IMG/VR virus record: IMGVR_UViG_3300024259_000011
Direction: 5' to 3' (one strand)
DNA: 64,000 bases
Source: a virus
Lineage: Duplodnaviria; Caudoviricetes
Position 1 is the first letter of the stretch. Each line of letters opens with the position of its first letter. Made by a program: the position numbers and the translations under genes. Shown here in pieces: positions 1 to 64,000 of this stretch. Below the pieces are notes generated by a model, which did not search any database, was not told the DNA's origin, and saw nothing but the letters and a program-made list of their open reading frames with translations.

Positions 1-1074
1 CGAGGAAACCTTAATAGTTTGAATAGCAATCTTAAGATTCTTCTGTTCCCACTCACCGGGTGAGAGAGTAACAAAGCGGAACAACTTCTGCATGTTATAA
101 GGATCGTAAGATGCGTAGTTGGTGGTCAAATCTTGACCGAATACCCAACCAGACTTAGCTTCCTTTGCTGCCATAGTCTGTACACCGGGGGTGTAGCTGC
201 CAAGCTTCATCGGGGCAACGAAACCATAGTACTGACCGCTAGCGCCATCGCTGATAGCTGCGGTTCCTGCTTCCCCAGTGTAGTCCGCGGATTGCTGACC
301 GCACTGCTCGACCAAGTGACGGTCGAAACTCTCACCAAGCCAGTAGTGGAATGATCCATCGGTCGTGCTTTGATCAGTAATCTGATCATTGACCGTCATG
401 GGGTTCGTGTTGAACACGTTTCTAATATATTTTGCGGAAGACCTATCAAAGTTGAACGCCGTTTCGTGACGCACTTGTGAGCCAGTCATAACTTGGGCAG
501 TGAAGCCGCAATATGTTGCGTTAGACTCAACCATTACGTTAGAGCCAGAGACTGTAACATCGTCAAGCGTAGAACCAGCCATGGTACCCTTGAGGGCAAG
601 CTCTCCGTTCTTCAGATAGAAGATGGCTGCTAGACAACCCTTGTTAGCGGTGGCGCCTGAACCGGAGTTCGCGATGAACAGTCCGTAAGCGCCGCCATCG
701 GTACCAACAGTACCATTTGACCAGCCAGCATACCCAGATGAGGTAGCATCGTCATGTTGCTCACCAACCAAGCGAACAATAGTACATGCGTTGGTGTTAC
801 GCAGCCATGCTTGTGCAGCATAGGCGGCATAGGTCGGACCTACATTGTTGCCGTCCCGCCAAACGTCGTCTCCTTGACGACCACCGACTGGGGAGCCGAA
901 GACTTCAATGAAATCTGAAAATGATGTGATTCGAGTGGGACGCATTGATGGTCCTCTCGCTGTGCGTCCAATAATAACTGGACCAATAGGATCAGCCGGA
1001 CGGGGAAGTTGTGAGTTATCAATCTCATTAACAAACACACCGGGTGAAACAAACTTAAACTTGGTTACTGACAT
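1..1074 (-). CDS. gp18: Tail sheath protein (T4 gp18-like), N-terminal 358 aa; runs off the left edge
   Basis: Manual translation from ATG at 1074: MSVTKFKFVSPGVFVNEIDNSQLPRPADPIGPVIIGRTARGPSMRP...; the SPGV-x-x-x-EID and IIG-x-T-x-RGP motifs are typical of sheath N-termini. AGGAG SD upstream. Frame reads ...KIAIQTIKVSS at position 1 with no stop there. Absent from the ORF track because its stop is outside the window. Confidence 0.92.
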   Translation of the reverse strand, partial: MSVTKFKFVSPGVFVNEIDNSQLPRPADPIGPVIIGRTARGPSMRPTRITSFSDFIEVFGSPVGGRQGDDVWRDGNNVGPTYAAYAAQAWLRNTNACTIVRLVGEQHDDATSSGYAGWSNGTVGTDGGAYGLFIANSGSGATANKGCLAAIFYLKNGELALKGTMAGSTLDDVTVSGSNVMVESNATYCGFTAQVMTGSQVRHETAFNFDRSSAKYIRNVFNTNPMTVNDQITDQSTTDGSFHYWLGESFDRHLVEQCGQQSADYTGEAGTAAISDGASGQYYGFVAPMKLGSYTPGVQTMAAKEAKSGWVFGQDLTTNYASYDPYNMQKLFRFVTLSPGEWEQKNLKIAIQTIKVSS

Positions 1075-1167
1075 TACGCTTAATCTCCTGCATTAATACT
1101 TTAGCCCTCTGCAAAGCGGGGACTTTTATGTTCTTCATACAGCTTCTTTGTCGCCATATTTCACTAA

Positions 1168-1176
1168 TAAATAGTT
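1168..1176 (-). promoter_or_regulatory. Putative late-promoter motif AACTATTTA upstream of the sheath gene
   Basis: Copy of the recurrent AACTAHTTA motif, intergenic and downstream of a terminator. Confidence 0.6.
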
Positions 1177-1235
1177 CCGGATATCTCCAACGGACATGAA
1201 AGAATGGAAAACCAAGCAAAGTCTTGTATGCAACG

Positions 1236-1265
1236 AAAGAAGGGGTCCGACAAGCGGACCCCTTC
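1236..1265 (-). terminator. Intrinsic terminator after the 975-aa fibre gene
   Basis: Perfect 11-bp stem GAAGGGGTCCG-CTTGT-CGGACCCCTTC followed by TTTCGTT on the minus strand; a second small hairpin lies at 1266-1279. Confidence 0.8.
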
Positions 1266-1287
1266 AGGGACAAATCCCTACTTAATC

Positions 1288-4215
1288 TTAGAGTAAGAAG
1301 TAGACTTGAAGTACATCGTCGGCATCAAGCTTGAGATCGGCGTGAAGTTCGATTGAGCCAGTAGCTGTGGAGTAATCACCAGAGCCAGCGGCAGCGTCGG
1401 TGGTATCACCACGATAAAGCATTTGACCGTTCAAGAACACCATCTCACTACCAGAAACTGGAGTGGCTGGAAGGGTGTAAACGCCCGAAGCAGTGGTATA
1501 ACCATTACCGCTCGAACCAATGCAACGTTCCATGCCAAAGTCAACAACCAATGCGTTACTGACAACTGCGATACCGTTTCCGCCACAGTTAGAGTTCAGC
1601 ATAGTGCCTTCGACAGCGGTAGCTGCGATAGTGATAGCGCCGGCGTTAGACATGGTAGCATCACCGCTAACAGCGACGAGAGTACCAACGTTTGAACCAT
1701 TACCAACCATGATCTGACCAGCAGTCACGGCTTCCATCTTGCTATAAGCGATGCCGGCAGCGGAAGCAACAGAAGCGTTGACAACAGCATTTGCAGCCAA
1801 CTCGTCAGCACCAACAGCATCATCAGCAAGCATGCTGTTTTCGACAGCGCCTGCACCGATAGTCACAACACCAGCATTAGTACAAGTTACATCACCGCTA
1901 AGAGCGAAAGAACTGTAGTCAGTCCCATCAGCAATCAAGAAGTGAGTAGTGGTAGCAGCCAAACTATCATCGAAAAGAGCAATGTGAGAGCCCTCAACCG
2001 CGTCAGCAGCGAGGGTGACAGCACCATTATTAGCCATGGTTGCGTGACCAGACATCGCGACTTCTTGATAGCTTGTGCCATCGGCAACAAGGAATTTAGT
2101 AGAAGTATTGTCAGCCATCTTGAAGAGCCCACCACAAGTTAGATCAGCTTCTGCGTTAACAGCGCTGGTGAAGTTCGCAATGTTGCTTACTTCAAGTGAA
2201 CCTGTAATCTGGTGAGTATCGCCAGCAGCATCACCAATAATAGAAGAACCGGAAACATTAAGATATCCAGAAGTTCTAAGACCAGCGCTGGAGTAATGGG
2301 CTACTGAGCCAGAAACACCAGCTTCGGACCAAACAGCCTTACTACCATCCCATATAAGAGCAAAGTTGGTGGTGGCGGTGGACTGACCAATCTTGGTAAT
2401 GTGACCAGAACCGTCAAAGGTGAAAGCAGCAGTGCCGCCTGCTTCCTTAAGTGAACCACCATCATCGATAGTAATATCACCAGACAGCGTAAGGTTACGC
2501 ATACCAGCGGTATCAGCGTTGCTATCAAGGACAACAGCCTTGCTAGCAGCAGCCGTACCAGCGGCAGCACCATCAACATAGCCAATCTCTGCATCGGTAA
2601 GAGCAGTAAGAGTGGTCAACTTAGCAGCAGTGACAGAAGCGCCGGCACCATCGAGCAAGTTAAGCTCTGCAGGGGTTGAAGTGATTGCTACAGTTGAAGC
2701 TGCAGCAAATGGCTGCAAGAAACCACTAACATTTGCAAGTTGGTGGACCTTATCAGCGCCAGTTGGGTCAACCGCTTTAAGGGTTGTCTCGTAGGCATCA
2801 TCGGTAGCACCCTCGAAGATAACACCGTTTGCGGTGTTAACAACTTCAACGTCAACTGTCGTTGTGGTACCGGTAACAATCAAGTTACCCGGGATGATAA
2901 CTCTCGAAGCAGCGCCATTACCTAGGGTAATGTCAATTTCATCCTCAAGATCACCATCAGCAATGATAATACCGTTGTTCATTTCGCCATCGTGAGAAGC
3001 GACACGCAACACCATTTTACCACCTTCAAAACCGTTAGATGCATCTGCAATCTGTACAAAAAGTTCGGCGTATGAAGTTTGCTCTTGAGCATCGTTATCT
3101 CCGCTCCAAGCAATCATACCAACGATATCATTATCAGCAGCGGCGGCGCCCTTGTCTTTCAAAAAGTGAAGACGAGCACCATTTGTATCGTTTGTGGTAT
3201 TTTTAAGTTGCAGCATTGGATCGAGAGTATTTGCTGAATCGATCTGAAACGTATCAGCAGTCACAGCAACTGTGGGAGCAACTGCAACAAGGGTTGTGTC
3301 AGCGGCAAGTTTCAAGTTGCCGTCAGAAATCTGATGAATATAAGTAGCAGAGTCGCCGAACTGAAGTTGACGTGACGAGTTCAGAAGCAGTGCTGTGTCA
3401 GCAACGTGAGTTAGCGTCACATCACTACCGTCACCGAATGCAAGAACTGCAGCGTCTGACTTGAGCTTGACATCATTGCCAAAGATACCGTCTTTTGCAA
3501 CACTCAAACCACCATCGGTCTGTAAAGAACCGTCAGTAGTGGAAGTGGCATCGGTAGCATCATCGACAATTACGCGACCAGAGGTCGTGAGTTGAGCCAT
3601 AGCCGAGTTACCGGTTGAGGTGATCGCACCGCAACCAACAGTGCCAATAGTAGCAATGTTCTTAGAACCATCCAAGACAACAGCCTTGGAAGCTGCAGCG
3701 GTACCTGCAGATACACTATCAAGAACACCCAATTCCGCCGTAGAAATTGTAACAGCGTCAAGTGTCAACGACGTGTCGCCGGTGATGGTGCCACCGACAT
3801 TAATTGAGCCGAAAGTTGAAGCACCAGTTGAGGTGATCGCACCGCAACCAACAGTGCCAATAGTAGCAATGTTTTTGCTAGCATCCAAGACAACAGCCTT
3901 AGAAGCAGCCGCAGTGCCTGCGGTTACACTATCTAGGACTCCGATCTCCGCAGTGGTGATCGTCGTAGTGTCGAGGGTTAGGCTAGTGTTTACCGTTAAA
4001 GTACCATCGATATTTGTGTTTTGGAAAAGATTGATTTTGCTGCCAATATAATCAATTGCTCCGCCGTTGTAAAAGGAAATTCCTCCCGCTTTCGTGATGG
4101 ATCCCGATTCCATGCTCAGACCGCCGGTGTATACACCTTCAGCGAATTTCGCCGTTGTTGCGGTTGAACCTGAAAAGGGAGCCAACTGACTCGCGTTTAC
4201 TAATGTTTTTGCCAT
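1288..4215 (-). CDS. Virion fibre/appendage protein with internal repeats (975 aa)
   Basis: Ala/Gly/Thr/Ser-rich; repeats of AEIGVLDSVTAGTAAASKAVVLD; HQITGSLEVS module shared with the 1772-aa fibre; GGAGG SD; lies between neck and sheath genes. Confidence 0.7.
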   Translation of the reverse strand: MAKTLVNASQLAPFSGSTATTAKFAEGVYTGGLSMESGSITKAGGISFYNGGAIDYIGSKINLFQNTNIDGTLTVNTSLTLDTTTITTAEIGVLDSVTAGTAAASKAVVLDASKNIATIGTVGCGAITSTGASTFGSINVGGTITGDTSLTLDAVTISTAELGVLDSVSAGTAAASKAVVLDGSKNIATIGTVGCGAITSTGNSAMAQLTTSGRVIVDDATDATSTTDGSLQTDGGLSVAKDGIFGNDVKLKSDAAVLAFGDGSDVTLTHVADTALLLNSSRQLQFGDSATYIHQISDGNLKLAADTTLVAVAPTVAVTADTFQIDSANTLDPMLQLKNTTNDTNGARLHFLKDKGAAAADNDIVGMIAWSGDNDAQEQTSYAELFVQIADASNGFEGGKMVLRVASHDGEMNNGIIIADGDLEDEIDITLGNGAASRVIIPGNLIVTGTTTTVDVEVVNTANGVIFEGATDDAYETTLKAVDPTGADKVHQLANVSGFLQPFAAASTVAITSTPAELNLLDGAGASVTAAKLTTLTALTDAEIGYVDGAAAGTAAASKAVVLDSNADTAGMRNLTLSGDITIDDGGSLKEAGGTAAFTFDGSGHITKIGQSTATTNFALIWDGSKAVWSEAGVSGSVAHYSSAGLRTSGYLNVSGSSIIGDAAGDTHQITGSLEVSNIANFTSAVNAEADLTCGGLFKMADNTSTKFLVADGTSYQEVAMSGHATMANNGAVTLAADAVEGSHIALFDDSLAATTTHFLIADGTDYSSFALSGDVTCTNAGVVTIGAGAVENSMLADDAVGADELAANAVVNASVASAAGIAYSKMEAVTAGQIMVGNGSNVGTLVAVSGDATMSNAGAITIAATAVEGTMLNSNCGGNGIAVVSNALVVDFGMERCIGSSGNGYTTASGVYTLPATPVSGSEMVFLNGQMLYRGDTTDAAAGSGDYSTATGSIELHADLKLDADDVLQVYFLL
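3614..3873. repeat. 47-bp exact direct repeat (3614-3660 / 3827-3873) within a 71-codon duplication
   Basis: GTTGAGGTGATCGCACCGCAACCAACAGTGCCAATAGTAGCAATGTT occurs twice, 213 nt apart and in frame. Confidence 0.9.
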
Positions 4216-4312
4216 TCATTTTACCTCCATAGTTAATAAAAAGCACCATAAAAACGTTTTGTTTTATGGGGGTCTTACCATCTACCGAAGATACTATTAC
4301 GCAGCAGCGCTG

Positions 4313-4738
4313 TTACGACTCTGAGCTTGGCTCATCGGCGCGGACAAAGCTACCCTGTTCCTCTTCCCCTACGGGAAAATTCAGAGCATAATCGACAGTG
4401 GGTTCGACATTATAAGTAGTCCGAAGGTCTGTGATTTGTCGCTGCATCTGCTCATTTAGCGCATTATTTACTTTGAGGAAATCGACTCTCTCTTTCTCAT
4501 GTCGAATAAGCAATTCTCCGCCCAAACCTTTAAGTCGTTTGATTGATTCCATTGTTTCATACAAAGGCATCAAATCATCCCTATTGATGGGGATTGCCGG
4601 GTCAGAACAAAATTCAGGCTCTGATGGCTCTTCCTTTTCTTCCTCGGGTGGGGCGCTCTCTTCTTTTTCCTCAACCTCAATATACTCCTCCGGAGTTTCT
4701 AAGGCTGTCTTAAGTTTATTCCATGATTTTTTCCACAT
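4313..4738 (-). CDS. Hypothetical acidic protein (141 aa)
   Basis: ORF with GGAG SD; Glu/Pro-rich N-terminal half and predicted helical C-terminal half; no recognised motif. Confidence 0.75.
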   Translation of the reverse strand: MWKKSWNKLKTALETPEEYIEVEEKEESAPPEEEKEEPSEPEFCSDPAIPINRDDLMPLYETMESIKRLKGLGGELLIRHEKERVDFLKVNNALNEQMQRQITDLRTTYNVEPTVDYALNFPVGEEEQGSFVRADEPSSES

Positions 4739-4774
4739 AATATGCTCCTATTGCTTTTGTTTATGTTATGGTGA

Positions 4775-6034
4775 TTACGAGTTTTTAACGTAGCTAGCTA
4801 CCAGTCTGTCACCGTCTTCCGGTGCGTAATCTAGTGTAATCGTGTTGCTACTGATTGTGTAGTCGGCGGTGGCGCCGGGTGTAAGAACTAGTCCGTTGTG
4901 AACTAAAGTGACGGTGCCAGCGCGGGGATTGCTTGTTAGCGTAAAAGTTTTATTTGTGCCATTCAGCGTTCCAACGACTGCTTGCAAGGTTATAAAGTCT
5001 TCATGTTTGATGACATCATCCTCATCAACGCCGGCGCCGCTACTGGTGGTGTGGACCTTTCCAAAATGAACCTGCCCTGCCATCATCTCTCTCACAGAGC
5101 GCAATGAATTGGCACTAGAGTATCTTATAAACTCTTCCGGTACTGTGCCGGCACCAACAAGCATAACGCTTTCTCGCGGCATGACAATCGATACTGCATT
5201 TTCTCGTATTGACAGTTTGGGTTTGGGGTCGTTTTCCCCGCCACCAATAATGTAGCCCTCAAGCTTGATTGTTATATCCGTTCTCAGTACACGTTCTTCT
5301 TCCTCAAGCGTTGCCAAGTTGTTATTAAAAGAGAAGTCCTCTATCTTTGCATCAAAAATGTGCGTTTCGTGGCTGCAGCGGATCCAACTATGGTTGCCAA
5401 TGTTGCTGTGCATACCTTGCAGGATCTCGTTCATTTGTGTATGGAAATCCGTTTGAATTGAAAGCTTATATTCGACCAATACACGGACGGGCATTGGCAT
5501 CGAAATGGTTTCATACACAATTCTACCATCTTGCTTGTCAACATACATCTTCAAAGCACCCCTGTTTGGCTTAGTATCTCCGTCATAATCGCCTCCGGAG
5601 AATTTCTGTTTTTGGGCTGCAGTTCTAAATGCCGATGTCTTGTCCTGTTTAATACGGCGAGCAACAACAATAGAGCCGCCCTGAGGATCGAGTTTTGAAT
5701 GTGTACTTTGTAAGTTTGCAGGCATCGAGCCCATTCTTGACGGGTCTTTTGTGATCGAAACCCTGTCAATTGCCATCATTGGCAGAATCAACATGCCGCC
5801 ACTGTCGCGAAGGTCTTTGTTAGCCTTGATTTGATGCGCTCTTTCCGCACCAACCCAGATCACCGGCACCTTTTTCCAGCCTTTGCTGGTGTTAGTGTGC
5901 AGGTCACACTTGTCGTTAACCCAGTTGAAGATGGCGGTATCCATCGTCTCCGGAGTAGATGCCGCAAACTCTAGCTCTTGCAATTTTGATAGATTTTCAA
6001 AGGTTAATCTATCTGAGTAATGATCACTCGCCAT
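4775..6034 (-). CDS. Tail completion/sheath-stabiliser-like protein (T4 gp15-like) with an extra C-terminal beta domain
   Basis: KVPVIWVGAER and LPMMAIDR motifs resemble gp15-family N-termini; follows gp13/gp14-like genes; C-terminal TFTLTSNP...HNGLVL...DYTISSNTITLDYAPEDGDRLVASY domain. Confidence 0.6.
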   Translation of the reverse strand: MASDHYSDRLTFENLSKLQELEFAASTPETMDTAIFNWVNDKCDLHTNTSKGWKKVPVIWVGAERAHQIKANKDLRDSGGMLILPMMAIDRVSITKDPSRMGSMPANLQSTHSKLDPQGGSIVVARRIKQDKTSAFRTAAQKQKFSGGDYDGDTKPNRGALKMYVDKQDGRIVYETISMPMPVRVLVEYKLSIQTDFHTQMNEILQGMHSNIGNHSWIRCSHETHIFDAKIEDFSFNNNLATLEEEERVLRTDITIKLEGYIIGGGENDPKPKLSIRENAVSIVMPRESVMLVGAGTVPEEFIRYSSANSLRSVREMMAGQVHFGKVHTTSSGAGVDEDDVIKHEDFITLQAVVGTLNGTNKTFTLTSNPRAGTVTLVHNGLVLTPGATADYTISSNTITLDYAPEDGDRLVASYVKNS

Positions 6035-6521
6035 CGAACACGTCCCTCCTTACCTTCACGCACTTAGCGCTGATTTCCATCATATGCTCAATCTGTCCAA
6101 AGACCCGGGTAGGTTCAGACACCTTGACCAACTGATAGAACTGTGTACCATACCGTAGCATGTCGCCTTCCCGAACAAACAAGTCCTGATCTTCGGTCAG
6201 ACGCCTCTTATGAAAGTGTACCGTCATTGTAGTGATCTTATCGATACCCAAAGCATCAGCATAGATAGTTTCCAACCCTTCCCATTCGACCAACGCCTTC
6301 ACTAGAACTGGTGGCAAATATGTCTTGTTCAGCGCCTCCCCGTACAATGGATGGTAGTTGGTGTGTTCAATATCAAGCGGAAAATACAGGACTTCTTGTC
6401 CGATGACCCTTTCAATAAGCTCATCATTAACCTGCTTAACCAGATCGCGCTCTTTCTGTCCGGTGAACAGTGGGCTAGGTGGTTGTTCTGGCTGCTTCCA
6501 TTTATCTTTAGGGTCCGACAT
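6024..6521 (-). CDS. Neck/head-completion protein (T4 gp14-like)
   Basis: VNDELIERVIGQEVLYF and VREGDMLRYGTQFYQL motifs; lies between gp13-like and gp15-like genes. Confidence 0.65.
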   Translation of the reverse strand: MSDPKDKWKQPEQPPSPLFTGQKERDLVKQVNDELIERVIGQEVLYFPLDIEHTNYHPLYGEALNKTYLPPVLVKALVEWEGLETIYADALGIDKITTMTVHFHKRRLTEDQDLFVREGDMLRYGTQFYQLVKVSEPTRVFGQIEHMMEISAKCVKVRRDVFDGE

Positions 6522-6530
6522 AGCTTACTC

Positions 6531-7820
6531 CTAAAATACGAAGATCGACAATGGGATCTTCGCCTGAATCTTATTAACTTGATCCACTTTGTCGGCATCG
6601 CCTTCCATCAGCTTGTTGTAGGTCAACTCATCGAGCAGTTCTTTGAGTTCTGTCCTCAGTGCGTCCTGTTCATCCTTGCCCTGCGTCAACAAAGCTTCGC
6701 CATTAAGTGTAACGGACTCTCCGGGGATAGGAATTTGGCCAAACTTGCTTCTTACTTGCCCCAAAGTCTCTTTGCAGAGCGCCAAAGCGAACCTGCGGAT
6801 CCATTGCTTACCAATCGAGTTGATACTGTTGTAAGGAATGTTCTGGAACGGGACATTATTAAGGTTGTTCACGCCATCAATGCCAATATCAGCAGAGCCA
6901 CTAGTTTCCCATGGCTCAGTCGGAATAGTGAACTGAATCCAAAAGTATTTTGGACTTGAACTGACTGGCTTGGGGAAAAGCCTAAGCTGGTTGTTCTTTA
7001 GCTCAAATGAGTAGTGCGAGTTTCTGGTATAAATAGAGTCCTCGAATGCCATGGACTGTGCCTTGTTCTGCCAAGCTGGGATGACCTCAAATGTAGAATC
7101 ATCTGAGTACTGTCCGTAGTTCGACAAGTTGCCGACTGTGTTCAAGCCACCGTAGTAGCCGTAGAATCGCCACATCGCATGCGGTGTTCTATAAAAAACT
7201 TTTCTAACTGTCAGGTGCTTCTGTCCGACCAAGCCGGCGAAGTTAACCGTGTTGCCAGCGGCGTCCTCACCTGAGTCTGAGGCATCCTGAATGATAGAAT
7301 CTAAGTCATAATCTTGTTGGTTAGTTACTGTCCTGAATGAGCAAGAGTATTCGGTAGTGTTACCACCTACGCCAGCATCGCCAGCCATACCTTCGGCAAC
7401 GCGGCGAGCATATGCGAACTCGAATCGAGGATACTTCATTGCAATGCCACCGGCACCGCTCAAGCTGGAGGAAAGTTCTCCTGTCTTGAGTTCTCCATCG
7501 TGATCAAATGTCCCAGTCATGGAGCCAAGGTAATCAGAAAGAGTGTTCTTGGCTTGATGAGAATTAATAATGTATGAATATTCTAATACCGACTCTTCAT
7601 ACGCGGCATACACATTTCCCGTTGTTATTTCAATATCCAATACATCGCCGCCTAACTTTTTGTAGACGTACGCAACCTGATCAGAGGCTCCGGACACAAA
7701 GTCATGGGAATCTGAATAGATACCATATGGCAAAGCCGAAGTTACATCACCAGTTGATCCTGTGGACGTTAGTATTACTTTGCTTAGATTGCTTTTGGGT
7801 GTTAGTTCTGGGTGGCTCAT
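6531..7820 (-). CDS. gp13: Neck protein / head-tail adaptor (T4 gp13-like)
   Basis: KKLGGDVLDIEIT near the N-terminus and KQWIRRFALALCKETLGQVRSKFGQIPIPGESVTLNGEAL at the C-terminus; GGAGG SD. Confidence 0.8.
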   Translation of the reverse strand: MSHPELTPKSNLSKVILTSTGSTGDVTSALPYGIYSDSHDFVSGASDQVAYVYKKLGGDVLDIEITTGNVYAAYEESVLEYSYIINSHQAKNTLSDYLGSMTGTFDHDGELKTGELSSSLSGAGGIAMKYPRFEFAYARRVAEGMAGDAGVGGNTTEYSCSFRTVTNQQDYDLDSIIQDASDSGEDAAGNTVNFAGLVGQKHLTVRKVFYRTPHAMWRFYGYYGGLNTVGNLSNYGQYSDDSTFEVIPAWQNKAQSMAFEDSIYTRNSHYSFELKNNQLRLFPKPVSSSPKYFWIQFTIPTEPWETSGSADIGIDGVNNLNNVPFQNIPYNSINSIGKQWIRRFALALCKETLGQVRSKFGQIPIPGESVTLNGEALLTQGKDEQDALRTELKELLDELTYNKLMEGDADKVDQVNKIQAKIPLSIFVF

Positions 7821-7840
7821 TCATTTTATCCTCCGTAACG

Positions 7841-7850
7841 TAATTAGTTT
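7841..7850 (-). promoter_or_regulatory. Putative late-promoter motif AAACTAATTA
   Basis: Intergenic, between the 7865-7886 terminator and the gp13 RBS. Confidence 0.6.
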
Positions 7851-7860
7851 CTCAAAGTGG

Positions 7861-7886
7861 AAAACCCCGCCCCTTGAGGGGCGGGG
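7861..7886 (-). terminator. Intrinsic terminator after the decoration-like gene
   Basis: 9-bp all-GC stem CCCCGCCCC-TCAA-GGGGCGGGG followed by TTTT on the minus strand. Confidence 0.85.
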
Positions 7887-7921
7887 AAAGATTTAAACCT
7901 TATTATAAGCACAAGCTTCGA

Positions 7922-8401
7922 TTAGGAAGTTGTAACAGATCCGTCAATCTGAGCATTTCCGAAGAAATACCAAGAAGTGCCGTCACTGTACAATTCAATC
8001 CACATGCCTTTCTTGGCAGTAGTTCCAATGATAACATTAGAAACTCCAGTTGCACCAGAAGAGCCGGGAGCATCGTCGCCGGTGTCAACTTCAGACTCGC
8101 TGACGTTACCGAACATAATCGCCGAACCAGCAGCAATCGTAATTGCGCCAGTGGGCGTGTCCTCAGTTACCATACAACGGTAGTGAAGTCCAGCAGCAAC
8201 GCTGGGGAGAGTGAGCGAAAACGCTCCGCTCGAAGATTCAAGGAAAACAAGTCTTCCTGATTCCAGTGGGTCGAGAGTCTTGTTAGACCCTACACTCAAA
8301 GTTGCCCGTTGATACGACATACCCTTGAGAAGTTTAACCTCACCCACCTCAAAATTTTGAAGCAAAGAGCGAAGTCTTGCAATGTTTTGTGAAAAAGCCA
8401 T
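7922..8401 (-). CDS. Probable capsid decoration/cement protein (159 aa)
   Basis: Directly downstream of MCP; SGRLVFLESSSGAFSLTLPSVAAGLHYRCMV motif resembles small beta-sandwich head decoration proteins; GGAGG SD. Confidence 0.55.
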   Translation of the reverse strand: MAFSQNIARLRSLLQNFEVGEVKLLKGMSYQRATLSVGSNKTLDPLESGRLVFLESSSGAFSLTLPSVAAGLHYRCMVTEDTPTGAITIAAGSAIMFGNVSESEVDTGDDAPGSSGATGVSNVIIGTTAKKGMWIELYSDGTSWYFFGNAQIDGSVTTS

Positions 8402-8498
8402 TCATTAATACCTCCATAGTTTTAATTTATATAGCAACCCCATAACCCGTGCATAGCTAGCCATACATGAGCCGAATTAATTCGGATGAGGTCACAAT

Positions 8499-8508
8499 TA
8501 AGTAGTTT
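8499..8508 (-). promoter_or_regulatory. Putative late-promoter motif AAACTACTTA
   Basis: Intergenic, immediately after the MCP terminator. Confidence 0.6.
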
Positions 8509-8516
8509 CTCAGACG

Positions 8517-8552
8517 CAAAAGCCCCCATCTGTATGACCAGATGGGGGCTTT
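8517..8552 (-). terminator. Intrinsic terminator after the major capsid gene
   Basis: 14-bp stem AAAGCCCCCATCTG / CAGATGGGGGCTTT with a 6-nt loop, ending in a T-run. Confidence 0.85.
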
Positions 8553-8576
8553 ATTACTTTGGAGGTTATGTTAGCT

Positions 8577-10328
8577 CTATGAGCTTGAACCTGACTCGCC
8601 GAGCAAGCCACGAACGACAACTAGACCGTACATATCAGGACGCACCATCTTCTTAGCGTAGCGTGTCATGACACCCTTGCGTGGCACGAAGTCCTCGACA
8701 CCAAAGATGGTGGGAGTGACTTGCAGTGGCACATAAGGTGCGTACACATATCCGCTTTCGAGGAAGCTTCCGCCCTTGCGTCCAACCAGAACAAGATTCC
8801 GTGGGAAGTAAGGATCAACATAAACGTCCCACTTCTTGGAAATACTTCCTGTTTGAACAGCACCGACAGTACCCTTGGAATCTTCCATGGATACCTTAGC
8901 ACGGAATCCACTGGTGAACTCAAGGATGTTGGCAACTTCTGGTCCGCAGACAAGGAAGTTAGCACCACCACGCAGAGTCTTGCGATGGATCTGGGCTGAA
9001 ATGTCATTGATGGTTTCGATCAGAGTCTCATACCATTCGCTGACTGTGCCCGTGAAGTCTGGAGCCTTAGTAGCGGCGCCGAGTTCGGCACCGGTGGTTC
9101 GCTTCACGAACAGACCCGGGGAGCGTGACCAGTAATAAGTACCGGCGGTTGCGCCCTTGATAAGATCTTCAACGATCTCACGGTCGATCTCAAGAGCAAT
9201 CTGCTCAGAGAGAATTGAGGTAAGCTCGACCTCGGCATCCAGATTGTGATAGGCATTTAGATCCTGTCCCAATTCTGGAGTCCACTTAGCCTTGAGCTTC
9301 TTGGTTACGGCAGTGACACTGACGGAATCAACTTTGATGTCGATCTCGGCAATACCCTCGTTTGCTTCCAGTCCCCAATCATCAGTTCCGACGACAGCGC
9401 CGAGAGCCTGATTAGAACCTGCAGCGGCAGTACCAGTGAAATCATCAACCAATGGGTGATAAATAATGGTAGATGCGTCACCGGCTCCAACACCAACAAC
9501 GCTGCTGAACGAGCCTGTAGCGTGGATAACAACTTCCAGAATAGATCCGGATGCCTTGGTGAGACGACGTACCGGTGTTGATCCAGAAGGATCAGACCGT
9601 GAGGCGCCATCGGCGCCAATATCGACGTTGAGAGCAACGGGGTTCTGGTTACTGCCGTCAAGACCCATCACCTGACGCTGGGCGTCGGTAAGGGTAATGT
9701 GCAGAACCTGCGCGTATGAACCTGATGCGAGATCAGGATCGAAACGAAGGTACTTATCAGTGCCGGCAGAATTGCCAACCATGAATACACCTTCACCGGA
9801 ATCCGCTACCGTCGTATAAGCAAGCGTGAGCGAGCCAGTCGGAGAAGAAGATCCGTTGTTTAGGGCGTAGAAAGATTTCTCGCCGTGACGACTTGTGCCG
9901 TCATCATCGACGGAAACACCGCCGGTGATCTCTTGACCCACCACATTGCCACCGTAAAGTGACTCGGCTGCTGCAGCGTTAAGCTTAGCATTCGTGTGTT
10001 GGAAGTCGAGGAAAAAGATAAGTCCACTTGGTAGACTCATCGGTTGAACTGACACTAGGTCGTTCGCGATGAGGGCACCGAATACGCGACGAACGATGGG
10101 GAATGCAACAGCGGCAAATCCTTCAACGTCACCACCAGCCATGGTGGATGCCTCACGAAGTAGTTCTCTAGCTTGGTTCTCAAGTAGTCGAGCCATGGTA
10201 TCACGCTTCCGACTATTCTCAAGACCTTCTAGAAGACCTGTGCGCTCCCACTTATCCATAAGTGCGGCGCCTTCCTTCGACACATCGCGAGTAACGATAC
10301 CTTCAGTCAATTTGTTAATAATAGACAT
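8577..10328 (-). CDS. gp23: Major capsid protein (T4 gp23-like, HK97 fold)
   Basis: FPIVRRVFGALIANDLVSVQPMSLPSGLIFFLD, KLKAKWTPELGQDLNAYHNLDAEVELTSILSEQIALEIDREI and GYVYAPYVPLQ...PRKGVMTRY are hallmark gp23 motifs; AAGGAG SD. Confidence 0.97.
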   Translation of the reverse strand: MSIINKLTEGIVTRDVSKEGAALMDKWERTGLLEGLENSRKRDTMARLLENQARELLREASTMAGGDVEGFAAVAFPIVRRVFGALIANDLVSVQPMSLPSGLIFFLDFQHTNAKLNAAAAESLYGGNVVGQEITGGVSVDDDGTSRHGEKSFYALNNGSSSPTGSLTLAYTTVADSGEGVFMVGNSAGTDKYLRFDPDLASGSYAQVLHITLTDAQRQVMGLDGSNQNPVALNVDIGADGASRSDPSGSTPVRRLTKASGSILEVVIHATGSFSSVVGVGAGDASTIIYHPLVDDFTGTAAAGSNQALGAVVGTDDWGLEANEGIAEIDIKVDSVSVTAVTKKLKAKWTPELGQDLNAYHNLDAEVELTSILSEQIALEIDREIVEDLIKGATAGTYYWSRSPGLFVKRTTGAELGAATKAPDFTGTVSEWYETLIETINDISAQIHRKTLRGGANFLVCGPEVANILEFTSGFRAKVSMEDSKGTVGAVQTGSISKKWDVYVDPYFPRNLVLVGRKGGSFLESGYVYAPYVPLQVTPTIFGVEDFVPRKGVMTRYAKKMVRPDMYGLVVVRGLLGESGSSS

Positions 10329-10354
10329 TGTATAAAATACTCCTTGTTTTTGTC

Positions 10355-11380
10355 TTAGTTAATGCCAGCTAGTTTCTTCATGCGATTTACTGCATGTTCG
10401 GAACCAACTGACCTCTTGTTTTTGCGTCTTGGTAAAGTGGTAGACTTTCTATTAATAGCTTCGCTCAGTGATTCTGGAGCACGCTTTCTTGAAGCGGTTC
10501 CCACTGTGCTCTGAAGGGTTTCATAAATAACCTTCACTTCCTCGACAGTTCGTGACTTAGACAGTGCTTCGACAATTTTACTTTTTTGTCGCTCATTCAA
10601 GGAGACACTATTCAACACACGATTAGTATAAACGAGCCTTGCATTTGAGAGATTGACTTCCTGTAGGTTGTCTTTCATCTTCAAAGCAATACTCTTTAAT
10701 TGTTCATAATCCTTAGCAAGTCTCTTCTTCTCGTTGGAGAGAGAGTTAACTTGCTCTTCTAATTCTTTTGTAGCCTTACGCAGTTCTTTATTTTCCTCAG
10801 CAACATTGGAGTCTTGCTCCTGTGCGAGTGCCTGCAGTTCGGCTTCCTCAATTTCTGTACTAGTGGCATCACCCGGGTGACCTGTAGGTACGGGCTTGAC
10901 ATCAACCTTAACATCTTCAGTTAGTTCCTGAAGGATTTCCGCCAATTGCTCATCTGTTAAATCAATCTCATCTGATTCCTCAGACTCTTCTAGAGCCATC
11001 ATCGCGTCTTCGCGGGGCTCTGCAGCACCGCCACCAAGTCCGCCCATTTCCTCTTCGGCGGCGACCTGTGCGGCTAACTGATCCAAATCAAGCTCAATCT
11101 TCTCTTCCTCATCAGGACATGGGCAAAGCTTTTCACCCTCTGCATATGCAGGGGTAGCGCCCAAATCATCCATGGGGGTTTCTTCTTCGGGGCTTTCGAC
11201 TCCCGGCTCTTCAGGGAAAAGACCCAACTCTTCATCTTCAGGTGCTTCGTTCAAAAGAGCGTCAACAGCGCCTTTGATTTCCGGAGCGTATTTCTCAAGA
11301 ATTTGAGTTTCGGCGTTCTTAAGCGCAGCCTCTTTTAAAGCTGCTGCATCGACAATCGCCTGTTCAAGCATGTTAGACAT
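10355..11380 (-). CDS. Prohead scaffolding/core protein (T4 gp22-like position)
   Basis: Highly acidic with a long coiled coil; immediately upstream of MCP; EVNLSNARLVYTNRVL and AVNRMKKLAGI motifs. Confidence 0.7.
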   Translation of the reverse strand: MSNMLEQAIVDAAALKEAALKNAETQILEKYAPEIKGAVDALLNEAPEDEELGLFPEEPGVESPEEETPMDDLGATPAYAEGEKLCPCPDEEEKIELDLDQLAAQVAAEEEMGGLGGGAAEPREDAMMALEESEESDEIDLTDEQLAEILQELTEDVKVDVKPVPTGHPGDATSTEIEEAELQALAQEQDSNVAEENKELRKATKELEEQVNSLSNEKKRLAKDYEQLKSIALKMKDNLQEVNLSNARLVYTNRVLNSVSLNERQKSKIVEALSKSRTVEEVKVIYETLQSTVGTASRKRAPESLSEAINRKSTTLPRRKNKRSVGSEHAVNRMKKLAGIN

Positions 11381-11429
11381 TAATGATCCTCTGTTTTGGA
11401 ATAGGAAATATAATACGGTTTTCCAATAA

Positions 11430-11438
11430 TAAGTAGTT
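11430..11438 (-). promoter_or_regulatory. Putative late-promoter motif AACTACTTA upstream of scaffold-MCP
   Basis: Intergenic copy in the context GAACTACTTATTATT. Confidence 0.6.
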
Positions 11439-11481
11439 CGTTCATTAGCAAAGTGCCAATTTTATGTAGCCACGTCAAGGG

Positions 11482-14400
11482 CTATCCACAGTGATAGGTG
11501 CAAGGAACAAGCGCAGATTTGAACCCTAACTCAGAATCAACGTCAACGGTAGAAAAGTCAATCGGCGTCGTAGCCTTTGCAACAGTATAGTTATGTAACA
11601 AGTCATCATCTTGTAGCATGCCATGCCCAGCCCTATCGCTTGAGCAAATATAATCGCCAGTTTCAATGTTACCGTTTTGATCTGTGACAAGTACCTGACC
11701 TTCCCCGAGGGCATTATACACATGCTGGTCTTCGCCCATATAGGAATCTTCTGCAGGGACATTAAACCCGCGATAAACGCCAACTACAGCTTTATCTTTA
11801 GCAGCGGTTGTCACCTGAGTGGAAACCCATGCGTTGGACAAGCCGCCATCGAAAGCCAGTTGTCCCGTAGAGGCAATAATTACACCCTCTTGTAAGGCAG
11901 AGCCTGATGGAAGGGGTGTTGGATGCTGCCCTGTGAACGTGCTGTAAGCCACCTCTGAGTTAATCGTACCCACGGTGGCGCCGGTAGTTGAATCAAAAAA
12001 CTTAATCCAGTAGTTACTGACGCCGAACGTTGAGTCAGCAGAACGGATGTTAACAATAGTATCGGAGGTCGCCAGACTGGTATCGGTATTCGAGATACGC
12101 AACGTACCTTCGCTGCGTGCAATAGGATCTACAATGTGGAACTTGGCATCTGGCGACGTGGTGCCAACACCAACAAACGGGTATGCACTGTTTGCCACAG
12201 AGCCGTCAATACACAGACCGTCGTACAGGGATGTAGAGGCGTCACGACCGACTTGGAACCTCATTTTGGTGCCGAGAGAAGCGCCAATGTTCCAGTATGT
12301 CTCTGCAGTTTCGACAATCATCGTGGCTGCGAGGGCTGAGTTGGCTTCGCCGTCGTCTTCTGTACCATAGAAGCGCAGGGCACCAATATTATCGCCCGAT
12401 GCCATCGAGTCACCTCTACCATAGAAGTCAACACTAGACTGACCGGCATCTGATACAAGCTTGAGTTGGGCAGCGTCGGCGGTATGGATTGTAACGTCCG
12501 CAGTGATCTCAGCTAGATAATCGATGTTATCGTCGGTGCCGAAGGAAATCATGGTGTTGCCGACAGGATTCCTAATATTGCCGCCGCCTAAATATAGATC
12601 GCCATCAACCTTTAGATTTCCGCTCTCATAAATCGTGCCGCCGCCGGAACCAGAGCCTGCGAAGAAGTGTACTGCGTTTGTAGTTGTCTCATCCAGCGTC
12701 AGCATTGTGATGCCGCCACAAACAAGGTCAATCTGATCAGTGGTAAAGTTCATCCCTGTGTTTGTATCACCATTATGGGTGACACCGTTGGAGGCATAAA
12801 GTGTATTGGCGGTGATATCAGCGTTGGAGACTGTAACATCACCGTAGAAAGTCGCTTCTTTTGCAGAGTCGATCATGAGCGCTGTACTCAAAGATGTGGC
12901 ACCGTCTGCAGTTGTAAAGAACAATAACCTTCCCGCAGTACTGGAACCGTCAGACCATGACGCTTCATCAACTTCAGCCATAATACCGGCTGCGGGATAG
13001 TAAGTTCCATCCTCGGTTTCCGCGCCTTTGAACTGAATGATTCCCAAGTTGTCGCCATCGGCAAACGAACCGTCAGTATAACGTCGGAAATCCAGTTGCG
13101 CATCATCTGCAGAAGTTCCGTCGCGACTGGCAAGAATCAGTGTTCCCTGATCAGTGGTGCCGGGTCTAATAAGAATCGAACCTTCGCTGTGATCGTATGT
13201 AACGGTGTCTCCACCGAGATGAATGTCACCGGTGCCGCCATCAACTTTGAACGAGCCAGAAGCTACCGATGTCTCTACTCGGAAGTTTACGTCTGCTCCA
13301 GCTTCATTGAATGTTGCGTGACCGTTGGCGGTGATTCCGCCGGCAAGTGTAGAAGAACCTGAAACCTTGAGTAGACCAGATGTTCTGAACTCCGTAGATG
13401 TATAGTGATTGTCGGAACCGGACATGTCTGGTGTAGTACCATCAGACCATGCAACCTTCCCGCCGAGAGCATCCCATGAAAGGACTTGTCCATCGGTCGG
13501 AGTGTCGTCACCAATCTTAGTAACCTTTCCGTTCTTGCCCAAGGTGATCGCAGTGTCAGCACCAGCGCCATCATTAACCTGTAGGTTCACGGTGCCGGCA
13601 TTTGTGTCAACATTAAAGACAATGCCGGCGCCATCCATTGTCAGTGTGCCGCCGAGGTGGGCGCCGCCGAGAGCACTCAAAGTGCTTGAGGCTGAGAGAG
13701 TGGTGCTTGTGAGCCCTGCTTCATGGGCAGTAGCGCTAGTAAAGTTTGAAGGACCGCTGACCTCAAATGAGCCGGTAACTTGATGGGTGTCAGCGGGATT
13801 ATTTCCAAGAACCGCGTTGCCGGTAGCAGTGAGCAAACCATAAACAAAAAGCGGACCCTCTGCATTAACGACACTAGTGAAGTTTGAAGGACCGCTGACC
13901 TCAAATGAGCCTGTTACCTGATGGGTGTCACCGCTGGCGTTACCAAGGACCGCGCCGCCGGTAGCGGTGAGCAGACCGTCAATCTGGGCTGTGCTAGCAG
14001 CGGTCAAAGCACCATCAACGTTAAACGCAGCTTCGGCATGAACCTCATCTGTAAAGTGAGCAGGTCCGCTTACTTCAAGAGAGCCTGTTACCTGATGTGT
14101 ATCACCCGAAGCGGCGCCATGGATCGTGGCACCCTGAACAGTTAGGCTCTTCAAAGTCACCAATCCTGCAGAATTGATCTCTAGATCATTGACCGATTCA
14201 AACGCCGCATCAGTATTAATAGCAAAGACATCTCCGCTATCATCGATGCCCATGATGCTCTTAAGGGTGGAGTGTCCGAAGGTGATAGTTCTGTCTGTGC
14301 CATCGGCGTCGGCGCCAACAGTAATATCGCCGCCGCCAACAGATAAGGCGCCGCCTAAGGTTACTAATCCTGCAGCGTTGATCTCCAAGTCATTGACCGA

Positions 14401-16800
14401 TTCAAACGCCGCATCAGTATTAATAGCAAAGACATCTCCGCTATCGTCAACGCCTATAACACTCTTGAGAGTGGAGTGCCCAAAGGTGATAGTTCTGTCT
14501 GCGCCATCAGCATCACCGCCGATCACCGCGTTGCTGGTAGCAGTGAGCAAGCCATCAACGTTAAGCGCAGCTTCGGCATGAACCTCATCTGTAAAGTGAG
14601 CAGGTCCGCTTACTTCAAGAGAGCCTGTAACCTGATGTGTGTCCTCGGCGGTTGAACCAAGCACGCTTGAGCCAGAAGTGTTGAGCGCCCACGTATACAT
14701 GTGAGAGGTAAAGATGCTGCTCTGGGTATCGACACCGCCTGAACCGGTAATCGTATTATAGAATGTAACAACGTCTGTTGGTCCATTACCTAATCTTGCG
14801 TGCCCGTCTGCGCTGAAGATACCTTCTGCGTGAACTTCGCTAGAAAAGTGTGCTGGTCCGCTGACTTCAAATGAGCCTGTTACCTGATGGCTAGTAGCAC
14901 CAACATCGCCCAAGATGGTTGAACCTGAAACGTATAGATAACCGGAAGTCTCAAATCCTGTTGGCGAGTATATTCTTGGCGTAGCGCCATCACTGGAAGA
15001 AGCGTAGTTTGACCTGTCAACTGTGACGCCGTATGCGGTACCAGAGACATAAAGATCATTTGTATAAAGATGCTCGACCTTCACATCATGGGAAGCAGTC
15101 ATGCCGCCAGTGAGTGTGATTGCCGGTGTTGAGCCAGAGTTAGATATCGACAACGTAGTAAGACCGGGACGTGCTCCGTCACCGATGTTGTGGATGGAAA
15201 GGGAGCCAGAGAATTCAGCATTGTTGCCTACAAACTTGGCTGCATGAATCTCGCCTGAACCAGATACTGGTCCGAGAGTACCTGAAATGTGTACCATTTC
15301 TGCGGGACCGCTGCCTGATGCTGCAGCTTGAACATGGAAAACCTTATCGTTTGTGTCACCGTCTACAATGAAGTCAACGTCTGCGTTGCCGCTGTTGATC
15401 TTAACGAAGTCTTGGGTGCCGTCTTCGGTCATGTTGATCATTCTTACGTTACCGGCGCGAATGTCAATTGAATCGTCGGCGAAGATGATTTTAGTATCAG
15501 AGTCGCCGATGTGACTGATGGTAGCCGCGACGAGAAGTTCGCCAGAAACAACAGCGTCGGTGCTTACTTCAAGAGAGCCTGTGATTTCCACGGCGCCATC
15601 GCTGCCGATCTCGACGCGCTTGGAGAGGCTTGTGCTTCCGTCTGGAGTTGTCCAGAAACTGAGGTTTCCTGCCGCGCTGCTGCCATCAGTCCAAGCGGCT
15701 TCGTCAACTCGGGCGGCGATTGCTGCACCAGCATAATATGTTCCGGTTTCAGTCTCCGCGCCTCTGAAGTAGATTTCTCCTAAGTAATCACCTTCAGCAA
15801 GCGTGCCATCGGTGTAGTGTTGGAAGTCCATCTGCGGAGCGTCTGCCGCTGTGGTGTCGCGACTTTGAAGGACGAGCCTACCTTTATTAGATGTGCCCGG
15901 GCGGATACGAAGCACTCCGTCGCCGTCGAAGCTGAAAGCATCTCCTTGGATATGTACCATATCGGAACCGGCATCCACAAAAATCGAGCCCGTCTGGTTG
16001 TCACTCTCTACTCGGAAGTCTACGTCAGCGCCACCCTCGTTGAAGACGGTAATATCTTGTGAGCCATCTTCTGTGATTTTGATGAAGTCAACGCCGCCTG
16101 CTTGAATATTAATATCATCGGCTTGGAATCGAATGAATGTGTTTAGATCGCCTTGGTGGTAAATATATTCTGAAGCTTGAACGGCTGCTGAGAATACGGC
16201 AGTGTTGCTTACTTCAAATGAGCCTGTAATCTGGTGGGTCGTATTGGCGTCGGCACCTTTGATACTTGAACCGGATACACGCAAGTCATTGAGAATGGCT
16301 TTATTAACGTGGACATCGCCATCGCCGGTCACGTTGCCCCCAGCAGCATCAGCCGCACCGGTGATAGTATGGTGGAACGTCATGTAATCGCCAAAGCTGG
16401 ATGAGCTTTGAACGTGCAGCGCCTCAGAACCTGATATTTCGCGGGACACCCAGAGACTACCGCTTGTCATGTGCTGGTCGTCGTTTGAGTTACCGAAAGT
16501 CGTCGAGCCGGAATGGGCAATCTGCGTGGAGGTGATCTCTCGAATCGTATAGTTGTCCGCATAGATCGTACCGGACACGTATAAGGCACCGGTAACAGTG
16601 AGAACACTGCCGGAACCGGGACCACCTTGGTTTGTTAAATCGTTTGGTTGAAAAGTAAGGTCGTTAGAACCGGAGAACTTTCCCGGGATAAGACTGTCCG
16701 CGCCGTAGCGGAACTGTACTGAAGTCTCAGGACCATCGGCAGATGCGGATGCGCGCTGTGGGTCGATATACGCCCAGCCATAATCATCGGGTGGAGCCAC
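11482..16800 (-). CDS. Large repeat-rich fibre protein (1772 aa) with a putative C-terminal intramolecular chaperone domain
   Basis: GTG start with a GGGG SD; six HQ[IV]TGS[FL]EVS repeats and several duplicated modules; C-terminal FTGQH...ALGEGQVLV...GDYICSS...LHNYTVAKAT...CTYHCG domain. Confidence 0.75.
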   Translation of the reverse strand: MAPPDDYGWAYIDPQRASASADGPETSVQFRYGADSLIPGKFSGSNDLTFQPNDLTNQGGPGSGSVLTVTGALYVSGTIYADNYTIREITSTQIAHSGSTTFGNSNDDQHMTSGSLWVSREISGSEALHVQSSSSFGDYMTFHHTITGAADAAGGNVTGDGDVHVNKAILNDLRVSGSSIKGADANTTHQITGSFEVSNTAVFSAAVQASEYIYHQGDLNTFIRFQADDINIQAGGVDFIKITEDGSQDITVFNEGGADVDFRVESDNQTGSIFVDAGSDMVHIQGDAFSFDGDGVLRIRPGTSNKGRLVLQSRDTTAADAPQMDFQHYTDGTLAEGDYLGEIYFRGAETETGTYYAGAAIAARVDEAAWTDGSSAAGNLSFWTTPDGSTSLSKRVEIGSDGAVEITGSLEVSTDAVVSGELLVAATISHIGDSDTKIIFADDSIDIRAGNVRMINMTEDGTQDFVKINSGNADVDFIVDGDTNDKVFHVQAAASGSGPAEMVHISGTLGPVSGSGEIHAAKFVGNNAEFSGSLSIHNIGDGARPGLTTLSISNSGSTPAITLTGGMTASHDVKVEHLYTNDLYVSGTAYGVTVDRSNYASSSDGATPRIYSPTGFETSGYLYVSGSTILGDVGATSHQVTGSFEVSGPAHFSSEVHAEGIFSADGHARLGNGPTDVVTFYNTITGSGGVDTQSSIFTSHMYTWALNTSGSSVLGSTAEDTHQVTGSLEVSGPAHFTDEVHAEAALNVDGLLTATSNAVIGGDADGADRTITFGHSTLKSVIGVDDSGDVFAINTDAAFESVNDLEINAAGLVTLGGALSVGGGDITVGADADGTDRTITFGHSTLKSIMGIDDSGDVFAINTDAAFESVNDLEINSAGLVTLKSLTVQGATIHGAASGDTHQVTGSLEVSGPAHFTDEVHAEAAFNVDGALTAASTAQIDGLLTATGGAVLGNASGDTHQVTGSFEVSGPSNFTSVVNAEGPLFVYGLLTATGNAVLGNNPADTHQVTGSFEVSGPSNFTSATAHEAGLTSTTLSASSTLSALGGAHLGGTLTMDGAGIVFNVDTNAGTVNLQVNDGAGADTAITLGKNGKVTKIGDDTPTDGQVLSWDALGGKVAWSDGTTPDMSGSDNHYTSTEFRTSGLLKVSGSSTLAGGITANGHATFNEAGADVNFRVETSVASGSFKVDGGTGDIHLGGDTVTYDHSEGSILIRPGTTDQGTLILASRDGTSADDAQLDFRRYTDGSFADGDNLGIIQFKGAETEDGTYYPAAGIMAEVDEASWSDGSSTAGRLLFFTTADGATSLSTALMIDSAKEATFYGDVTVSNADITANTLYASNGVTHNGDTNTGMNFTTDQIDLVCGGITMLTLDETTTNAVHFFAGSGSGGGTIYESGNLKVDGDLYLGGGNIRNPVGNTMISFGTDDNIDYLAEITADVTIHTADAAQLKLVSDAGQSSVDFYGRGDSMASGDNIGALRFYGTEDDGEANSALAATMIVETAETYWNIGASLGTKMRFQVGRDASTSLYDGLCIDGSVANSAYPFVGVGTTSPDAKFHIVDPIARSEGTLRISNTDTSLATSDTIVNIRSADSTFGVSNYWIKFFDSTTGATVGTINSEVAYSTFTGQHPTPLPSGSALQEGVIIASTGQLAFDGGLSNAWVSTQVTTAAKDKAVVGVYRGFNVPAEDSYMGEDQHVYNALGEGQVLVTDQNGNIETGDYICSSDRAGHGMLQDDDLLHNYTVAKATTPIDFSTVDVDSELGFKSALVPCTYHCG
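13742..13911. repeat. 32-bp exact direct repeat (13742-13773 / 13880-13911)
   Basis: AAGTTTGAAGGACCGCTGACCTCAAATGAGCC twice, 138 nt (46 codons) apart. Confidence 0.9.
14012..14640. repeat. 89-bp direct repeat with 2 mismatches (14012-14100 / 14552-14640)
   Basis: Copies are 540 nt (180 codons) apart and encode DTHQVTGSLEVSGPAHFTDEVHAEAA[FL]NVDG. Confidence 0.9.
14186..14445. repeat. 56-bp exact core (14186-14241 / 14390-14445) of a tandem 68-codon duplication
   Basis: Encodes DSGDVFAINTDAAFESVND twice, 204 nt apart. Confidence 0.9.
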
Positions 16801-17167
16801 TAGTGTTTCCCCCCTTCGCTCTCTGTCGGCGTAACTTGCTTTGGCGCTTGAGGCGAGCTTCTTTCTTACGCTCTGCCTTCTTCCTTAGCCTTTCAGCCTC
16901 GCGGATAGAGGCGGCACGTTTAATTCTTTTCGCTTCGGAGGGTTTCGTATAATATTGTCTTTCGCGGATCTCTTCAACAATGCGTTCTTTTTTACACTTG
17001 CGTATAAATCTCTTGATTGCTTTTTCGATTGGTTCGTTTTTTCGAGGCACAACAGTAACGTTCGCCTGCACGGGCGGACCCGGCGCATACTCTCGCTCTC
17101 GTTGGCGATTATTATTACGTCTCCGACCATTGTTTTTATTGTAATTGTTGTTTCTACGAAACGCCAT
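16784..17167 (-). CDS. rpsU: Phage-encoded ribosomal protein bS21 with basic N- and C-terminal extensions
   Basis: Core VTVVPRKNEPIEKAIKRFIRKCKKERIVEEIRERQYYTKPSEAKR matches the bS21 pattern (E.IE.A.KRF.RK......E.R.R.YY.KPS). 127 aa versus about 60-70 aa for typical bS21. Confidence 0.88.
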   Translation of the reverse strand: MAFRRNNNYNKNNGRRRNNNRQREREYAPGPPVQANVTVVPRKNEPIEKAIKRFIRKCKKERIVEEIRERQYYTKPSEAKRIKRAASIREAERLRKKAERKKEARLKRQSKLRRQRAKGGNTSGSTR

Positions 17168-17178
17168 CTGTGTACCTA

Positions 17179-17634
17179 CTATGCATCAGTGCCGGCAGGT
17201 GCCTCAGTCAAACCAGAGCCGGTTAGAGCATACATTCTGCCAACTGGAATTCCCGTGAGTTCTGCGAACACCCTATAATGTGCCGTACTGCTTCCCGGGT
17301 TAGAAACATAAATCTCAGTACACTTGCAGTTTAATTCTAGGACCGCTTGTGAACCAGATACTGGGTGAACCTCAAGCATGTGTTGACCGCCATAGCCGCT
17401 AGCCAAGCCGCCGGCGACATCGCCAGCAGAACCGGTAGAGTTGAAATGCACGTTCAATGTTTGTGCCGAGTAATTGTAAATTGTAACTTTTTTTGCAACC
17501 CACGGAAACTGATAACATACCTCGTTATCTGCTGGGTGCGAGTCTGAGCCTGAAACCCAAGGATCACCGGAGACTCTGTATGAGCCAACGTTGTGAAGTC
17601 CTACTCCGTAGTTGAATGAGCTATTGTCTGCCAT
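17179..17634 (-). CDS. Hypothetical, probably virion beta-rich protein (151 aa)
   Basis: ORF with AGGA SD and a late-motif variant just upstream; no recognised family. Confidence 0.75.
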   Translation of the reverse strand: MADNSSFNYGVGLHNVGSYRVSGDPWVSGSDSHPADNEVCYQFPWVAKKVTIYNYSAQTLNVHFNSTGSAGDVAGGLASGYGGQHMLEVHPVSGSQAVLELNCKCTEIYVSNPGSSTAHYRVFAELTGIPVGRMYALTGSGLTEAPAGTDA

Positions 17635-17656
17635 TTTTTATATTCCTTTCCTTCGA

Positions 17657-17664
17657 TAAATAGT
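17657..17664 (-). promoter_or_regulatory. Variant late-promoter motif ACTATTTA
   Basis: Intergenic 8/9 match, 22 nt upstream of the ATG at 17634. Confidence 0.5.
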
Positions 17665-17669
17665 ATTGA

Positions 17670-18089
17670 CTAAATGAATTTGCCCCAAGAGTCGCCTGCA
17701 ATATTTAAGATTCCATCAATATTAACACCCGGGTCGTTTGGAGCTATGCCACCAAGAGGGCTCCCGGGCTTGGGTTCTCCGGACGGAGCGGTGGTATTAG
17801 CCATCGCTTCTGTTCCTTCAAAAATGTTAACACCGCCGTAGGCATCCTTGTTGATTGACTCAATAAGATCCTGTCGCGCCTGAACTCGACCCGGGCTTGG
17901 TGCCGGATAGGGTTTTTGTGGTGGCTTGGTAGTAGAGGCAGCTTTCTGCTCTACCAATGAGGACGCGCCAGTAAGCCCCTGTGCAACCTCAGAGATAATA
18001 CCAGACAAAACCCCATCTTCAAACATGACTTCTTTAATGCATTCTTTGATCAGGGGTTTGAGCACAGCCTTTAGTTCGGCTTTGTTCAT
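17670..18089 (-). CDS. Hypothetical head-module protein (139 aa)
   Basis: MNKAELKAVLKPLIKECIKEV N-terminus; tightly packed in the head cluster. Confidence 0.8.
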   Translation of the reverse strand: MNKAELKAVLKPLIKECIKEVMFEDGVLSGIISEVAQGLTGASSLVEQKAASTTKPPQKPYPAPSPGRVQARQDLIESINKDAYGGVNIFEGTEAMANTTAPSGEPKPGSPLGGIAPNDPGVNIDGILNIAGDSWGKFI

Positions 18090-18090
18090 A

Positions 18091-18465
18091 TTACTCCCCT
18101 TCAGGTGCCGGAAGCGGAGCTTCCTCGTTTCCAGCGACTTTAACGCCCATCTCTTGAGCCAGTGCCAGCATCATTTCAGAAGGAGACATGCCAAGTGCCT
18201 CGGACGCTGCGTCCAAAACAGGTGTCGCTTCGCCTTCGCCCCTTGCAGCAACTCTGCCGCCAACGGTAGCGCGTTGATATGCGGGTCGTTCTCTGTGAGA
18301 TCCGTGTCTGCCTCCGGGCATGCCCATTCCGCCAAGACCAATCTCTTCGATCTTCTCGTCGTCATCGGCACCCTCAGTGGTGACTTCTTCCTCGTCCTCT
18401 TCGTTCATAACTGACTCTAGTTCCTCAAGGATAATAGCCTTGAGCCTTGCCTTAGTGATTTTCAT
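18091..18465 (-). CDS. Hypothetical acidic prohead core/internal-like protein (124 aa)
   Basis: MKITKARLKAIILEELE N-terminal helix followed by an acidic low-complexity tract; GGAG SD; directly downstream of the protease. Confidence 0.75.
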   Translation of the reverse strand: MKITKARLKAIILEELESVMNEEDEEEVTTEGADDDEKIEEIGLGGMGMPGGRHGSHRERPAYQRATVGGRVAARGEGEATPVLDAASEALGMSPSEMMLALAQEMGVKVAGNEEAPLPAPEGE

Positions 18466-18471
18466 TTCGTT

Positions 18472-19080
18472 TTACTCCTCAACGATTTCATTTAATAAGC
18501 GGTTAATCTTGTCCGCTTTAGTAAGAATGTTTGGTTCTTCATAACTCTTGCCTTCACTTAGTCCCATGAAGGCGTCGGGAGTTGAGGGCTCTGATACAAA
18601 GTCAAAGCAGATTAATTGAAAATCATCTTCGACCATGGTGCGCCCTTGCGACTCACTGACCGAACCCAGCCCGCGAGAAGAAATCCCCAACTTGACACCA
18701 TCATTAACAAGCTCTCGTAAGATCTTGCCCGATGGTGTACCTAAAATTTTGACCTTTCCCATAACCGAAGGTCCGTCCCACCACACATCAGTGACCATGT
18801 GGGAGGCGTTCTTAAGGTTAATAACAGAATCCTCAGGGTGGTCTAGTTCCCCAAGGGCTCTTTTCTCTTTTACCAACTTCTGGTAATTCTTCATCTCTCT
18901 TTCTAGGATTCTCCTAGGATAGACACGTCCATTACCATTCTGAACATCTGCTTCTTGCAGCTTGCCAGAGAGCATCATACCGCCATTTCCGATATAGATC
19001 TTCTCCTCTTCCGTCAGGAGATCCTGACAGACGCCGCCTTCGCATAGTTCATAATATTCTCGTAAAAGTATTTTCTTCAT
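18472..19080 (-). CDS. gp21: Prohead maturation protease (T4 gp21-like)
   Basis: NGNGRVYP, ALGELDHP, GISSRGLGS and FDFVSEPS motifs (His/Ser/Asp catalytic residues). Confidence 0.93.
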   Translation of the reverse strand: MKKILLREYYELCEGGVCQDLLTEEEKIYIGNGGMMLSGKLQEADVQNGNGRVYPRRILEREMKNYQKLVKEKRALGELDHPEDSVINLKNASHMVTDVWWDGPSVMGKVKILGTPSGKILRELVNDGVKLGISSRGLGSVSESQGRTMVEDDFQLICFDFVSEPSTPDAFMGLSEGKSYEEPNILTKADKINRLLNEIVEE

Positions 19081-19101
19081 AATATTTCTCTAATAAGGTG
19101 A

Positions 19102-19118
19102 CGGGCGTTACCCGCCCG
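19102..19118 (-). other. GC-rich hairpin CGGGCG-GGTAA-CGCCCG directly after the peptide's TGA
   Basis: 6-bp perfect stem, extendable by TGA/TCA pairing across a 2-nt bulge; no U-tract, so not a classic terminator. Confidence 0.6.
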
Positions 19119-19120
19119 AT

Positions 19121-19189
19121 TCAGCAGCCCTTCTTGCAGTTACGCACTGGCTGAAGCATCCACTTCGCTGTCCAGATATCTGTATCCAT
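19121..19189 (-). CDS. Unannotated 22-aa Cys-containing peptide MDTDIWTAKWMLQPVRNCKKGC
   Basis: ATG overlaps the upstream stop (TAATG); AGGGAG SD 5 nt upstream; fills the gap between two genes; ends in TGA at the base of a hairpin. Below the ORF-track size cut-off. Confidence 0.6.
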   Translation of the reverse strand: MDTDIWTAKWMLQPVRNCKKGC

Positions 19190-19491
19190 TATTGCTCCCT
19201 TCCTATTTGTATGCCATTGTCGCCAAACATCGTACTTAGGATGTATGATGTGGCGGATGAGACACAGCCGCAAATAAGTAAATTAGCAACCGTATACTCA
19301 AACGTAAATAGTTCTGTATTGTAGTTAACGCCATACAAAAATACACCAACCCAGAAGCCAACACACATGGGGCAATGAAATAAATCGCCCCAGAATCCAA
19401 CTAAGGGTCTTACTCGATCAAAAATCTTGCCATAAACGATAATCTGGGTCATCCCATATGCCGCTAGGCAAAACCAAAGTAACTGATACAT
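19189..19491 (-). CDS. Small membrane protein with a CPxC motif (DUF1360-like)
   Basis: Hydrophobic helices flanking GDLFHCPMCVGFWVG; GAGG SD. Confidence 0.6.
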   Translation of the reverse strand: MYQLLWFCLAAYGMTQIIVYGKIFDRVRPLVGFWGDLFHCPMCVGFWVGVFLYGVNYNTELFTFEYTVANLLICGCVSSATSYILSTMFGDNGIQIGREQ

Positions 19492-19500
19492 TTACACCTC

Positions 19501-20076
19501 TTATGCTCTGTAAAATCTATTATGCATATATGCGTTGCGATAAATGCCGGGGCGGATTGAGCCCTTCTCTCGCTTGTGTGGAACTTCGCCAAGCTCTGTA
19601 GAGTCTTCACCATCAGGGTTTGTCAATGCCTCTTCTTCTTGTTCATCAAACATGCGTTGATACATGAAGCGGGGAGCCTCTTCTTCCATAAACTTTGTAA
19701 TATTCAAAACTGCAACCTGTACGCCGTCCACGCCGTCATCTGCGGCGTCTTCTATTGTGCCTTGCATGGCACCGTATACATTTCCACCTTGAACAGTTTC
19801 TCTGGCTATGACGCCTTTCTTTACCAGATAATCAAATAGCCGGCTCTGTGCATCGTATACCATGTCGTTGACCTCATCCTTCGCGAAAGCGATTACGGAC
19901 TGACTCTTTCCGGAAATGATAATATCAATGTCTTCATGATCGTAAACAACTAAGTCGCCACCCAGAGTCTTGCGAACATCTAAGGAGACAGTCGCTTGGG
20001 TTTCCCTATTAGTATCGACGCGGTTTTCTTCATCGAACTCATCGCCTTGCCCAACTTTGATTACAATCTCTGCCAT
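19501..20076 (-). CDS. Hypothetical acidic protein (191 aa)
   Basis: Start overlaps the upstream stop; no recognised motif. Confidence 0.8.
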   Translation of the reverse strand: MAEIVIKVGQGDEFDEENRVDTNRETQATVSLDVRKTLGGDLVVYDHEDIDIIISGKSQSVIAFAKDEVNDMVYDAQSRLFDYLVKKGVIARETVQGGNVYGAMQGTIEDAADDGVDGVQVAVLNITKFMEEEAPRFMYQRMFDEQEEEALTNPDGEDSTELGEVPHKREKGSIRPGIYRNAYMHNRFYRA

Positions 20077-20891
20077 TAGCTGTTAATCTCCGCTGCTAGT
20101 TCTTGAATCTTCATGATTTGCATGAGCATATCACGGTCGATCTGGCGTTGTGAAAAGCCGTTCAAGGTTGCCATGACCTTATTTGTCTTGGCAAGCATTT
20201 TGGTGTCGCCGGAGATCTCATTAAGTGAGCGTGAGTCGCCCACAACATTCTTAAGCCTAGCTAACTCTTCGTTCAAGAACATCTTAAGCGCAACACCATT
20301 GTCAGAGAACGAAACAATGTATGCGCTCAGCAGATTGTTCTGCTCAACGCGCAATGTTTGCGAATACTGATCATTAAACTTCTTCACGAAGGTCTGATAA
20401 ACAATATTATCAATTGGTTTTGTATTCTCAGTCAGTGCTTCGACTGAAGAATTCATTTTGCTCAGAACCTTGTTCTCTAAGAGGGTACGCCTCTTGATAG
20501 TGGTTCTTGTATCAAAGATCTGTGCGATAGTCGCAAGGTCTTTGTAGTTAGGCACAAACGTAGTAAACGTGTCCTTGCCCAGTTCTCTGTTGATGGTGCC
20601 AATAAGCTGCGACTGCTGCTCAAACGCCTCTTCTTGATTCAAAGCGCTGTAAACTCGCTTGACTTCCAAAAGAAGCTTCTCTGCAGTCATCTCATTGACA
20701 TCCGTAGTCTCGTATAGGGTTCTGTAGAGTTCAAGTTCAAGCCCCAGAGTTGTATCACGCCTAAAGAACTCTTTCATGATGGATACTATCTTTCGTTTCC
20801 GAACAACATCCTTGTTCACTACGCTGATGGTTAATTCTCTCACTAACGTTTCATATAAAAACGCTGTATTTCTTTTTTTGTTATGCTTCAT
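20076..20891 (-). CDS. Hypothetical helical head-module protein (MKHNKKRNTAFLYE..., 271 aa)
   Basis: Start reassigned from 20924 to the ATG at 20891, which has a GGAG SD and overlaps the portal stop by 11 nt. Confidence 0.8.
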   Translation of the reverse strand: MKHNKKRNTAFLYETLVRELTISVVNKDVVRKRKIVSIMKEFFRRDTTLGLELELYRTLYETTDVNEMTAEKLLLEVKRVYSALNQEEAFEQQSQLIGTINRELGKDTFTTFVPNYKDLATIAQIFDTRTTIKRRTLLENKVLSKMNSSVEALTENTKPIDNIVYQTFVKKFNDQYSQTLRVEQNNLLSAYIVSFSDNGVALKMFLNEELARLKNVVGDSRSLNEISGDTKMLAKTNKVMATLNGFSQRQIDRDMLMQIMKIQELAAEINS

Positions 20892-22854
20892 TCTTTTTTG
20901 ACTCCAATCTCTGCAAGCTCTCAATCAAATGTTGAGTTTCGGAATGGCTGGCTTGAACTTTTCGTTCTTCGGTGTAATTAGGTTCGACATTCTCCGAAAG
21001 CCCATTTCCAAGTCGTGTCAGGTCACTCATTCCTTTAAAAATGTTTCTTGTTGAGTTGCTGGCAATCGACATACCCGAATCTGCATGGTAACTGCGCTTT
21101 CTTGCGCCGGCTCCACGGGAGTCACTAGCAACAGGGTAATATACCTTGCCCTTAGAGCCCGGTGTAACGTATCCTCCGTCATCACGGTGTCCCGGTGCCG
21201 CCAATAGCGCGGTTTCTTCTTCTTCACCGCCCATCTCTTCGCCACCTTCTTCACCGCCGAGGTCCATTTCCTCGCCTTCCATGTCGCCGCCAAGGTCACC
21301 GCCTAGATCACCTAAGCCGCCCTCTTCTCCGCCTAGTTCGCCGCCTAGTTCGCCACCAAGACCGCCGGCGGCGTCATCCTCAGCGGGAGGTTCGGCTGCA
21401 GCCTCAAGCATCGCCTGCATCTTCTTATCATAGAACATTTCACGCTGGTTACGCAAGAATTCTTCGTCAGACATGCCAAGTAAGTTCTCGGAGACCCAAC
21501 GCCGGCTGAAAAAGCCTTCGGTTGCCGCCGATGCAACATCAAACTTGGTCCTCCAGTGTTCTAGTTCTTGCAACTCCGCAATCTTGGATGGATTATTAAG
21601 CTGGAGCTTGAAAGAAATGAGGTCATCGCCCCTGAACCCTAATGTGAACAAGTGAATGATGCCAACTTTCTCCAACTCGGAGATCATAGAGCGCTGCAGC
21701 CGAGTGATGGTGCGCGCAAAGCGGATATCCTTCTGTGCTAAAGTCGTCTTGTCTTCCTCACCGCCTTCGCCGCGTGAAAGATAGGACATTGGAATCTTTA
21801 GAGCAGAGAATAGCTTATCACGTAGGTACTTAACATCATCAATATCGCCAGTGTACGTTCCACCGGGCAAAGACTCAACTCGACTAGACTCTTGACCGCG
21901 AACAGGGATGAAGTAGTCTTCATCAATGCTCATTGGGTTATACCGAAGGTCTACTCGACCGGTGGTGGGGTCAACAACTTGGTTTCTCTTCATCTGAGTC
22001 GTGACTTTCTGCATAAACTGTTCTACATCGTGCGGAGGGATGTTACCAACGTCAATATAGAACACTCGGCGCTCTGGAGAGCGCACAATTCGGTATGCCA
22101 TCATCGCATCTTCAAGCAAAGTAAGCTGGCGCCAGATTCGGCGGGCTCCTTCAAGCACTGAAGTGCCATATGGGGCGAACTTATCATTGCCAAGGATACG
22201 GAAGTGTGCAACCTGCCAGTTTTCAAAGGTTAATCCACCCGAGTTCCACTGGTATTGTACATAATTGGGGTTGGTCTTGTCTTCACCTTCCAATCTTTCA
22301 AGCTCTTCCAGTGGAATGCCCACGGCGTTCTTGATTCCATGTGTCTCATCGATGTCCAAGTATAAAAAGTAGTCACCGAACTTACACATTGTACGGCACC
22401 AACCAAAAAGGTTAGAGTCTAGGTTCAGGATCTTATGGTATAGGTTGTCCAACACAACTTTAATCTCGTCGTTGGAGCAATTAATCTTCAGCAAGGGGCT
22501 GAGGATTGTGGAGGTGGTCATCTCATCTGCATAAATATCTAAAGCAGATGCAATCTCGGGCATGTACTCCATCTGATCAAAGTCAAGATAGCGCTCTTGA
22601 CGATTTTGGTTTGCCATCACTTGGGCGCTGAGGTTGTCGTACGGGTTGTAGGACGTTCTCTTAAAGTTCAAGCCGCCGGCAGACGTAAAGTTGAACTTGT
22701 CTAGCTGTGCGCGCCGATAGCGCCGCTGCATTTGCACGCGGCGATTAACAATCGGACCAGAGAGCAATCGAGTCAGGCGCTTGAACAGCGGCGACTCTGG
22801 ATTACGTGGATTTTTCAAGTTTGGATTTGATTTTTTGGAGTTTTGTTGAGCCAT
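20881..22854 (-). CDS. gp20: Portal protein (T4 gp20-like)
   Basis: PEIASALDIYADE, LEDAMMAYRIVRSPERRVFYIDVGNIPP, EDYFIPVRG, LPGG...DIDDVKYLRDKLFSALKIP and KDIRFARTI motifs; GGAT SD. Confidence 0.96.
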   Translation of the reverse strand: MAQQNSKKSNPNLKNPRNPESPLFKRLTRLLSGPIVNRRVQMQRRYRRAQLDKFNFTSAGGLNFKRTSYNPYDNLSAQVMANQNRQERYLDFDQMEYMPEIASALDIYADEMTTSTILSPLLKINCSNDEIKVVLDNLYHKILNLDSNLFGWCRTMCKFGDYFLYLDIDETHGIKNAVGIPLEELERLEGEDKTNPNYVQYQWNSGGLTFENWQVAHFRILGNDKFAPYGTSVLEGARRIWRQLTLLEDAMMAYRIVRSPERRVFYIDVGNIPPHDVEQFMQKVTTQMKRNQVVDPTTGRVDLRYNPMSIDEDYFIPVRGQESSRVESLPGGTYTGDIDDVKYLRDKLFSALKIPMSYLSRGEGGEEDKTTLAQKDIRFARTITRLQRSMISELEKVGIIHLFTLGFRGDDLISFKLQLNNPSKIAELQELEHWRTKFDVASAATEGFFSRRWVSENLLGMSDEEFLRNQREMFYDKKMQAMLEAAAEPPAEDDAAGGLGGELGGELGGEEGGLGDLGGDLGGDMEGEEMDLGGEEGGEEMGGEEEETALLAAPGHRDDGGYVTPGSKGKVYYPVASDSRGAGARKRSYHADSGMSIASNSTRNIFKGMSDLTRLGNGLSENVEPNYTEERKVQASHSETQHLIESLQRLESKKNEA

Positions 22855-22857
22855 TTG

Positions 22858-24459
22858 TTATCCTTTATAAAGCCATTTGTATTCTTCGTGTTCTTTTCTG
22901 ACAGCTTCTGATTGACTTTGTTTCATTGTATCAAAAGTTCCGCCTTTTTTATAACCTATTTGACCTTGCATCTTAGTTTCTAGTTTTGAGCCTGTTTTAA
23001 TCATGGCGCCTAAGCATGCTTTCTTGTATTCAATATTGCGCGCATTGGCTACAAACGCGGTGTCTCGGACCCAGCATGCGATTGCCAACGACATAACAAG
23101 GTCATCGTTGTAGCCCCTCATAGCCTGAGGCTTCCCATTGTTCCAAATAAAAGTCTCAAGCTCGCGCAAAGTCCTGCTCGAATATATTGTAATTAGTTTA
23201 TTCCTGATAAACTCTTCCAATTTTGCGACGATCAATGGTCTTGTCTTCATGGAAGTTGTGAAACCGGGTACGGAGTTGGACATTCCTTCAGCGATGTGTT
23301 GCTCCACGTAGTCGTGCGTGGACTTCACGGAGTGATAAACATTCGGATAAGATTTGTCGATTAGTTTCTCTAAAACAGAAAAACCAACGTTATTGTTCTC
23401 AACGACAATCATGCAGTTGCCATACTCTCTGCCGGCAGAATCCAATATTGTTGCGAACATATCGAGGCTGGGCTTTCCCTGATACTCAGCTATGATTTCT
23501 AGCGTTTCGAGTTTAACTATGTGAAACACAGAATAGTCTGCGCCGTCGCCGCGTGCAACATCAGCAACCAGAACATACGAGGCGCCGGGAAGGTGTTCTT
23601 CCCAGATCCAGTAGTTCCTGTCGAACCCCGTTCTATGTTTCGGATCGGATACAGTGTCACGGATACGGGCAATGTCCTCCGGGTGGATTACCGTATCCCC
23701 GGAAGTATTAAAGTTGCACTCGAACTCTTGAGAGATTTCTCGACGAGACATGTTCCTTGTTTCTTTCTCAAACCATTCCTGATCTCGATCAGGGTGCAGA
23801 TCCCACATAAGCTTAATAGGATTAAAGTCGTTCTCTCCCGCCTCCGCGTTTACATACTTTGTATGGAACCAGTTACCAACACCGTTGGGGGTAGACAGCG
23901 AGATAACTCGCCCACCAGTTGAAATCGTAGGGTATAGACCCATCCACAGTTCATCCAAGCCGTCAATATGAGCAGCCTCATCCAGCACCAAAAGAGACAG
24001 CGCCTCAGAACGACCGGCATCGCCAGAGGTTGAAGACGCTTTAATCTGTGAGCCATTGGTTAGCTCAAATGACGTGCGGTTGTCTACTTCGATAGAGGAG
24101 ATCTGAATAAAGTCCGGAAGCCCTCTCATCATCGCCTTGACTTTCTTGACCAAGTTTGCGGCAGTGCCGAACTTAGTAGCCATAACTAGGACGTTCTTAT
24201 CACGGTGGAACAACATCATCCAAACGATGTAAGCCGCTACGATGGTAGAGATCCCCATCTGGCGGGCTTTAAGAATCACATTAAATCTGTGATCGTTGAA
24301 AGCTACCAGCAAGTCTTGCTGGAAGTCGTATGTAGCGAACGGAATAAGACCGTGAATAGGGTGAGAGATTCTGCAGTAATTGTCAATAAAATAAACTGGG
24401 TCTTTACCGCTTTTTAAAATCTCTTTTACGCTTTCCTCTTTCGATAGTTTAAAAGCCAT
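22858..24459 (-). CDS. gp17: Terminase large subunit (T4 gp17-like)
   Basis: Walker A region ILKARQMGIST, Walker B LLVLDEAAH, coupling motif STPNG, nuclease DVARGDGADYS and DDLVMSLAI. Confidence 0.96.
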   Translation of the reverse strand: MAFKLSKEESVKEILKSGKDPVYFIDNYCRISHPIHGLIPFATYDFQQDLLVAFNDHRFNVILKARQMGISTIVAAYIVWMMLFHRDKNVLVMATKFGTAANLVKKVKAMMRGLPDFIQISSIEVDNRTSFELTNGSQIKASSTSGDAGRSEALSLLVLDEAAHIDGLDELWMGLYPTISTGGRVISLSTPNGVGNWFHTKYVNAEAGENDFNPIKLMWDLHPDRDQEWFEKETRNMSRREISQEFECNFNTSGDTVIHPEDIARIRDTVSDPKHRTGFDRNYWIWEEHLPGASYVLVADVARGDGADYSVFHIVKLETLEIIAEYQGKPSLDMFATILDSAGREYGNCMIVVENNNVGFSVLEKLIDKSYPNVYHSVKSTHDYVEQHIAEGMSNSVPGFTTSMKTRPLIVAKLEEFIRNKLITIYSSRTLRELETFIWNNGKPQAMRGYNDDLVMSLAIACWVRDTAFVANARNIEYKKACLGAMIKTGSKLETKMQGQIGYKKGGTFDTMKQSQSEAVRKEHEEYKWLYKG

Positions 24460-24465
24460 GCCATC

Positions 24466-25032
24466 TTAGTCGTTCTTTCTTGTCACGTTGGAAGGCTTTT
24501 TGGTTCCAGAGAACTTGTCCTTACCCATGCCCAGCCAACTCTTGATTGCTGAGTCTACGTCACGGTTTGCTGAGCCGTTGTCTGAATCTTCTACTTCTTT
24601 CAAGCCGCCGATCTTATATACCTGACAAGCCTTAACGGATGTTCTGATTCTGGAAATGTATTCTACTAGGATATCACAATCCCCTTCCTTGCTCAAGGTT
24701 AGCCCGTCGCCGGTCACCTTCTTATATTCGCTGCGAAGATACTTTGCAACGTTGGCGACCTTCTCGTTAATAACATCCTCAAAACCAGATTCGTGTACGT
24801 GCTTAAGCATACAATCATATTGATAGCTGATGATCAATCGATTGCCTTGGAAGCGTATGCCAAAGCCGTCCATTGCGGCGCCTCGGGAGTCCGTGATAAC
24901 GTCTCCCTCCTCACGGAAAAGACCGATCTTGCGCGCCTCGCCGTCATATGAATACTTCTCGTCATGCCCGCCGTCATAAGCGTTCGCTGCAGCTTGCGAG
25001 AGTCCTCTGATTACTTCAAGTGTTGTTGCCAT
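24466..25032 (-). CDS. Hypothetical protein (188 aa) upstream of terminase
   Basis: GGAG SD; tightly packed; no recognised motif. Confidence 0.8.
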   Translation of the reverse strand: MATTLEVIRGLSQAAANAYDGGHDEKYSYDGEARKIGLFREEGDVITDSRGAAMDGFGIRFQGNRLIISYQYDCMLKHVHESGFEDVINEKVANVAKYLRSEYKKVTGDGLTLSKEGDCDILVEYISRIRTSVKACQVYKIGGLKEVEDSDNGSANRDVDSAIKSWLGMGKDKFSGTKKPSNVTRKND

Positions 25033-25426
25033 TTGTTTTATTATCTCCTAGTTGTGGACGCCAGCCTGTTTTCCAACGTTCTTCGCGGTCTTCGACGTAC
25101 TGAATGTAACAGCCGAAGCAGCATTTGAACTTATTCATATACACATCATCTTTTTTGTCAAATGAGTATATCTCGCAAACCGGACATGTCCTGTTGGTTT
25201 CTCTACTAAGTAGTTTTTGAGAAACTAAAATGCCATTAACTTCAACCTTCTCCACTTTCTGTGCGAGTTCATTCATTCGCTGATTGCGGGTCTTAAGTTG
25301 TTCGACGAAATCATGCTCCTTTTCCTCAGTCCAGTTTCGACGTGGGTTTTGAACAGTTTCTTTACCGTATTTATCGGCAATGGCTTTCTCAATCTTAATA
25401 ACATAGTTGGGGTCTTTCTTTCCCAT
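25016..25426 (-). CDS. Putative zinc-binding protein (136 aa)
   Basis: CPVC...KCCFGC motif. Start reassigned to MGKKDPNY at 25426, 1 nt after the upstream stop. Confidence 0.7.
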   Translation of the reverse strand: MGKKDPNYVIKIEKAIADKYGKETVQNPRRNWTEEKEHDFVEQLKTRNQRMNELAQKVEKVEVNGILVSQKLLSRETNRTCPVCEIYSFDKKDDVYMNKFKCCFGCYIQYVEDREERWKTGWRPQLGDNKTNGNNT

Positions 25427-25427
25427 T

Positions 25428-25886
25428 CTACTTTCCCGACGCAGAAAGTACCGCGTATACAATGCCCAGCGTAATCATGGCGCCGCCGGTTGCACCGCCG
25501 GCAATCCACCAAGCCCTGTTAGATGGGGCGCTGGTGTTAATGAGCCGCTGCAGTTCAGCGATCTCTGTGTCTTTCTGAGTTACTGTGAGTTTATACTCTT
25601 CGCTCAGTGCTGTATAACTTGAGTTAACCGTGTCCATTCTAAGCTTAAACTCCGTGGACTGTACATCAAGCTGATACTCTAATTCTAAATCAAACTCAAG
25701 CCGAAGTGATTCCGGCATCGCCAATAACTCTGCGGTTGCTCTAGGGTTGAACAAGGTTCCACGGAATGGCGCAGGCTGCTGATAATCCTGAAAAGTGAAT
25801 TGGGGAGTTGCGGCATCGGCTGGTTCCTCGGCAAAAGCCGGGGGACCAAACGCTAGGCAAAAGGTTAATAATATTTTACTCCACAT
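25428..25886 (-). CDS. Exported protein with a C-terminal transmembrane helix (possible spanin partner)
   Basis: Signal peptide MWSKILLTFCLAFGPPAFA-EE, coiled coil, C-terminal WWIAGGATGGAMITLGIVYAV; overlaps the upstream TM/coiled-coil gene. Start ambiguous (25886 or 25898). Confidence 0.5.
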   Translation of the reverse strand: MWSKILLTFCLAFGPPAFAEEPADAATPQFTFQDYQQPAPFRGTLFNPRATAELLAMPESLRLEFDLELEYQLDVQSTEFKLRMDTVNSSYTALSEEYKLTVTQKDTEIAELQRLINTSAPSNRAWWIAGGATGGAMITLGIVYAVLSASGK

Positions 25887-26295
25887 ACTCAAAGCCAAAC
25901 TCCTGTTCGATCTGTTCCGCCACCCCTTCAGGGTGCTCAGACCACTCTCTCTCGATTTTATTAATCTTGCGGTTTCTCTCTCTTTCTAACTCTTCTCTGG
26001 TTTTTTCGTATTCTTCTTCAATCGCTGCTATCGATTCCAGAAAGCTCTCCATAAGGAGTTGTTGTTCGCGAAGCTGTGTTTCGTGAATCACTTTAAGCCC
26101 TTCAATCTGGGCTTGAGAAGACTCAATCCGAGTCTGGTATGCTGTTTCCATTGACCTGTAGTCGCTTTGCATCTTGAGAAAGAGTGCTATCGACAATGCC
26201 AAAATGAGCAGAATCTTCCAATGCTTGATAGCAAAGGGCAGCACCCTCTCCCATGTCGAAGAAAGTACTGCCCATGCAGCGCGTAGCTGAATCAT
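25876..26295 (-). CDS. Inner-membrane spanin-like protein (Rz-like)
   Basis: N-terminal TM helix KILLILALSIALFL followed by a long coiled coil; ATGA overlap with the holin-like gene. Confidence 0.55.
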   Translation of the reverse strand: MIQLRAAWAVLSSTWERVLPFAIKHWKILLILALSIALFLKMQSDYRSMETAYQTRIESSQAQIEGLKVIHETQLREQQLLMESFLESIAAIEEEYEKTREELERERNRKINKIEREWSEHPEGVAEQIEQEFGFEYVE

Positions 26296-26489
26296 TCTAG
26301 TCCCTTAAGTTTGGCAATGCCATCAATGACAGTTTGTCCACCGATATAAATGCCAGAGATAATGACCCAATCTGACGATTCAAGCCCTGCGTAAATCATC
26401 AGTGCTGTGGCTGTGAGCCACACCATGAACTTACGAGATATCATCTTCTCGATCAGTCTATCCAGTTTTCCTTTTGCTACTGCCATCAT
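26292..26489 (-). CDS. Holin-like small membrane protein
   Basis: 65 aa, SRKFMVWL motif, two hydrophobic segments, basic termini, AGGAGG SD, Met-Met start. Confidence 0.6.
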   Translation of the reverse strand: MMAVAKGKLDRLIEKMISRKFMVWLTATALMIYAGLESSDWVIISGIYIGGQTVIDGIAKLKGLE

Positions 26490-26498
26490 AGTTACCTC

Positions 26499-26690
26499 CT
26501 ACAGCCAGCCAAGGACCGTGGGGGCGCACCTACCTGCGAGTGCTGCCGCTCCAAGCAAAAGCCACCAACTAAGGCGATGGTGTCCATCGCGAACTTCAGC
26601 CCAAACACCGCCGAGCACATTTCTAACGAGGTTAAGAGTCCCGGGAACTAAGCCCCATACTCTACCTGCCATATTTTTCATCCAATCCAT
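26499..26690 (-). CDS. Small Trp-rich membrane-associated protein (63 aa)
   Basis: Strong AGGAGG SD; amphipathic N-terminus and hydrophobic C-terminus. Confidence 0.65.
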   Translation of the reverse strand: MDWMKNMAGRVWGLVPGTLNLVRNVLGGVWAEVRDGHHRLSWWLLLGAAALAGRCAPTVLGWL

Positions 26691-26703
26691 TCTGAAAATC
26701 CTC

Positions 26704-29700
26704 CTATTGGTTCACAAATGCATAGCCATCGTTCTTATCGATAGTGATTTGTGTATCTACACAATCCTTCAGGCTATCCAAGTGTGAAATCAGAAGTACT
26801 GTTTTAAAGTACGTCTTAATTAGTTCCAAGATACGAATAAACCCTTCCATATTCTCTTCATCGAGTGCAGTACCCGGCTCATCAAGAATGAAAAGGTCAC
26901 CCTTTGGCAAGGAAGACACGCTGAGAAGTGACAGTCGGATTGCCATGGCAGCCAGTGTCTTCTCAGCGCCGGAACCCATCTCAAGCGGTCGAGGCTCATG
27001 TCTGGGATGTTTAATAAACACGTTCATCTTCTTACCGTCATCTTCAAAGAAGATTTCAAAGTCTACGATGTTCGCCAGCACCTTTGCGATCTCTTCATTA
27101 ATAACCGGAAGCTTCTTCTTGATAATGTCATACGCAATGCCATTGGAATGCATGCATCGCATAAACAAATCGTAAGCTGCATAGCGTTTCTGCAGTTCTA
27201 CCAACTCTTGCTTAGATCCCGTCAAGTTTTCAATCTTACTTTCAATCGAGCCGTGTTCTTTGTGCAATCCCATGAACTCGCTGTTCAATACTTCAAGTTT
27301 AATCTTGGCTGATGCAGCCTTCGTTTGTGCCAAGTCCCGATCCTTTAGCAGCGCCTCTAGGTTTTCAATAGCATCGCGGTTCTCTTCGTAATTTCGCTCG
27401 TTGACTTCTAACTCAGTAATCTCTTTCTCGATACGCATGATAGAGGTCTTATTTTTTTGAACCTGCAAACGGCAAGCCGCGATCTCGCCAGACAAGTCGG
27501 CAGACTTCCGGAGCAAATCTTCATAACGGCGCAGGTGTCGCTGAACCCTCTCAGGTTCCAAGTCAGTCACACGTACTTCTAGTGCTGCGACCTTCTCGCT
27601 AATCTCGCGAACAAGCTTTTCGTTTACCGGCAAGGACGCGACCGCGACGTGAGCATCGCGAATGAACTTGCACTTGGGATATTCCGTACCACAAGGGATC
27701 CCCTCTAACAGCTTCCCTTTCTTTTTGTTTCTCTCAAGGTCTGAACGTTCTGACTTGAGTTCTGTACCCAATATGCCTTGACTCTCCATCAGTTGCTCAA
27801 TCTGCGTTTGCTGTTCCCGATAAGCCTCAACCTCAAAGGTGCTGATAAAGTTGTCCACACGGATGCGTGTAGATTCCTTTTGATTGCACTCGGATTGGAT
27901 CTCTTTGTTCTTGGAACTTAGACTGCTGACCTTGTATCTCTTGTCTTTGAGCCTCTGCTTAATATTGGCGATGTCCACAATGTCTGCCGGGACGCTATCG
28001 ATCTTGCGCCCGAAGTCATCTACGCACTGCTTATAGCGCTCATGTGATTGTTTGACTGTTTCTAACGATTGCTTGCAAACGCCTAAGCTTTCAAGCACTT
28101 GCGCCTCAGCCGATTCCTGTTCCGCGATTTCCGCCTCATAGTCCCTCTCTTCAAGTCTCTTGAGGGCGCCCTTCATATCCGCGCTGTCTTCCTTCGCTAG
28201 CTTGAACTTTTTTTCAAAAACTTCTAGGTCGAGAAATTTTGCGAAGATTTCTTTGCGGCGGGTCGTGCCTTCATTAATAAATTGTAAGGCGCCATGTTGT
28301 GAAGACATTGACGATAACAGGAAGTCATCAAGGGTACCCACAATCTTGCGAATGTTCTTGTCTGTCTCATTGCGAGTCAAGCCATTTTCGCTAATCGTAT
28401 CACCTGTGACTATGTTCTCTGAAGTGAACTCCAAGTTCGTCTTCGCCTCCATAGTCTCCTCGCCCTTCAGCTTCTTAACGTACTTTTCGCATCCGCGCTC
28501 AACAGTATATACATTCTCGCCGATCAGGAACTCCACAGTTGCTGAGCAGTCTTCCTTATGTTGGTTGATCACGTTAAGGTTCTTGCGTTCATTCTTGGAT
28601 GTAGAATTGAAAAGAGTGAACAGGAGCCCATCAATGATGCTGCTCTTGCCGCTGTAGTTCTTTCCAAAGATCCCGACGATGCCGTTCATCTTCCCAAAAT
28701 CAAGCTTGTTCCCTTCACCAAAGTTAAACAGGTTATCGAACTTGAATGAGCTTAGCTTCCAGTTTACGTTTCTGGTAATCTCTTCTTCCTTCTCGACGAT
28801 GCGGTTGTAATACCCGTTGATGGAATGCACTTCTTCCATCAAGTCATCGTCTACCTCGTACTCTTTAAGGTATTCCTCGATGAGTTCTTCCTGTACGACA
28901 GGATCGCGAAGGTCTTCCTTCACAAGATTATAAGTGAGCGCGTCTACGCTGCCTCGCTCTCCAGCAGCACGATTAAGAAATGTAATCGACTCTGGCTTGA
29001 AGCGATGCTTGGCAACATCAATAGCCTTCTTCATTTTGTTCAGAGGAAGGTTATTGTTTGACACCAAACGCAAGCGGGCGCCTCGGGGCACATCCGTGTT
29101 CTTCGGCATCCGACCCTTCGGTGTCAACTCAATTGTCATGAAAGGCTTGGGGTTTTTGAAAACGACATGCTCACACTTGAAAGTTTCCTTGTCTGTGATA
29201 TCCCAAATCAGCAGTCCCTTGTCATTCGTTTCACCATGGTTCTGTTGAATCGTAGAGCCCGGGTATCGCACCTTACCTTCTGTGTCAAGAATCTGATTTG
29301 TCTTGTGGATATCTCCCAAGAACGCAAAATCAAACTTGTCAAAGATCTTAATGTCGTGTTCGCCATGAGTCATGACCCATCCCGCGTCGGTCTTGACACC
29401 AGAAATCGAGCCGTGATACAGGGCGATATTGATTTTATCCGTATCAGTTGGAACAACCCAGTTGTCCTCATCGAACACCGATAGCACGTTTAGCGTATAG
29501 TCGGCGTTTAAAGCCGTTTCTCCGGCGTTCTTAAGCAGATGCAGGTCTGGACATGCCAAGGCATCTACAATCGGCGTGATGGCATCCTGACGGCTGCTAT
29601 TGCGTAGGTTACCATCGTGGTTGCCCAAGATGATATATGTTGGAGCAATCGATGACAGATTGCGAAAGAAATCAGTGCATAGTTCCACGAACTCTGGAGA

Positions 29701-29856
29701 GATCTGAGTCTTCGTGTGAGCAATGTCTCCGCAGTGTACGATACAATCTACTTCTTCTTCCCGTAGAGTTTCGTATAGCTGCTTGAAAACCTCCTTGTAT
29801 TCATAATGATACTTTAGATTCTTGATGTGCGTATCTGCAATGTGAGCAAACTTCAT
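26704..29856 (-). CDS. sbcD-sbcC: Mre11-Rad50 (SbcD-SbcC; T4 gp47-gp46) fusion exonuclease/ATPase
   Basis: N-terminal phosphoesterase motifs DTH, GDIAH, GNHD, GDIH; then Walker A GKNYSGKSS, Q-loop SSQ, long coiled coil, signature SGAEK, Walker B LFILDEP and H-loop ISH, all in one frame. Confidence 0.93.
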   Translation of the reverse strand: MKFAHIADTHIKNLKYHYEYKEVFKQLYETLREEEVDCIVHCGDIAHTKTQISPEFVELCTDFFRNLSSIAPTYIILGNHDGNLRNSSRQDAITPIVDALACPDLHLLKNAGETALNADYTLNVLSVFDEDNWVVPTDTDKINIALYHGSISGVKTDAGWVMTHGEHDIKIFDKFDFAFLGDIHKTNQILDTEGKVRYPGSTIQQNHGETNDKGLLIWDITDKETFKCEHVVFKNPKPFMTIELTPKGRMPKNTDVPRGARLRLVSNNNLPLNKMKKAIDVAKHRFKPESITFLNRAAGERGSVDALTYNLVKEDLRDPVVQEELIEEYLKEYEVDDDLMEEVHSINGYYNRIVEKEEEITRNVNWKLSSFKFDNLFNFGEGNKLDFGKMNGIVGIFGKNYSGKSSIIDGLLFTLFNSTSKNERKNLNVINQHKEDCSATVEFLIGENVYTVERGCEKYVKKLKGEETMEAKTNLEFTSENIVTGDTISENGLTRNETDKNIRKIVGTLDDFLLSSMSSQHGALQFINEGTTRRKEIFAKFLDLEVFEKKFKLAKEDSADMKGALKRLEERDYEAEIAEQESAEAQVLESLGVCKQSLETVKQSHERYKQCVDDFGRKIDSVPADIVDIANIKQRLKDKRYKVSSLSSKNKEIQSECNQKESTRIRVDNFISTFEVEAYREQQTQIEQLMESQGILGTELKSERSDLERNKKKGKLLEGIPCGTEYPKCKFIRDAHVAVASLPVNEKLVREISEKVAALEVRVTDLEPERVQRHLRRYEDLLRKSADLSGEIAACRLQVQKNKTSIMRIEKEITELEVNERNYEENRDAIENLEALLKDRDLAQTKAASAKIKLEVLNSEFMGLHKEHGSIESKIENLTGSKQELVELQKRYAAYDLFMRCMHSNGIAYDIIKKKLPVINEEIAKVLANIVDFEIFFEDDGKKMNVFIKHPRHEPRPLEMGSGAEKTLAAMAIRLSLLSVSSLPKGDLFILDEPGTALDEENMEGFIRILELIKTYFKTVLLISHLDSLKDCVDTQITIDKNDGYAFVNQ

Positions 29857-29867
29857 TTTTTACCTTC

Positions 29868-30812
29868 TCAAATTCGGATAGAAGACAGGGCATCACTCAG
29901 AATGTATGAGCTATCTTCTATCCGTTTTGCTGCCGCTTTTCTAACAGCAAACTCTTCTCTTGTTATTGCGCCGACATCTTCGATATCGGCAGTATCAATC
30001 TTGTGTAGTTCCATATCGTACTGCAACAAGTTCTTGATGATTTTGTGTTCCTTATAGGTGGCATCCGAGTCCAGAGCCAAATAGACTTTTGGACCCTCCG
30101 ATATCAAACGGCTGAATACTTTAGTATAGTTGTTCAGCGTGGAGCCTAGAATCGGAATTGCATTTCCTGCAACGATTGCGTCAAACACTCCCTCGACCAG
30201 AACGATGTCATCGTCCCAATCAAGGTATAGTTCGTTAAAAACGATATCGCGACTGGCTTGCGGATTTTTATACCGCATCCAAGCGCCGTCGTACGAACGC
30301 GCAATAAAATAATTTACATAGCCCTCGGTGTCAAAGCTGGGAATGATAATCCTCCCCGCATATTCTCCCGATGGGCAGTAACCAATCTTCCACTCAAGAA
30401 TCTCTTTCTTACCAATACCTCGCGCCCTCAAATAGTTGACAGCGGGAAGTGTAGCCGGAGAAAGAGAATCCTTAGTGAGAGTTCGGAATTCATCTGGTAG
30501 GTTTACTCTTTGTATTATAACATCGTCGTCCTCGTTTGTTGAAAAAATATTGTCAAAATCACTAATGTCGTGGCGACCAGTGAGCTTATCCCACTCTGCC
30601 ACCATGCCATAGTTACCGAACTTACGAATCAGCCGCCGGACATTCTTGCCCTTAGCATCGCAAATCCAGCACTTATATACGTTCGCACTGACATTCACCG
30701 AAAGCTTGTGCTTGTGGTGCTTGCAGAACGGACAATAGAACAGCGTTTCGTTGCCGGCAGTGCGATACTCGCCGAGACAAGACGCAACAATTTTCAGCTT
30801 TTCCCTATGCAT
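29868..30812 (-). CDS. dnaG: DNA primase (DnaG/T4 gp61-like)
   Basis: Zinc-binding CPFC...KCWIC, RIIIP...YFIAR, TOPRIM VEGVFDAI and LALDSDA. Confidence 0.9.
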   Translation of the reverse strand: MHREKLKIVASCLGEYRTAGNETLFYCPFCKHHKHKLSVNVSANVYKCWICDAKGKNVRRLIRKFGNYGMVAEWDKLTGRHDISDFDNIFSTNEDDDVIIQRVNLPDEFRTLTKDSLSPATLPAVNYLRARGIGKKEILEWKIGYCPSGEYAGRIIIPSFDTEGYVNYFIARSYDGAWMRYKNPQASRDIVFNELYLDWDDDIVLVEGVFDAIVAGNAIPILGSTLNNYTKVFSRLISEGPKVYLALDSDATYKEHKIIKNLLQYDMELHKIDTADIEDVGAITREEFAVRKAAAKRIEDSSYILSDALSSIRI

Positions 30813-30820
30813 ACAACAGT

Positions 30821-30849
30821 AGTATACCGCGTACGGCGGCTGTTGTCAA
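30821..30849 (-). promoter_or_regulatory. Consensus sigma70 promoter TTGACA-N17-TATACT for primase and sbcD-sbcC
   Basis: -35 at 30844-30849 (includes the ruvC stop codon), -10 at 30821-30826, 17-nt spacer, 8 nt from the -10 to the primase ATG. Confidence 0.85.
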
Positions 30850-31385
30850 GAGATATCTTCAAATAACTTAATGCCGGCGAGCGCAATAACGATTGCGTCT
30901 GCTCGATCATCAGTTCCCGGCTGGGGATTCCCTTTGTAGGTCAGGTTATATTGAAACCCTTCATTAAACCTTTCTTTAATATAATCGATTACGACCTTCT
31001 TTGCAAGGTTTTTTTTGCCTTTTCCTCTAGGAATTTTAATCCCTAATGTCTTTCGGGCGTTGCGTACGTCGATTAGCTCCGGGTTCTCTTTGAAAACTTT
31101 TCGACATGCATAAGAGCACATGCCGTTAAAGCGCTGCAACTTTGCCATAACGTGTGCTGTTGAACCAGAACGAAAGTTAATCGCTGCCTTTTCAACAAAC
31201 ACATAGTACGGTGAATACTTGCTTTCGATTTTGCGCATTATCGACTCAAAGATCACTGCGCGATCCTCAAGAGGAAGTTCGGACTTAAACTTAATTATGT
31301 CACTATGCAATAGCTCGTCATTGCCGTCGAGAACGGCGATGCCGATTTTTGTGGTGCTGATATCCAGCCCCAATGTATTACTCAT
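30846..31385 (-). CDS. ruvC: RuvC-like Holliday junction resolvase
   Basis: RNase H-fold catalytic pattern LGLDISTTKIGIAV, VFVEK, DDRADAIVIA. Confidence 0.85.
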   Translation of the reverse strand: MSNTLGLDISTTKIGIAVLDGNDELLHSDIIKFKSELPLEDRAVIFESIMRKIESKYSPYYVFVEKAAINFRSGSTAHVMAKLQRFNGMCSYACRKVFKENPELIDVRNARKTLGIKIPRGKGKKNLAKKVVIDYIKERFNEGFQYNLTYKGNPQPGTDDRADAIVIALAGIKLFEDIS

Positions 31386-32681
31386 TTAGAAGTCTACTTT
31401 TAATTTGAATGTGAACTCACGTTCGGGGGTTTTCTTGACTGGCTTCGCAACCTTCGCGACCCCGATGCAGTTCATATCTTCGTCATATATTTTGATCATG
31501 CTAATGAAGGTTGTCTTTTTAAAGCTGCCAGTAACACTGTTGTATTCGCTATAAGCGATATTGTTAACTTGTTGTTTGTCATACTCTCTATAGATCGTAG
31601 AGCCTGTGATTGTTTCGACTGATCCTGAGGCGTCCCACGAAGAAGAGTGTGCAACATATGTAGGATTGTTAGAGTGGTTGAGGCGGTTCTTAGGAGCGTG
31701 AGCCAGCATGGTCACGGTTGGAATGTAGTTTATGCCATTGAAAGCAATCTCAAATGATGATCCGGTGACTCCAAACTTTTCACCGTTGATCTCTGTTGGG
31801 ACCAACTGCTTGCCGCCATCGCCATCGGTGCCTCCGTTCGGGGTACCCATGTGCTGAGCGGGGATACCATATCCGAAGTAAACCCATTGAGACGTAACAT
31901 AGTCTCCTTCGCCGCCATTCCTATAGTCTCTCCCTATTGTATCAATATCCCACGAACCTGTCAAGAGAAAAATGCCAGCATCATATAAGACTACGCCGGC
32001 AACAGATCCGGAACCGGTGCTCCCAGTGGGTCCGATCTGAACTAGTTCGCCGTTGTGATTGACATCAGAAGCCTCTGCCGCCAACGTGCCAGAGATGTAG
32101 AATCTTAGGTTAATGCTGCCTTTCTGGATCGAGGATCCATAAAAAATAGAAGGCACATCAATAAGGTTCATCTCTTGTGTAGCCTTGTTCCAAGTGCCGA
32201 TGCTGGAATCTGAGCCTGTAAAAGCGAAGTGGCGACTAGTTGTCGCAGCACGGTCCAGATTGCTCTTAAGCGCGAAGACGTGTTTCCTGTGATCATTAAC
32301 CCTATAGTATATCCTCTGAATCGAAGCTGTCAACTGTGCGCTGCCTGTAATCTCATCGCCATATCCATGTGCGTGATAGCCTGTTGAACTGACTGTGCTG
32401 AATGCGTGCATCGACGCGCCCTTGATCAGAAAGGGGTACCGCCAGTTATTTGAGCCACTCATTTTGTCTACATTTGTTTCGTAGAGATCGATTCCTCCCC
32501 AGTTGAGAGAAGCAGAACTATTAATGTTGTTTGCGAAAGCGCCCGAGATATGAGTCTTATTATTATAGTGGATCTCAGAGTGACTGCCGCCCGGTCCACG
32601 GGCAATCTTGAAGTTTACTTTCGGATATGTCTTGACCCTGTTGTAAAAGAGGTCAGCGTCTTGGAATTTGTAATAAGGCAT
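31386..32681 (-). CDS. Virion structural/baseplate-region protein (431 aa), paralog of 33345..34565
   Basis: Shares I.KGS..L, .YD.G...LT, NHSNNPTY and VAK..KP.KK...EFT.KLK.DF motifs with the 406-aa protein. Confidence 0.65.
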   Translation of the reverse strand: MPYYKFQDADLFYNRVKTYPKVNFKIARGPGGSHSEIHYNNKTHISGAFANNINSSASLNWGGIDLYETNVDKMSGSNNWRYPFLIKGASMHAFSTVSSTGYHAHGYGDEITGSAQLTASIQRIYYRVNDHRKHVFALKSNLDRAATTSRHFAFTGSDSSIGTWNKATQEMNLIDVPSIFYGSSIQKGSINLRFYISGTLAAEASDVNHNGELVQIGPTGSTGSGSVAGVVLYDAGIFLLTGSWDIDTIGRDYRNGGEGDYVTSQWVYFGYGIPAQHMGTPNGGTDGDGGKQLVPTEINGEKFGVTGSSFEIAFNGINYIPTVTMLAHAPKNRLNHSNNPTYVAHSSSWDASGSVETITGSTIYREYDKQQVNNIAYSEYNSVTGSFKKTTFISMIKIYDEDMNCIGVAKVAKPVKKTPEREFTFKLKVDF

Positions 32682-32708
32682 TCTTTTATAATTAGCGCAG
32701 TTCTGTGT

Positions 32709-33332
32709 TTATTCTGCAGCAACGTATCCGGTAGCTTGGGCGAACTCTTTGAAAACGTTCTGCTTCGATGTATCATTCGGCATCTTAGAATAAACCCATG
32801 CGTAGGTCTTCTCCATATAATCCATTGTATCACGAAGTTCGCGATTCTTTGATTCTAAAAGAGAAATATGTTCTTTAGTGGGAGCGGGTAATGAGATCCC
32901 TAAGTCTGTTGCGATACACAGTAGGCGATACCATTCGCGCTTCGACGAGGCATCTTGCGCATCTCTGAACATTGCCTCTCGTCGAGCCTGCTCATCTTCG
33001 GTCATGTGCATGATCTTATCGGGATGAGTGGCTTTCGCTATCTTTTTAAAAACCGCGTTTGCAACCGCATTGATTCGCTTTGTTTGCTGTTCGTCCTCGA
33101 CAGCTTCAAGTTCAGTGAATTCTTCTTCAGGATCTGCGCCAGTGTCTCCGGTCTGAAGAATGTACTCCTCAGGAGTAACCAAGCCCATCTCTTCGCGGTA
33201 CTCTTCAAACTCTGCAGAGAATCGAGACTGAGCTTCTTCATACACCAAGCGGCGATAATCGTAGTCTGCGGTCAAGTACCGAAGCTCTAAGATTAGTTTT
33301 TCATATTTCTTTTTTAGTTTCGGCGTAAGCAC
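32709..33332 (-). CDS. Coiled-coil protein with a J-domain-like HPD motif (207 aa)
   Basis: AVFKKIAKATHPDK...REAMFRDAQDA resembles J-domain helix II-HPD-helix III; GTG start. Confidence 0.6.
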   Translation of the reverse strand: MLTPKLKKKYEKLILELRYLTADYDYRRLVYEEAQSRFSAEFEEYREEMGLVTPEEYILQTGDTGADPEEEFTELEAVEDEQQTKRINAVANAVFKKIAKATHPDKIMHMTEDEQARREAMFRDAQDASSKREWYRLLCIATDLGISLPAPTKEHISLLESKNRELRDTMDYMEKTYAWVYSKMPNDTSKQNVFKEFAQATGYVAAE

Positions 33333-33344
33333 ATCTATGCCCGC

Positions 33345-34565
33345 CTAATAATCCAAACGTACTCTCAGCGTCAACTCGTTTGTTGGATCCTTCTTCAGCG
33401 GCTCGGAAAGCTTGGCTACTGCCATCAACTCGTTATCTGATGAATAAAGACCGACGCCAGTGCAATAAGCCACCGGGGTGTCGCTGGATACGTTTTTGAC
33501 GCGGATCTTAGAACCGGTCAGATATGTGGGGTTGGAACTATAGTTGAACTCGTTATGGTTCACTCGACAGAAGTAAATCGTTGAGTTAAGTTCAGTGGTG
33601 TTGTTAAACGAAAGGTTATAAATACGTGTTCTGAACGAGTCGCAACTTGAGGAGATCTCGCGTTCTTTAAGCGAGTCTGCAACATAGTATTCTGCCATTC
33701 CTGAAGAGGATGAAGCGGCATAAGGACCGACATCTGTATCAAAAACGGGTGCCATCGTTGCATCACCGCCGGCAGACGCACTAGTGTTGGCTCCCCATAG
33801 TCCAGAAAGTAGTCCCACGCCATTATGGGTGGTGTAGATCGTGTCAGAAGATGAGACTGACTGAAAGATAGAAGCAGTAATGACTGCTACGCCAGCCTGA
33901 TAATATAGCAAGCCTGCCTTGACATCGGTTGAGCTACCTGCTTCGCCGGCAAGGAAAGTGCTGGAGCCATGGGCATCATAGCTGGTTTCTGCATACAGTA
34001 CAGCATAGTCTCCTGCAGGAGAGTTTACGCGGTAATCATTTTGAGCGTTATAGTCAGTAAGCTTAACACGTCGGTTGAACGCCCCTGAAACGTCTGGCTG
34101 GATTCCAAGCTCCAAACTGAATGAGCCTTTCTTAATCTCGTCCTTAGTTAACAGGCGAGCCATGTTGAGGAAGAATACCTCGCGAAGCTTCGTGCCACCG
34201 GTGAGATCTCCGTCTTCATCAAACTCTTGAATGTCTCCAGATGAGCTATGCCCAACGAGAACCTTCGCCATCTGATTGTACATATTAATCTTCTTAGCGT
34301 TCTGGGTGCTGGATGAACCAGACAAGCCAGAGTTCTTAGAATACCCACATGTGAGGTCAAAGACGTGGTTTGCGGAAGAACTCAGATATGGATAATCATA
34401 AACACTCTGGAACATGCCATGAGCATAGTTCTTGATATTTACCTCACTGGTACCTTCCATGTATGTACCGGAAACTACTGTACCGGTAAGAGGGATTGCT
34501 TCGTTCAAGAGAGTCTTCGTTGAGACCACATCGTTGTTAGAAAAAGTTTTATATGTTGTCGCCAT
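33345..34565 (-). CDS. Virion structural/baseplate-region protein (406 aa)
   Basis: Ser/Gly/Thr-rich; C-terminal STIYFCRVNHNEFNYSSNPTY...VAKLSEPLKKDPTNELTLRVRLDY; paralog of 31386..32681. Confidence 0.65.
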   Translation of the reverse strand: MATTYKTFSNNDVVSTKTLLNEAIPLTGTVVSGTYMEGTSEVNIKNYAHGMFQSVYDYPYLSSSANHVFDLTCGYSKNSGLSGSSSTQNAKKINMYNQMAKVLVGHSSSGDIQEFDEDGDLTGGTKLREVFFLNMARLLTKDEIKKGSFSLELGIQPDVSGAFNRRVKLTDYNAQNDYRVNSPAGDYAVLYAETSYDAHGSSTFLAGEAGSSTDVKAGLLYYQAGVAVITASIFQSVSSSDTIYTTHNGVGLLSGLWGANTSASAGGDATMAPVFDTDVGPYAASSSSGMAEYYVADSLKEREISSSCDSFRTRIYNLSFNNTTELNSTIYFCRVNHNEFNYSSNPTYLTGSKIRVKNVSSDTPVAYCTGVGLYSSDNELMAVAKLSEPLKKDPTNELTLRVRLDY

Positions 34566-34575
34566 TTTTTAGTCC

Positions 34576-35529
34576 TTATGCCTTCTTAACAAGCCTAACT
34601 GGAATATCGATACTGTAGCCCGTGGTTGCTCCCGTCACTCTCACAATCGTATCAATGTAGTTTGTGAAAGAGGATGAGCTAGGACCATCATCGGTTTGCC
34701 GGTTAATACTAACCGTGCCACTGCCGCCAATCAAGTCGTACAGGTAGGTGCTTGTGTTCAGTTCTAGGCTAGCCTGAATTCTGAACTTAAGAATAGTGCC
34801 TCGCGGTCCACGGATAACTTGTGTGTTGTCCTGTGTGGATGTGGATGTGCTCTCATTTGAACTCACATATCCACTATCGTTAAGGGTCAAGTAATAGCTT
34901 GCAATGCTGTCGTCATCAATGAAGGACGGGTCGGCAAGCGATGTCTTGGTGGGGTGCGCGATTCTGCCCAAGCGGTTATCAATCTCAATGATATACGCGG
35001 TCTCAGCCAGATCTGAATCAATCGTAAAGGTTGGAGGAATCTCGGTGGTGTTTAGCCCCTGATCAATACGGATGTGGGAGGGGGAGTTTAGTGTCTCTCC
35101 TGCCAGCACTCCGTTCGTCTGGGATGCATTAAGACCGCCTGATGCGTTCTTCTCTGTATCTGCATCGACCGCTACAACGAATAACGCGCTTGAATCAAGT
35201 GTCGTTTGCGAGGCGTCAGGCGCACTCGTATTCAACTTCAAGATTGGCAGGTACAGCAAGTTAGTGCGTGAGATCGAGAGCAGCTTGCTCTTCATCATAG
35301 AGCCGTTATTTGTGAACGCCTCCATAACAGGAGATTGTAGAATCTCCAAATCATAATACGCACTACCGTTTGCGTGGTCCTTGTTATAAAGTGAGTAGTC
35401 AATTTCGTCGTCGCTCAAAGCGAACTTACTGATTTTAAAAGAGCCATCGCCCTTTGCGAGTCGATATCTGCCCGTGTCAGTTAATACTGCATCGAGGATG
35501 ATATCGCCCGAGTTATCTAAGAATCCCAT
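34576..35529 (-). CDS. Virion structural protein (317 aa)
   Basis: MGFLDNSGDIILDAVLTDTGRYRLAKG N-terminus, similar to the N-terminus of 42395..43531; two late-motif copies upstream. Confidence 0.65.
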   Translation of the reverse strand: MGFLDNSGDIILDAVLTDTGRYRLAKGDGSFKISKFALSDDEIDYSLYNKDHANGSAYYDLEILQSPVMEAFTNNGSMMKSKLLSISRTNLLYLPILKLNTSAPDASQTTLDSSALFVVAVDADTEKNASGGLNASQTNGVLAGETLNSPSHIRIDQGLNTTEIPPTFTIDSDLAETAYIIEIDNRLGRIAHPTKTSLADPSFIDDDSIASYYLTLNDSGYVSSNESTSTSTQDNTQVIRGPRGTILKFRIQASLELNTSTYLYDLIGGSGTVSINRQTDDGPSSSSFTNYIDTIVRVTGATTGYSIDIPVRLVKKA

Positions 35530-35550
35530 TAAACTCTTGTCTCCGTTACT

Positions 35551-35577
35551 TAATTAGTTTATTATACAGTAAATAGT
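35551..35577 (-). promoter_or_regulatory. Tandem putative late-promoter motifs (AAACTAATTA 35551-35560; ACTATTTA 35570-35577)
   Basis: Two copies in a 105-nt AT-rich intergenic gap. Confidence 0.6.
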
Positions 35578-35634
35578 GCTTTCTCTTAAAACATTCTTTT
35601 ACTGCTTGTGTAGCTTCCGTTCTATATCCGTATC

Positions 35635-38600
35635 TCATTTCTCACGGACTCCTGTTTCTTTGTCTCTTGTAGGTGCGCCCTCAATCTCATCTGCCGTTCT
35701 TTCATGCTTTTGGTTGAACTGAATATTCAGGTCTGCTGCTTTTCCGGTAGTTGTTGAAGTGATTCGGGCTTTAAACTTTTTGCCCCATACGTTAGTATCT
35801 GCTAAGCCTAACTGTACGTTACCTTTAGCCGCGTCGAACGCAGAAGTAAGCCCTTCATTCTTAATTAGTATCTGAGAGGGCGTTGGAGCAATTTTAATGT
35901 ACTTGTTAAAATATTTCTTATTTGTTCGCGGGACCAAATCTCTGAAATGGTACTCGCTAATCAGTGGGTAGACTGTGCCGTTTTCGTCCACAATCTCAAC
36001 TTGGAACACTGCAGTCGGATTTGAAACATTGCCATGTACATCGATTTGACGCACCGTGTAATAATATTTTGTATTTGGCATCAGTACATCAATCATGGTG
36101 GCAGCATCTGAATATTTTGGTAGAATATTATTAGCTGGAGCAGTCTCAGCCTCGCTTGGTATTCTAGTCGAAACCTTGTATTTGAGCGCGCCATCGAAAC
36201 TGGCATAGCTGTAAGGCGCAACAGTTGTACGATAAACCTCAAAGAATTCCGGTCGGTCGTCCGACTCATAAAGCAACGGATCGCCGGGTTCAATCTCATG
36301 AGTCTGATAGTCGTACTGATTGGCTGCAGCCTGTTGCTCCGTTTGGTTGAACTTGGGACCATAGCTGGCTTCTTGTGTGTTAATATAAATCGGGTGCATC
36401 TGCTGTCTGCCGACAGTTCCCTTGAATATCAGAAGCATCTTATGGTTAATCCCCTTGTAAGGGATGATTTCAAACTCTGGCACAACAGGGGCTGTGTCGA
36501 ACATCACGACCTTTTGGCTATGGATACGAGTCTTAACAATCTTCAGAACGGGAGTGTACCACACCTGCTGAGAATATGTTGCGTCAGCCCACGCCATCGT
36601 TTTAGTTATTGGGTCTCCCTGCTTTATCCTATTATAAAGTTCGGTAGGGGTTTTGATCAGCGGACTCATATCCAAGACGTTGTTTCCGCTGTTATATTTC
36701 GTTCCAATGACCAAGGTGTAGGCATAGATTTCATAGTTGTATTCTTTGCCATAATGAACTTGTGTGTCTACAAAATCGATATTGGTAATATCTGATGAGT
36801 TGGCAAACCAGAAGTTTTGAATTTCTCTGCCGGTGGCTACATCTGTCTTTCTCACTTGATACACCACAGTTTCTGCGTAGCCTAAGTCGCCTTTGAGGAC
36901 TTGGCTGTAGCTGCGGATATAGTCGGTGACCATATCTTTAATCTTTCCTAGAGCAATGATAGTTTTGATTTGTTGCTCTAAAGTATTCGTCATGCCCTTT
37001 CCGGAAATCGTAGCTGCGTGGGCGTGGAGGCGTCCTGTCATCTCGTCGGTGTTTTGGCGGCTGTTTAAGACAGACTGCAGCCATTTTTCAACATCCAAAA
37101 CTGTTCGGTTGTAAGCTTGGATGGACTGGCGTTGACCTAAGGCAATGCCACCATCATCGCGGCGCTTAAGAGTCATTTTGGGCTGTGATTCAAAAATCGA
37201 TTTGCGGGGTCCGAGGACCGGCTTCTTTGAGGCTGGAATCTCTTGAATAAGACGGGAGTTACCGGGCTGGCTGGCAATCAGTGAATCTATTAAAGTTGGC
37301 ATCAGACCCGCAGTATTGATGTGATCTGAAAACTGTGCAAAATGATCTGCAGTAAAGCTGATCTCCGCATGCAGCGGATAGTTTTCTCTTTGTTGCTGAG
37401 CGTCTTTCGTAATCGAAGAATAGTTGCCGCTGAAACACAGGTTCTTCATGTAGCCTGCAGCTTTAGCAGCTAACGGAGCCATTTCAAAAATCTTACTCAT
37501 TACTTCTCTGGTGAGTGCCGTATCTGCTAGTTGCAAATCGTTGCCAAGGTTTGCGACACCACCCGCAGTCCGTGTAGCATTAAAGCCTCTGACAACTCTT
37601 GCCAAGATTTGCCCATATTCATCCCAATATAAACTAGAAAGCTCCATGCTCTCTTTCGCATCCATTTCCTTTTTGGTCATTTTCCCTTTGAGCCTACCTG
37701 AGACAGCGCTCTTAATCGCGCCGCCCAAAGAGGCGTTAGCCTGTGCAACGTTGCTCGTAACTGGATCGCCCATGGATGTTTCTGCTGCTGACTGCACCAT
37801 AAGAGATGGCAAAAGCAACTCGGGACAATGCTTGGAGAACTTCTCATACCGTTGTGAATAAAAATTGTACTCTGATGATGCATGTGCGTGTGCTGATTTC
37901 CCAGTAGAGGCTAAGATTCTAGATTCCATTCTGTTGAATGGAACATTAACGTACGTTGAGTAATCCTCGTAATCTCTGCCGGCGCCGGCGGTCTGCAATG
38001 TAAACTGTCCGATGTAAGTACGCATCAAGTTCCACATGTACATGGAACCTTCTTGCAACCACATTTTGGGATCGATCCCTTCTTTAATAGCTGCTGCAGT
38101 GCCCTCTTGAGTGTCAAGAAACTTCTGTATCTCTGTCATGCGGTCTGAATCGATGCCGGCAACGTGAGCATAGTATTGGTTAAAGGTGCTCTCGATTGGC
38201 AAAAGCTTAATGTTTTCTTGATATACCGGAAACAAGCCGGCTCTGGCGCCGGCGCTGGATCGGCTTGAATCTCTCCATGATAGCATGCGCTCCTCTTGCC
38301 CGGGAGAAAGAACACCGTCGCCAGTTTTTGGAGTCTGGTCCGAAAAAACAATATCAAACGGTAGCGAGTTAAATGCCATGTTATCAGCTTCTTTCTTCAT
38401 TGAGCCGGAAAGAAACATTATGCTTTTAGGGGGCGCGTCAGTCGGGGATAGATCATTAGGTTCAAGATGAACTGACCATATTCGATTTGCGAAGATCCGG
38501 ACTGGATCGATTTCTGCAAATGCGGCGGTGCCCGACTTATTAACGCCGTCAATTTGTTCCTGAGTCATCTTGTATTCAGTAAAGGCTAAGTCGGTTTCTC

Positions 38601-38835
38601 CAGAGACTTGAGCCTCTGGATCTAATAGGTATTTGTCGGCGCGCTGGAGAGATTTATAAAACCCTAGAATATTGACGCGACTTCCCTTATTGTAAATGGA
38701 AAGACCGCGACCCATTGCCTTGTTGGAGGCGCCTGCAGTTACACCGTAAGCCTTGTCAAACCGCAGCGAACGTGCGGGCAAGTTCAGCCCATACGCAGTA
38801 GTTGAAATCAAATATTGTTTCTTGCCTGATGCCAT
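35635..38835 (-). CDS. Large hypothetical protein (1066 aa), possible FN3-like C-terminal region
   Basis: Long ORF; FVDTQVHYGKEYNYEIYAY and PNTKYYYTVRQIDVHGNVS resemble fibronectin-III strand motifs. Confidence 0.75.
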   Translation of the reverse strand: MASGKKQYLISTTAYGLNLPARSLRFDKAYGVTAGASNKAMGRGLSIYNKGSRVNILGFYKSLQRADKYLLDPEAQVSGETDLAFTEYKMTQEQIDGVNKSGTAAFAEIDPVRIFANRIWSVHLEPNDLSPTDAPPKSIMFLSGSMKKEADNMAFNSLPFDIVFSDQTPKTGDGVLSPGQEERMLSWRDSSRSSAGARAGLFPVYQENIKLLPIESTFNQYYAHVAGIDSDRMTEIQKFLDTQEGTAAAIKEGIDPKMWLQEGSMYMWNLMRTYIGQFTLQTAGAGRDYEDYSTYVNVPFNRMESRILASTGKSAHAHASSEYNFYSQRYEKFSKHCPELLLPSLMVQSAAETSMGDPVTSNVAQANASLGGAIKSAVSGRLKGKMTKKEMDAKESMELSSLYWDEYGQILARVVRGFNATRTAGGVANLGNDLQLADTALTREVMSKIFEMAPLAAKAAGYMKNLCFSGNYSSITKDAQQQRENYPLHAEISFTADHFAQFSDHINTAGLMPTLIDSLIASQPGNSRLIQEIPASKKPVLGPRKSIFESQPKMTLKRRDDGGIALGQRQSIQAYNRTVLDVEKWLQSVLNSRQNTDEMTGRLHAHAATISGKGMTNTLEQQIKTIIALGKIKDMVTDYIRSYSQVLKGDLGYAETVVYQVRKTDVATGREIQNFWFANSSDITNIDFVDTQVHYGKEYNYEIYAYTLVIGTKYNSGNNVLDMSPLIKTPTELYNRIKQGDPITKTMAWADATYSQQVWYTPVLKIVKTRIHSQKVVMFDTAPVVPEFEIIPYKGINHKMLLIFKGTVGRQQMHPIYINTQEASYGPKFNQTEQQAAANQYDYQTHEIEPGDPLLYESDDRPEFFEVYRTTVAPYSYASFDGALKYKVSTRIPSEAETAPANNILPKYSDAATMIDVLMPNTKYYYTVRQIDVHGNVSNPTAVFQVEIVDENGTVYPLISEYHFRDLVPRTNKKYFNKYIKIAPTPSQILIKNEGLTSAFDAAKGNVQLGLADTNVWGKKFKARITSTTTGKAADLNIQFNQKHERTADEIEGAPTRDKETGVREK

Positions 38836-41800
38836 TAGTCTGTATGCAATCCTTCTCTTACAATCTGTGTAGCCGGAGTAGTCAGCCCAATCTTACGCTT
38901 CATACCGGTAAGGGGCGCATCTCCGTTTCCTACAAGAATAAACTTTGCATTCCAGATTGGCAAGTCCATTGCTTTTGGAAACGAAATACGCACAGCTTCA
39001 TTGTTGTAGGGTCGAAGGCGACACAGTATCTGCGTACCCTCTCTTCTATTTAGTGTCACAACCAGACTTTTTTCTAAGGGGAGCCAAATCTCAGAGCCAA
39101 TTGATTTTTCATATTTGGGCTGAAGATTTGATGGGCGGTATCCTGCGAGGAATTCAACTCGTACGTTCATCATAAAGTATAGCTGGTACAACATGTTATA
39201 GAATGGATCGTCCCAGTGAGCCTGATCCATCCGGTTCTTAATGTTGTCCAATACAGAATCTCCGTTCAATGCAGAGATGGCTGCGGCTTGGATGGATGGC
39301 GGGAGCTTGTTCAGCATGCTAGCAAAATGGTTAAACACGGATTCCCAGCTACCAGCGCCCATTTTCGCAGACTCTTCCAACATGAAAAAGACAACTGCCA
39401 TGGCACTAAAGTTGGGTGCATTTGGATCAGCCGGTTTTTGCTTCGTTGAGTGTAAATAGTCTCTTTTGGTAGTGGTTAACATCTGTAAGAGAAAATGAGT
39501 TTCTTGTTCTGTTTCATAGCCGGCTGTGAGGTTCTGAAGGGCTCCAAGGATATCGCTTGTATCAGCGTCAGCGCCCCACTCGGTGCTAGCCATAGCTGAG
39601 GGGAATACATCTTGAAAATCGATCTCGTCATCCTCCTCAACTGTAAGTGTCGCTAACGAAAACATCGATGGGAAGGGTGTACCGGTGCCGCCGTCTTCCA
39701 CTCCGGAAGTCATGGCTCGCGGACTAATCGCGGTCGGATAATCTGACAACTCTCTATCAACTTGCTCTTTAGTCATCAAAGTTGCTCCAAACTCCGGAGC
39801 CAGTGCCTGCCCCAAACGCTGCTTGGAGTCCACTGTAAGAACATTGACCTGATCTGCTTTTCTCTTGGAACCAATATACTGAACAAGGCTTTTAAGAGAA
39901 TCTGTCATAGCAGACATGTCTGGACCGTTTGTGCCGTCAGAGTTCTTATACCTATTTCTAACTGTCTGTAGATTAATGGTATTCTCCGGACCTAGGACAT
40001 TCATCGTGCGTGCAGACAAACATCGGAATGCCGAAGTTGCACTAGGAATAGCTGTTGGGCTAATGAAGTACTTTGTTATTTCCTCGTTGGCTCGGTTAAT
40101 ATAGTCGCTGGTGCTGACCAGCCCAAGAGAGGCTGGACCTCCAGCGGCAGACATCTGCAAGAAAGAGGCTCCCGTAAAAGGAGGCGCGTCTGAATCAAAC
40201 GCATCATTTGCGAAATAAGTCTTATAAGTGATTGTCCGGTTCGTTACCCCGGAGCCACCATTTGGTGTTGATGGGTTAGACGCTGCAGACGAGTTGGATG
40301 CTGGCGTCTCAGCAGAAATCAGGTCTTGAACAACTTTAATATATTTTTCTAATGTGTCGATCACTGCACTGATTCCCCGAGGTGTTCCGGATCTGGGGTT
40401 GCAAATACTGGATAGGTTCTTTCGCATCTTTTCTTTCTTTTGTCGTGTCATCTTTTCGGAAACAACAAGATCCATTAGCTCTACGAAAGCTCTGGGGGCA
40501 GCATCCCATGGGCGTGACCTTCCATATTTGGAAGTGGCAAACTGAAGGAACTCCCTTGTGAATTTGTTTGTTGTCGGATCGTAGTGTCCAACCTGAGTCT
40601 GGTTTCGAGTGTTTGTGTTGGATCTGGCTTCACCGGCAACAATAGCCACTGTTGCCTTGGCGCGCTGACCGTCCGGACTTACAAACTTGGTACCCACATG
40701 TGGGTCTGTGTATGTCATCTTATAACGATTAACCACTGGAATATTCGCGAACACCTCATACTCTCTGAGCCTCGCTACCTGTTTTTGCATACGCTTAAGG
40801 TGGCGAGCAATATATACTGGAACATAATCCCTAACCGTAATCTCGACACCATATTGATATATGCCAACTGTCCGATCTTTAACGCCCATATCTTTCCCGG
40901 TGAAATGCCGGATTCTAAAATCTTTGCCGTTGGAGTCTCCATGGCTGAGTTCGACTTCTCTGACCCCACCACCGCCTTTACGACCTTTCCTCTCCCCGGT
41001 ATCAGCCACAGTAATACGCTGCGTTGGAGGTACCTTGCCGGTGCGATTGGACTTGGACGACACAACAATGTGATCGACCTGCTCGGCGTCCCATGGCTCG
41101 TAAACATTCGGGAATCCTCGGGCGTAGGCACCTTGTTTATGGTGCTTGACCCGGCGTCTCAAAATCTTAATTTCTTGGATCGAGCAACGCCTCAGCACTG
41201 TATCGCGAAGACTGTCTTCGACATTATCAAAGAATCTGCCATACATAGAGTTGTCCTTCATAAAGTCCAAATGGCTATAGCCAAAAAGAAATCCGCATGC
41301 CCGGGAGGAATCAGAAGTCAGATGCACATCGCTGAAGTACTTGTGACGATATGCTGGCAATGTAGTAAAATGTTGTCCTGCTCCGGAAGCTAGCCGATTC
41401 AAGATATTAACCTGTGACAAGTCGATGGTATACGCGGGTACAACATCGTCCACATCCCTAAAGTCGGAGATTCTAGAATCGCCCAGATTAAGCTCGCCGG
41501 CTTCAACAGTGGTAAGCCATTCTCCATTCATGCTATACTGATTCGCATTCATGTTGACTGACGTAGTATTAAGGTTATTATCTTCTAAAAGCGCTTCGAT
41601 GTTTAAAAGCGTACAAACGTAATAGGAAAGATGGCTTGGCGTGGCTGATTTGACTTCAAACTGAAACTTTATCGGAAAGTCATATACGGTATTTCCATTG
41701 GTATCTATGCTGGCAAATCCTGCCAACATCAGATCTTGCTCGGAGATTGCGTTACCAGTTGTAGAACTGTCAATGCTATTCACGATGTCTTGGACTGACG

Positions 41801-42395
41801 AGTATTTAATGCTCACGTCATTTTTAACTTTTACGAGGTTTCCTGCGCCCGGGACAGGGGGCTTGGCTTCCATTAGCTGCTGTTTCGTAATGATGCCTGA
41901 CAAATAGTTGAAAGCAGCCGTCATAGCTGGTCCGGAGGCTCCCTTGAGAAGTTTTTTGTACGCATCAACCGACCTTTTACTAGTAAACTGTGCGACCGTA
42001 ATGTATAGATATTTGGTAATATCTTGGCTCATGAACCACTGAGACGCTACATCATCCGCAGCGAGGGTGTCTCTAACGGCACAGTCGAGCGTGATAGCCG
42101 TTGTCTCTTTGTTGCTTGTTTTAAAGCCCATCAACGTGCCCGCTTGGGCTAGCTGATCGCCTGTTCCCGCATCGAGCCCTAAGCCAACGCTGGAAAGAAG
42201 CTGCTCGAAACGGGCGCCGCCATCGACGCCTAGAGCATTTTGCAACTCGGCGCGCTTGAATACCGGAACATTTTCTTCAACAATGTGTGGGTTTCTTTCA
42301 AGCTCGATTTGACCGCCAAGTGTTTCAACGGTGACTACTTTGACAACCGCCGAAGGAAGCAAATCTGCTAAAAAGTTTAAGTCGTTACCAGCCAT
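38835..42395 (-). CDS. Large hypothetical protein (1186 aa)
   Basis: Long ORF coupled to both neighbours by stop/start overlaps; no recognised motif. Confidence 0.8.
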   Translation of the reverse strand: MAGNDLNFLADLLPSAVVKVVTVETLGGQIELERNPHIVEENVPVFKRAELQNALGVDGGARFEQLLSSVGLGLDAGTGDQLAQAGTLMGFKTSNKETTAITLDCAVRDTLAADDVASQWFMSQDITKYLYITVAQFTSKRSVDAYKKLLKGASGPAMTAAFNYLSGIITKQQLMEAKPPVPGAGNLVKVKNDVSIKYSSVQDIVNSIDSSTTGNAISEQDLMLAGFASIDTNGNTVYDFPIKFQFEVKSATPSHLSYYVCTLLNIEALLEDNNLNTTSVNMNANQYSMNGEWLTTVEAGELNLGDSRISDFRDVDDVVPAYTIDLSQVNILNRLASGAGQHFTTLPAYRHKYFSDVHLTSDSSRACGFLFGYSHLDFMKDNSMYGRFFDNVEDSLRDTVLRRCSIQEIKILRRRVKHHKQGAYARGFPNVYEPWDAEQVDHIVVSSKSNRTGKVPPTQRITVADTGERKGRKGGGGVREVELSHGDSNGKDFRIRHFTGKDMGVKDRTVGIYQYGVEITVRDYVPVYIARHLKRMQKQVARLREYEVFANIPVVNRYKMTYTDPHVGTKFVSPDGQRAKATVAIVAGEARSNTNTRNQTQVGHYDPTTNKFTREFLQFATSKYGRSRPWDAAPRAFVELMDLVVSEKMTRQKKEKMRKNLSSICNPRSGTPRGISAVIDTLEKYIKVVQDLISAETPASNSSAASNPSTPNGGSGVTNRTITYKTYFANDAFDSDAPPFTGASFLQMSAAGGPASLGLVSTSDYINRANEEITKYFISPTAIPSATSAFRCLSARTMNVLGPENTINLQTVRNRYKNSDGTNGPDMSAMTDSLKSLVQYIGSKRKADQVNVLTVDSKQRLGQALAPEFGATLMTKEQVDRELSDYPTAISPRAMTSGVEDGGTGTPFPSMFSLATLTVEEDDEIDFQDVFPSAMASTEWGADADTSDILGALQNLTAGYETEQETHFLLQMLTTTKRDYLHSTKQKPADPNAPNFSAMAVVFFMLEESAKMGAGSWESVFNHFASMLNKLPPSIQAAAISALNGDSVLDNIKNRMDQAHWDDPFYNMLYQLYFMMNVRVEFLAGYRPSNLQPKYEKSIGSEIWLPLEKSLVVTLNRREGTQILCRLRPYNNEAVRISFPKAMDLPIWNAKFILVGNGDAPLTGMKRKIGLTTPATQIVREGLHTD

Positions 42396-43531
42396 TATTC
42401 ACATTCTCCCCCGCATAGTTCATCAAGCAGTTGTGTGTCTTCCGACTTGTAAAGCACGGAACCCGGATCATCTGTTGCTTCGTAGCAAGAGAGCACACGG
42501 GACCAAGCCATTTTAGCCTCATCATCTGTCGCGATGTAAGTGCAAACCGATTTATCGTCAATCTCTTCATCTGATTTTACATCCATAAAATATTCCACAT
42601 ATGACGCATCAACTTTTGTTACATCAATTTTTGGGATCTGTCTGGGATCGAGTAGAATGTCATTCACAATAGCTTTCGGATACTTAACAAAACTCATGCG
42701 CTCCAAGCTTTGACCGGAGCGGTCACGGGGCTGTAATGTTTCGTCTTCCGTCACTTCCCATACCTCTACATAAAACTGGTCTACGGCTAAAGCAGAATTC
42801 TGTTCATTAACCTCTAGGATTAAATAGTTGTCGTCCACAACTATCATTGTCTCATCTGCAAATTTAGTTGTCAAGTAGTGCTCTGGTGGCATGGGTCTGA
42901 AATGATCGTAATCTGGAATGGGGGAGTTGTGGTCCCATTGTTCGTCGCCGGCATTAGGATCGCCAATGCTGCTCTCGCCTAACGGACTTGGATCTTTATA
43001 AATCTTCGTTGTGTAATCAATATCAACTTTAAGTTGAGGGATCTTTGTAATATTCTCGTATGAACTGCTGGCATATGCCATGCTAGCTGTAAACTTATTT
43101 TTAAGCGCTTTGATTTCCCAAGAGGGAATATACATCTGACGCTCTGAAACTACCGTAGAGTTACCCAATGGCAGAATATATGGCGCTCTGCTTGTCGCTC
43201 CTAAAAGGGCGCTGGCATATGTGCCTTGTGCCCCTACACCCATTGACTGCCCTTGTGGTGTCGCGTTCTTGACACGGCGAGTTAACTTTTTAACTTGCTT
43301 GGGCAGATCGCTATATGAGGTTTGTGCGCGTAAAGCGGGAGTTTGTTCTTGGATTCTGGCTTCAGTTGTGCCAGAGATCTCTGGTGCCCCAGTATACCGG
43401 CTGTCGTAAATAATATCTTCGTCGAAGAAAGCATAATAGGCAGGCGCCCACTTACCCTTGGAAAGTTTATATTTTCCATAAGATGTGAGGATAACCTCTA
43501 TTACTTCTTCTTTTTTATTAAAAAACGACAT
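42395..43531 (-). CDS. Virion structural protein (378 aa)
   Basis: MSFFNKKEEVIEVILTSYGKYKLSKG...YAFFDEDIIYD resembles the N-terminus of 34576..35529; GGAGG SD. Confidence 0.65.
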   Translation of the reverse strand: MSFFNKKEEVIEVILTSYGKYKLSKGKWAPAYYAFFDEDIIYDSRYTGAPEISGTTEARIQEQTPALRAQTSYSDLPKQVKKLTRRVKNATPQGQSMGVGAQGTYASALLGATSRAPYILPLGNSTVVSERQMYIPSWEIKALKNKFTASMAYASSSYENITKIPQLKVDIDYTTKIYKDPSPLGESSIGDPNAGDEQWDHNSPIPDYDHFRPMPPEHYLTTKFADETMIVVDDNYLILEVNEQNSALAVDQFYVEVWEVTEDETLQPRDRSGQSLERMSFVKYPKAIVNDILLDPRQIPKIDVTKVDASYVEYFMDVKSDEEIDDKSVCTYIATDDEAKMAWSRVLSCYEATDDPGSVLYKSEDTQLLDELCGGECE

Positions 43532-43536
43532 TTACA

Positions 43537-46500
43537 TTACCTCCTCCCCACGGATGGTGAGCCCCACGACGCCCCAACTGCGGCGGAAGCTGCCGCTGAT
43601 GTGCTTGCCCTCATGCTCATTCGTCTTGAAGATTCCAAAACACTGCTAGCAAGAGAAGTGACGGCAGAAGCCCCGCTTTCTCCCGTGTCCATCGTAGGCG
43701 CCATAGTAATCTGTTGGCTCAAGTCTTGCAGTTCAATGTCGCTTATTAGTTTCTTATTTTTGAGGCTAATCGACATGTCGAGTTTAGTTGTCTCGACCAG
43801 AGAGAAGAAATCGTATGGCCAGTTGTAACTCCAGTCAGGTGTAGTCGTGCTTGATGCATTTTTAAACTTGAACCTAAACCTGCTATCGTCTGTGTCATCT
43901 GAGGTCTTCGCAAAGTAGTTAATCGCTGCACGTTGCTTAATCTTGAACACCATAAATCGGATTTGCGGAGGTACTTTAGTACCGCCAGTATCAGATGCTG
44001 CCCCAAGAAGCTCCAGAACATTAAGATCATGCGTGACCGACTTCGTTACCTGCTTCATAACCTTTCCAGAATCGGGGTACAATCCCTGCCACATATCTGC
44101 CAAATCTTGACCATCAAACTGATGCTCAAATTCAAACATGTACATTGCGTACGGATTTGCAGTGTCGTTGCGAGCAAAATCCAAGTGAGGGGGAAGCACA
44201 TAATCTTCCATTAGGCGCATTTGCCTTAAGACAGAAGCCCCAAGGTTCACTTGCAAGCCACTTTTCGGAGACTTGGCTTTGCCTTCCAGCGACAGCCCGT
44301 TTTCAAGCGCTGACCAATAAGTAACATTCTCGTAATCATTGCGACCATAATACCGATCAATCTGATCTCTGTTAAGTTCCACAAAGTGGCGGCGACCTCT
44401 GACCATAATATAAGGCATCGCAACCACTGCCTCTTTAACCTTCTTAACTTCTGCTACTTGTCCAAGCTTCTTGGCTGTGGGGTCAAACCCCACTAAGGAG
44501 CCTAATGACCTTGTGAGTGCGGGGATGCCTGACCGGGGCAAGAACTTGCCCGAAGGCACTGTTCGTGGTGATCCTACGGCATCTTGTATCTTGTGAAGAT
44601 ATTTTGCAGGATTACCCAAGCCAAATCCTTGCAGCGTCATAATGGGACTGCGAAGGTTCATGTCGGCAGTCCGGACATTAGCAATATGAACCGGGTTGGA
44701 ATACCACATTTCAATCGGATCTATGATAAACTGTTCCGGAATACTCTTACCGCGATTGGCGTGGGATCCCGTACTGTTGGAGACCCAGCCAGCGGCGGTG
44801 GCGTCCCAACCTCTCATACCCAAAGGATAAATATCTTCAAGACTCCGGAGATGGTTGGTGCTATATGCGTTATCGGCGGCAAGACCCGGGAGAGTTCCGT
44901 CAGCATGGAAGCCCTGAACACCTGCTTTTTCGCCGCCGCCGCCGGTGCCTTGAGCAGTTAACGAGCCGCTACAATTTGCGGGAGAGTCGTTGCTGTCACC
45001 GGCATAGTAATAGTCGCTAGCCCATCTTTGGTATGAAGTTTCGCCGGCAGTAAAACCGCTGATCAAACGGTTGCCGTTCGGGAAGACAGGCGCCGTTCCG
45101 GAAAGCGGACCATCGATAATATGATCTGCAACAAGCTGGCGGTTGGCTGGGGTGTCTCCGCCGCCTTCGCCCCTTCTAGAATACGAGCCAGTATATCCAC
45201 AAAGAATATCAGCCTTTCCTTGACCAACTGAACTGGAGACAACGTAGCTTGTATTAAAAGTGTTCGCAGGAATCTTTCCGCCGACCAGCGGTCCATAGTG
45301 TGCAGTGCCTTGGGCGCTATGGGTCAAGTGAAGGAGAGTGCCCGTAGAGAATGTTTTAACCTCATAGCCCAGCTTATTTGTATAGTACGGATGAGTGTTG
45401 TCATACGCATGGCTATAGAAACTAGCACCTAGGGCATCGCCAAAGGAACCTGTTCCAATGTTATTGGAGAAGTGAGGTTCTTCTGGAATAACGCCTCTCT
45501 TGTTCTTATGGAGCGGACTTCTGTATCCTGCTGCCAATGCAGCCACATCTACGTTCGGGTTGTTTGGCACAGAGTGCTCCCATTGGCTATAATAATTTCT
45601 GAATGGGATTGGTCCGCCTTCGTCATTGAAGGAGCCTGTCAGTTTTCCGATGCCCATTAAGCGCTGTCTGGCAGAGCTTGTGCCCGGGTAGCCTCGATTG
45701 AGATGGGTCTGCAAATCGATAGGAGAAGCGGCTTTGGTGGCGCCGCCGGCGAGATTGGGACCGCCTATGTGACCGTAGTTGAAGTTCGGCAGATTTTGAT
45801 CAGTTGCTGCGTTGCCGGTGGTGATGTTGAATCCCGTAGCGGAGGACCATACTATGTTTGCGGAGCCGGCGTCGGTTACACCGGTGTCATTGCCTGCTTG
45901 TCCGCCTTTTACGGATCTTAAGATAATGCGGTCGGTCCCAAGACCATGCTGAGCATGGGCGGTAGCCTCGATTGTTGACCCTTGTAGCGTGTTAATACAC
46001 AAGACTATAGCCGTTGCAACTACCTGATTGGATACGCCCGATCTGATAAATTGTCCGTTGGCGGCGTCGGTGGCATCTTTCGCGGTATATACTTGAGATG
46101 CGCCGGCGTAATCTGTAATCGTTATAGTCTGGTTCAACGCAGGGGGAGTAGGCGTGCCGTCAGGATCGCCATCAACTTGAAAACTTGCCATGGCATGTGT
46201 ACTAGTGCTTCCGCCGGCGTGGGCTGAGCCGCTGATAATATTGGAACCGGTGACTTCGGCAGTAATATAGAAGCCTCGTTCATAACAAGGGGCGCTACCG
46301 GAGATGCCCGGGGCAACTGCTGAAGTTCTCGTAATCGGACAGCCCCAAGTTGTATCCAGAATCGTTCCGTCGTCTGCAGAGATAAGTTGCAAGTGGGTCA
46401 TGTCTGCAATAATGCCAGCAAGCGAACCGGTTGACATCAGACGCCAGCGCATATATTGCTGTGCGCCGGAGTTGTCCTCTCGGGCTCCGGACCTTCCAGA

Positions 46501-49500
46501 TACCATATCTGGGTTATCGATGGTTTGACGACTGACGATAAATGCGTCTGCAGAGCCCGAGAAAGAACCACTGAATCTATAGCCTTCGCCGGCGAGGAGA
46601 ATGCCGTTAGTCTTGTTAACAATACTATTGGTAAACGTTCCTGAGATATGTCCGTCCCAATCTACTGCTCCATAATATTCTGTACTACCCGACTTCCAAG
46701 TTCTGAGGTTTGCGGTCGATCCGCAATTCCAATCCGGCGAGCCTGTGACTTGTAGCCATTTTGGATTTGCAATAGTCATCTCGGTGCCATGAAGGGTATA
46801 CGGCTCTGGGATGTCTCCAATCTCTAAATAGATTCCCTGCGAGGCTGACGGGATTTCGCCGTACTGGTGCCACATTCCGATTGGTTCGCAAAGACCAGCA
46901 TATCCATGATGATATCCGTTTCTCTCAACCAGACAAGAGCCAGAAGCAGAGCCAGAAAGTGTTGGCGCAGACTGGTTGTCCGTCAAGCCATACCCAAAGT
47001 GCAGGATTGGAGTCTCAAACTTAGTTTCGATAACCCAAGCAGAATTTCTAGTGCTTGTATCCAACGAATCGGAAACCGATAGCGGCTGACCGGTGAGAGC
47101 GTCGTAAGTAACTTCCTTGATTTGGGTTTTGCCCTTAATCTTAACTGCTGCGTCAACTTGCATTGCGTTAACGTTCATCGCATAGCCCTGCGGACCAACC
47201 GTACCCCAATCGCCGTAAGCGCCGGAAACATAGTCGAACTCGTATCTCAGGAAGTTAACAGTTGTATTCTCCCAGATATCATCAAGATAGTGCTTGCCTG
47301 TTCTGGTCGGCTTAAAGGTTACTAATGCCCATGCCTGCCCGTCGTAGTATGGAGGAGTGAACGGGGCATTGTATCCATTGGTGCTGTCCTTCATTCCATA
47401 AGTTGTGCCAATCCTGTCAGCTACCTTGCCAACTGTACCGGAGCCGGGAACGTGTGAGCCTGCGCCGGCGGCAAAGGACATAGACATCGGAGCCACAGAG
47501 CCAGTATACATATATTCAAGTTCTGGTTGGAAAGCATACCCGCCGGCGCATGGAGGACCAAAGGCGCTCGGGCGGCTGTACATTGTGATCGTTTCCGGCG
47601 CGATGATTTGTGGACGAGGATACTGTGATTCTTCCTTGGCATAATCTTGTCCATATGGGCTCTGATAGTCTGCAATTGGGTTACCGACTCCGAAGCCACC
47701 GTCGCTTGTCCATAGCCCGCCATCATCAGCCGCCTGAGAGTCACCGCCATCGGGGTCATAAGAGCCGGATGTGCTGCCGCCGAAGGCACCATATTCGACA
47801 CCCTCAGTCAGCGCGCCGCCGAAGCCCCGTTGGTATCCGCGTGCCTCCATTCCGACCACATCTGTGTAATAGCAAGGCTCGTATTGTCCCAAGAAAGGCA
47901 TGGTGCCACTTGGAGTCCCAGCGTGGGTCAGAGTTGGTATTGGCTTTAGAGGACCACGGTGGTTTGCCCAGTGGTTGCTGGAACTAGGAGTCGTAGACAC
48001 TGCAACAGATTCTTGAGACTTCCAGACCTTGACCATCATTCTATATTCCGGAATGATCTGATCTCCGTTGTGTACAACTGCGCTGACTTGACCAAAGTTA
48101 CCATCACTTTCAGGCAAAGAAGTAAACGACTGCATTTTTCCATCTGCGAGGAAGAAGCTGGGTACTTCTGCCAAGAAGTTATGCATCATCATCTTGTACA
48201 ATGGATCACCTTGACCATTCCAAGAAGCAGTAACATTCATGGACGCACTCGGGTGAGGCTCCATATCAACCAGTGGAACGTTTGTAAGATATTTTTCTGG
48301 CTCCACCAAAGTTTCAAATGGGAGCCGGTTGTCGAAGTATTCGTTTAGAATCTGGTAGTTCCTGCCGCCGTCACGGTCAACCGATGAAGTGGTGGCTAGT
48401 TTTCTGTTCAGAACAGGATAATCTACGGCGATACCGGATTTGATTGTATTAAAGAGGATGCCGGGAGCCATGAAAGGACCGTAAAACGGGCGTTTTGCTG
48501 CTGCCGCATTTCGACCATGAGTTTCAAAACCACTGCTGTAACGCTTTCCAGATCCACCAACTCTCGGACTAGTGGGATCCACGATTTCATCAAGATTAAA
48601 GTCATATCCGCCTTTGTCCACGTCACTGTAGAACATTGCAGTTGTGAGAGTATGTGCGGTGTTAGTACCACCACCAGCGAAGTTGCTACCGATGTGGATG
48701 CCGGTACAGTTTTCAGACATTGTTCTGTTACCGTTGGAGCCGGCAAGAACGCTTATAATAGTAAGTTCTACATATGAGCCGGCAACATGGGATATGTAAG
48801 CGATGAGCGTGTTTTTATGATCGCCGCGTTCAATAGCGTGGCGGAACGCATTTGCTCGCTCGATTGCTCCAGCAACCGTAGTAGCGGTACTCATTTTTTC
48901 CCAGCCAACCGTGTCGGTGCCTACAGTGTTTGCTTGTGCCACCGTGTAGATTACTGTATTATTAGAATAATCAGCTATAGTGAGAGCTTGACCGACTGAT
49001 GGTCCCGCGCTGTTGATAACAAACTGAAGTTTTGCGGCGGCGGCGCCGATAAGCATTGATCCATAGACTTGTCCTTCCGGAACTCTGTGCCATGGGTTAA
49101 ATCCATACCACGGCAAGGCGCTCTTCGGCGGTCTAATTGAGCCCGAACTGTCTGCTCGAACAAAAGAAGACGGCTTATCATTAACACCCATATCGGATTT
49201 AAACGTAACATGTTCGTCGTAACTGTTAATAAACTGCTTGCAAAGGTCTACAGTGCGAAGCTGCGGGTAAAAGCCTTCATACGGCAGGAACTTGAGAACC
49301 GCATCACATGTCAGCGTTAGCTGATATGGCTCTGCAATGTCTGTGTGCTTGCTGCGAATCGCATCAAAGAGAGCCGGCTTTGCAGTAATAGCATAATCGG
49401 AAACAAAAGACGAGGTAACAGTACTGCCAATTTTGGCTGTGTGCGAGGAACCCGTCAGTGGTCCACCGGCAGAAGAACTTGGGTTGCCAATAAGAGAGAG

Positions 49501-52500
49501 CCATTCGCTATCTCTAGACTTAAAGCGACCCTGCTTGTCGAGAACAAAGAAGGGGATCCTGTCGCTAATGCGATATTCCGGAAGCACTTGTCTGTCTTGT
49601 GATTTTCCTCGCATTTCCTCAAACCAATCTGAATAGTTGGCATAGAATGGAGCCTTGCCAGACTGCTCTGGCGCCTTCCATTTCCAGTCGCTGACGTAAA
49701 GTCCCTCGACTGTGTGTCCGATTGATCTTGTGAGTTGCGAAACGATGCGATCACCCAGATCGTATGGCTTAGGCGCTATAGATGAAGTGTGCGGAATTGT
49801 GCAAAATTGATTAGAGTTGATCCCGTCAGCAATACTGTATTCGTCGTTGTCATCGCTGGTCGCGTATTCGTGGTTTATACCGGGAAACATGGGACTCAAG
49901 CCATCACCCTTACCATAAGACGAAGCGCCAGTAAGTTCTGATGTTTCTGAGGCGAAGTTGAACCTTCGACTGTAAGCCGCTTTGCCGGCAGACGGCGAAC
50001 AATAACTGTCGCGTCCGACAAGCATGTGCGGTCTTGCATATGATGGTCCAAAAGCAATGTTTGACGCGGCGCAAACCACATAGCGCTCGGAAACCATGTA
50101 CCCTGCCGGATCGACCCGGGTGTTTCCGATCATCTCAGCTATATTCTGATAGGAGTTGACGGATACCGTTGAAGACGAGACCACTGGAATCCGGGTGCTG
50201 TCAGCAATATTCGTGGGATCCCAGCCATATTTCATGCCATTATGGAACCATGTGAACTGATTTTGTAGAATTCCGGGGGCGCCAAACGTGTGTGCTTTTT
50301 CGATGGAGCGACCGCGCATGAAGCCTCTGTTGTGGCTCAGCGCATCTGAACCCGATGCCCTAAATTGTGCAGCCTCTAGCGATCCATCGACGCCTCCTGC
50401 TCTTGCGCCGAGCATATCCTTTCTGTCAGTTAGCGCAGTGCTGTTGCGTTCAAGGTTAATACTTCCTCCGTCCATTGGCCAAACGCTGGCAGAGTATTCG
50501 ATATATTGAACGTTGTTTTCTTTTGACTCTTGGTTGTGGAAGACACTGTAAATCGTATCAGTTGTGCTCCAGTAATACGTCGATGCGTCTGGACCTAAGT
50601 GGAACCGAAAAGCCGTCCTAGGAGACCGGGGGTCACCGGTTTCGTCGAAATATGTCCTTCGACCAACTGGATCATAATCTACTAAGTGGGATTCGTCGTC
50701 AAGATGCTGCATTTCCGCGTCGTCGTCGGCTGCCCAAAAGCCTGCATCAAAACGGGCGCGGCTACGATAGCCGGCGCGACCAACATTTTTTGCTCTCGGG
50801 AAAATGGTTTCCCTGTATATTAAGCTTACTAATGTGTATGCATTGTCACCATTAATATCCGTCTTTTCCGTGTACATTTCATACAGATCATCAAACACGG
50901 TTCTTTCACTCTTATAGTTTAATAAACCTACATCTGTGTTAAGCTTGTTGATTGGGAAGTTTTTGAGATTGTTTTGATATGTACTCTTAACATAAAGCAG
51001 ATCTTCGGTTGTAGAATAATGGGTACCTTCGGGTCCGCCCATAGTTCCCAAGCCCGGGCTGAAATGTGCCTCAGTAAAGTCGCCGACCTGAATGGTGGTG
51101 ATCATCGACTTAGAGGACCGGTCTACAACTGGTACATAATAGTGATGGTGCGTTCTTTCTGCCGTGTTGATGTGACCTAAGCGCTTGAATGCCGCAACAG
51201 CATCCTTGCCTCGCATTCTACTCTTGTATCTGCGGCGACCAACAAAGCCCGGGGCGGGGTTTTCAACCCTGTCAGACTGAGGATCTACCAAAACATAGCG
51301 GTTGTTCTCGCGCATGGTTCTTGCAAGAATGTGCTCGCCGGTACGAATCTGCTTCCATGTCGGATATCCATACGGTCCATTGCGTTTCCACATCAAGCTA
51401 TTGAAGATGCTGGCAACAGACTGGTTAATGGCATAATGCTGATGATCTGTGGAAGAGGGTGTAAAGTCTACATTCTCATGAGTAAACGTCCCTGCTGCGC
51501 CTGACCAGTACATGGGGGTCACGTCATAGCGAATCTTCTCGTTATCCCATAGATCCGGGCTGGTGCCATCGGAATCACCAACAAAAGCACCCTGAAGGTG
51601 GATTTTCTCGGAGTTGTGGATGGTGGGACCAATGCCGGAAACCGATTCGCGACCATCGTTGAACAAGAACGTGCCGTTAAGATAGTTATGCAAGCTGCCA
51701 ATGCGAGAGCCATATGCAAATCCGCCGCGTCTATCGTTTGTGTTCGCGCCGATAACCTGCTTATCGTCTGCTGGCAAGATGCCGCCTGAAGCAAAGAAGC
51801 CCAAAGCGACAGCGCCTGAAGCGTCTGAGAGCCATGTGTTCTGCTCTTCGCGGAGATTTAGGTTGAGCGTCTGGACGTTTGGAATATCCTGATAGCCCAG
51901 AGACTTAGCGATACCAAAATATCGGAAGCCTCGGTCGTCGCTGTTGGCGTGAGTGTCCGTGTCGCCGATGGCACTTCCCGCATCGCTAGCACTGTTAAAC
52001 AAGATCGGGTCAACCGGTCGAGAGCCGGTGAGTGTCGGGATGTTAAGAGACGATAGGTGGTACCCGTAACCTAACTGTGGAAGTGTTGAATCGCTGCCAG
52101 ACGGCGCCAAAGACGCACTAATCCAAGCATACTGATAATCATTTTGCGGGATTGGGCGAGTTACATAGTCGTTATCGTAACGCCACCTATCGACAACAGC
52201 GGGAAGCGCGCCGGCGCCCATTTGAGTATCCCCCCATGAAGTGCCCTGTTCGCCGACTGCGGCGCCTCCGTCAACAGTAAACCAAGTCCCAAGCTCGTTA
52301 CGGGCTTCTGCGGCGTTGCTCCAATCAATAGAGTTGGCTAAAGTCCCGCTCAAGGCGTAAGTCAGAATGATAACTTGATAGTAGTTTGACGATCTGTTAG
52401 TGTAGTCTGAGACACCAAAGCCTGTTGTGCCCTTGATCGCATTTCCAAGTGCAGTTATATTTGCAGCACTATCAGCGATTGCAGAGGCTGTAGTGTGAAT

Positions 52501-55500
52501 ACCAATGAGATATGGATCAGCCGCTGTACCCGCTTTTGTAAGGTCGGTAACATCAACGCCGGTGTCGTCAACGCTGTTTTTCCATTGATAATGGTGTGAT
52601 GAGCCGGTGGCATCTTGAATAATAACTGTGGAGCCGGCGGTGGGTAGTGTTGAGTATAGGTTACCAATAGCGACCTTTCTTGCTACCGAAGTAGGATCTA
52701 AATCTGCCTCTTCATCGCTGCGACCGCTGCGGAATCCAAAACTCGGGTTTCTGTTGACCTTGTGCCATGATGCCTGCGTATCGTAAGTACCGGCAGTTGC
52801 ACCACTTGTGACAGTCGGCAAGCCGAACCTGCCCATGGGAAGGCGACGGAGTGACTGCAATCCCAATCGTGGGTGTGCAGCCATATCGTGGGTGCTTGCG
52901 CTAATGTTGTATTGCTCACCGCTTGAAGAGCCTAAGACTTCAAGGTTCCGCCATGGGTATGCGTTGTATACAGAATATTCTTCTGCCGCGAGGTCAAGGA
53001 ATCCCTTGGATTGGTTTCTTGGACCGCCGGGAGCAGAGAACCTGTTTGCGAAAATTGTATCTAAGTTAGTGCTGGAAGACGCTCTATTCTGAACTTCAAA
53101 ATCCATATAAACGTGTTGATCATCAGTGCCAGCGCCGCCACCCTTAATCGCAGAAACAATAACTCTTGCGCCGTCTGCAACTGAGGCTGAAGAGTGGGGA
53201 TCTGCTAAATAGTTATATACAAAGACATCTGTGTTGTCTGTAGAAGAAAGGTGTTGGGGATCGCCGGTCGTGCTGTTTGGCAAGAATGAGTGGCGCTGAG
53301 TCAAGAAAGTCTCGACATGTGTGGTCGCCGGAAGTTCTACAATGTTGGTTGGCGTAGTGGCGCTCCATGACGCGCTGACGCCTGCAGTGTTGACATTGCC
53401 GCTAACTTCTGCGAACGAACCTGTCTGCAAAATATTGCGAACCGATTGGTTGTCTCTTAGGAACGGCTTCTGCACAGAACGTCCGACTGTGTGGACGACC
53501 TCGTAGTTCTTTCTGTAGTTCCCAATGATCGTTCTTGCGGAACCGGTAGCAATCTGGTTATGGTAGTCAATAACCCAAGTGTCAGCAGTACCAGTGGCAG
53601 GTGTGAGAGGCTGAGTGTTATAAGCAAACTGAGTTGCGACGGTAGAGTTCTGGGCTGCCGTAAGGTTATAAATGCCGTACAGTGCATCGTCCTCCCATCT
53701 GGTGCCTAGGCGGTCTGTGTCGTATTCGTTGCGCCCGTCATAGAACAATACAGAGTTCTTGCCCTGACTTGTCAGAGAATGATCGCTGCTGTGATCACCC
53801 ATTCTCCACCATGCCAACAGGCTACCAGTATCAGACTGATAAGCCAGAGTCCTCACCACGAATGGCGGACCTCCAGAAGCGGTGTTGGGGTGTGAATAGT
53901 AACCCCCGTTGCCCATTAGTTCTCGGACTTCGCCTTGTGATAGCGGTCGATTCCAAATGGTAATGTCGTCTATTGAGCCACTAAACTCATATGATGCTGG
54001 AGCGCTGATATTTCCGCCGATTACGACTGCCGGGGCGATATTAAGCGCATTATTTGAACTGTCTTTGCGGAAGGCGTGTGAAGAAGTCATTTCAATGACA
54101 AACTTGGCGGGTGCGATGTTGGTCGTTACAGTCTGCTCCGTACCGTTAAGATAGACTTTCGGCTTCGCGTCGGTGTCAATCTCAAAGCCGTCTGAGCCGG
54201 AAGTACCGCCCTGAGTCGCATCGTAAGTAACTGCTAAGTGCCACCAGCCCTCATTGTCTGTAAGATATGAGCCGCTTTCATCACTGTTAAGTGTCATTGA
54301 GCCTGTGGCTGTAACCCACTGAGCGTGGCGACCATATGTCGTTTGTCCTTGTTCCTGCAGAGCATCGGAAGTTGTTGGCAGCCGAATCGACAAGAAGTCG
54401 TTAGCCGTTTTGTCGATTGTCCAGCCGCCATATTCGCCGCTAGGTCCATATTTAGCACTGCCCATAGTGATGAGGCGGCGGTTTGTGCCGTCATCCTTCA
54501 TCCACAGCCATGTAGAGTACGTGAACTTGGCATTGCTGCCTGAGAAGTAGAATGGGTTGCTAGAGTAGTCAGGAGTCTCCGAGTGAACATGCCGCACTGT
54601 GTTGGTGACAGCGGTGTATGGTCCGTAGATGGATGCGCTGACATAAAGAACATCACCAGCCGCATCTCCGGAGGCTGGCCAAGTAACACCCTTTGAGTTG
54701 CCAGCGTAAATGTTTACAACCTTGTGGCGACCAACGTTTTGTGTTTCTGGGTAAAGATAATAATCTCCCGCAGAAGCCGTCTTCATCTGAATGTTTCTGA
54801 TGTTAACTGGTCTCTTCGCGGTTTCATCGCGATAGTATCTACCGCCAATCGGTCGCCAGTTAGTAGCGTCACCTTGCGCGAAAGGATAAGGACCATGTGG
54901 GTATGGATAGTCTGGACCAACCAAACCAACGCCACCAGAAGTTGCGTCAATAACACCGTCTGAATAACTCATAGCCGTGCTTATGAGCATCAAGAAACCT
55001 TCTTCTCGATTTTGAATTGTGTGCGTTCCGTCGTTAACGTCGGCGTGTCGGTACCTTCGACCTCCAACATACTTTTCAGTAAACGGACCCTGCAGAGGTA
55101 GTTCCTTGTCTTCGCCGTATGTGTCTGTGTGAAGGTTAACTAAGTTAACACCTCGACCGAGACCACCAACCTTCGTAGTTATCTGTGATGGCGGGTCGAA
55201 ATAAGCTTGCCCAATCTTGTGAGTGTAAGTCCCATCAGAGCTAGTGCTGGTGATTGCTATGCCAGTGCCAGTGTATACAGTTAACTCTTGATTGATTAAT
55301 GCGGTGTAGCCTGCGTTAACATCCTCGGTGCTAGAAGAAATAACGTTAAAGGGCATGACCAAGTTACCACGGAATGTGGTGTATGACCCGGATCCCCAGT
55401 CTGGAGTATAAGCTCCGCCGGCAACATATTGCCCACCAGCGTTTGACTTGAAAGTTTCCCAGCCATCAATAACCTTATAACCTTCTCGTTTTACAACGCC

Positions 55501-58500
55501 ACCGTATGAACTGGATGTGGGAGTATCACAGTTGGGAAGACTTGCGCTCGGTGATGCGTCCTTGTCCATGTCCTTCGCCAGCAAATAGCCAAGTGGGAAA
55601 CCACCATAGATATGATAATCAAGGGGTCTTGGAGAGAACGGTACTGTAGCCGGATAAACATAATCCAACTTCTTAATGTCATCGTAGTTGATACCACCAT
55701 GAATGATGGTGCTTCTGTGTACAGAATATTTATAAGGAGTCGTGTACTGTCTATTAAATGTTTGTGCGCTGGCACTAAAGATGCCGGTGCGAGAAGCTAA
55801 CGTACCAGAGTGGTGCAAATCATTAGCGCTGCCGCTTGTCGCACGCAAAGCAGTCGCAGCTAGAATCGGATGTTCACGATCTGCTCGGCGACTCCACCAT
55901 AAGCAGTTCTCGTTGTCGTCCATCATCTCAGCAGAGCCGGTTGAACCTACTTCAACTGAACTGATCGAGTGGATATCCCTCGGAAGAGGGGCACGACCAC
56001 GTTGGTAATCGTACAAAAGTTTATTAATACCTTCGGCGCCTGCAATCGGAGGATCACCGTGGAATTCCATTGAAGGGAACTTGGTCTGGTATTTGTTTCT
56101 TTCCAGAATATGGCTCTCGACCATCGTTCTCAAACCTTCAGAAGAGTAGGCGGAGGCAGGCATAAGCTGCTCTAAGAACCTACTGACAGCGCCATCAACC
56201 CATTTGTAGTAGTCAACGTATTTGTCCAAGTCAGGAGTGTTGCCAATCCTTTCAAAGAACAGTTGACGAAGTTTCGCCAAGTCCTTATATTCGTGTCGGT
56301 ATCGGTTAACCGGCTCGCCGATGAGGTTGTCGAAGTCCTTAAGTGTGGCGAACATATTGATCATTTCTTCCGAAATGGTCTGGTACATGCTCTTTTCGAG
56401 CGCGTAAACAACCTTTGATGGTCGTGTCTCTCTGGTGAAGAACTCATCGTCACGTCTGCGAATCTCGACCATATCGCTGCTGTACAGATATTCTGGTAAG
56501 ACCATCTTAGCAGTAGGGATGTATCGCGTGTTAACAACGTTCGTCTTGTTGTCCAAGAAGAAATCACCGATACCTAGGTGCTGCATTCTGACTTGTGGGC
56601 TGAACTCTTCCTTGTATCGGTCGCCGTGGTCCGCTGATCCGGAAGACATATCATGCACAATGAACTGTGCATCTTGAGTGTTTAGTGCGGTGGTCGGGCT
56701 GTCTCCGGATCCAGTGACATTATCAAAGTTCCAGTGAAGCGCCAAAGTCGCAAGTTGTGGCACATAAACGCCACTCATCGCAGACTGATATACAAATGCA
56801 TTTTCGTATGGGCTGGTGGTACCGTAGTTGCTCTCGTCCATCGCGTGTGCAAGAACGACATTATCCGGTATATAACTCATCCAATAACGGAGATTTCCGA
56901 CATCAACGTTGGAATAATGAAGAACAGTTGAGCTAGTAAAGTCTTGGTGTAGGGCGCCGGCGTAACATCGTTTGGACGAAGACAAGAAAGTTTTACCAAC
57001 TGCTTCTGATACGGTAGTGGAAACACTAAACTCGTTTTGTACCAAATCGGTGAACATGTTAACGCCGTAGAACTCAACATCAAACGAGTTATCAAGACCG
57101 GCATTAAAGCTGGTTGCAGTGACAGTTGTGACGCCACTCATATCAATAGACGTATTCCCTGCAGTACCATGGGCTGCTTGGGTGAGTGTTATTCGCAATG
57201 GACCGGTTTGTTCAGTCGCGGCGATTGCAACATCGGATGCGTTGATAGCATCTCTAATTCTTTCTCCTACTGATGCGGCACTACCTAGAGCACCATTAAC
57301 ACCAATGATTACATTATCTCCATCTTTGGTGCCATCTACGGTTGTGACAGCGCGCTTAAATATAAAACCTACTGCAAGTCCTGCAGCATCTGTAAGGGTA
57401 AAAGTCTCACCGGTGAGCGGTCCACCCGTAGTGGTGATTGCTGCTGTTGCGGCACTAGAAGATCCGCTAACTTGATCTTGCCATGGGTATTTCGAGGGCT
57501 TGACTCTGACTGCAAAGTTCCATCTCGTATCGTCATAAATGTCTTCATAATATGAAGAGGTCAGCACGCCCAAGTTGGATGAAGATAGTTGGAAGTATGC
57601 TCTCTTAGATTCTAACCTGTCCTTGATTGCCATAACGCGGAGGTCTACGCCGTCGTCGGTTGGGAACCTAGTATCAGTGGTGCTCTCAACCGTGCCCATG
57701 GCGCCAAACAAAGATGCAGTAAAGAATGAGTCTTGGAACCATGTAGTGCTATCAGTTGGTTCGTCCTTCAGCGGGAAGAAGACTTCGCACTCGATGGTCT
57801 GCGGGTTGTATGCACCAAAGGCGCTGCCGCTAGCAGAGCCTGTAATATAAGCTGCTGCATGAGGGTTGTCATATACACCGTCTACAGACATAGACATCGC
57901 TTGATAAACCGTTCCTTGGAAGCGGTCTGGATGTGAGAAACTTACATAGTTTGTCTTATTCGATGTACTGCGCCGGTTATCTTTGAACACATAATCCGAT
58001 TGGTCAGAGTATACATTAAGCTTTACGAGTTCATCATCAACTCCGAAGCACCGTAACATATTGCGGAAAGACTTCTCGGTTCCTTTTGACTTGAAAATGT
58101 AGAGCAAGTTGGCGTAGATATTGGTGTAAATCTGATTTCGAGTATCTGCCAATGTCTCAGCATATTCTTTCTTTTCGTTGCGATGTAGGAAGTTCTCAAT
58201 GAATTCTGCTTCTTGCAGCAGTTCCGGTGTTGCGATTCCAAATTGTGAAACAAGCTTGTCTGCGAATGGGATGGGCTTGTAGCTAGCCGAATGTGCATTC
58301 TGGGTGTAAGCTGTCGAATATCGTTCTTTAATCTTACCCATCGCTTCAATCTGCAGATGCAGTTTATCGAAGTAGCTACCCATAATCTGAGTCAATTCAC
58401 TCAGTGTTTCAGATTCCTCGGCGCCTTCTTCAGATGTCCAAGACGGGAAACCAGCAGCTATTTTAGAAGGATTAAGGTTATCATGCGTAGAGCCGGATGC

Positions 58501-59907
58501 GGCTAACTCGCCACGGAGACCAGAAACTTCTGGGTGTGCTCTGTAGATAATTGGATCGTGGAACTCATAGCCATTGTGACTACCAGAGGTCATAGCAGAG
58601 CCAGTATTTCTAACCTCTGCTACACCACCACGCCACCAACCATTTGAGATTCGACCAGAATAGTCCAGAACCGTTGCATCACGGCTAGCCGTATGCATAA
58701 CACCTTCGTTGAACTTATAATAAACTCCGAGACCAACGTTGGATAGATCAGTGTTGGTTCCGCCGGCGATCTGAGTGTGCCAGTATCTTCCAATCTGCTT
58801 GGCATCACGGACAAGCTTCCAATAACGAAACTCGTCCAGTGAAGCTGAAAGCTTTGCTCCGCCCTTGGCAATCGTTGTCGTATCGTAATACCCTGTGGCG
58901 CCGGAGGGTGGAGCACGTAGGGCGCCCAAGTTTGCGGTAATGGAGCCGGTGACTCGACCTAAGGCTGCAGAACCCAGCTTTGAAGAACCGCTGACTTGTC
59001 CGTTGACAAACAATCTTGCGTTAACGCCGTCATCGTCCGGATCATTCTTAAGAGTAATAGCATAATGTTTCCAAACACCGTCAGCAACATCTGATGGGGT
59101 GATGGTCGCGATGGGCTGATTGATGAATCCCGACGTACCTGATTGGGCTGTCAACCTGATGGCTGAGCCTGCATCGGCGCCGCCCGTAAGCTCGATCATT
59201 AATCGACCATAGCCGGCTGAAGATGAGTTCTCGTTGTTCCAAAGGTCGAAGATTACTTCGCGTTCGGTCTTGCTAGTATAGAAATCATTTTTAAGGAGCC
59301 AGAACTCAACGGTTACGCCTGTCCGGAGGTCAAACTCCATGTTGTATTCTCTGGCTGAGCCTGAGTCATAAACATTGGAAAATGTGAAAAGCTTTTTTGA
59401 GCTTACATCGTGAGTCTCAAACGTACGATCAGCCGAACCGGTGTGAGGACCAGCCTTAATCTCGATGTACTCAAGGATATTATTGCTGGTAGTGTCTGGC
59501 ATACCATAGCCGCCAACAGTCTCGTCCGAAGAACTGACCATGCTGAGCCAGTCGCCTGAACCAGAGGTGGTACCAAGAGAAACATAACCTGTTGATTTCG
59601 GGTATCGATTCTCGAATATCCAACGATCTAGATAAGAAGACGAGTTTTGAAACTCTACCTTTTCTGCGCGGGATCCGTCGTAAGGATAAGTGTTTGTGAT
59701 CCGCTCGATACTGTCAGTATAATATTTCTCAGCAGAGCCGTATCTGGCGAAGTTAGAGGCAGTCGAAAAATCCACTGAGGGTACAAAGGTATTCTTATCA
59801 ACAATATATGCTTCTACATACGCCTCAGACTCGGCTTCATATGATACCTTGTCAGCGCTGCTGGATTGTGTTGTTTTTGTACTCTCAAATAAATCTTTAA
59901 GACTCAT
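43537..59907 (-). CDS. Giant baseplate/tail-associated protein (5456 aa) with LamG/ConA-like domains
   Basis: Uninterrupted 16.4-kb ORF in the baseplate cluster; LamG patterns TVEFW...WKHYAIT...LFVNG...LDEFRYW and YSTWLW...WHLAVTYD...VYLNG...IDDITIWNRPLS. Confidence 0.8.
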   Translation of the reverse strand: MSLKDLFESTKTTQSSSADKVSYEAESEAYVEAYIVDKNTFVPSVDFSTASNFARYGSAEKYYTDSIERITNTYPYDGSRAEKVEFQNSSSYLDRWIFENRYPKSTGYVSLGTTSGSGDWLSMVSSSDETVGGYGMPDTTSNNILEYIEIKAGPHTGSADRTFETHDVSSKKLFTFSNVYDSGSAREYNMEFDLRTGVTVEFWLLKNDFYTSKTEREVIFDLWNNENSSSAGYGRLMIELTGGADAGSAIRLTAQSGTSGFINQPIATITPSDVADGVWKHYAITLKNDPDDDGVNARLFVNGQVSGSSKLGSAALGRVTGSITANLGALRAPPSGATGYYDTTTIAKGGAKLSASLDEFRYWKLVRDAKQIGRYWHTQIAGGTNTDLSNVGLGVYYKFNEGVMHTASRDATVLDYSGRISNGWWRGGVAEVRNTGSAMTSGSHNGYEFHDPIIYRAHPEVSGLRGELAASGSTHDNLNPSKIAAGFPSWTSEEGAEESETLSELTQIMGSYFDKLHLQIEAMGKIKERYSTAYTQNAHSASYKPIPFADKLVSQFGIATPELLQEAEFIENFLHRNEKKEYAETLADTRNQIYTNIYANLLYIFKSKGTEKSFRNMLRCFGVDDELVKLNVYSDQSDYVFKDNRRSTSNKTNYVSFSHPDRFQGTVYQAMSMSVDGVYDNPHAAAYITGSASGSAFGAYNPQTIECEVFFPLKDEPTDSTTWFQDSFFTASLFGAMGTVESTTDTRFPTDDGVDLRVMAIKDRLESKRAYFQLSSSNLGVLTSSYYEDIYDDTRWNFAVRVKPSKYPWQDQVSGSSSAATAAITTTGGPLTGETFTLTDAAGLAVGFIFKRAVTTVDGTKDGDNVIIGVNGALGSAASVGERIRDAINASDVAIAATEQTGPLRITLTQAAHGTAGNTSIDMSGVTTVTATSFNAGLDNSFDVEFYGVNMFTDLVQNEFSVSTTVSEAVGKTFLSSSKRCYAGALHQDFTSSTVLHYSNVDVGNLRYWMSYIPDNVVLAHAMDESNYGTTSPYENAFVYQSAMSGVYVPQLATLALHWNFDNVTGSGDSPTTALNTQDAQFIVHDMSSGSADHGDRYKEEFSPQVRMQHLGIGDFFLDNKTNVVNTRYIPTAKMVLPEYLYSSDMVEIRRRDDEFFTRETRPSKVVYALEKSMYQTISEEMINMFATLKDFDNLIGEPVNRYRHEYKDLAKLRQLFFERIGNTPDLDKYVDYYKWVDGAVSRFLEQLMPASAYSSEGLRTMVESHILERNKYQTKFPSMEFHGDPPIAGAEGINKLLYDYQRGRAPLPRDIHSISSVEVGSTGSAEMMDDNENCLWWSRRADREHPILAATALRATSGSANDLHHSGTLASRTGIFSASAQTFNRQYTTPYKYSVHRSTIIHGGINYDDIKKLDYVYPATVPFSPRPLDYHIYGGFPLGYLLAKDMDKDASPSASLPNCDTPTSSSYGGVVKREGYKVIDGWETFKSNAGGQYVAGGAYTPDWGSGSYTTFRGNLVMPFNVISSSTEDVNAGYTALINQELTVYTGTGIAITSTSSDGTYTHKIGQAYFDPPSQITTKVGGLGRGVNLVNLHTDTYGEDKELPLQGPFTEKYVGGRRYRHADVNDGTHTIQNREEGFLMLISTAMSYSDGVIDATSGGVGLVGPDYPYPHGPYPFAQGDATNWRPIGGRYYRDETAKRPVNIRNIQMKTASAGDYYLYPETQNVGRHKVVNIYAGNSKGVTWPASGDAAGDVLYVSASIYGPYTAVTNTVRHVHSETPDYSSNPFYFSGSNAKFTYSTWLWMKDDGTNRRLITMGSAKYGPSGEYGGWTIDKTANDFLSIRLPTTSDALQEQGQTTYGRHAQWVTATGSMTLNSDESGSYLTDNEGWWHLAVTYDATQGGTSGSDGFEIDTDAKPKVYLNGTEQTVTTNIAPAKFVIEMTSSHAFRKDSSNNALNIAPAVVIGGNISAPASYEFSGSIDDITIWNRPLSQGEVRELMGNGGYYSHPNTASGGPPFVVRTLAYQSDTGSLLAWWRMGDHSSDHSLTSQGKNSVLFYDGRNEYDTDRLGTRWEDDALYGIYNLTAAQNSTVATQFAYNTQPLTPATGTADTWVIDYHNQIATGSARTIIGNYRKNYEVVHTVGRSVQKPFLRDNQSVRNILQTGSFAEVSGNVNTAGVSASWSATTPTNIVELPATTHVETFLTQRHSFLPNSTTGDPQHLSSTDNTDVFVYNYLADPHSSASVADGARVIVSAIKGGGAGTDDQHVYMDFEVQNRASSSTNLDTIFANRFSAPGGPRNQSKGFLDLAAEEYSVYNAYPWRNLEVLGSSSGEQYNISASTHDMAAHPRLGLQSLRRLPMGRFGLPTVTSGATAGTYDTQASWHKVNRNPSFGFRSGRSDEEADLDPTSVARKVAIGNLYSTLPTAGSTVIIQDATGSSHHYQWKNSVDDTGVDVTDLTKAGTAADPYLIGIHTTASAIADSAANITALGNAIKGTTGFGVSDYTNRSSNYYQVIILTYALSGTLANSIDWSNAAEARNELGTWFTVDGGAAVGEQGTSWGDTQMGAGALPAVVDRWRYDNDYVTRPIPQNDYQYAWISASLAPSGSDSTLPQLGYGYHLSSLNIPTLTGSRPVDPILFNSASDAGSAIGDTDTHANSDDRGFRYFGIAKSLGYQDIPNVQTLNLNLREEQNTWLSDASGAVALGFFASGGILPADDKQVIGANTNDRRGGFAYGSRIGSLHNYLNGTFLFNDGRESVSGIGPTIHNSEKIHLQGAFVGDSDGTSPDLWDNEKIRYDVTPMYWSGAAGTFTHENVDFTPSSTDHQHYAINQSVASIFNSLMWKRNGPYGYPTWKQIRTGEHILARTMRENNRYVLVDPQSDRVENPAPGFVGRRRYKSRMRGKDAVAAFKRLGHINTAERTHHHYYVPVVDRSSKSMITTIQVGDFTEAHFSPGLGTMGGPEGTHYSTTEDLLYVKSTYQNNLKNFPINKLNTDVGLLNYKSERTVFDDLYEMYTEKTDINGDNAYTLVSLIYRETIFPRAKNVGRAGYRSRARFDAGFWAADDDAEMQHLDDESHLVDYDPVGRRTYFDETGDPRSPRTAFRFHLGPDASTYYWSTTDTIYSVFHNQESKENNVQYIEYSASVWPMDGGSINLERNSTALTDRKDMLGARAGGVDGSLEAAQFRASGSDALSHNRGFMRGRSIEKAHTFGAPGILQNQFTWFHNGMKYGWDPTNIADSTRIPVVSSSTVSVNSYQNIAEMIGNTRVDPAGYMVSERYVVCAASNIAFGPSYARPHMLVGRDSYCSPSAGKAAYSRRFNFASETSELTGASSYGKGDGLSPMFPGINHEYATSDDNDEYSIADGINSNQFCTIPHTSSIAPKPYDLGDRIVSQLTRSIGHTVEGLYVSDWKWKAPEQSGKAPFYANYSDWFEEMRGKSQDRQVLPEYRISDRIPFFVLDKQGRFKSRDSEWLSLIGNPSSSAGGPLTGSSHTAKIGSTVTSSFVSDYAITAKPALFDAIRSKHTDIAEPYQLTLTCDAVLKFLPYEGFYPQLRTVDLCKQFINSYDEHVTFKSDMGVNDKPSSFVRADSSGSIRPPKSALPWYGFNPWHRVPEGQVYGSMLIGAAAAKLQFVINSAGPSVGQALTIADYSNNTVIYTVAQANTVGTDTVGWEKMSTATTVAGAIERANAFRHAIERGDHKNTLIAYISHVAGSYVELTIISVLAGSNGNRTMSENCTGIHIGSNFAGGGTNTAHTLTTAMFYSDVDKGGYDFNLDEIVDPTSPRVGGSGKRYSSGFETHGRNAAAAKRPFYGPFMAPGILFNTIKSGIAVDYPVLNRKLATTSSVDRDGGRNYQILNEYFDNRLPFETLVEPEKYLTNVPLVDMEPHPSASMNVTASWNGQGDPLYKMMMHNFLAEVPSFFLADGKMQSFTSLPESDGNFGQVSAVVHNGDQIIPEYRMMVKVWKSQESVAVSTTPSSSNHWANHRGPLKPIPTLTHAGTPSGTMPFLGQYEPCYYTDVVGMEARGYQRGFGGALTEGVEYGAFGGSTSGSYDPDGGDSQAADDGGLWTSDGGFGVGNPIADYQSPYGQDYAKEESQYPRPQIIAPETITMYSRPSAFGPPCAGGYAFQPELEYMYTGSVAPMSMSFAAGAGSHVPGSGTVGKVADRIGTTYGMKDSTNGYNAPFTPPYYDGQAWALVTFKPTRTGKHYLDDIWENTTVNFLRYEFDYVSGAYGDWGTVGPQGYAMNVNAMQVDAAVKIKGKTQIKEVTYDALTGQPLSVSDSLDTSTRNSAWVIETKFETPILHFGYGLTDNQSAPTLSGSASGSCLVERNGYHHGYAGLCEPIGMWHQYGEIPSASQGIYLEIGDIPEPYTLHGTEMTIANPKWLQVTGSPDWNCGSTANLRTWKSGSTEYYGAVDWDGHISGTFTNSIVNKTNGILLAGEGYRFSGSFSGSADAFIVSRQTIDNPDMVSGRSGAREDNSGAQQYMRWRLMSTGSLAGIIADMTHLQLISADDGTILDTTWGCPITRTSAVAPGISGSAPCYERGFYITAEVTGSNIISGSAHAGGSTSTHAMASFQVDGDPDGTPTPPALNQTITITDYAGASQVYTAKDATDAANGQFIRSGVSNQVVATAIVLCINTLQGSTIEATAHAQHGLGTDRIILRSVKGGQAGNDTGVTDAGSANIVWSSATGFNITTGNAATDQNLPNFNYGHIGGPNLAGGATKAASPIDLQTHLNRGYPGTSSARQRLMGIGKLTGSFNDEGGPIPFRNYYSQWEHSVPNNPNVDVAALAAGYRSPLHKNKRGVIPEEPHFSNNIGTGSFGDALGASFYSHAYDNTHPYYTNKLGYEVKTFSTGTLLHLTHSAQGTAHYGPLVGGKIPANTFNTSYVVSSSVGQGKADILCGYTGSYSRRGEGGGDTPANRQLVADHIIDGPLSGTAPVFPNGNRLISGFTAGETSYQRWASDYYYAGDSNDSPANCSGSLTAQGTGGGGEKAGVQGFHADGTLPGLAADNAYSTNHLRSLEDIYPLGMRGWDATAAGWVSNSTGSHANRGKSIPEQFIIDPIEMWYSNPVHIANVRTADMNLRSPIMTLQGFGLGNPAKYLHKIQDAVGSPRTVPSGKFLPRSGIPALTRSLGSLVGFDPTAKKLGQVAEVKKVKEAVVAMPYIMVRGRRHFVELNRDQIDRYYGRNDYENVTYWSALENGLSLEGKAKSPKSGLQVNLGASVLRQMRLMEDYVLPPHLDFARNDTANPYAMYMFEFEHQFDGQDLADMWQGLYPDSGKVMKQVTKSVTHDLNVLELLGAASDTGGTKVPPQIRFMVFKIKQRAAINYFAKTSDDTDDSRFRFKFKNASSTTTPDWSYNWPYDFFSLVETTKLDMSISLKNKKLISDIELQDLSQQITMAPTMDTGESGASAVTSLASSVLESSRRMSMRASTSAAASAAVGASWGSPSVGRR

Positions 59908-61405
59908 GTTTCTCTACTCTGAACTTAAACGCCTCTGGTTGCTCCACATAAGAGCTGAGTGCGCCGTTATAATATGCGAATTGGATAGCGTATCCATAGC
60001 CCGGTTCTAGTAGTTCCATGTCCAAGTCAAAATAGTTGCCTGAGACATCGAATGATAACTGTGTTTCCATGGTGCTACCGGTGCCGTGAGGGATTACTAC
60101 ATAATCGTCTGTAATTCTGTAAATCTTGAAGGAGCCACTGTCAATACTCAAATTGGGGATTGTAGCGGTTGCCTTAGAATAAATAGATGGGCTCCAACCT
60201 TTTTCGCGAACGAAAAGCCTGAATCTAGCTGTTTCATCTGGGTGGTAAGTCGCCTTAAGGTTAGTAATCTTTGTTACATGTATGGGCGTGGGATTGTAGT
60301 CGGAAGCTTCCAGCAGTTCTGGGTAGATGGAGCCTGTATGCCATTGGGTGCCATCGACCTCCCCTGTACACCAAACATCGAACAATCTATTTACAGGAGT
60401 TGATGCTGCAGTCATGCAGACATCCACACTATAGACGCCTGTTGAGACCCAACTTCCAGTAGCTGGAGTGGATGAGGACATCTCGTCGGACACGGATACT
60501 TGAATCAAAGAATTGGTTGCCGGCTGGGAGTTGTCTGCAGAGCCAGAGTACATATGAACATATACGCTTCCAGTGCCGCCAGCCTCTCCGTGAGACGCGC
60601 TCACTTGAGGCAAGTTCTTTAACTGCCCTCTGACATAGTTGTATAAAAAGAGCGTATTTTTATTATCGTCTGCCTCTGCCAAAGAACTACTGTAGAAGAA
60701 GTTTGCTCTGTCGTCCTTGTCGGCAGAATCCCAGCGAGCCTCGATAACGGGGCGCTTATAAAAGTACTGGCTTGACCTTGCAAAGAACTTTTTGCTGTAA
60801 TAGGAGCTAGATGCGACTTCGTGGCTAGAGGATAGCATGACTCCGACACCATAGTTTGTGTAAGTGTCGGCTAGCCAGTACTCAACCATGCCTGTAATAT
60901 CAACTTCCAAGTCTTCCGTGCCATCGATGAAGTTGGTAGAGTAGACCAAGCTGGTTTGATAGTCGCCGCCGGGGGCTGTCCAAGCTGTCACGCCGCTGGA
61001 CTGGCTTTGTGCCGCAGTCCAGTTGGCATATCCATAATCGGTATAAGAGTCTGCGTCGATGCCGGTGCCTTCATCCCAGTTTCTAGAGATCGCTTTAACC
61101 ATTAAAGTGAAGTTTGTAGGCACCGTAAAGGGATGAACCGCATTAAACATACGCAAGTAAAATGAAACGTTTCCGCTAGCAGGTAATGAGCCGCCGGAGC
61201 GGTCTGAAGTGATGTTGTCTGTTGGGAACTTGACCAATAGGCGAGAGTTCTCGGAAGATGTTCCCTGCGCTTGTCCATAAATATGAAAGATCTCCATACT
61301 GTCTGCTGCGCCCATGTTTGAGCCAGTCGCATGTGAGGTCATGTTTGCCTTGAAAGCATTCGTGATAGTCGTGTCTGCAAACGCAGTATATCTTTTAATG
61401 CCCAT
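59897..61405 (-). CDS. Baseplate-region protein with a DNRLRE/CBM96-like N-terminal domain (502 aa)
   Basis: SRLLVKF...SRNWDEG...WTAPGGDY...DLEVDITGMVEYW...NYGVGV...RPVIEARW pattern; between gp6 and the giant gene. Confidence 0.6.
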   Translation of the reverse strand: MGIKRYTAFADTTITNAFKANMTSHATGSNMGAADSMEIFHIYGQAQGTSSENSRLLVKFPTDNITSDRSGGSLPASGNVSFYLRMFNAVHPFTVPTNFTLMVKAISRNWDEGTGIDADSYTDYGYANWTAAQSQSSGVTAWTAPGGDYQTSLVYSTNFIDGTEDLEVDITGMVEYWLADTYTNYGVGVMLSSSHEVASSSYYSKKFFARSSQYFYKRPVIEARWDSADKDDRANFFYSSSLAEADDNKNTLFLYNYVRGQLKNLPQVSASHGEAGGTGSVYVHMYSGSADNSQPATNSLIQVSVSDEMSSSTPATGSWVSTGVYSVDVCMTAASTPVNRLFDVWCTGEVDGTQWHTGSIYPELLEASDYNPTPIHVTKITNLKATYHPDETARFRLFVREKGWSPSIYSKATATIPNLSIDSGSFKIYRITDDYVVIPHGTGSTMETQLSFDVSGNYFDLDMELLEPGYGYAIQFAYYNGALSSYVEQPEAFKFRVEKHES

Positions 61406-63222
61406 TAGACTGTAACTCCCTTGATATCTTCAAACAAATACTTGATCTCCAGAACAACATTCTCGGGTGTCACCAAGAAGCGACCGTCTGGGGTCTTTTG
61501 CTTCTCAAAGTCGAAACGAACGTCGGAGTATTTATCGCCGATCTTTTTAGTAACATCAACATCAACAACATCCGAAACTCCATCGATTCTGCCAAGAGTG
61601 CGATAGACTTCTGTAATCTCCAAAGGCTCGCCAATATCATGCTTGTGGCGATACCGGCGCCTCAGAACTTTTGAGCACTTTGAGAGGACATCATATTTGT
61701 TCTTGCCCGCTTCAACAACGATGGCATATTCAATACCAAAATTCACAATCTTTGCATCCAAAATGTCAATAGTATCATTAATCATTCTATTCTCATTTAG
61801 CCAAACTTTCAAATTGTTTTTCAATGCTCCGTTGGCGGGAACAAATCGGCGCCTTTCATCCTCGGAAATAATGTAAATATTAAGGTTTCTCTTGAACGAA
61901 TCTGTGTCCTGTAAAACGTTGCAGCGAGTAATCGCTCCGAACTGCGGGGGCATAGAATAGATCAGGGCTTGGTAGTCCTTTTTCGTTACTGCGCGGTTTT
62001 GAGTCGCATAGTTATCGATGGTTAAACGACGGATTTCGTCTACGCTTGGGAGCGAAACATCACCGACAACGCGCTCATCATTTGAACATTCAAACGAGCC
62101 TTTAATATCATTAACTTTGGTCTCGCTCAAAGAGGCGCGATTGGCAAATTTAACTTTAAGATTCTTAATCTGAGTAACTGAGTTCGGGGCAGCGGTTGGA
62201 CTACTAGTCGTGTTAACTCTATATTGTACTTTAAGAGAAGTGTTAGAAGGTCCAACGCCGAACTTATCACTCTTGATAAGATTGGTTGGATCAAACGAAG
62301 TGTCTGTGATATAGTTTCTGGCGTGGAGATCCATGACAACGTTTGCTGGGTCTAATAAGTCTCCAGTAACGGAGCCGGCTTTGAGTTCACTCTCAGAGCC
62401 GTAGCCAAATACAAGGTATGTTCTTAGTTGGTCTCTTTCCACTACAAAGCGACGTGGAACTGCAAAAGGTTTCATAATCGCCTGAACATTGTTGCGGTGA
62501 ACTCCTAGATTCGGCACTTCTCGATATACCACGTCTTGTGACAAGTAGTCTACCTCATAATAGTCATGACCTTCTGTGTCACGAACCCGAAGGATTTCTG
62601 CTACGTTGTTACCAACCAACTCGATTCTACGGAACTTTTTAAAGCCGTCAATGTTTATTTCTTGACGTGCGATGACCCCAGATACAATACTTCCTCTGGC
62701 GCGTACGACGTAATAGGTAGGGGCGCCGTTCTCATCAACGCGACCGACGACAACTTCGTTTGACGAGTGAGCGAAGTCCACATCCTGAGTTAGCACAAAC
62801 CCATCGCCACCCTTTGAACCGAACTGGCTACCCTTCAAAGCGATAGGGAGGTAAGATGTGTCCGGACCCAGACCAGTTGTAGCGGCAGGGCAAAGACAGT
62901 ATAATGTAATAATGCCATATGTGCTCGGCTTTCCTTTAAACTTGTAACCTAGTTGGCGGCTCAATCGAATAACATTATTGTATTCGAGAGCACTGTCAAG
63001 GAACATCTCGTTAACTGAGAAGTCCAAGTAGAAGGATAATACGTCACCAACATAGGCAACGCTATCCAGAATCATTGCACCAAAAGATGCCTCACTAAAG
63101 TCCTTGTATGTATCAGGATAGTAGCGCTTGGCATAATCTGTTAGCTCTGCCTTAATGCTGCCAAAATCTCTCGCGGTATACTTGATTGGAACCTGTTTGC
63201 TCTCGTCATCCCATTTTGCCAT
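61405..63222 (-). CDS. gp6: Baseplate wedge protein (T4 gp6 / baseplate J-like)
   Basis: RDFGSIKAEL...DFSEASFGAMILDSVAYVGDVLSFYLD, SRQLGYK and QNRAVTKKDY motifs; downstream of gp25. Confidence 0.88.
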   Translation of the reverse strand: MAKWDDESKQVPIKYTARDFGSIKAELTDYAKRYYPDTYKDFSEASFGAMILDSVAYVGDVLSFYLDFSVNEMFLDSALEYNNVIRLSRQLGYKFKGKPSTYGIITLYCLCPAATTGLGPDTSYLPIALKGSQFGSKGGDGFVLTQDVDFAHSSNEVVVGRVDENGAPTYYVVRARGSIVSGVIARQEINIDGFKKFRRIELVGNNVAEILRVRDTEGHDYYEVDYLSQDVVYREVPNLGVHRNNVQAIMKPFAVPRRFVVERDQLRTYLVFGYGSESELKAGSVTGDLLDPANVVMDLHARNYITDTSFDPTNLIKSDKFGVGPSNTSLKVQYRVNTTSSPTAAPNSVTQIKNLKVKFANRASLSETKVNDIKGSFECSNDERVVGDVSLPSVDEIRRLTIDNYATQNRAVTKKDYQALIYSMPPQFGAITRCNVLQDTDSFKRNLNIYIISEDERRRFVPANGALKNNLKVWLNENRMINDTIDILDAKIVNFGIEYAIVVEAGKNKYDVLSKCSKVLRRRYRHKHDIGEPLEITEVYRTLGRIDGVSDVVDVDVTKKIGDKYSDVRFDFEKQKTPDGRFLVTPENVVLEIKYLFEDIKGVTV

Positions 63223-63245
63223 TTATATGTATCTCCTGCAAATAA

Positions 63246-63255
63246 TAAGTAGTTT
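63246..63255 (-). promoter_or_regulatory. Putative late-promoter motif AAACTACTTA upstream of gp6
   Basis: Intergenic copy in the context AAACTACTTATTATT, followed by a GGAG SD. Confidence 0.6.
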
Positions 63256-63260
63256 CTTTC

Positions 63261-63650
63261 TCAACTTACTGACACTTCAAGCTCGCTGCGACGATTCAAG
63301 GGTTTGATGTTGAAAATAATTTTAATCTGAATAGTATTATCCGGCACTGTGTCGTGCCCCAAGCCTTGGGAAGCGAACTTAATATCTAGTATTTCTAAAT
63401 ACGGTAGCCAGCGACCGGCTTGTTTATAAATTATGCCTGAAAGTGTGCCGTAAGTAGAAGGGTGATCCACTTCAAAGAGGAATCTCCTTACGCCGCAACC
63501 GAAGTCAGGAATCATTATCCTTTCCCCGGGCGAAGTCAGTAAAAGCATTTTCAAGTTTTGAACCACTAGATCATGATAATTCTTGTTAAGTTTGATTCCG
63601 TCTTTAGAATCAATAGTCAGCGGTGCTACTGGTGATAGTCCTTCTGCCAT
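63261..63650 (-). CDS. gp25: Baseplate sheath-initiator protein (T4 gp25-like)
   Basis: QNLKMLLLTSPGERIMIPDFGCGVRRFLFE is the gp25/GPW signature. Confidence 0.92.
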   Translation of the reverse strand: MAEGLSPVAPLTIDSKDGIKLNKNYHDLVVQNLKMLLLTSPGERIMIPDFGCGVRRFLFEVDHPSTYGTLSGIIYKQAGRWLPYLEILDIKFASQGLGHDTVPDNTIQIKIIFNIKPLNRRSELEVSVS

Positions 63651-64000
63651 TATTCATCAGCCTCCCCTTCGTCGGGATTGCAATCTGCGTCCTCGCCGGT
63701 CCCATCGGGTGGTGGTGGTACCATGACGCCAGACTTACCCATTCGCATGTTGTGTTTTTCCATTGGGGTCAGTGCTCCTAAAGCTAAGTATGCTAAGCCA
63801 AGCGGGGTAATCGGTGGTCCGATGCCCGGTCCAAACGGCGGAGGTGGAATCAAGTTGAAGGGCAAAGCCATCAAAGTTGATGGAAACTTCTTGATTGCTC
63901 CTTGGTCGCCATCAGCAGCTACTCTAATTAGTTTCGCAATCATGATATTCGGATCTATTGCTTCACATATTCCCTTAAAAAGCATAGGAATTGTATTTAA
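63650..64000 (-). CDS. C-terminal part of a protein that probably begins beyond the right edge
   Basis: Frame stays open from 63985 to the edge (..LNTIPMLFKG..) and no SD precedes the ATG at 63985; Pro/Gly-rich hydrophobic C-terminus. Confidence 0.6.
   Translation of the reverse strand, partial: LNTIPMLFKGICEAIDPNIMIAKLIRVAADGDQGAIKKFPSTLMALPFNLIPPPPFGPGIGPPITPLGLAYLALGALTPMEKHNMRMGKSGVMVPPPPDGTGEDADCNPDEGEADE

What the first reader, a model, noticed from the sequence alone, without database searches (positions are those of the whole stretch)
16784..17167. Double-length phage bS21 with an Arg/Asn-rich N-tail and basic C-tail, in the late head operon
Phage bS21 genes next to structural genes are known. 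This one adds a 36-aa low-complexity N-extension (MAFRRNNNYNKNNGRRRNNNRQRERE...) and a ~30-aa Lys/Arg C-tail. bS21 contacts the anti-SD region of 16S rRNA, and in Bacteroidota host bS21 helps occlude it. Most late genes here carry strong GGAG(G) SDs, while the early primase has none. Inference: the phage protein replaces host bS21 and its tails bind rRNA or mRNA, biasing ribosomes toward SD-led late phage mRNAs.
Basis: partly seen in the sequence, partly recalled or inferred. Interest (0 to 1): 0.72.

Follow-up and report, generated by a model that had tools for sequence, protein, structure and literature searches.

The report
Phage bS21 with two basic tails
An uncultured marine T4-like phage carries, inside its head-gene operon, its own double-length copy of ribosomal protein bS21 with two conserved basic tails; this is a solid example of a kind of phage gene, and of a ribosome-hijacking idea, that are already published.

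Summary
ORF 16784-17167 (-) encodes a 127-aa bS21 (Pfam E=2.9e-15). It has a 37-aa Arg/Asn-rich N-extension and a 31-aa Lys/Arg C-tail, and it lies between the prohead protease and the gp23-type capsid gene.

Both tails are real. They are conserved in about 30 metagenomic relatives and under purifying selection (dN/dS about 0.2, core 0.08). However, the last ~11 codons double as the Shine-Dalgarno site and start of the downstream giant gene.

Similar basic N-extensions occur in about a dozen other bS21 clusters; every one examined sits in a T4-like head module.

This scan has noted extended phage bS21 in at least 39 other genomes.

The Bacteroidota angle is not supported. SD sites are used genome-wide (57% versus 38% of genes, background 10%), whereas a related Flavobacterium phage has almost none. 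The SD-less primase sits behind a conserved canonical sigma-70 promoter as a near-leaderless mRNA.

Ribosome incorporation, timing and tail function remain untested. Verdict: new member of a known kind, modest interest.

The parts
16784..17167 (-). Phage bS21 gene, 127 aa plus stop
   Evidence: ORF; PF01165, TIGR00030 and phrog_21469; identical in independent assemblies
17057..17167 (-). N-extension, residues 1-37 (Arg/Asn-rich, net +7, predicted disordered)
   Evidence: Conserved MAFRRNN...PGP motif; dN/dS 0.19; pLDDT 46-64
16880..17056 (-). bS21 core, residues 38-96
   Evidence: Pfam/TIGRFAM match; invariant I51 R53 F54 K59 I63 K75 P76 S77 R81; dN/dS 0.08
16817..16879 (-). Helical part of the C-tail, residues 97-117; continues the last core helix
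   Evidence: AF2 predicts one helix 76-117, with pLDDT 90-95 over the 81-110 blocks; the dN/dS of 0.21 was measured over residues 97-121
16787..16816 (-). C-tail end, residues 118-127 (KGGNTSGSTR), dual-coding with the next gene's start region
   Evidence: Codons AAG GGG GGA form the SD AAGGGGGG (dG -11.3), 7 nt before the GTG at 16800. The SD is kept in all 8 clade members even where the residues change (AKGG to ARRK in L010). pS is only 0.10 in the last 6 codons
17168..17178 (-). 11-nt gap between the upstream gene's stop and the bS21 ATG, with only a weak AGGT SD
   Evidence: sequence; dG -4.6; the same weak TAGGTA is present in relatives
17179..17634 (-). Conserved upstream neighbour 'Nb151' (151 aa, all-beta, unknown function)
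   Evidence: 40% identical homologue in the same position in the distant N-extended group. Adjacent to bS21 in 15/17 N-extended loci versus 6/62 short-form loci. Weak cupin-like fold
11482..16800 (-). Downstream giant repeat/fibre-like gene (1772 aa) whose start overlaps bS21 by 17 nt
   Evidence: 1041-2351 aa in relatives
18472..19080 (-). Prohead protease (Peptidase_S77)
20881..22854 (-). T4-type portal (gp20-like)
22858..24459 (-). Large terminase
8577..10328 (-). gp23-type major capsid protein
30821..30849 (-). Canonical sigma-70 promoter TTGACA-17-TATACT, 8 nt before the primase ATG
   Evidence: conserved in the relative G002 with a diverged spacer
29868..30812 (-). DnaG-like primase without SD (near-leaderless)

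Best explanation
This is a phage-encoded copy of bacterial small-subunit ribosomal protein bS21. It belongs to an abundant, uncultured marine T4-like myovirus with a genome of roughly 180 kb, extrapolated from a 141-kb relative judged 78% complete. The gene is packed into the head-morphogenesis operon, 11 nt after the previous gene, with the next gene starting inside it. It is therefore most likely made late, together with capsid proteins. Its conserved core (residues 38-96) would dock in the bS21 site on the host 30S platform. In E. coli that site is filled late in assembly, and Mizuno et al. class the ribosomal proteins that viruses tend to encode as easily exchangeable. The two positively charged tails would add RNA contacts. 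The C-tail prolongs the C-terminal helix, which in E. coli runs beside the SD/anti-SD duplex towards head helix h37. The disordered Arg/Asn-rich N-arm would emerge on the platform near the mRNA exit. The likely net effect is tighter binding than the host protein (competitive replacement), with a possible shift of initiation towards phage messages. Shown here: identity, conservation and purifying selection of both tails, operon context, and genome-wide SD use. Inferred: late timing, ribosome incorporation, and any effect of the tails.
For: Family membership is above the curated cut-offs. About 30 relatives of 122-127 aa keep both tails. dN/dS is 0.19 for the N-extension, 0.21 for the C-tail and 0.08 for the core, with frame-preserving indels and a conserved ATG. 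AF2 predicts a disordered N-arm and one long helix 76-117. Gene order is conserved in all related contigs. Pelagiphage bS21 is incorporated into E. coli 70S ribosomes (Mizuno 2019). The E. coli bS21 C-terminal helix lies beside the SD helix and reaches h37 (Watson 2020). Phage bS21 is transcribed with late structural genes in other clades (Chen 2022). Al-Shayeb 2020 made the same prediction for N-extended phage rpS21. The chloroplast bS21c extension spans the mRNA channel, showing that extended bS21s can work on ribosomes.
Against: There is no direct evidence that this protein is expressed or enters a ribosome. Ribosomes carrying the pelagiphage bS21 had only about 5% activity in vitro. No phage-specific leader signal was found apart from SDs, which an SD-using host would recognise anyway. 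The host is unknown. Part of the C-tail is explained by overlap with the next gene. The N-extended forms are not one clade on the core tree (AU p=0.006), so the extension may have several origins and several roles.
Confidence: 0.55

Rival explanations
1. Supply rather than selectivity. The phage simply keeps ribosomes stocked with bS21 once host gene expression is shut off, and the tails only stabilise binding. There is no preference for phage mRNAs.
For: Mizuno et al. describe the ribosomal proteins that viruses tend to encode as dynamic and easily exchangeable (abstract); bS21 binds late in 30S maturation; without it ribosomes cannot bind natural mRNAs. No phage-specific leader motif was found, and SDs are used genome-wide.
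Against: It does not explain why conserved tails under selection are needed, nor why the core is so far from any cellular bS21 (only one 50%-identity cluster scores better than E=1e-10).
Confidence: 0.15
2. Host shut-off. The phage bS21 enters host ribosomes and poisons initiation on host mRNAs; the tails block the mRNA exit or SD chamber.
For: E. coli ribosomes carrying the pelagiphage bS21 translated at about 5% of wild type. The long basic helix and N-arm would lie at the SD and mRNA-exit region.
Against: The gene sits with late genes, whose own heavy translation would also be hit. The 5% result may only reflect heterologous incompatibility, as its authors say.
Confidence: 0.1
3. The host is a Bacteroidota bacterium whose own bS21 hides the anti-SD. 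The phage bS21 lacks the occluding aromatic residue, frees the anti-SD, and switches ribosomes to SD-led late phage mRNAs.
For: There is no aromatic residue anywhere after Y73, so nothing at the position aligned to F. johnsoniae Tyr54. Structural genes are SD-rich, and three genes around the primase lack an SD. The nearest cultured MCP relatives include Flavobacterium and Rhodothermus phages. F. johnsoniae ribosomes lacking bS21 gain SD recognition (McNutt 2023 abstract). An earlier scan note describes such a case in a freshwater Bacteroidota phage (not tested here).
Against: A conserved canonical TTGACA-17-TATAnT promoter drives the SD-less primase, and further perfect sigma-70 promoters occur in the relative. 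Non-structural genes also use SDs (38-51% versus 10% background). The related Flavobacterium phage has 4-7% SD use and no bS21. The F. johnsoniae bS21 is the weakest of 24 solved matches.
Confidence: 0.08
4. Not ribosomal in this phage. The very basic protein is a prohead-core or internal head protein that binds packaged DNA, and may be injected with it.
For: The gene lies among prohead-core genes, between the protease and the MCP, co-oriented and tightly coupled. It has net charge +30 with arginine-rich arms. Chen 2022 found the prohead protease to be the commonest annotated gene family within ten genes of phage bS21 (310 of 900 genomes).
Against: The ribosome-binding core is the most strongly conserved part (dN/dS 0.08). 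I saw no T4-type [LI]-x-E protease site at the boundary of the N-extension (sequence). There are no virion proteomics. Incorporation of a phage bS21 into ribosomes has been shown.
Confidence: 0.05

Closest known systems
Huge-phage rpS21 with N-terminal extensions (Al-Shayeb et al. 2020, Nature, PMC7162821)
   Same: [quoted passage not shown] The proposed role is the same: substitute for host bS21, with the extension helping competitive binding or phage-mRNA initiation.
   Different: This phage is probably under 200 kb and marine. Its protein also has a long helical C-tail whose end overlaps the next gene. The one Al-Shayeb-type huge phage I could inspect (LR756508, second-best MCP hit) has a 79-aa bS21 with a canonical N-terminus.
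bS21-encoding freshwater Bacteroidetes myoviruses (Chen et al. 2022, ISME Commun, PMC9723584)
   Same: bS21 lies within a few genes of TerL, portal, prohead protease and MCP, and has a conserved co-evolving neighbour gene. Late expression and ribosome substitution are proposed.
   Different: [quoted passage not shown] Here it is co-oriented and coupled within the operon, has no aromatic residue after Y73, the genome is SD-rich and carries canonical sigma-70 promoters, and a search of that paper for 'extension' found nothing.
Pelagibacter phage HTVC008M bS21 (Mizuno et al. 2019, Nat Commun, PMC6375957)
   Same: A marine T4-like myovirus with its own bS21. It is the only phage bS21 shown experimentally to enter 70S ribosomes.
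   Different: [quoted passage not shown] The window's protein has no close cellular relative and carries two tails.
E. coli bS21 C-terminal helix and RLY motif (Watson et al. 2020, eLife, PMC7550191)
   Same: A basic C-terminal helix adjoins the SD/anti-SD helix, and phage homologues tend to mirror the host's C-terminal motif.
   Different: There is no RLY/KLY ending (it ends GSTR). The tail runs about 22 aa beyond the E. coli C-terminus, and its last ~11 aa are dual-coding.
Chloroplast bS21c (+66 aa; PMC5737520 and bioRxiv 10.64898/2026.07.03.736309)
   Same: A functional ribosomal bS21 about twice the bacterial length. Its flexible extension crosses the mRNA channel and contacts uS7c, a precedent for extended bS21 remodelling the mRNA exit and SD region.
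   Different: It is an organellar protein, and I have no evidence that its extension is related to the tails here (no chloroplast chain appeared among the matches). Contacts for the phage tails are unknown.

Membership tests
Ribosomal protein bS21 (PF01165 / TIGR00030) | Profile match above the curated cut-off | tested here: met
   PF01165 56.2 bits (cut-off 27); TIGR00030 46.1 bits (cut-off 28.95)
Ribosomal protein bS21 (PF01165 / TIGR00030) | Conserved core motifs (I-K-R-F...K-K and K-P-S) and a helix-helix architecture | tested here: met
   Invariant I51 R53 F54 K59 I63 K75 P76 S77 R81; helices 47-60, 63-71 and 76-117; aligns to 24 solved bS21 chains
Ribosomal protein bS21 (PF01165 / TIGR00030) | Binds the 30S platform as a ribosomal subunit protein | not testable with these tools
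   Supported only by analogy: HTVC008M bS21 enters E. coli 70S ribosomes
N-extended phage rpS21 (Al-Shayeb 2020) | [quoted passage not shown] | tested here: met
   37-aa extension with 9 K/R and F3, Y9, Y27, inside a T4-like head module; definition read
Bacteroidota-type bS21 (anti-SD sequestering; Jha 2021, Chen 2022) | Aromatic residue at the F. johnsoniae Tyr54 position, C-terminal to the KPS motif | tested here: not met
   7jil_z residues 3-56 align to query 39-89, so Tyr54 falls at about residue 87 (A-A-S-I-R). There is no F/Y/W/H after Y73
Gamma/Betaproteobacterial-type bS21 (Watson 2020) | C-terminal RLY or KLY motif | tested here: not met
   The protein ends ...GNTSGSTR
Chen 2022 bS21-phage clades | bS21 near TerL, portal, protease and MCP | tested here: met
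Chen 2022 bS21-phage clades | bS21 on the strand opposite the structural genes; Bacteroidetes host | tested here: not met
   Same strand as all neighbours. The host signals (SD use, sigma-70 promoters) are unlike a Bacteroidota phage control

The most novel reading that the evidence does not exclude
The head-operon bS21 is a prohead-core cargo. Its arginine-rich arms bind packaged DNA, the protein is injected with the genome, and it reprograms host ribosomes at the very start of the next infection. This would reconcile late synthesis with an early need.
Probability: 0.05. Interest if true: 0.8.

Novelty: new member of a known kind. Interest (0 to 1): 0.3.

Why it matters
Phage bS21 is the commonest virus-encoded ribosomal protein, yet what it does is still unproven. 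This clade is abundant: near-identical DNA appears in marine metagenomes from about 15 studies between 2012 and 2020. Both of its tails are demonstrably under selection, so it would be a good construct set (full length, N-tail deleted, C-tail deleted) for testing the published competitive-binding and mRNA-selection hypothesis. The analysis also carries two cautions. About a third of the apparent C-tail is shaped by an overlapping gene start. An SD-less early gene next to SD-rich late genes can be explained by a leaderless promoter arrangement, without any ribosome switch.

Tried and rejected
- **tblastn against deposited phages.** Neither the whole protein nor the core alone gave a match, even at E=1. 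The low-complexity filter probably masks this basic sequence, since a profile search did find a bS21 in LR756508. This is no evidence of absence.
- **Complex prediction of bS21 with its conserved neighbour Nb151.** No verdict.
- **Metatranscriptome run X20.** Its contigs lie on the MCP gene, the gene after it and near the protease. Nothing solid covers bS21, and contigs cannot show transcript ends. Expression of bS21 therefore remains unshown.
- **T4-type late promoter TATAAATA.** 3 matches against 1.4 expected, none near the operon.
- **Generic sigma-70 and terminator scan of the head region.** Not above shuffled expectation.
- **Bacteroidota promoter motif TTTG-N17-21-TAnnTTTG.** Not enriched in the window, and not enriched in the Flavobacterium phage control either, so the test is uninformative.
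- **Early versus late classification in the 141-kb relative.** The low-SD blocks hold a sugar-synthesis and glycosyltransferase island, PhoH and unknown genes. No DNA polymerase B family match was found, so only a coarse comparison of the structural half against the rest was possible.
- **Host phylum from bS21.** The genome-collection scan found only two weak gammaproteobacterial matches and one viral contig binned in an archaeal MAG. No named bS21 tree could be built.
- **Identity of Nb151.** No Pfam or PHROG family, no match in deposited phages, only viral hypothetical clusters in the Atlas, and a weak cupin-like fold.
- **Internal start removing the N-tail.** GTG33 and GTG40 exist in the window, but relatives have other residues at position 33 (R or P in five of the seven aligned clade members), and the N-extension evolves as protein. 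Rejected.
- **Single origin of all N-extended bS21.** Rejected by the AU test on the 59-column core (p=0.006, quick tree, group chosen after seeing the data). Synteny nevertheless links at least the L014 group to the window's lineage.
Full report
**What is there.** The ORF at 16784-17167 on the minus strand starts with ATG and encodes 127 aa. Residues 38-89 match Pfam Ribosomal_S21 (E=2.9e-15, 56.2 bits against a cut-off of 27). The protein also matches TIGR00030 (E=3.2e-12) and PHROG 21469 'ribosomal protein S21'. Thirty-seven residues precede the domain, with 10 Asn, 8 Arg and net charge +7. Thirty-one follow it, with 13 Lys/Arg and net charge +11. The whole protein has net charge +30 and pI 11.6. 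Compared with E. coli bS21 (71 aa) it is about 35 aa longer at the N-terminus and about 22 aa longer at the C-terminus (alignment). Two independent public assemblies cover the gene with no differences. Every neighbouring gene is on the same strand. The order is large terminase, T4-type portal, S77 prohead protease, three small genes, bS21, a 1772-aa repeat protein, a 341-aa gene, then a gp23-type major capsid protein.

**Are the tails real protein?** A search of 5.8 billion proteins found about 30 metagenomic relatives of 122-127 aa at 63-90% identity. All carry MAFRRNN...RRR...PGP..Q(A/S)NVTVV at the N-terminus and ...KRQSKLRRMRAKGG..GSTR at the C-terminus. In an exhaustive search of 1.84 billion representatives the clade collapses to one 50%-identity cluster, the only hit better than E=1e-10. 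Codon alignments of eight clade members give dN/dS of 0.19 for the N-extension, 0.08 for the core and 0.21 for C-tail residues 97-121. The indels preserve the frame and the ATG is conserved. The in-frame GTG at codon 33 is not conserved in relatives. AlphaFold2 with the clade alignment predicts a disordered N-arm (residues 1-46, pLDDT about 46-64), helices 47-60 and 63-71, and one long helix 76-117 with pLDDT 90-95 over most of its length. The C-tail is therefore a prolongation of the last core helix.

**Part of the C-tail is a by-product of gene overlap.** The next gene starts inside bS21, at the GTG at 16800, giving a 17-nt overlap. Its strong SD (AAGGGGGG, dG -11.3 kcal/mol) is spelled by bS21 codons 118-120 (K-G-G). 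All eight clade members keep a 14-20 nt overlap and a strong SD. In L010 the residues change from AKGG to ARRK, yet the SD (AGGAGG) remains. Synonymous change in the last six codons is strongly suppressed: pS is 0.10 there against 0.5-0.7 elsewhere. The distant N-extended relatives lack the long C-tail and have a 54-63 nt gap before the next gene. So roughly the last 11 of the 31 tail residues may be constrained by the neighbour's start region and not by bS21 function.

**How common is this?**
- Among the best 80 of 245 viral-contig relatives, 12 belong to the window's clade and have both tails.
- A second group (L014-L016 and L018, about 40% identity) has a 36-42 aa Lys/Asn/Arg-rich N-extension, mostly beginning MAY(K/N)R, and only a 5-8 aa C-tail.
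- Two loci have 18-20 aa extensions, and most of the rest are canonical 64-82 aa proteins.
- Among 150 representative clusters, about a dozen have genuine basic N-extensions beginning M-[AS]-[YF]-x-R-[ND]. Many other 'long' entries are simply mis-called starts.
- A few relatives instead carry 70-98 aa Arg/Asn-rich repeats (NRGPNRN) at the C-terminus.
- Every N-extended form I examined lies in a T4-like head module. It usually follows directly after a homologue of the window's 151-aa upstream gene, which I call Nb151. Nb151 is adjacent in 15 of 17 N-extended loci against 6 of 62 short-form loci, though these counts are not phylogenetically independent.
- On a tree of the 59-residue core, the extension is clustered (12 state changes against 22.8 for shuffled labels). 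A single origin is nevertheless rejected (AU p=0.006). The window's clade is monophyletic (SH-aLRT 94) and its nearest neighbours are short forms. The alignment is short and the group was chosen after seeing the data, so this result is weak.

**What is already known.**
- An earlier scan note pointed me to Al-Shayeb et al. 2020, and I checked the paper. [quoted passage not shown] - Chen et al. 2022 described bS21 among TerL, portal, protease and MCP genes, with late-stage expression and a co-evolving neighbour gene.
- Mizuno et al. 2019 showed that a pelagiphage bS21 enters E. coli 70S ribosomes, which then translate at about 5% of wild type.
- Watson et al. 2020 showed that the E. coli bS21 C-terminal helix lies beside the SD helix and reaches h37, and that phage homologues mirror host C-terminal motifs.
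- Chloroplast bS21c is a functional bS21 with a 66-aa extension that spans the mRNA channel.

This scan has itself noted extended phage bS21 in at least 39 other genomes.

**Host and the SD argument.** The SD claim is true for the window. 64% of 39 genes reach dG <= -6 kcal/mol against the anti-SD and 72% carry an SD motif of 4 nt or more, against 9% and 13% for background. Two relatives give 58-71% and 79-83%. A related cultured Bacteroidota phage, Flavobacterium phage immuto, has an MCP 44% identical but gives only 7% and 4%, and it has no bS21.

The primase-like gene has no SD because a perfect TTGACA-17-TATACT promoter ends 8 nt before its ATG. In the 141-kb relative G002, the hexamers (TTGACA, TATAGT), the 17-nt spacing and the 8-nt distance are all kept while the spacer sequence has diverged. 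Three further matches to the TTGACA-N16-18-TAWAMT pattern lie on the coding strand, two of them with a perfect TATAAT -10 box. From general knowledge this is the canonical sigma-70 type and not the Bacteroidota type.

In G002, SD use is 57% in the structural half and 38% in the rest (Fisher p=0.07), with a background of 10%. SDs are thus used genome-wide and are somewhat stronger on structural genes, so there is no on/off class switch. The bS21 core is most like proteobacterial bS21 (E about 1e-8 to 1e-9) and least like the F. johnsoniae protein (E=3e-4). It has no aromatic residue after Y73, so it has no Tyr54 equivalent, and it has no RLY/KLY ending. I read this as an SD-using, sigma-70-canonical host of unknown phylum. 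The Bacteroidota 'unmasking' version is left at about 8%.

**Most likely mechanism (confidence 0.55).** The protein is made late with the head proteins. This is inferred from the 11-nt upstream gap, the downstream overlap, the conserved gene order, and Chen's metatranscriptomes of other clades. Its core docks in the bS21 site on the 30S platform, inferred by homology and from Mizuno's experiment. The tails add RNA contacts. The extended helix would run along or beyond the SD duplex towards the head, and the disordered N-arm would lie near the mRNA exit. Together they would give tighter binding than the host protein and possibly favour phage messages. All of this is inference, and it matches the published prediction.

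The rivals are simple supply of bS21 (0.15), host shut-off by poisoning initiation (0.10), Bacteroidota anti-SD unmasking (0.08), and a packaged internal head protein (0.05).

**Verdict.** This is a well-supported, conserved, two-tailed phage bS21 in an abundant marine phage lineage, and a new member of a known kind. Four things are new here:
- evidence of purifying selection on both tails;
- the dual-coding end of the C-tail;
- the conserved Nb151-bS21 gene pair;
- evidence that the SD-rich/SD-less contrast in this window needs no ribosome switch.

Noticed in passing
L088 / L091 (contig PBHR01000019.1, G001:C19): A 19-kb contig encoding an 80%-identical two-tailed bS21 is binned in a marine 'Methanobacteriota archaeon SP3024' MAG. 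It is the only bS21 match in that 1.8-Mb genome. It is most likely a mis-binned phage contig, since archaea have no bS21.
   Followed up: partly
window 30821-30849 (-) and G002 41069-41110: A perfect sigma-70 promoter sits 8 nt before the primase ATG, giving a near-leaderless mRNA. It is conserved in a relative despite a diverged spacer. A second match at 32306-32333 lies inside the 431-aa gene.
   Followed up: yes
window 17179-17634 (-): Nb151 is a 151-aa all-beta protein of unknown family that accompanies N-extended bS21 across divergent phages. It has only a weak cupin/jelly-roll fold resemblance (TM 0.38-0.48). It may be analogous to the 'bS21_CN' neighbour of Chen 2022, but no sequence was available to compare.
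   Followed up: partly
L023 (3001-3198 match), P0061, P0136: Other viral bS21 proteins of 140-170 aa carry 70-98 aa C-terminal tails of NRGPNRN-like Arg/Asn repeats. The same composition as the window's N-arm thus occurs at the other end of the protein.
   Followed up: no
G002 (L101-L102), about 88-106 kb of the 141-kb relative: A sugar-modification island: a DegT-type aminotransferase, a HAD-nucleotidyltransferase fusion, a GT2-sulfotransferase fusion, GT1/GT4 glycosyltransferases and a GT10 fucosyltransferase-like gene, followed by a PIN-PhoH gene.
   Followed up: partly
window 26704-29856 (-): A single 1050-aa ORF matches both the SbcD-like (N-terminal) and SbcC-like (C-terminal) PHROG families, so it is a fused Mre11-Rad50-type nuclease/ATPase. 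The fusion is conserved in relatives (1050-1053 aa).
   Followed up: no
window 11482-16800 (-) versus L001 and L004: The gene after bS21 varies from 1041 to 2351 aa among close relatives, while everything around it is collinear. It is a hypervariable repeat/fibre-like protein sitting in the middle of the head module.
   Followed up: no
L106 1489-1728 (LR756508.1, 484-kb huge phage): This huge phage, the second-best MCP match, has a 79-aa bS21 about 2 kb upstream of its MCP on the same strand. It has a canonical N-terminus and an aromatic-rich C-end (W, YYY).
   Followed up: partly
window 8544-11018 and 18989-19353: A marine metatranscriptome (run X20) holds contigs 95-100% identical to the MCP gene, the start of the 341-aa gene and the region before the protease. 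This is consistent with active infection by this phage or a close relative in that sample.
   Followed up: partly
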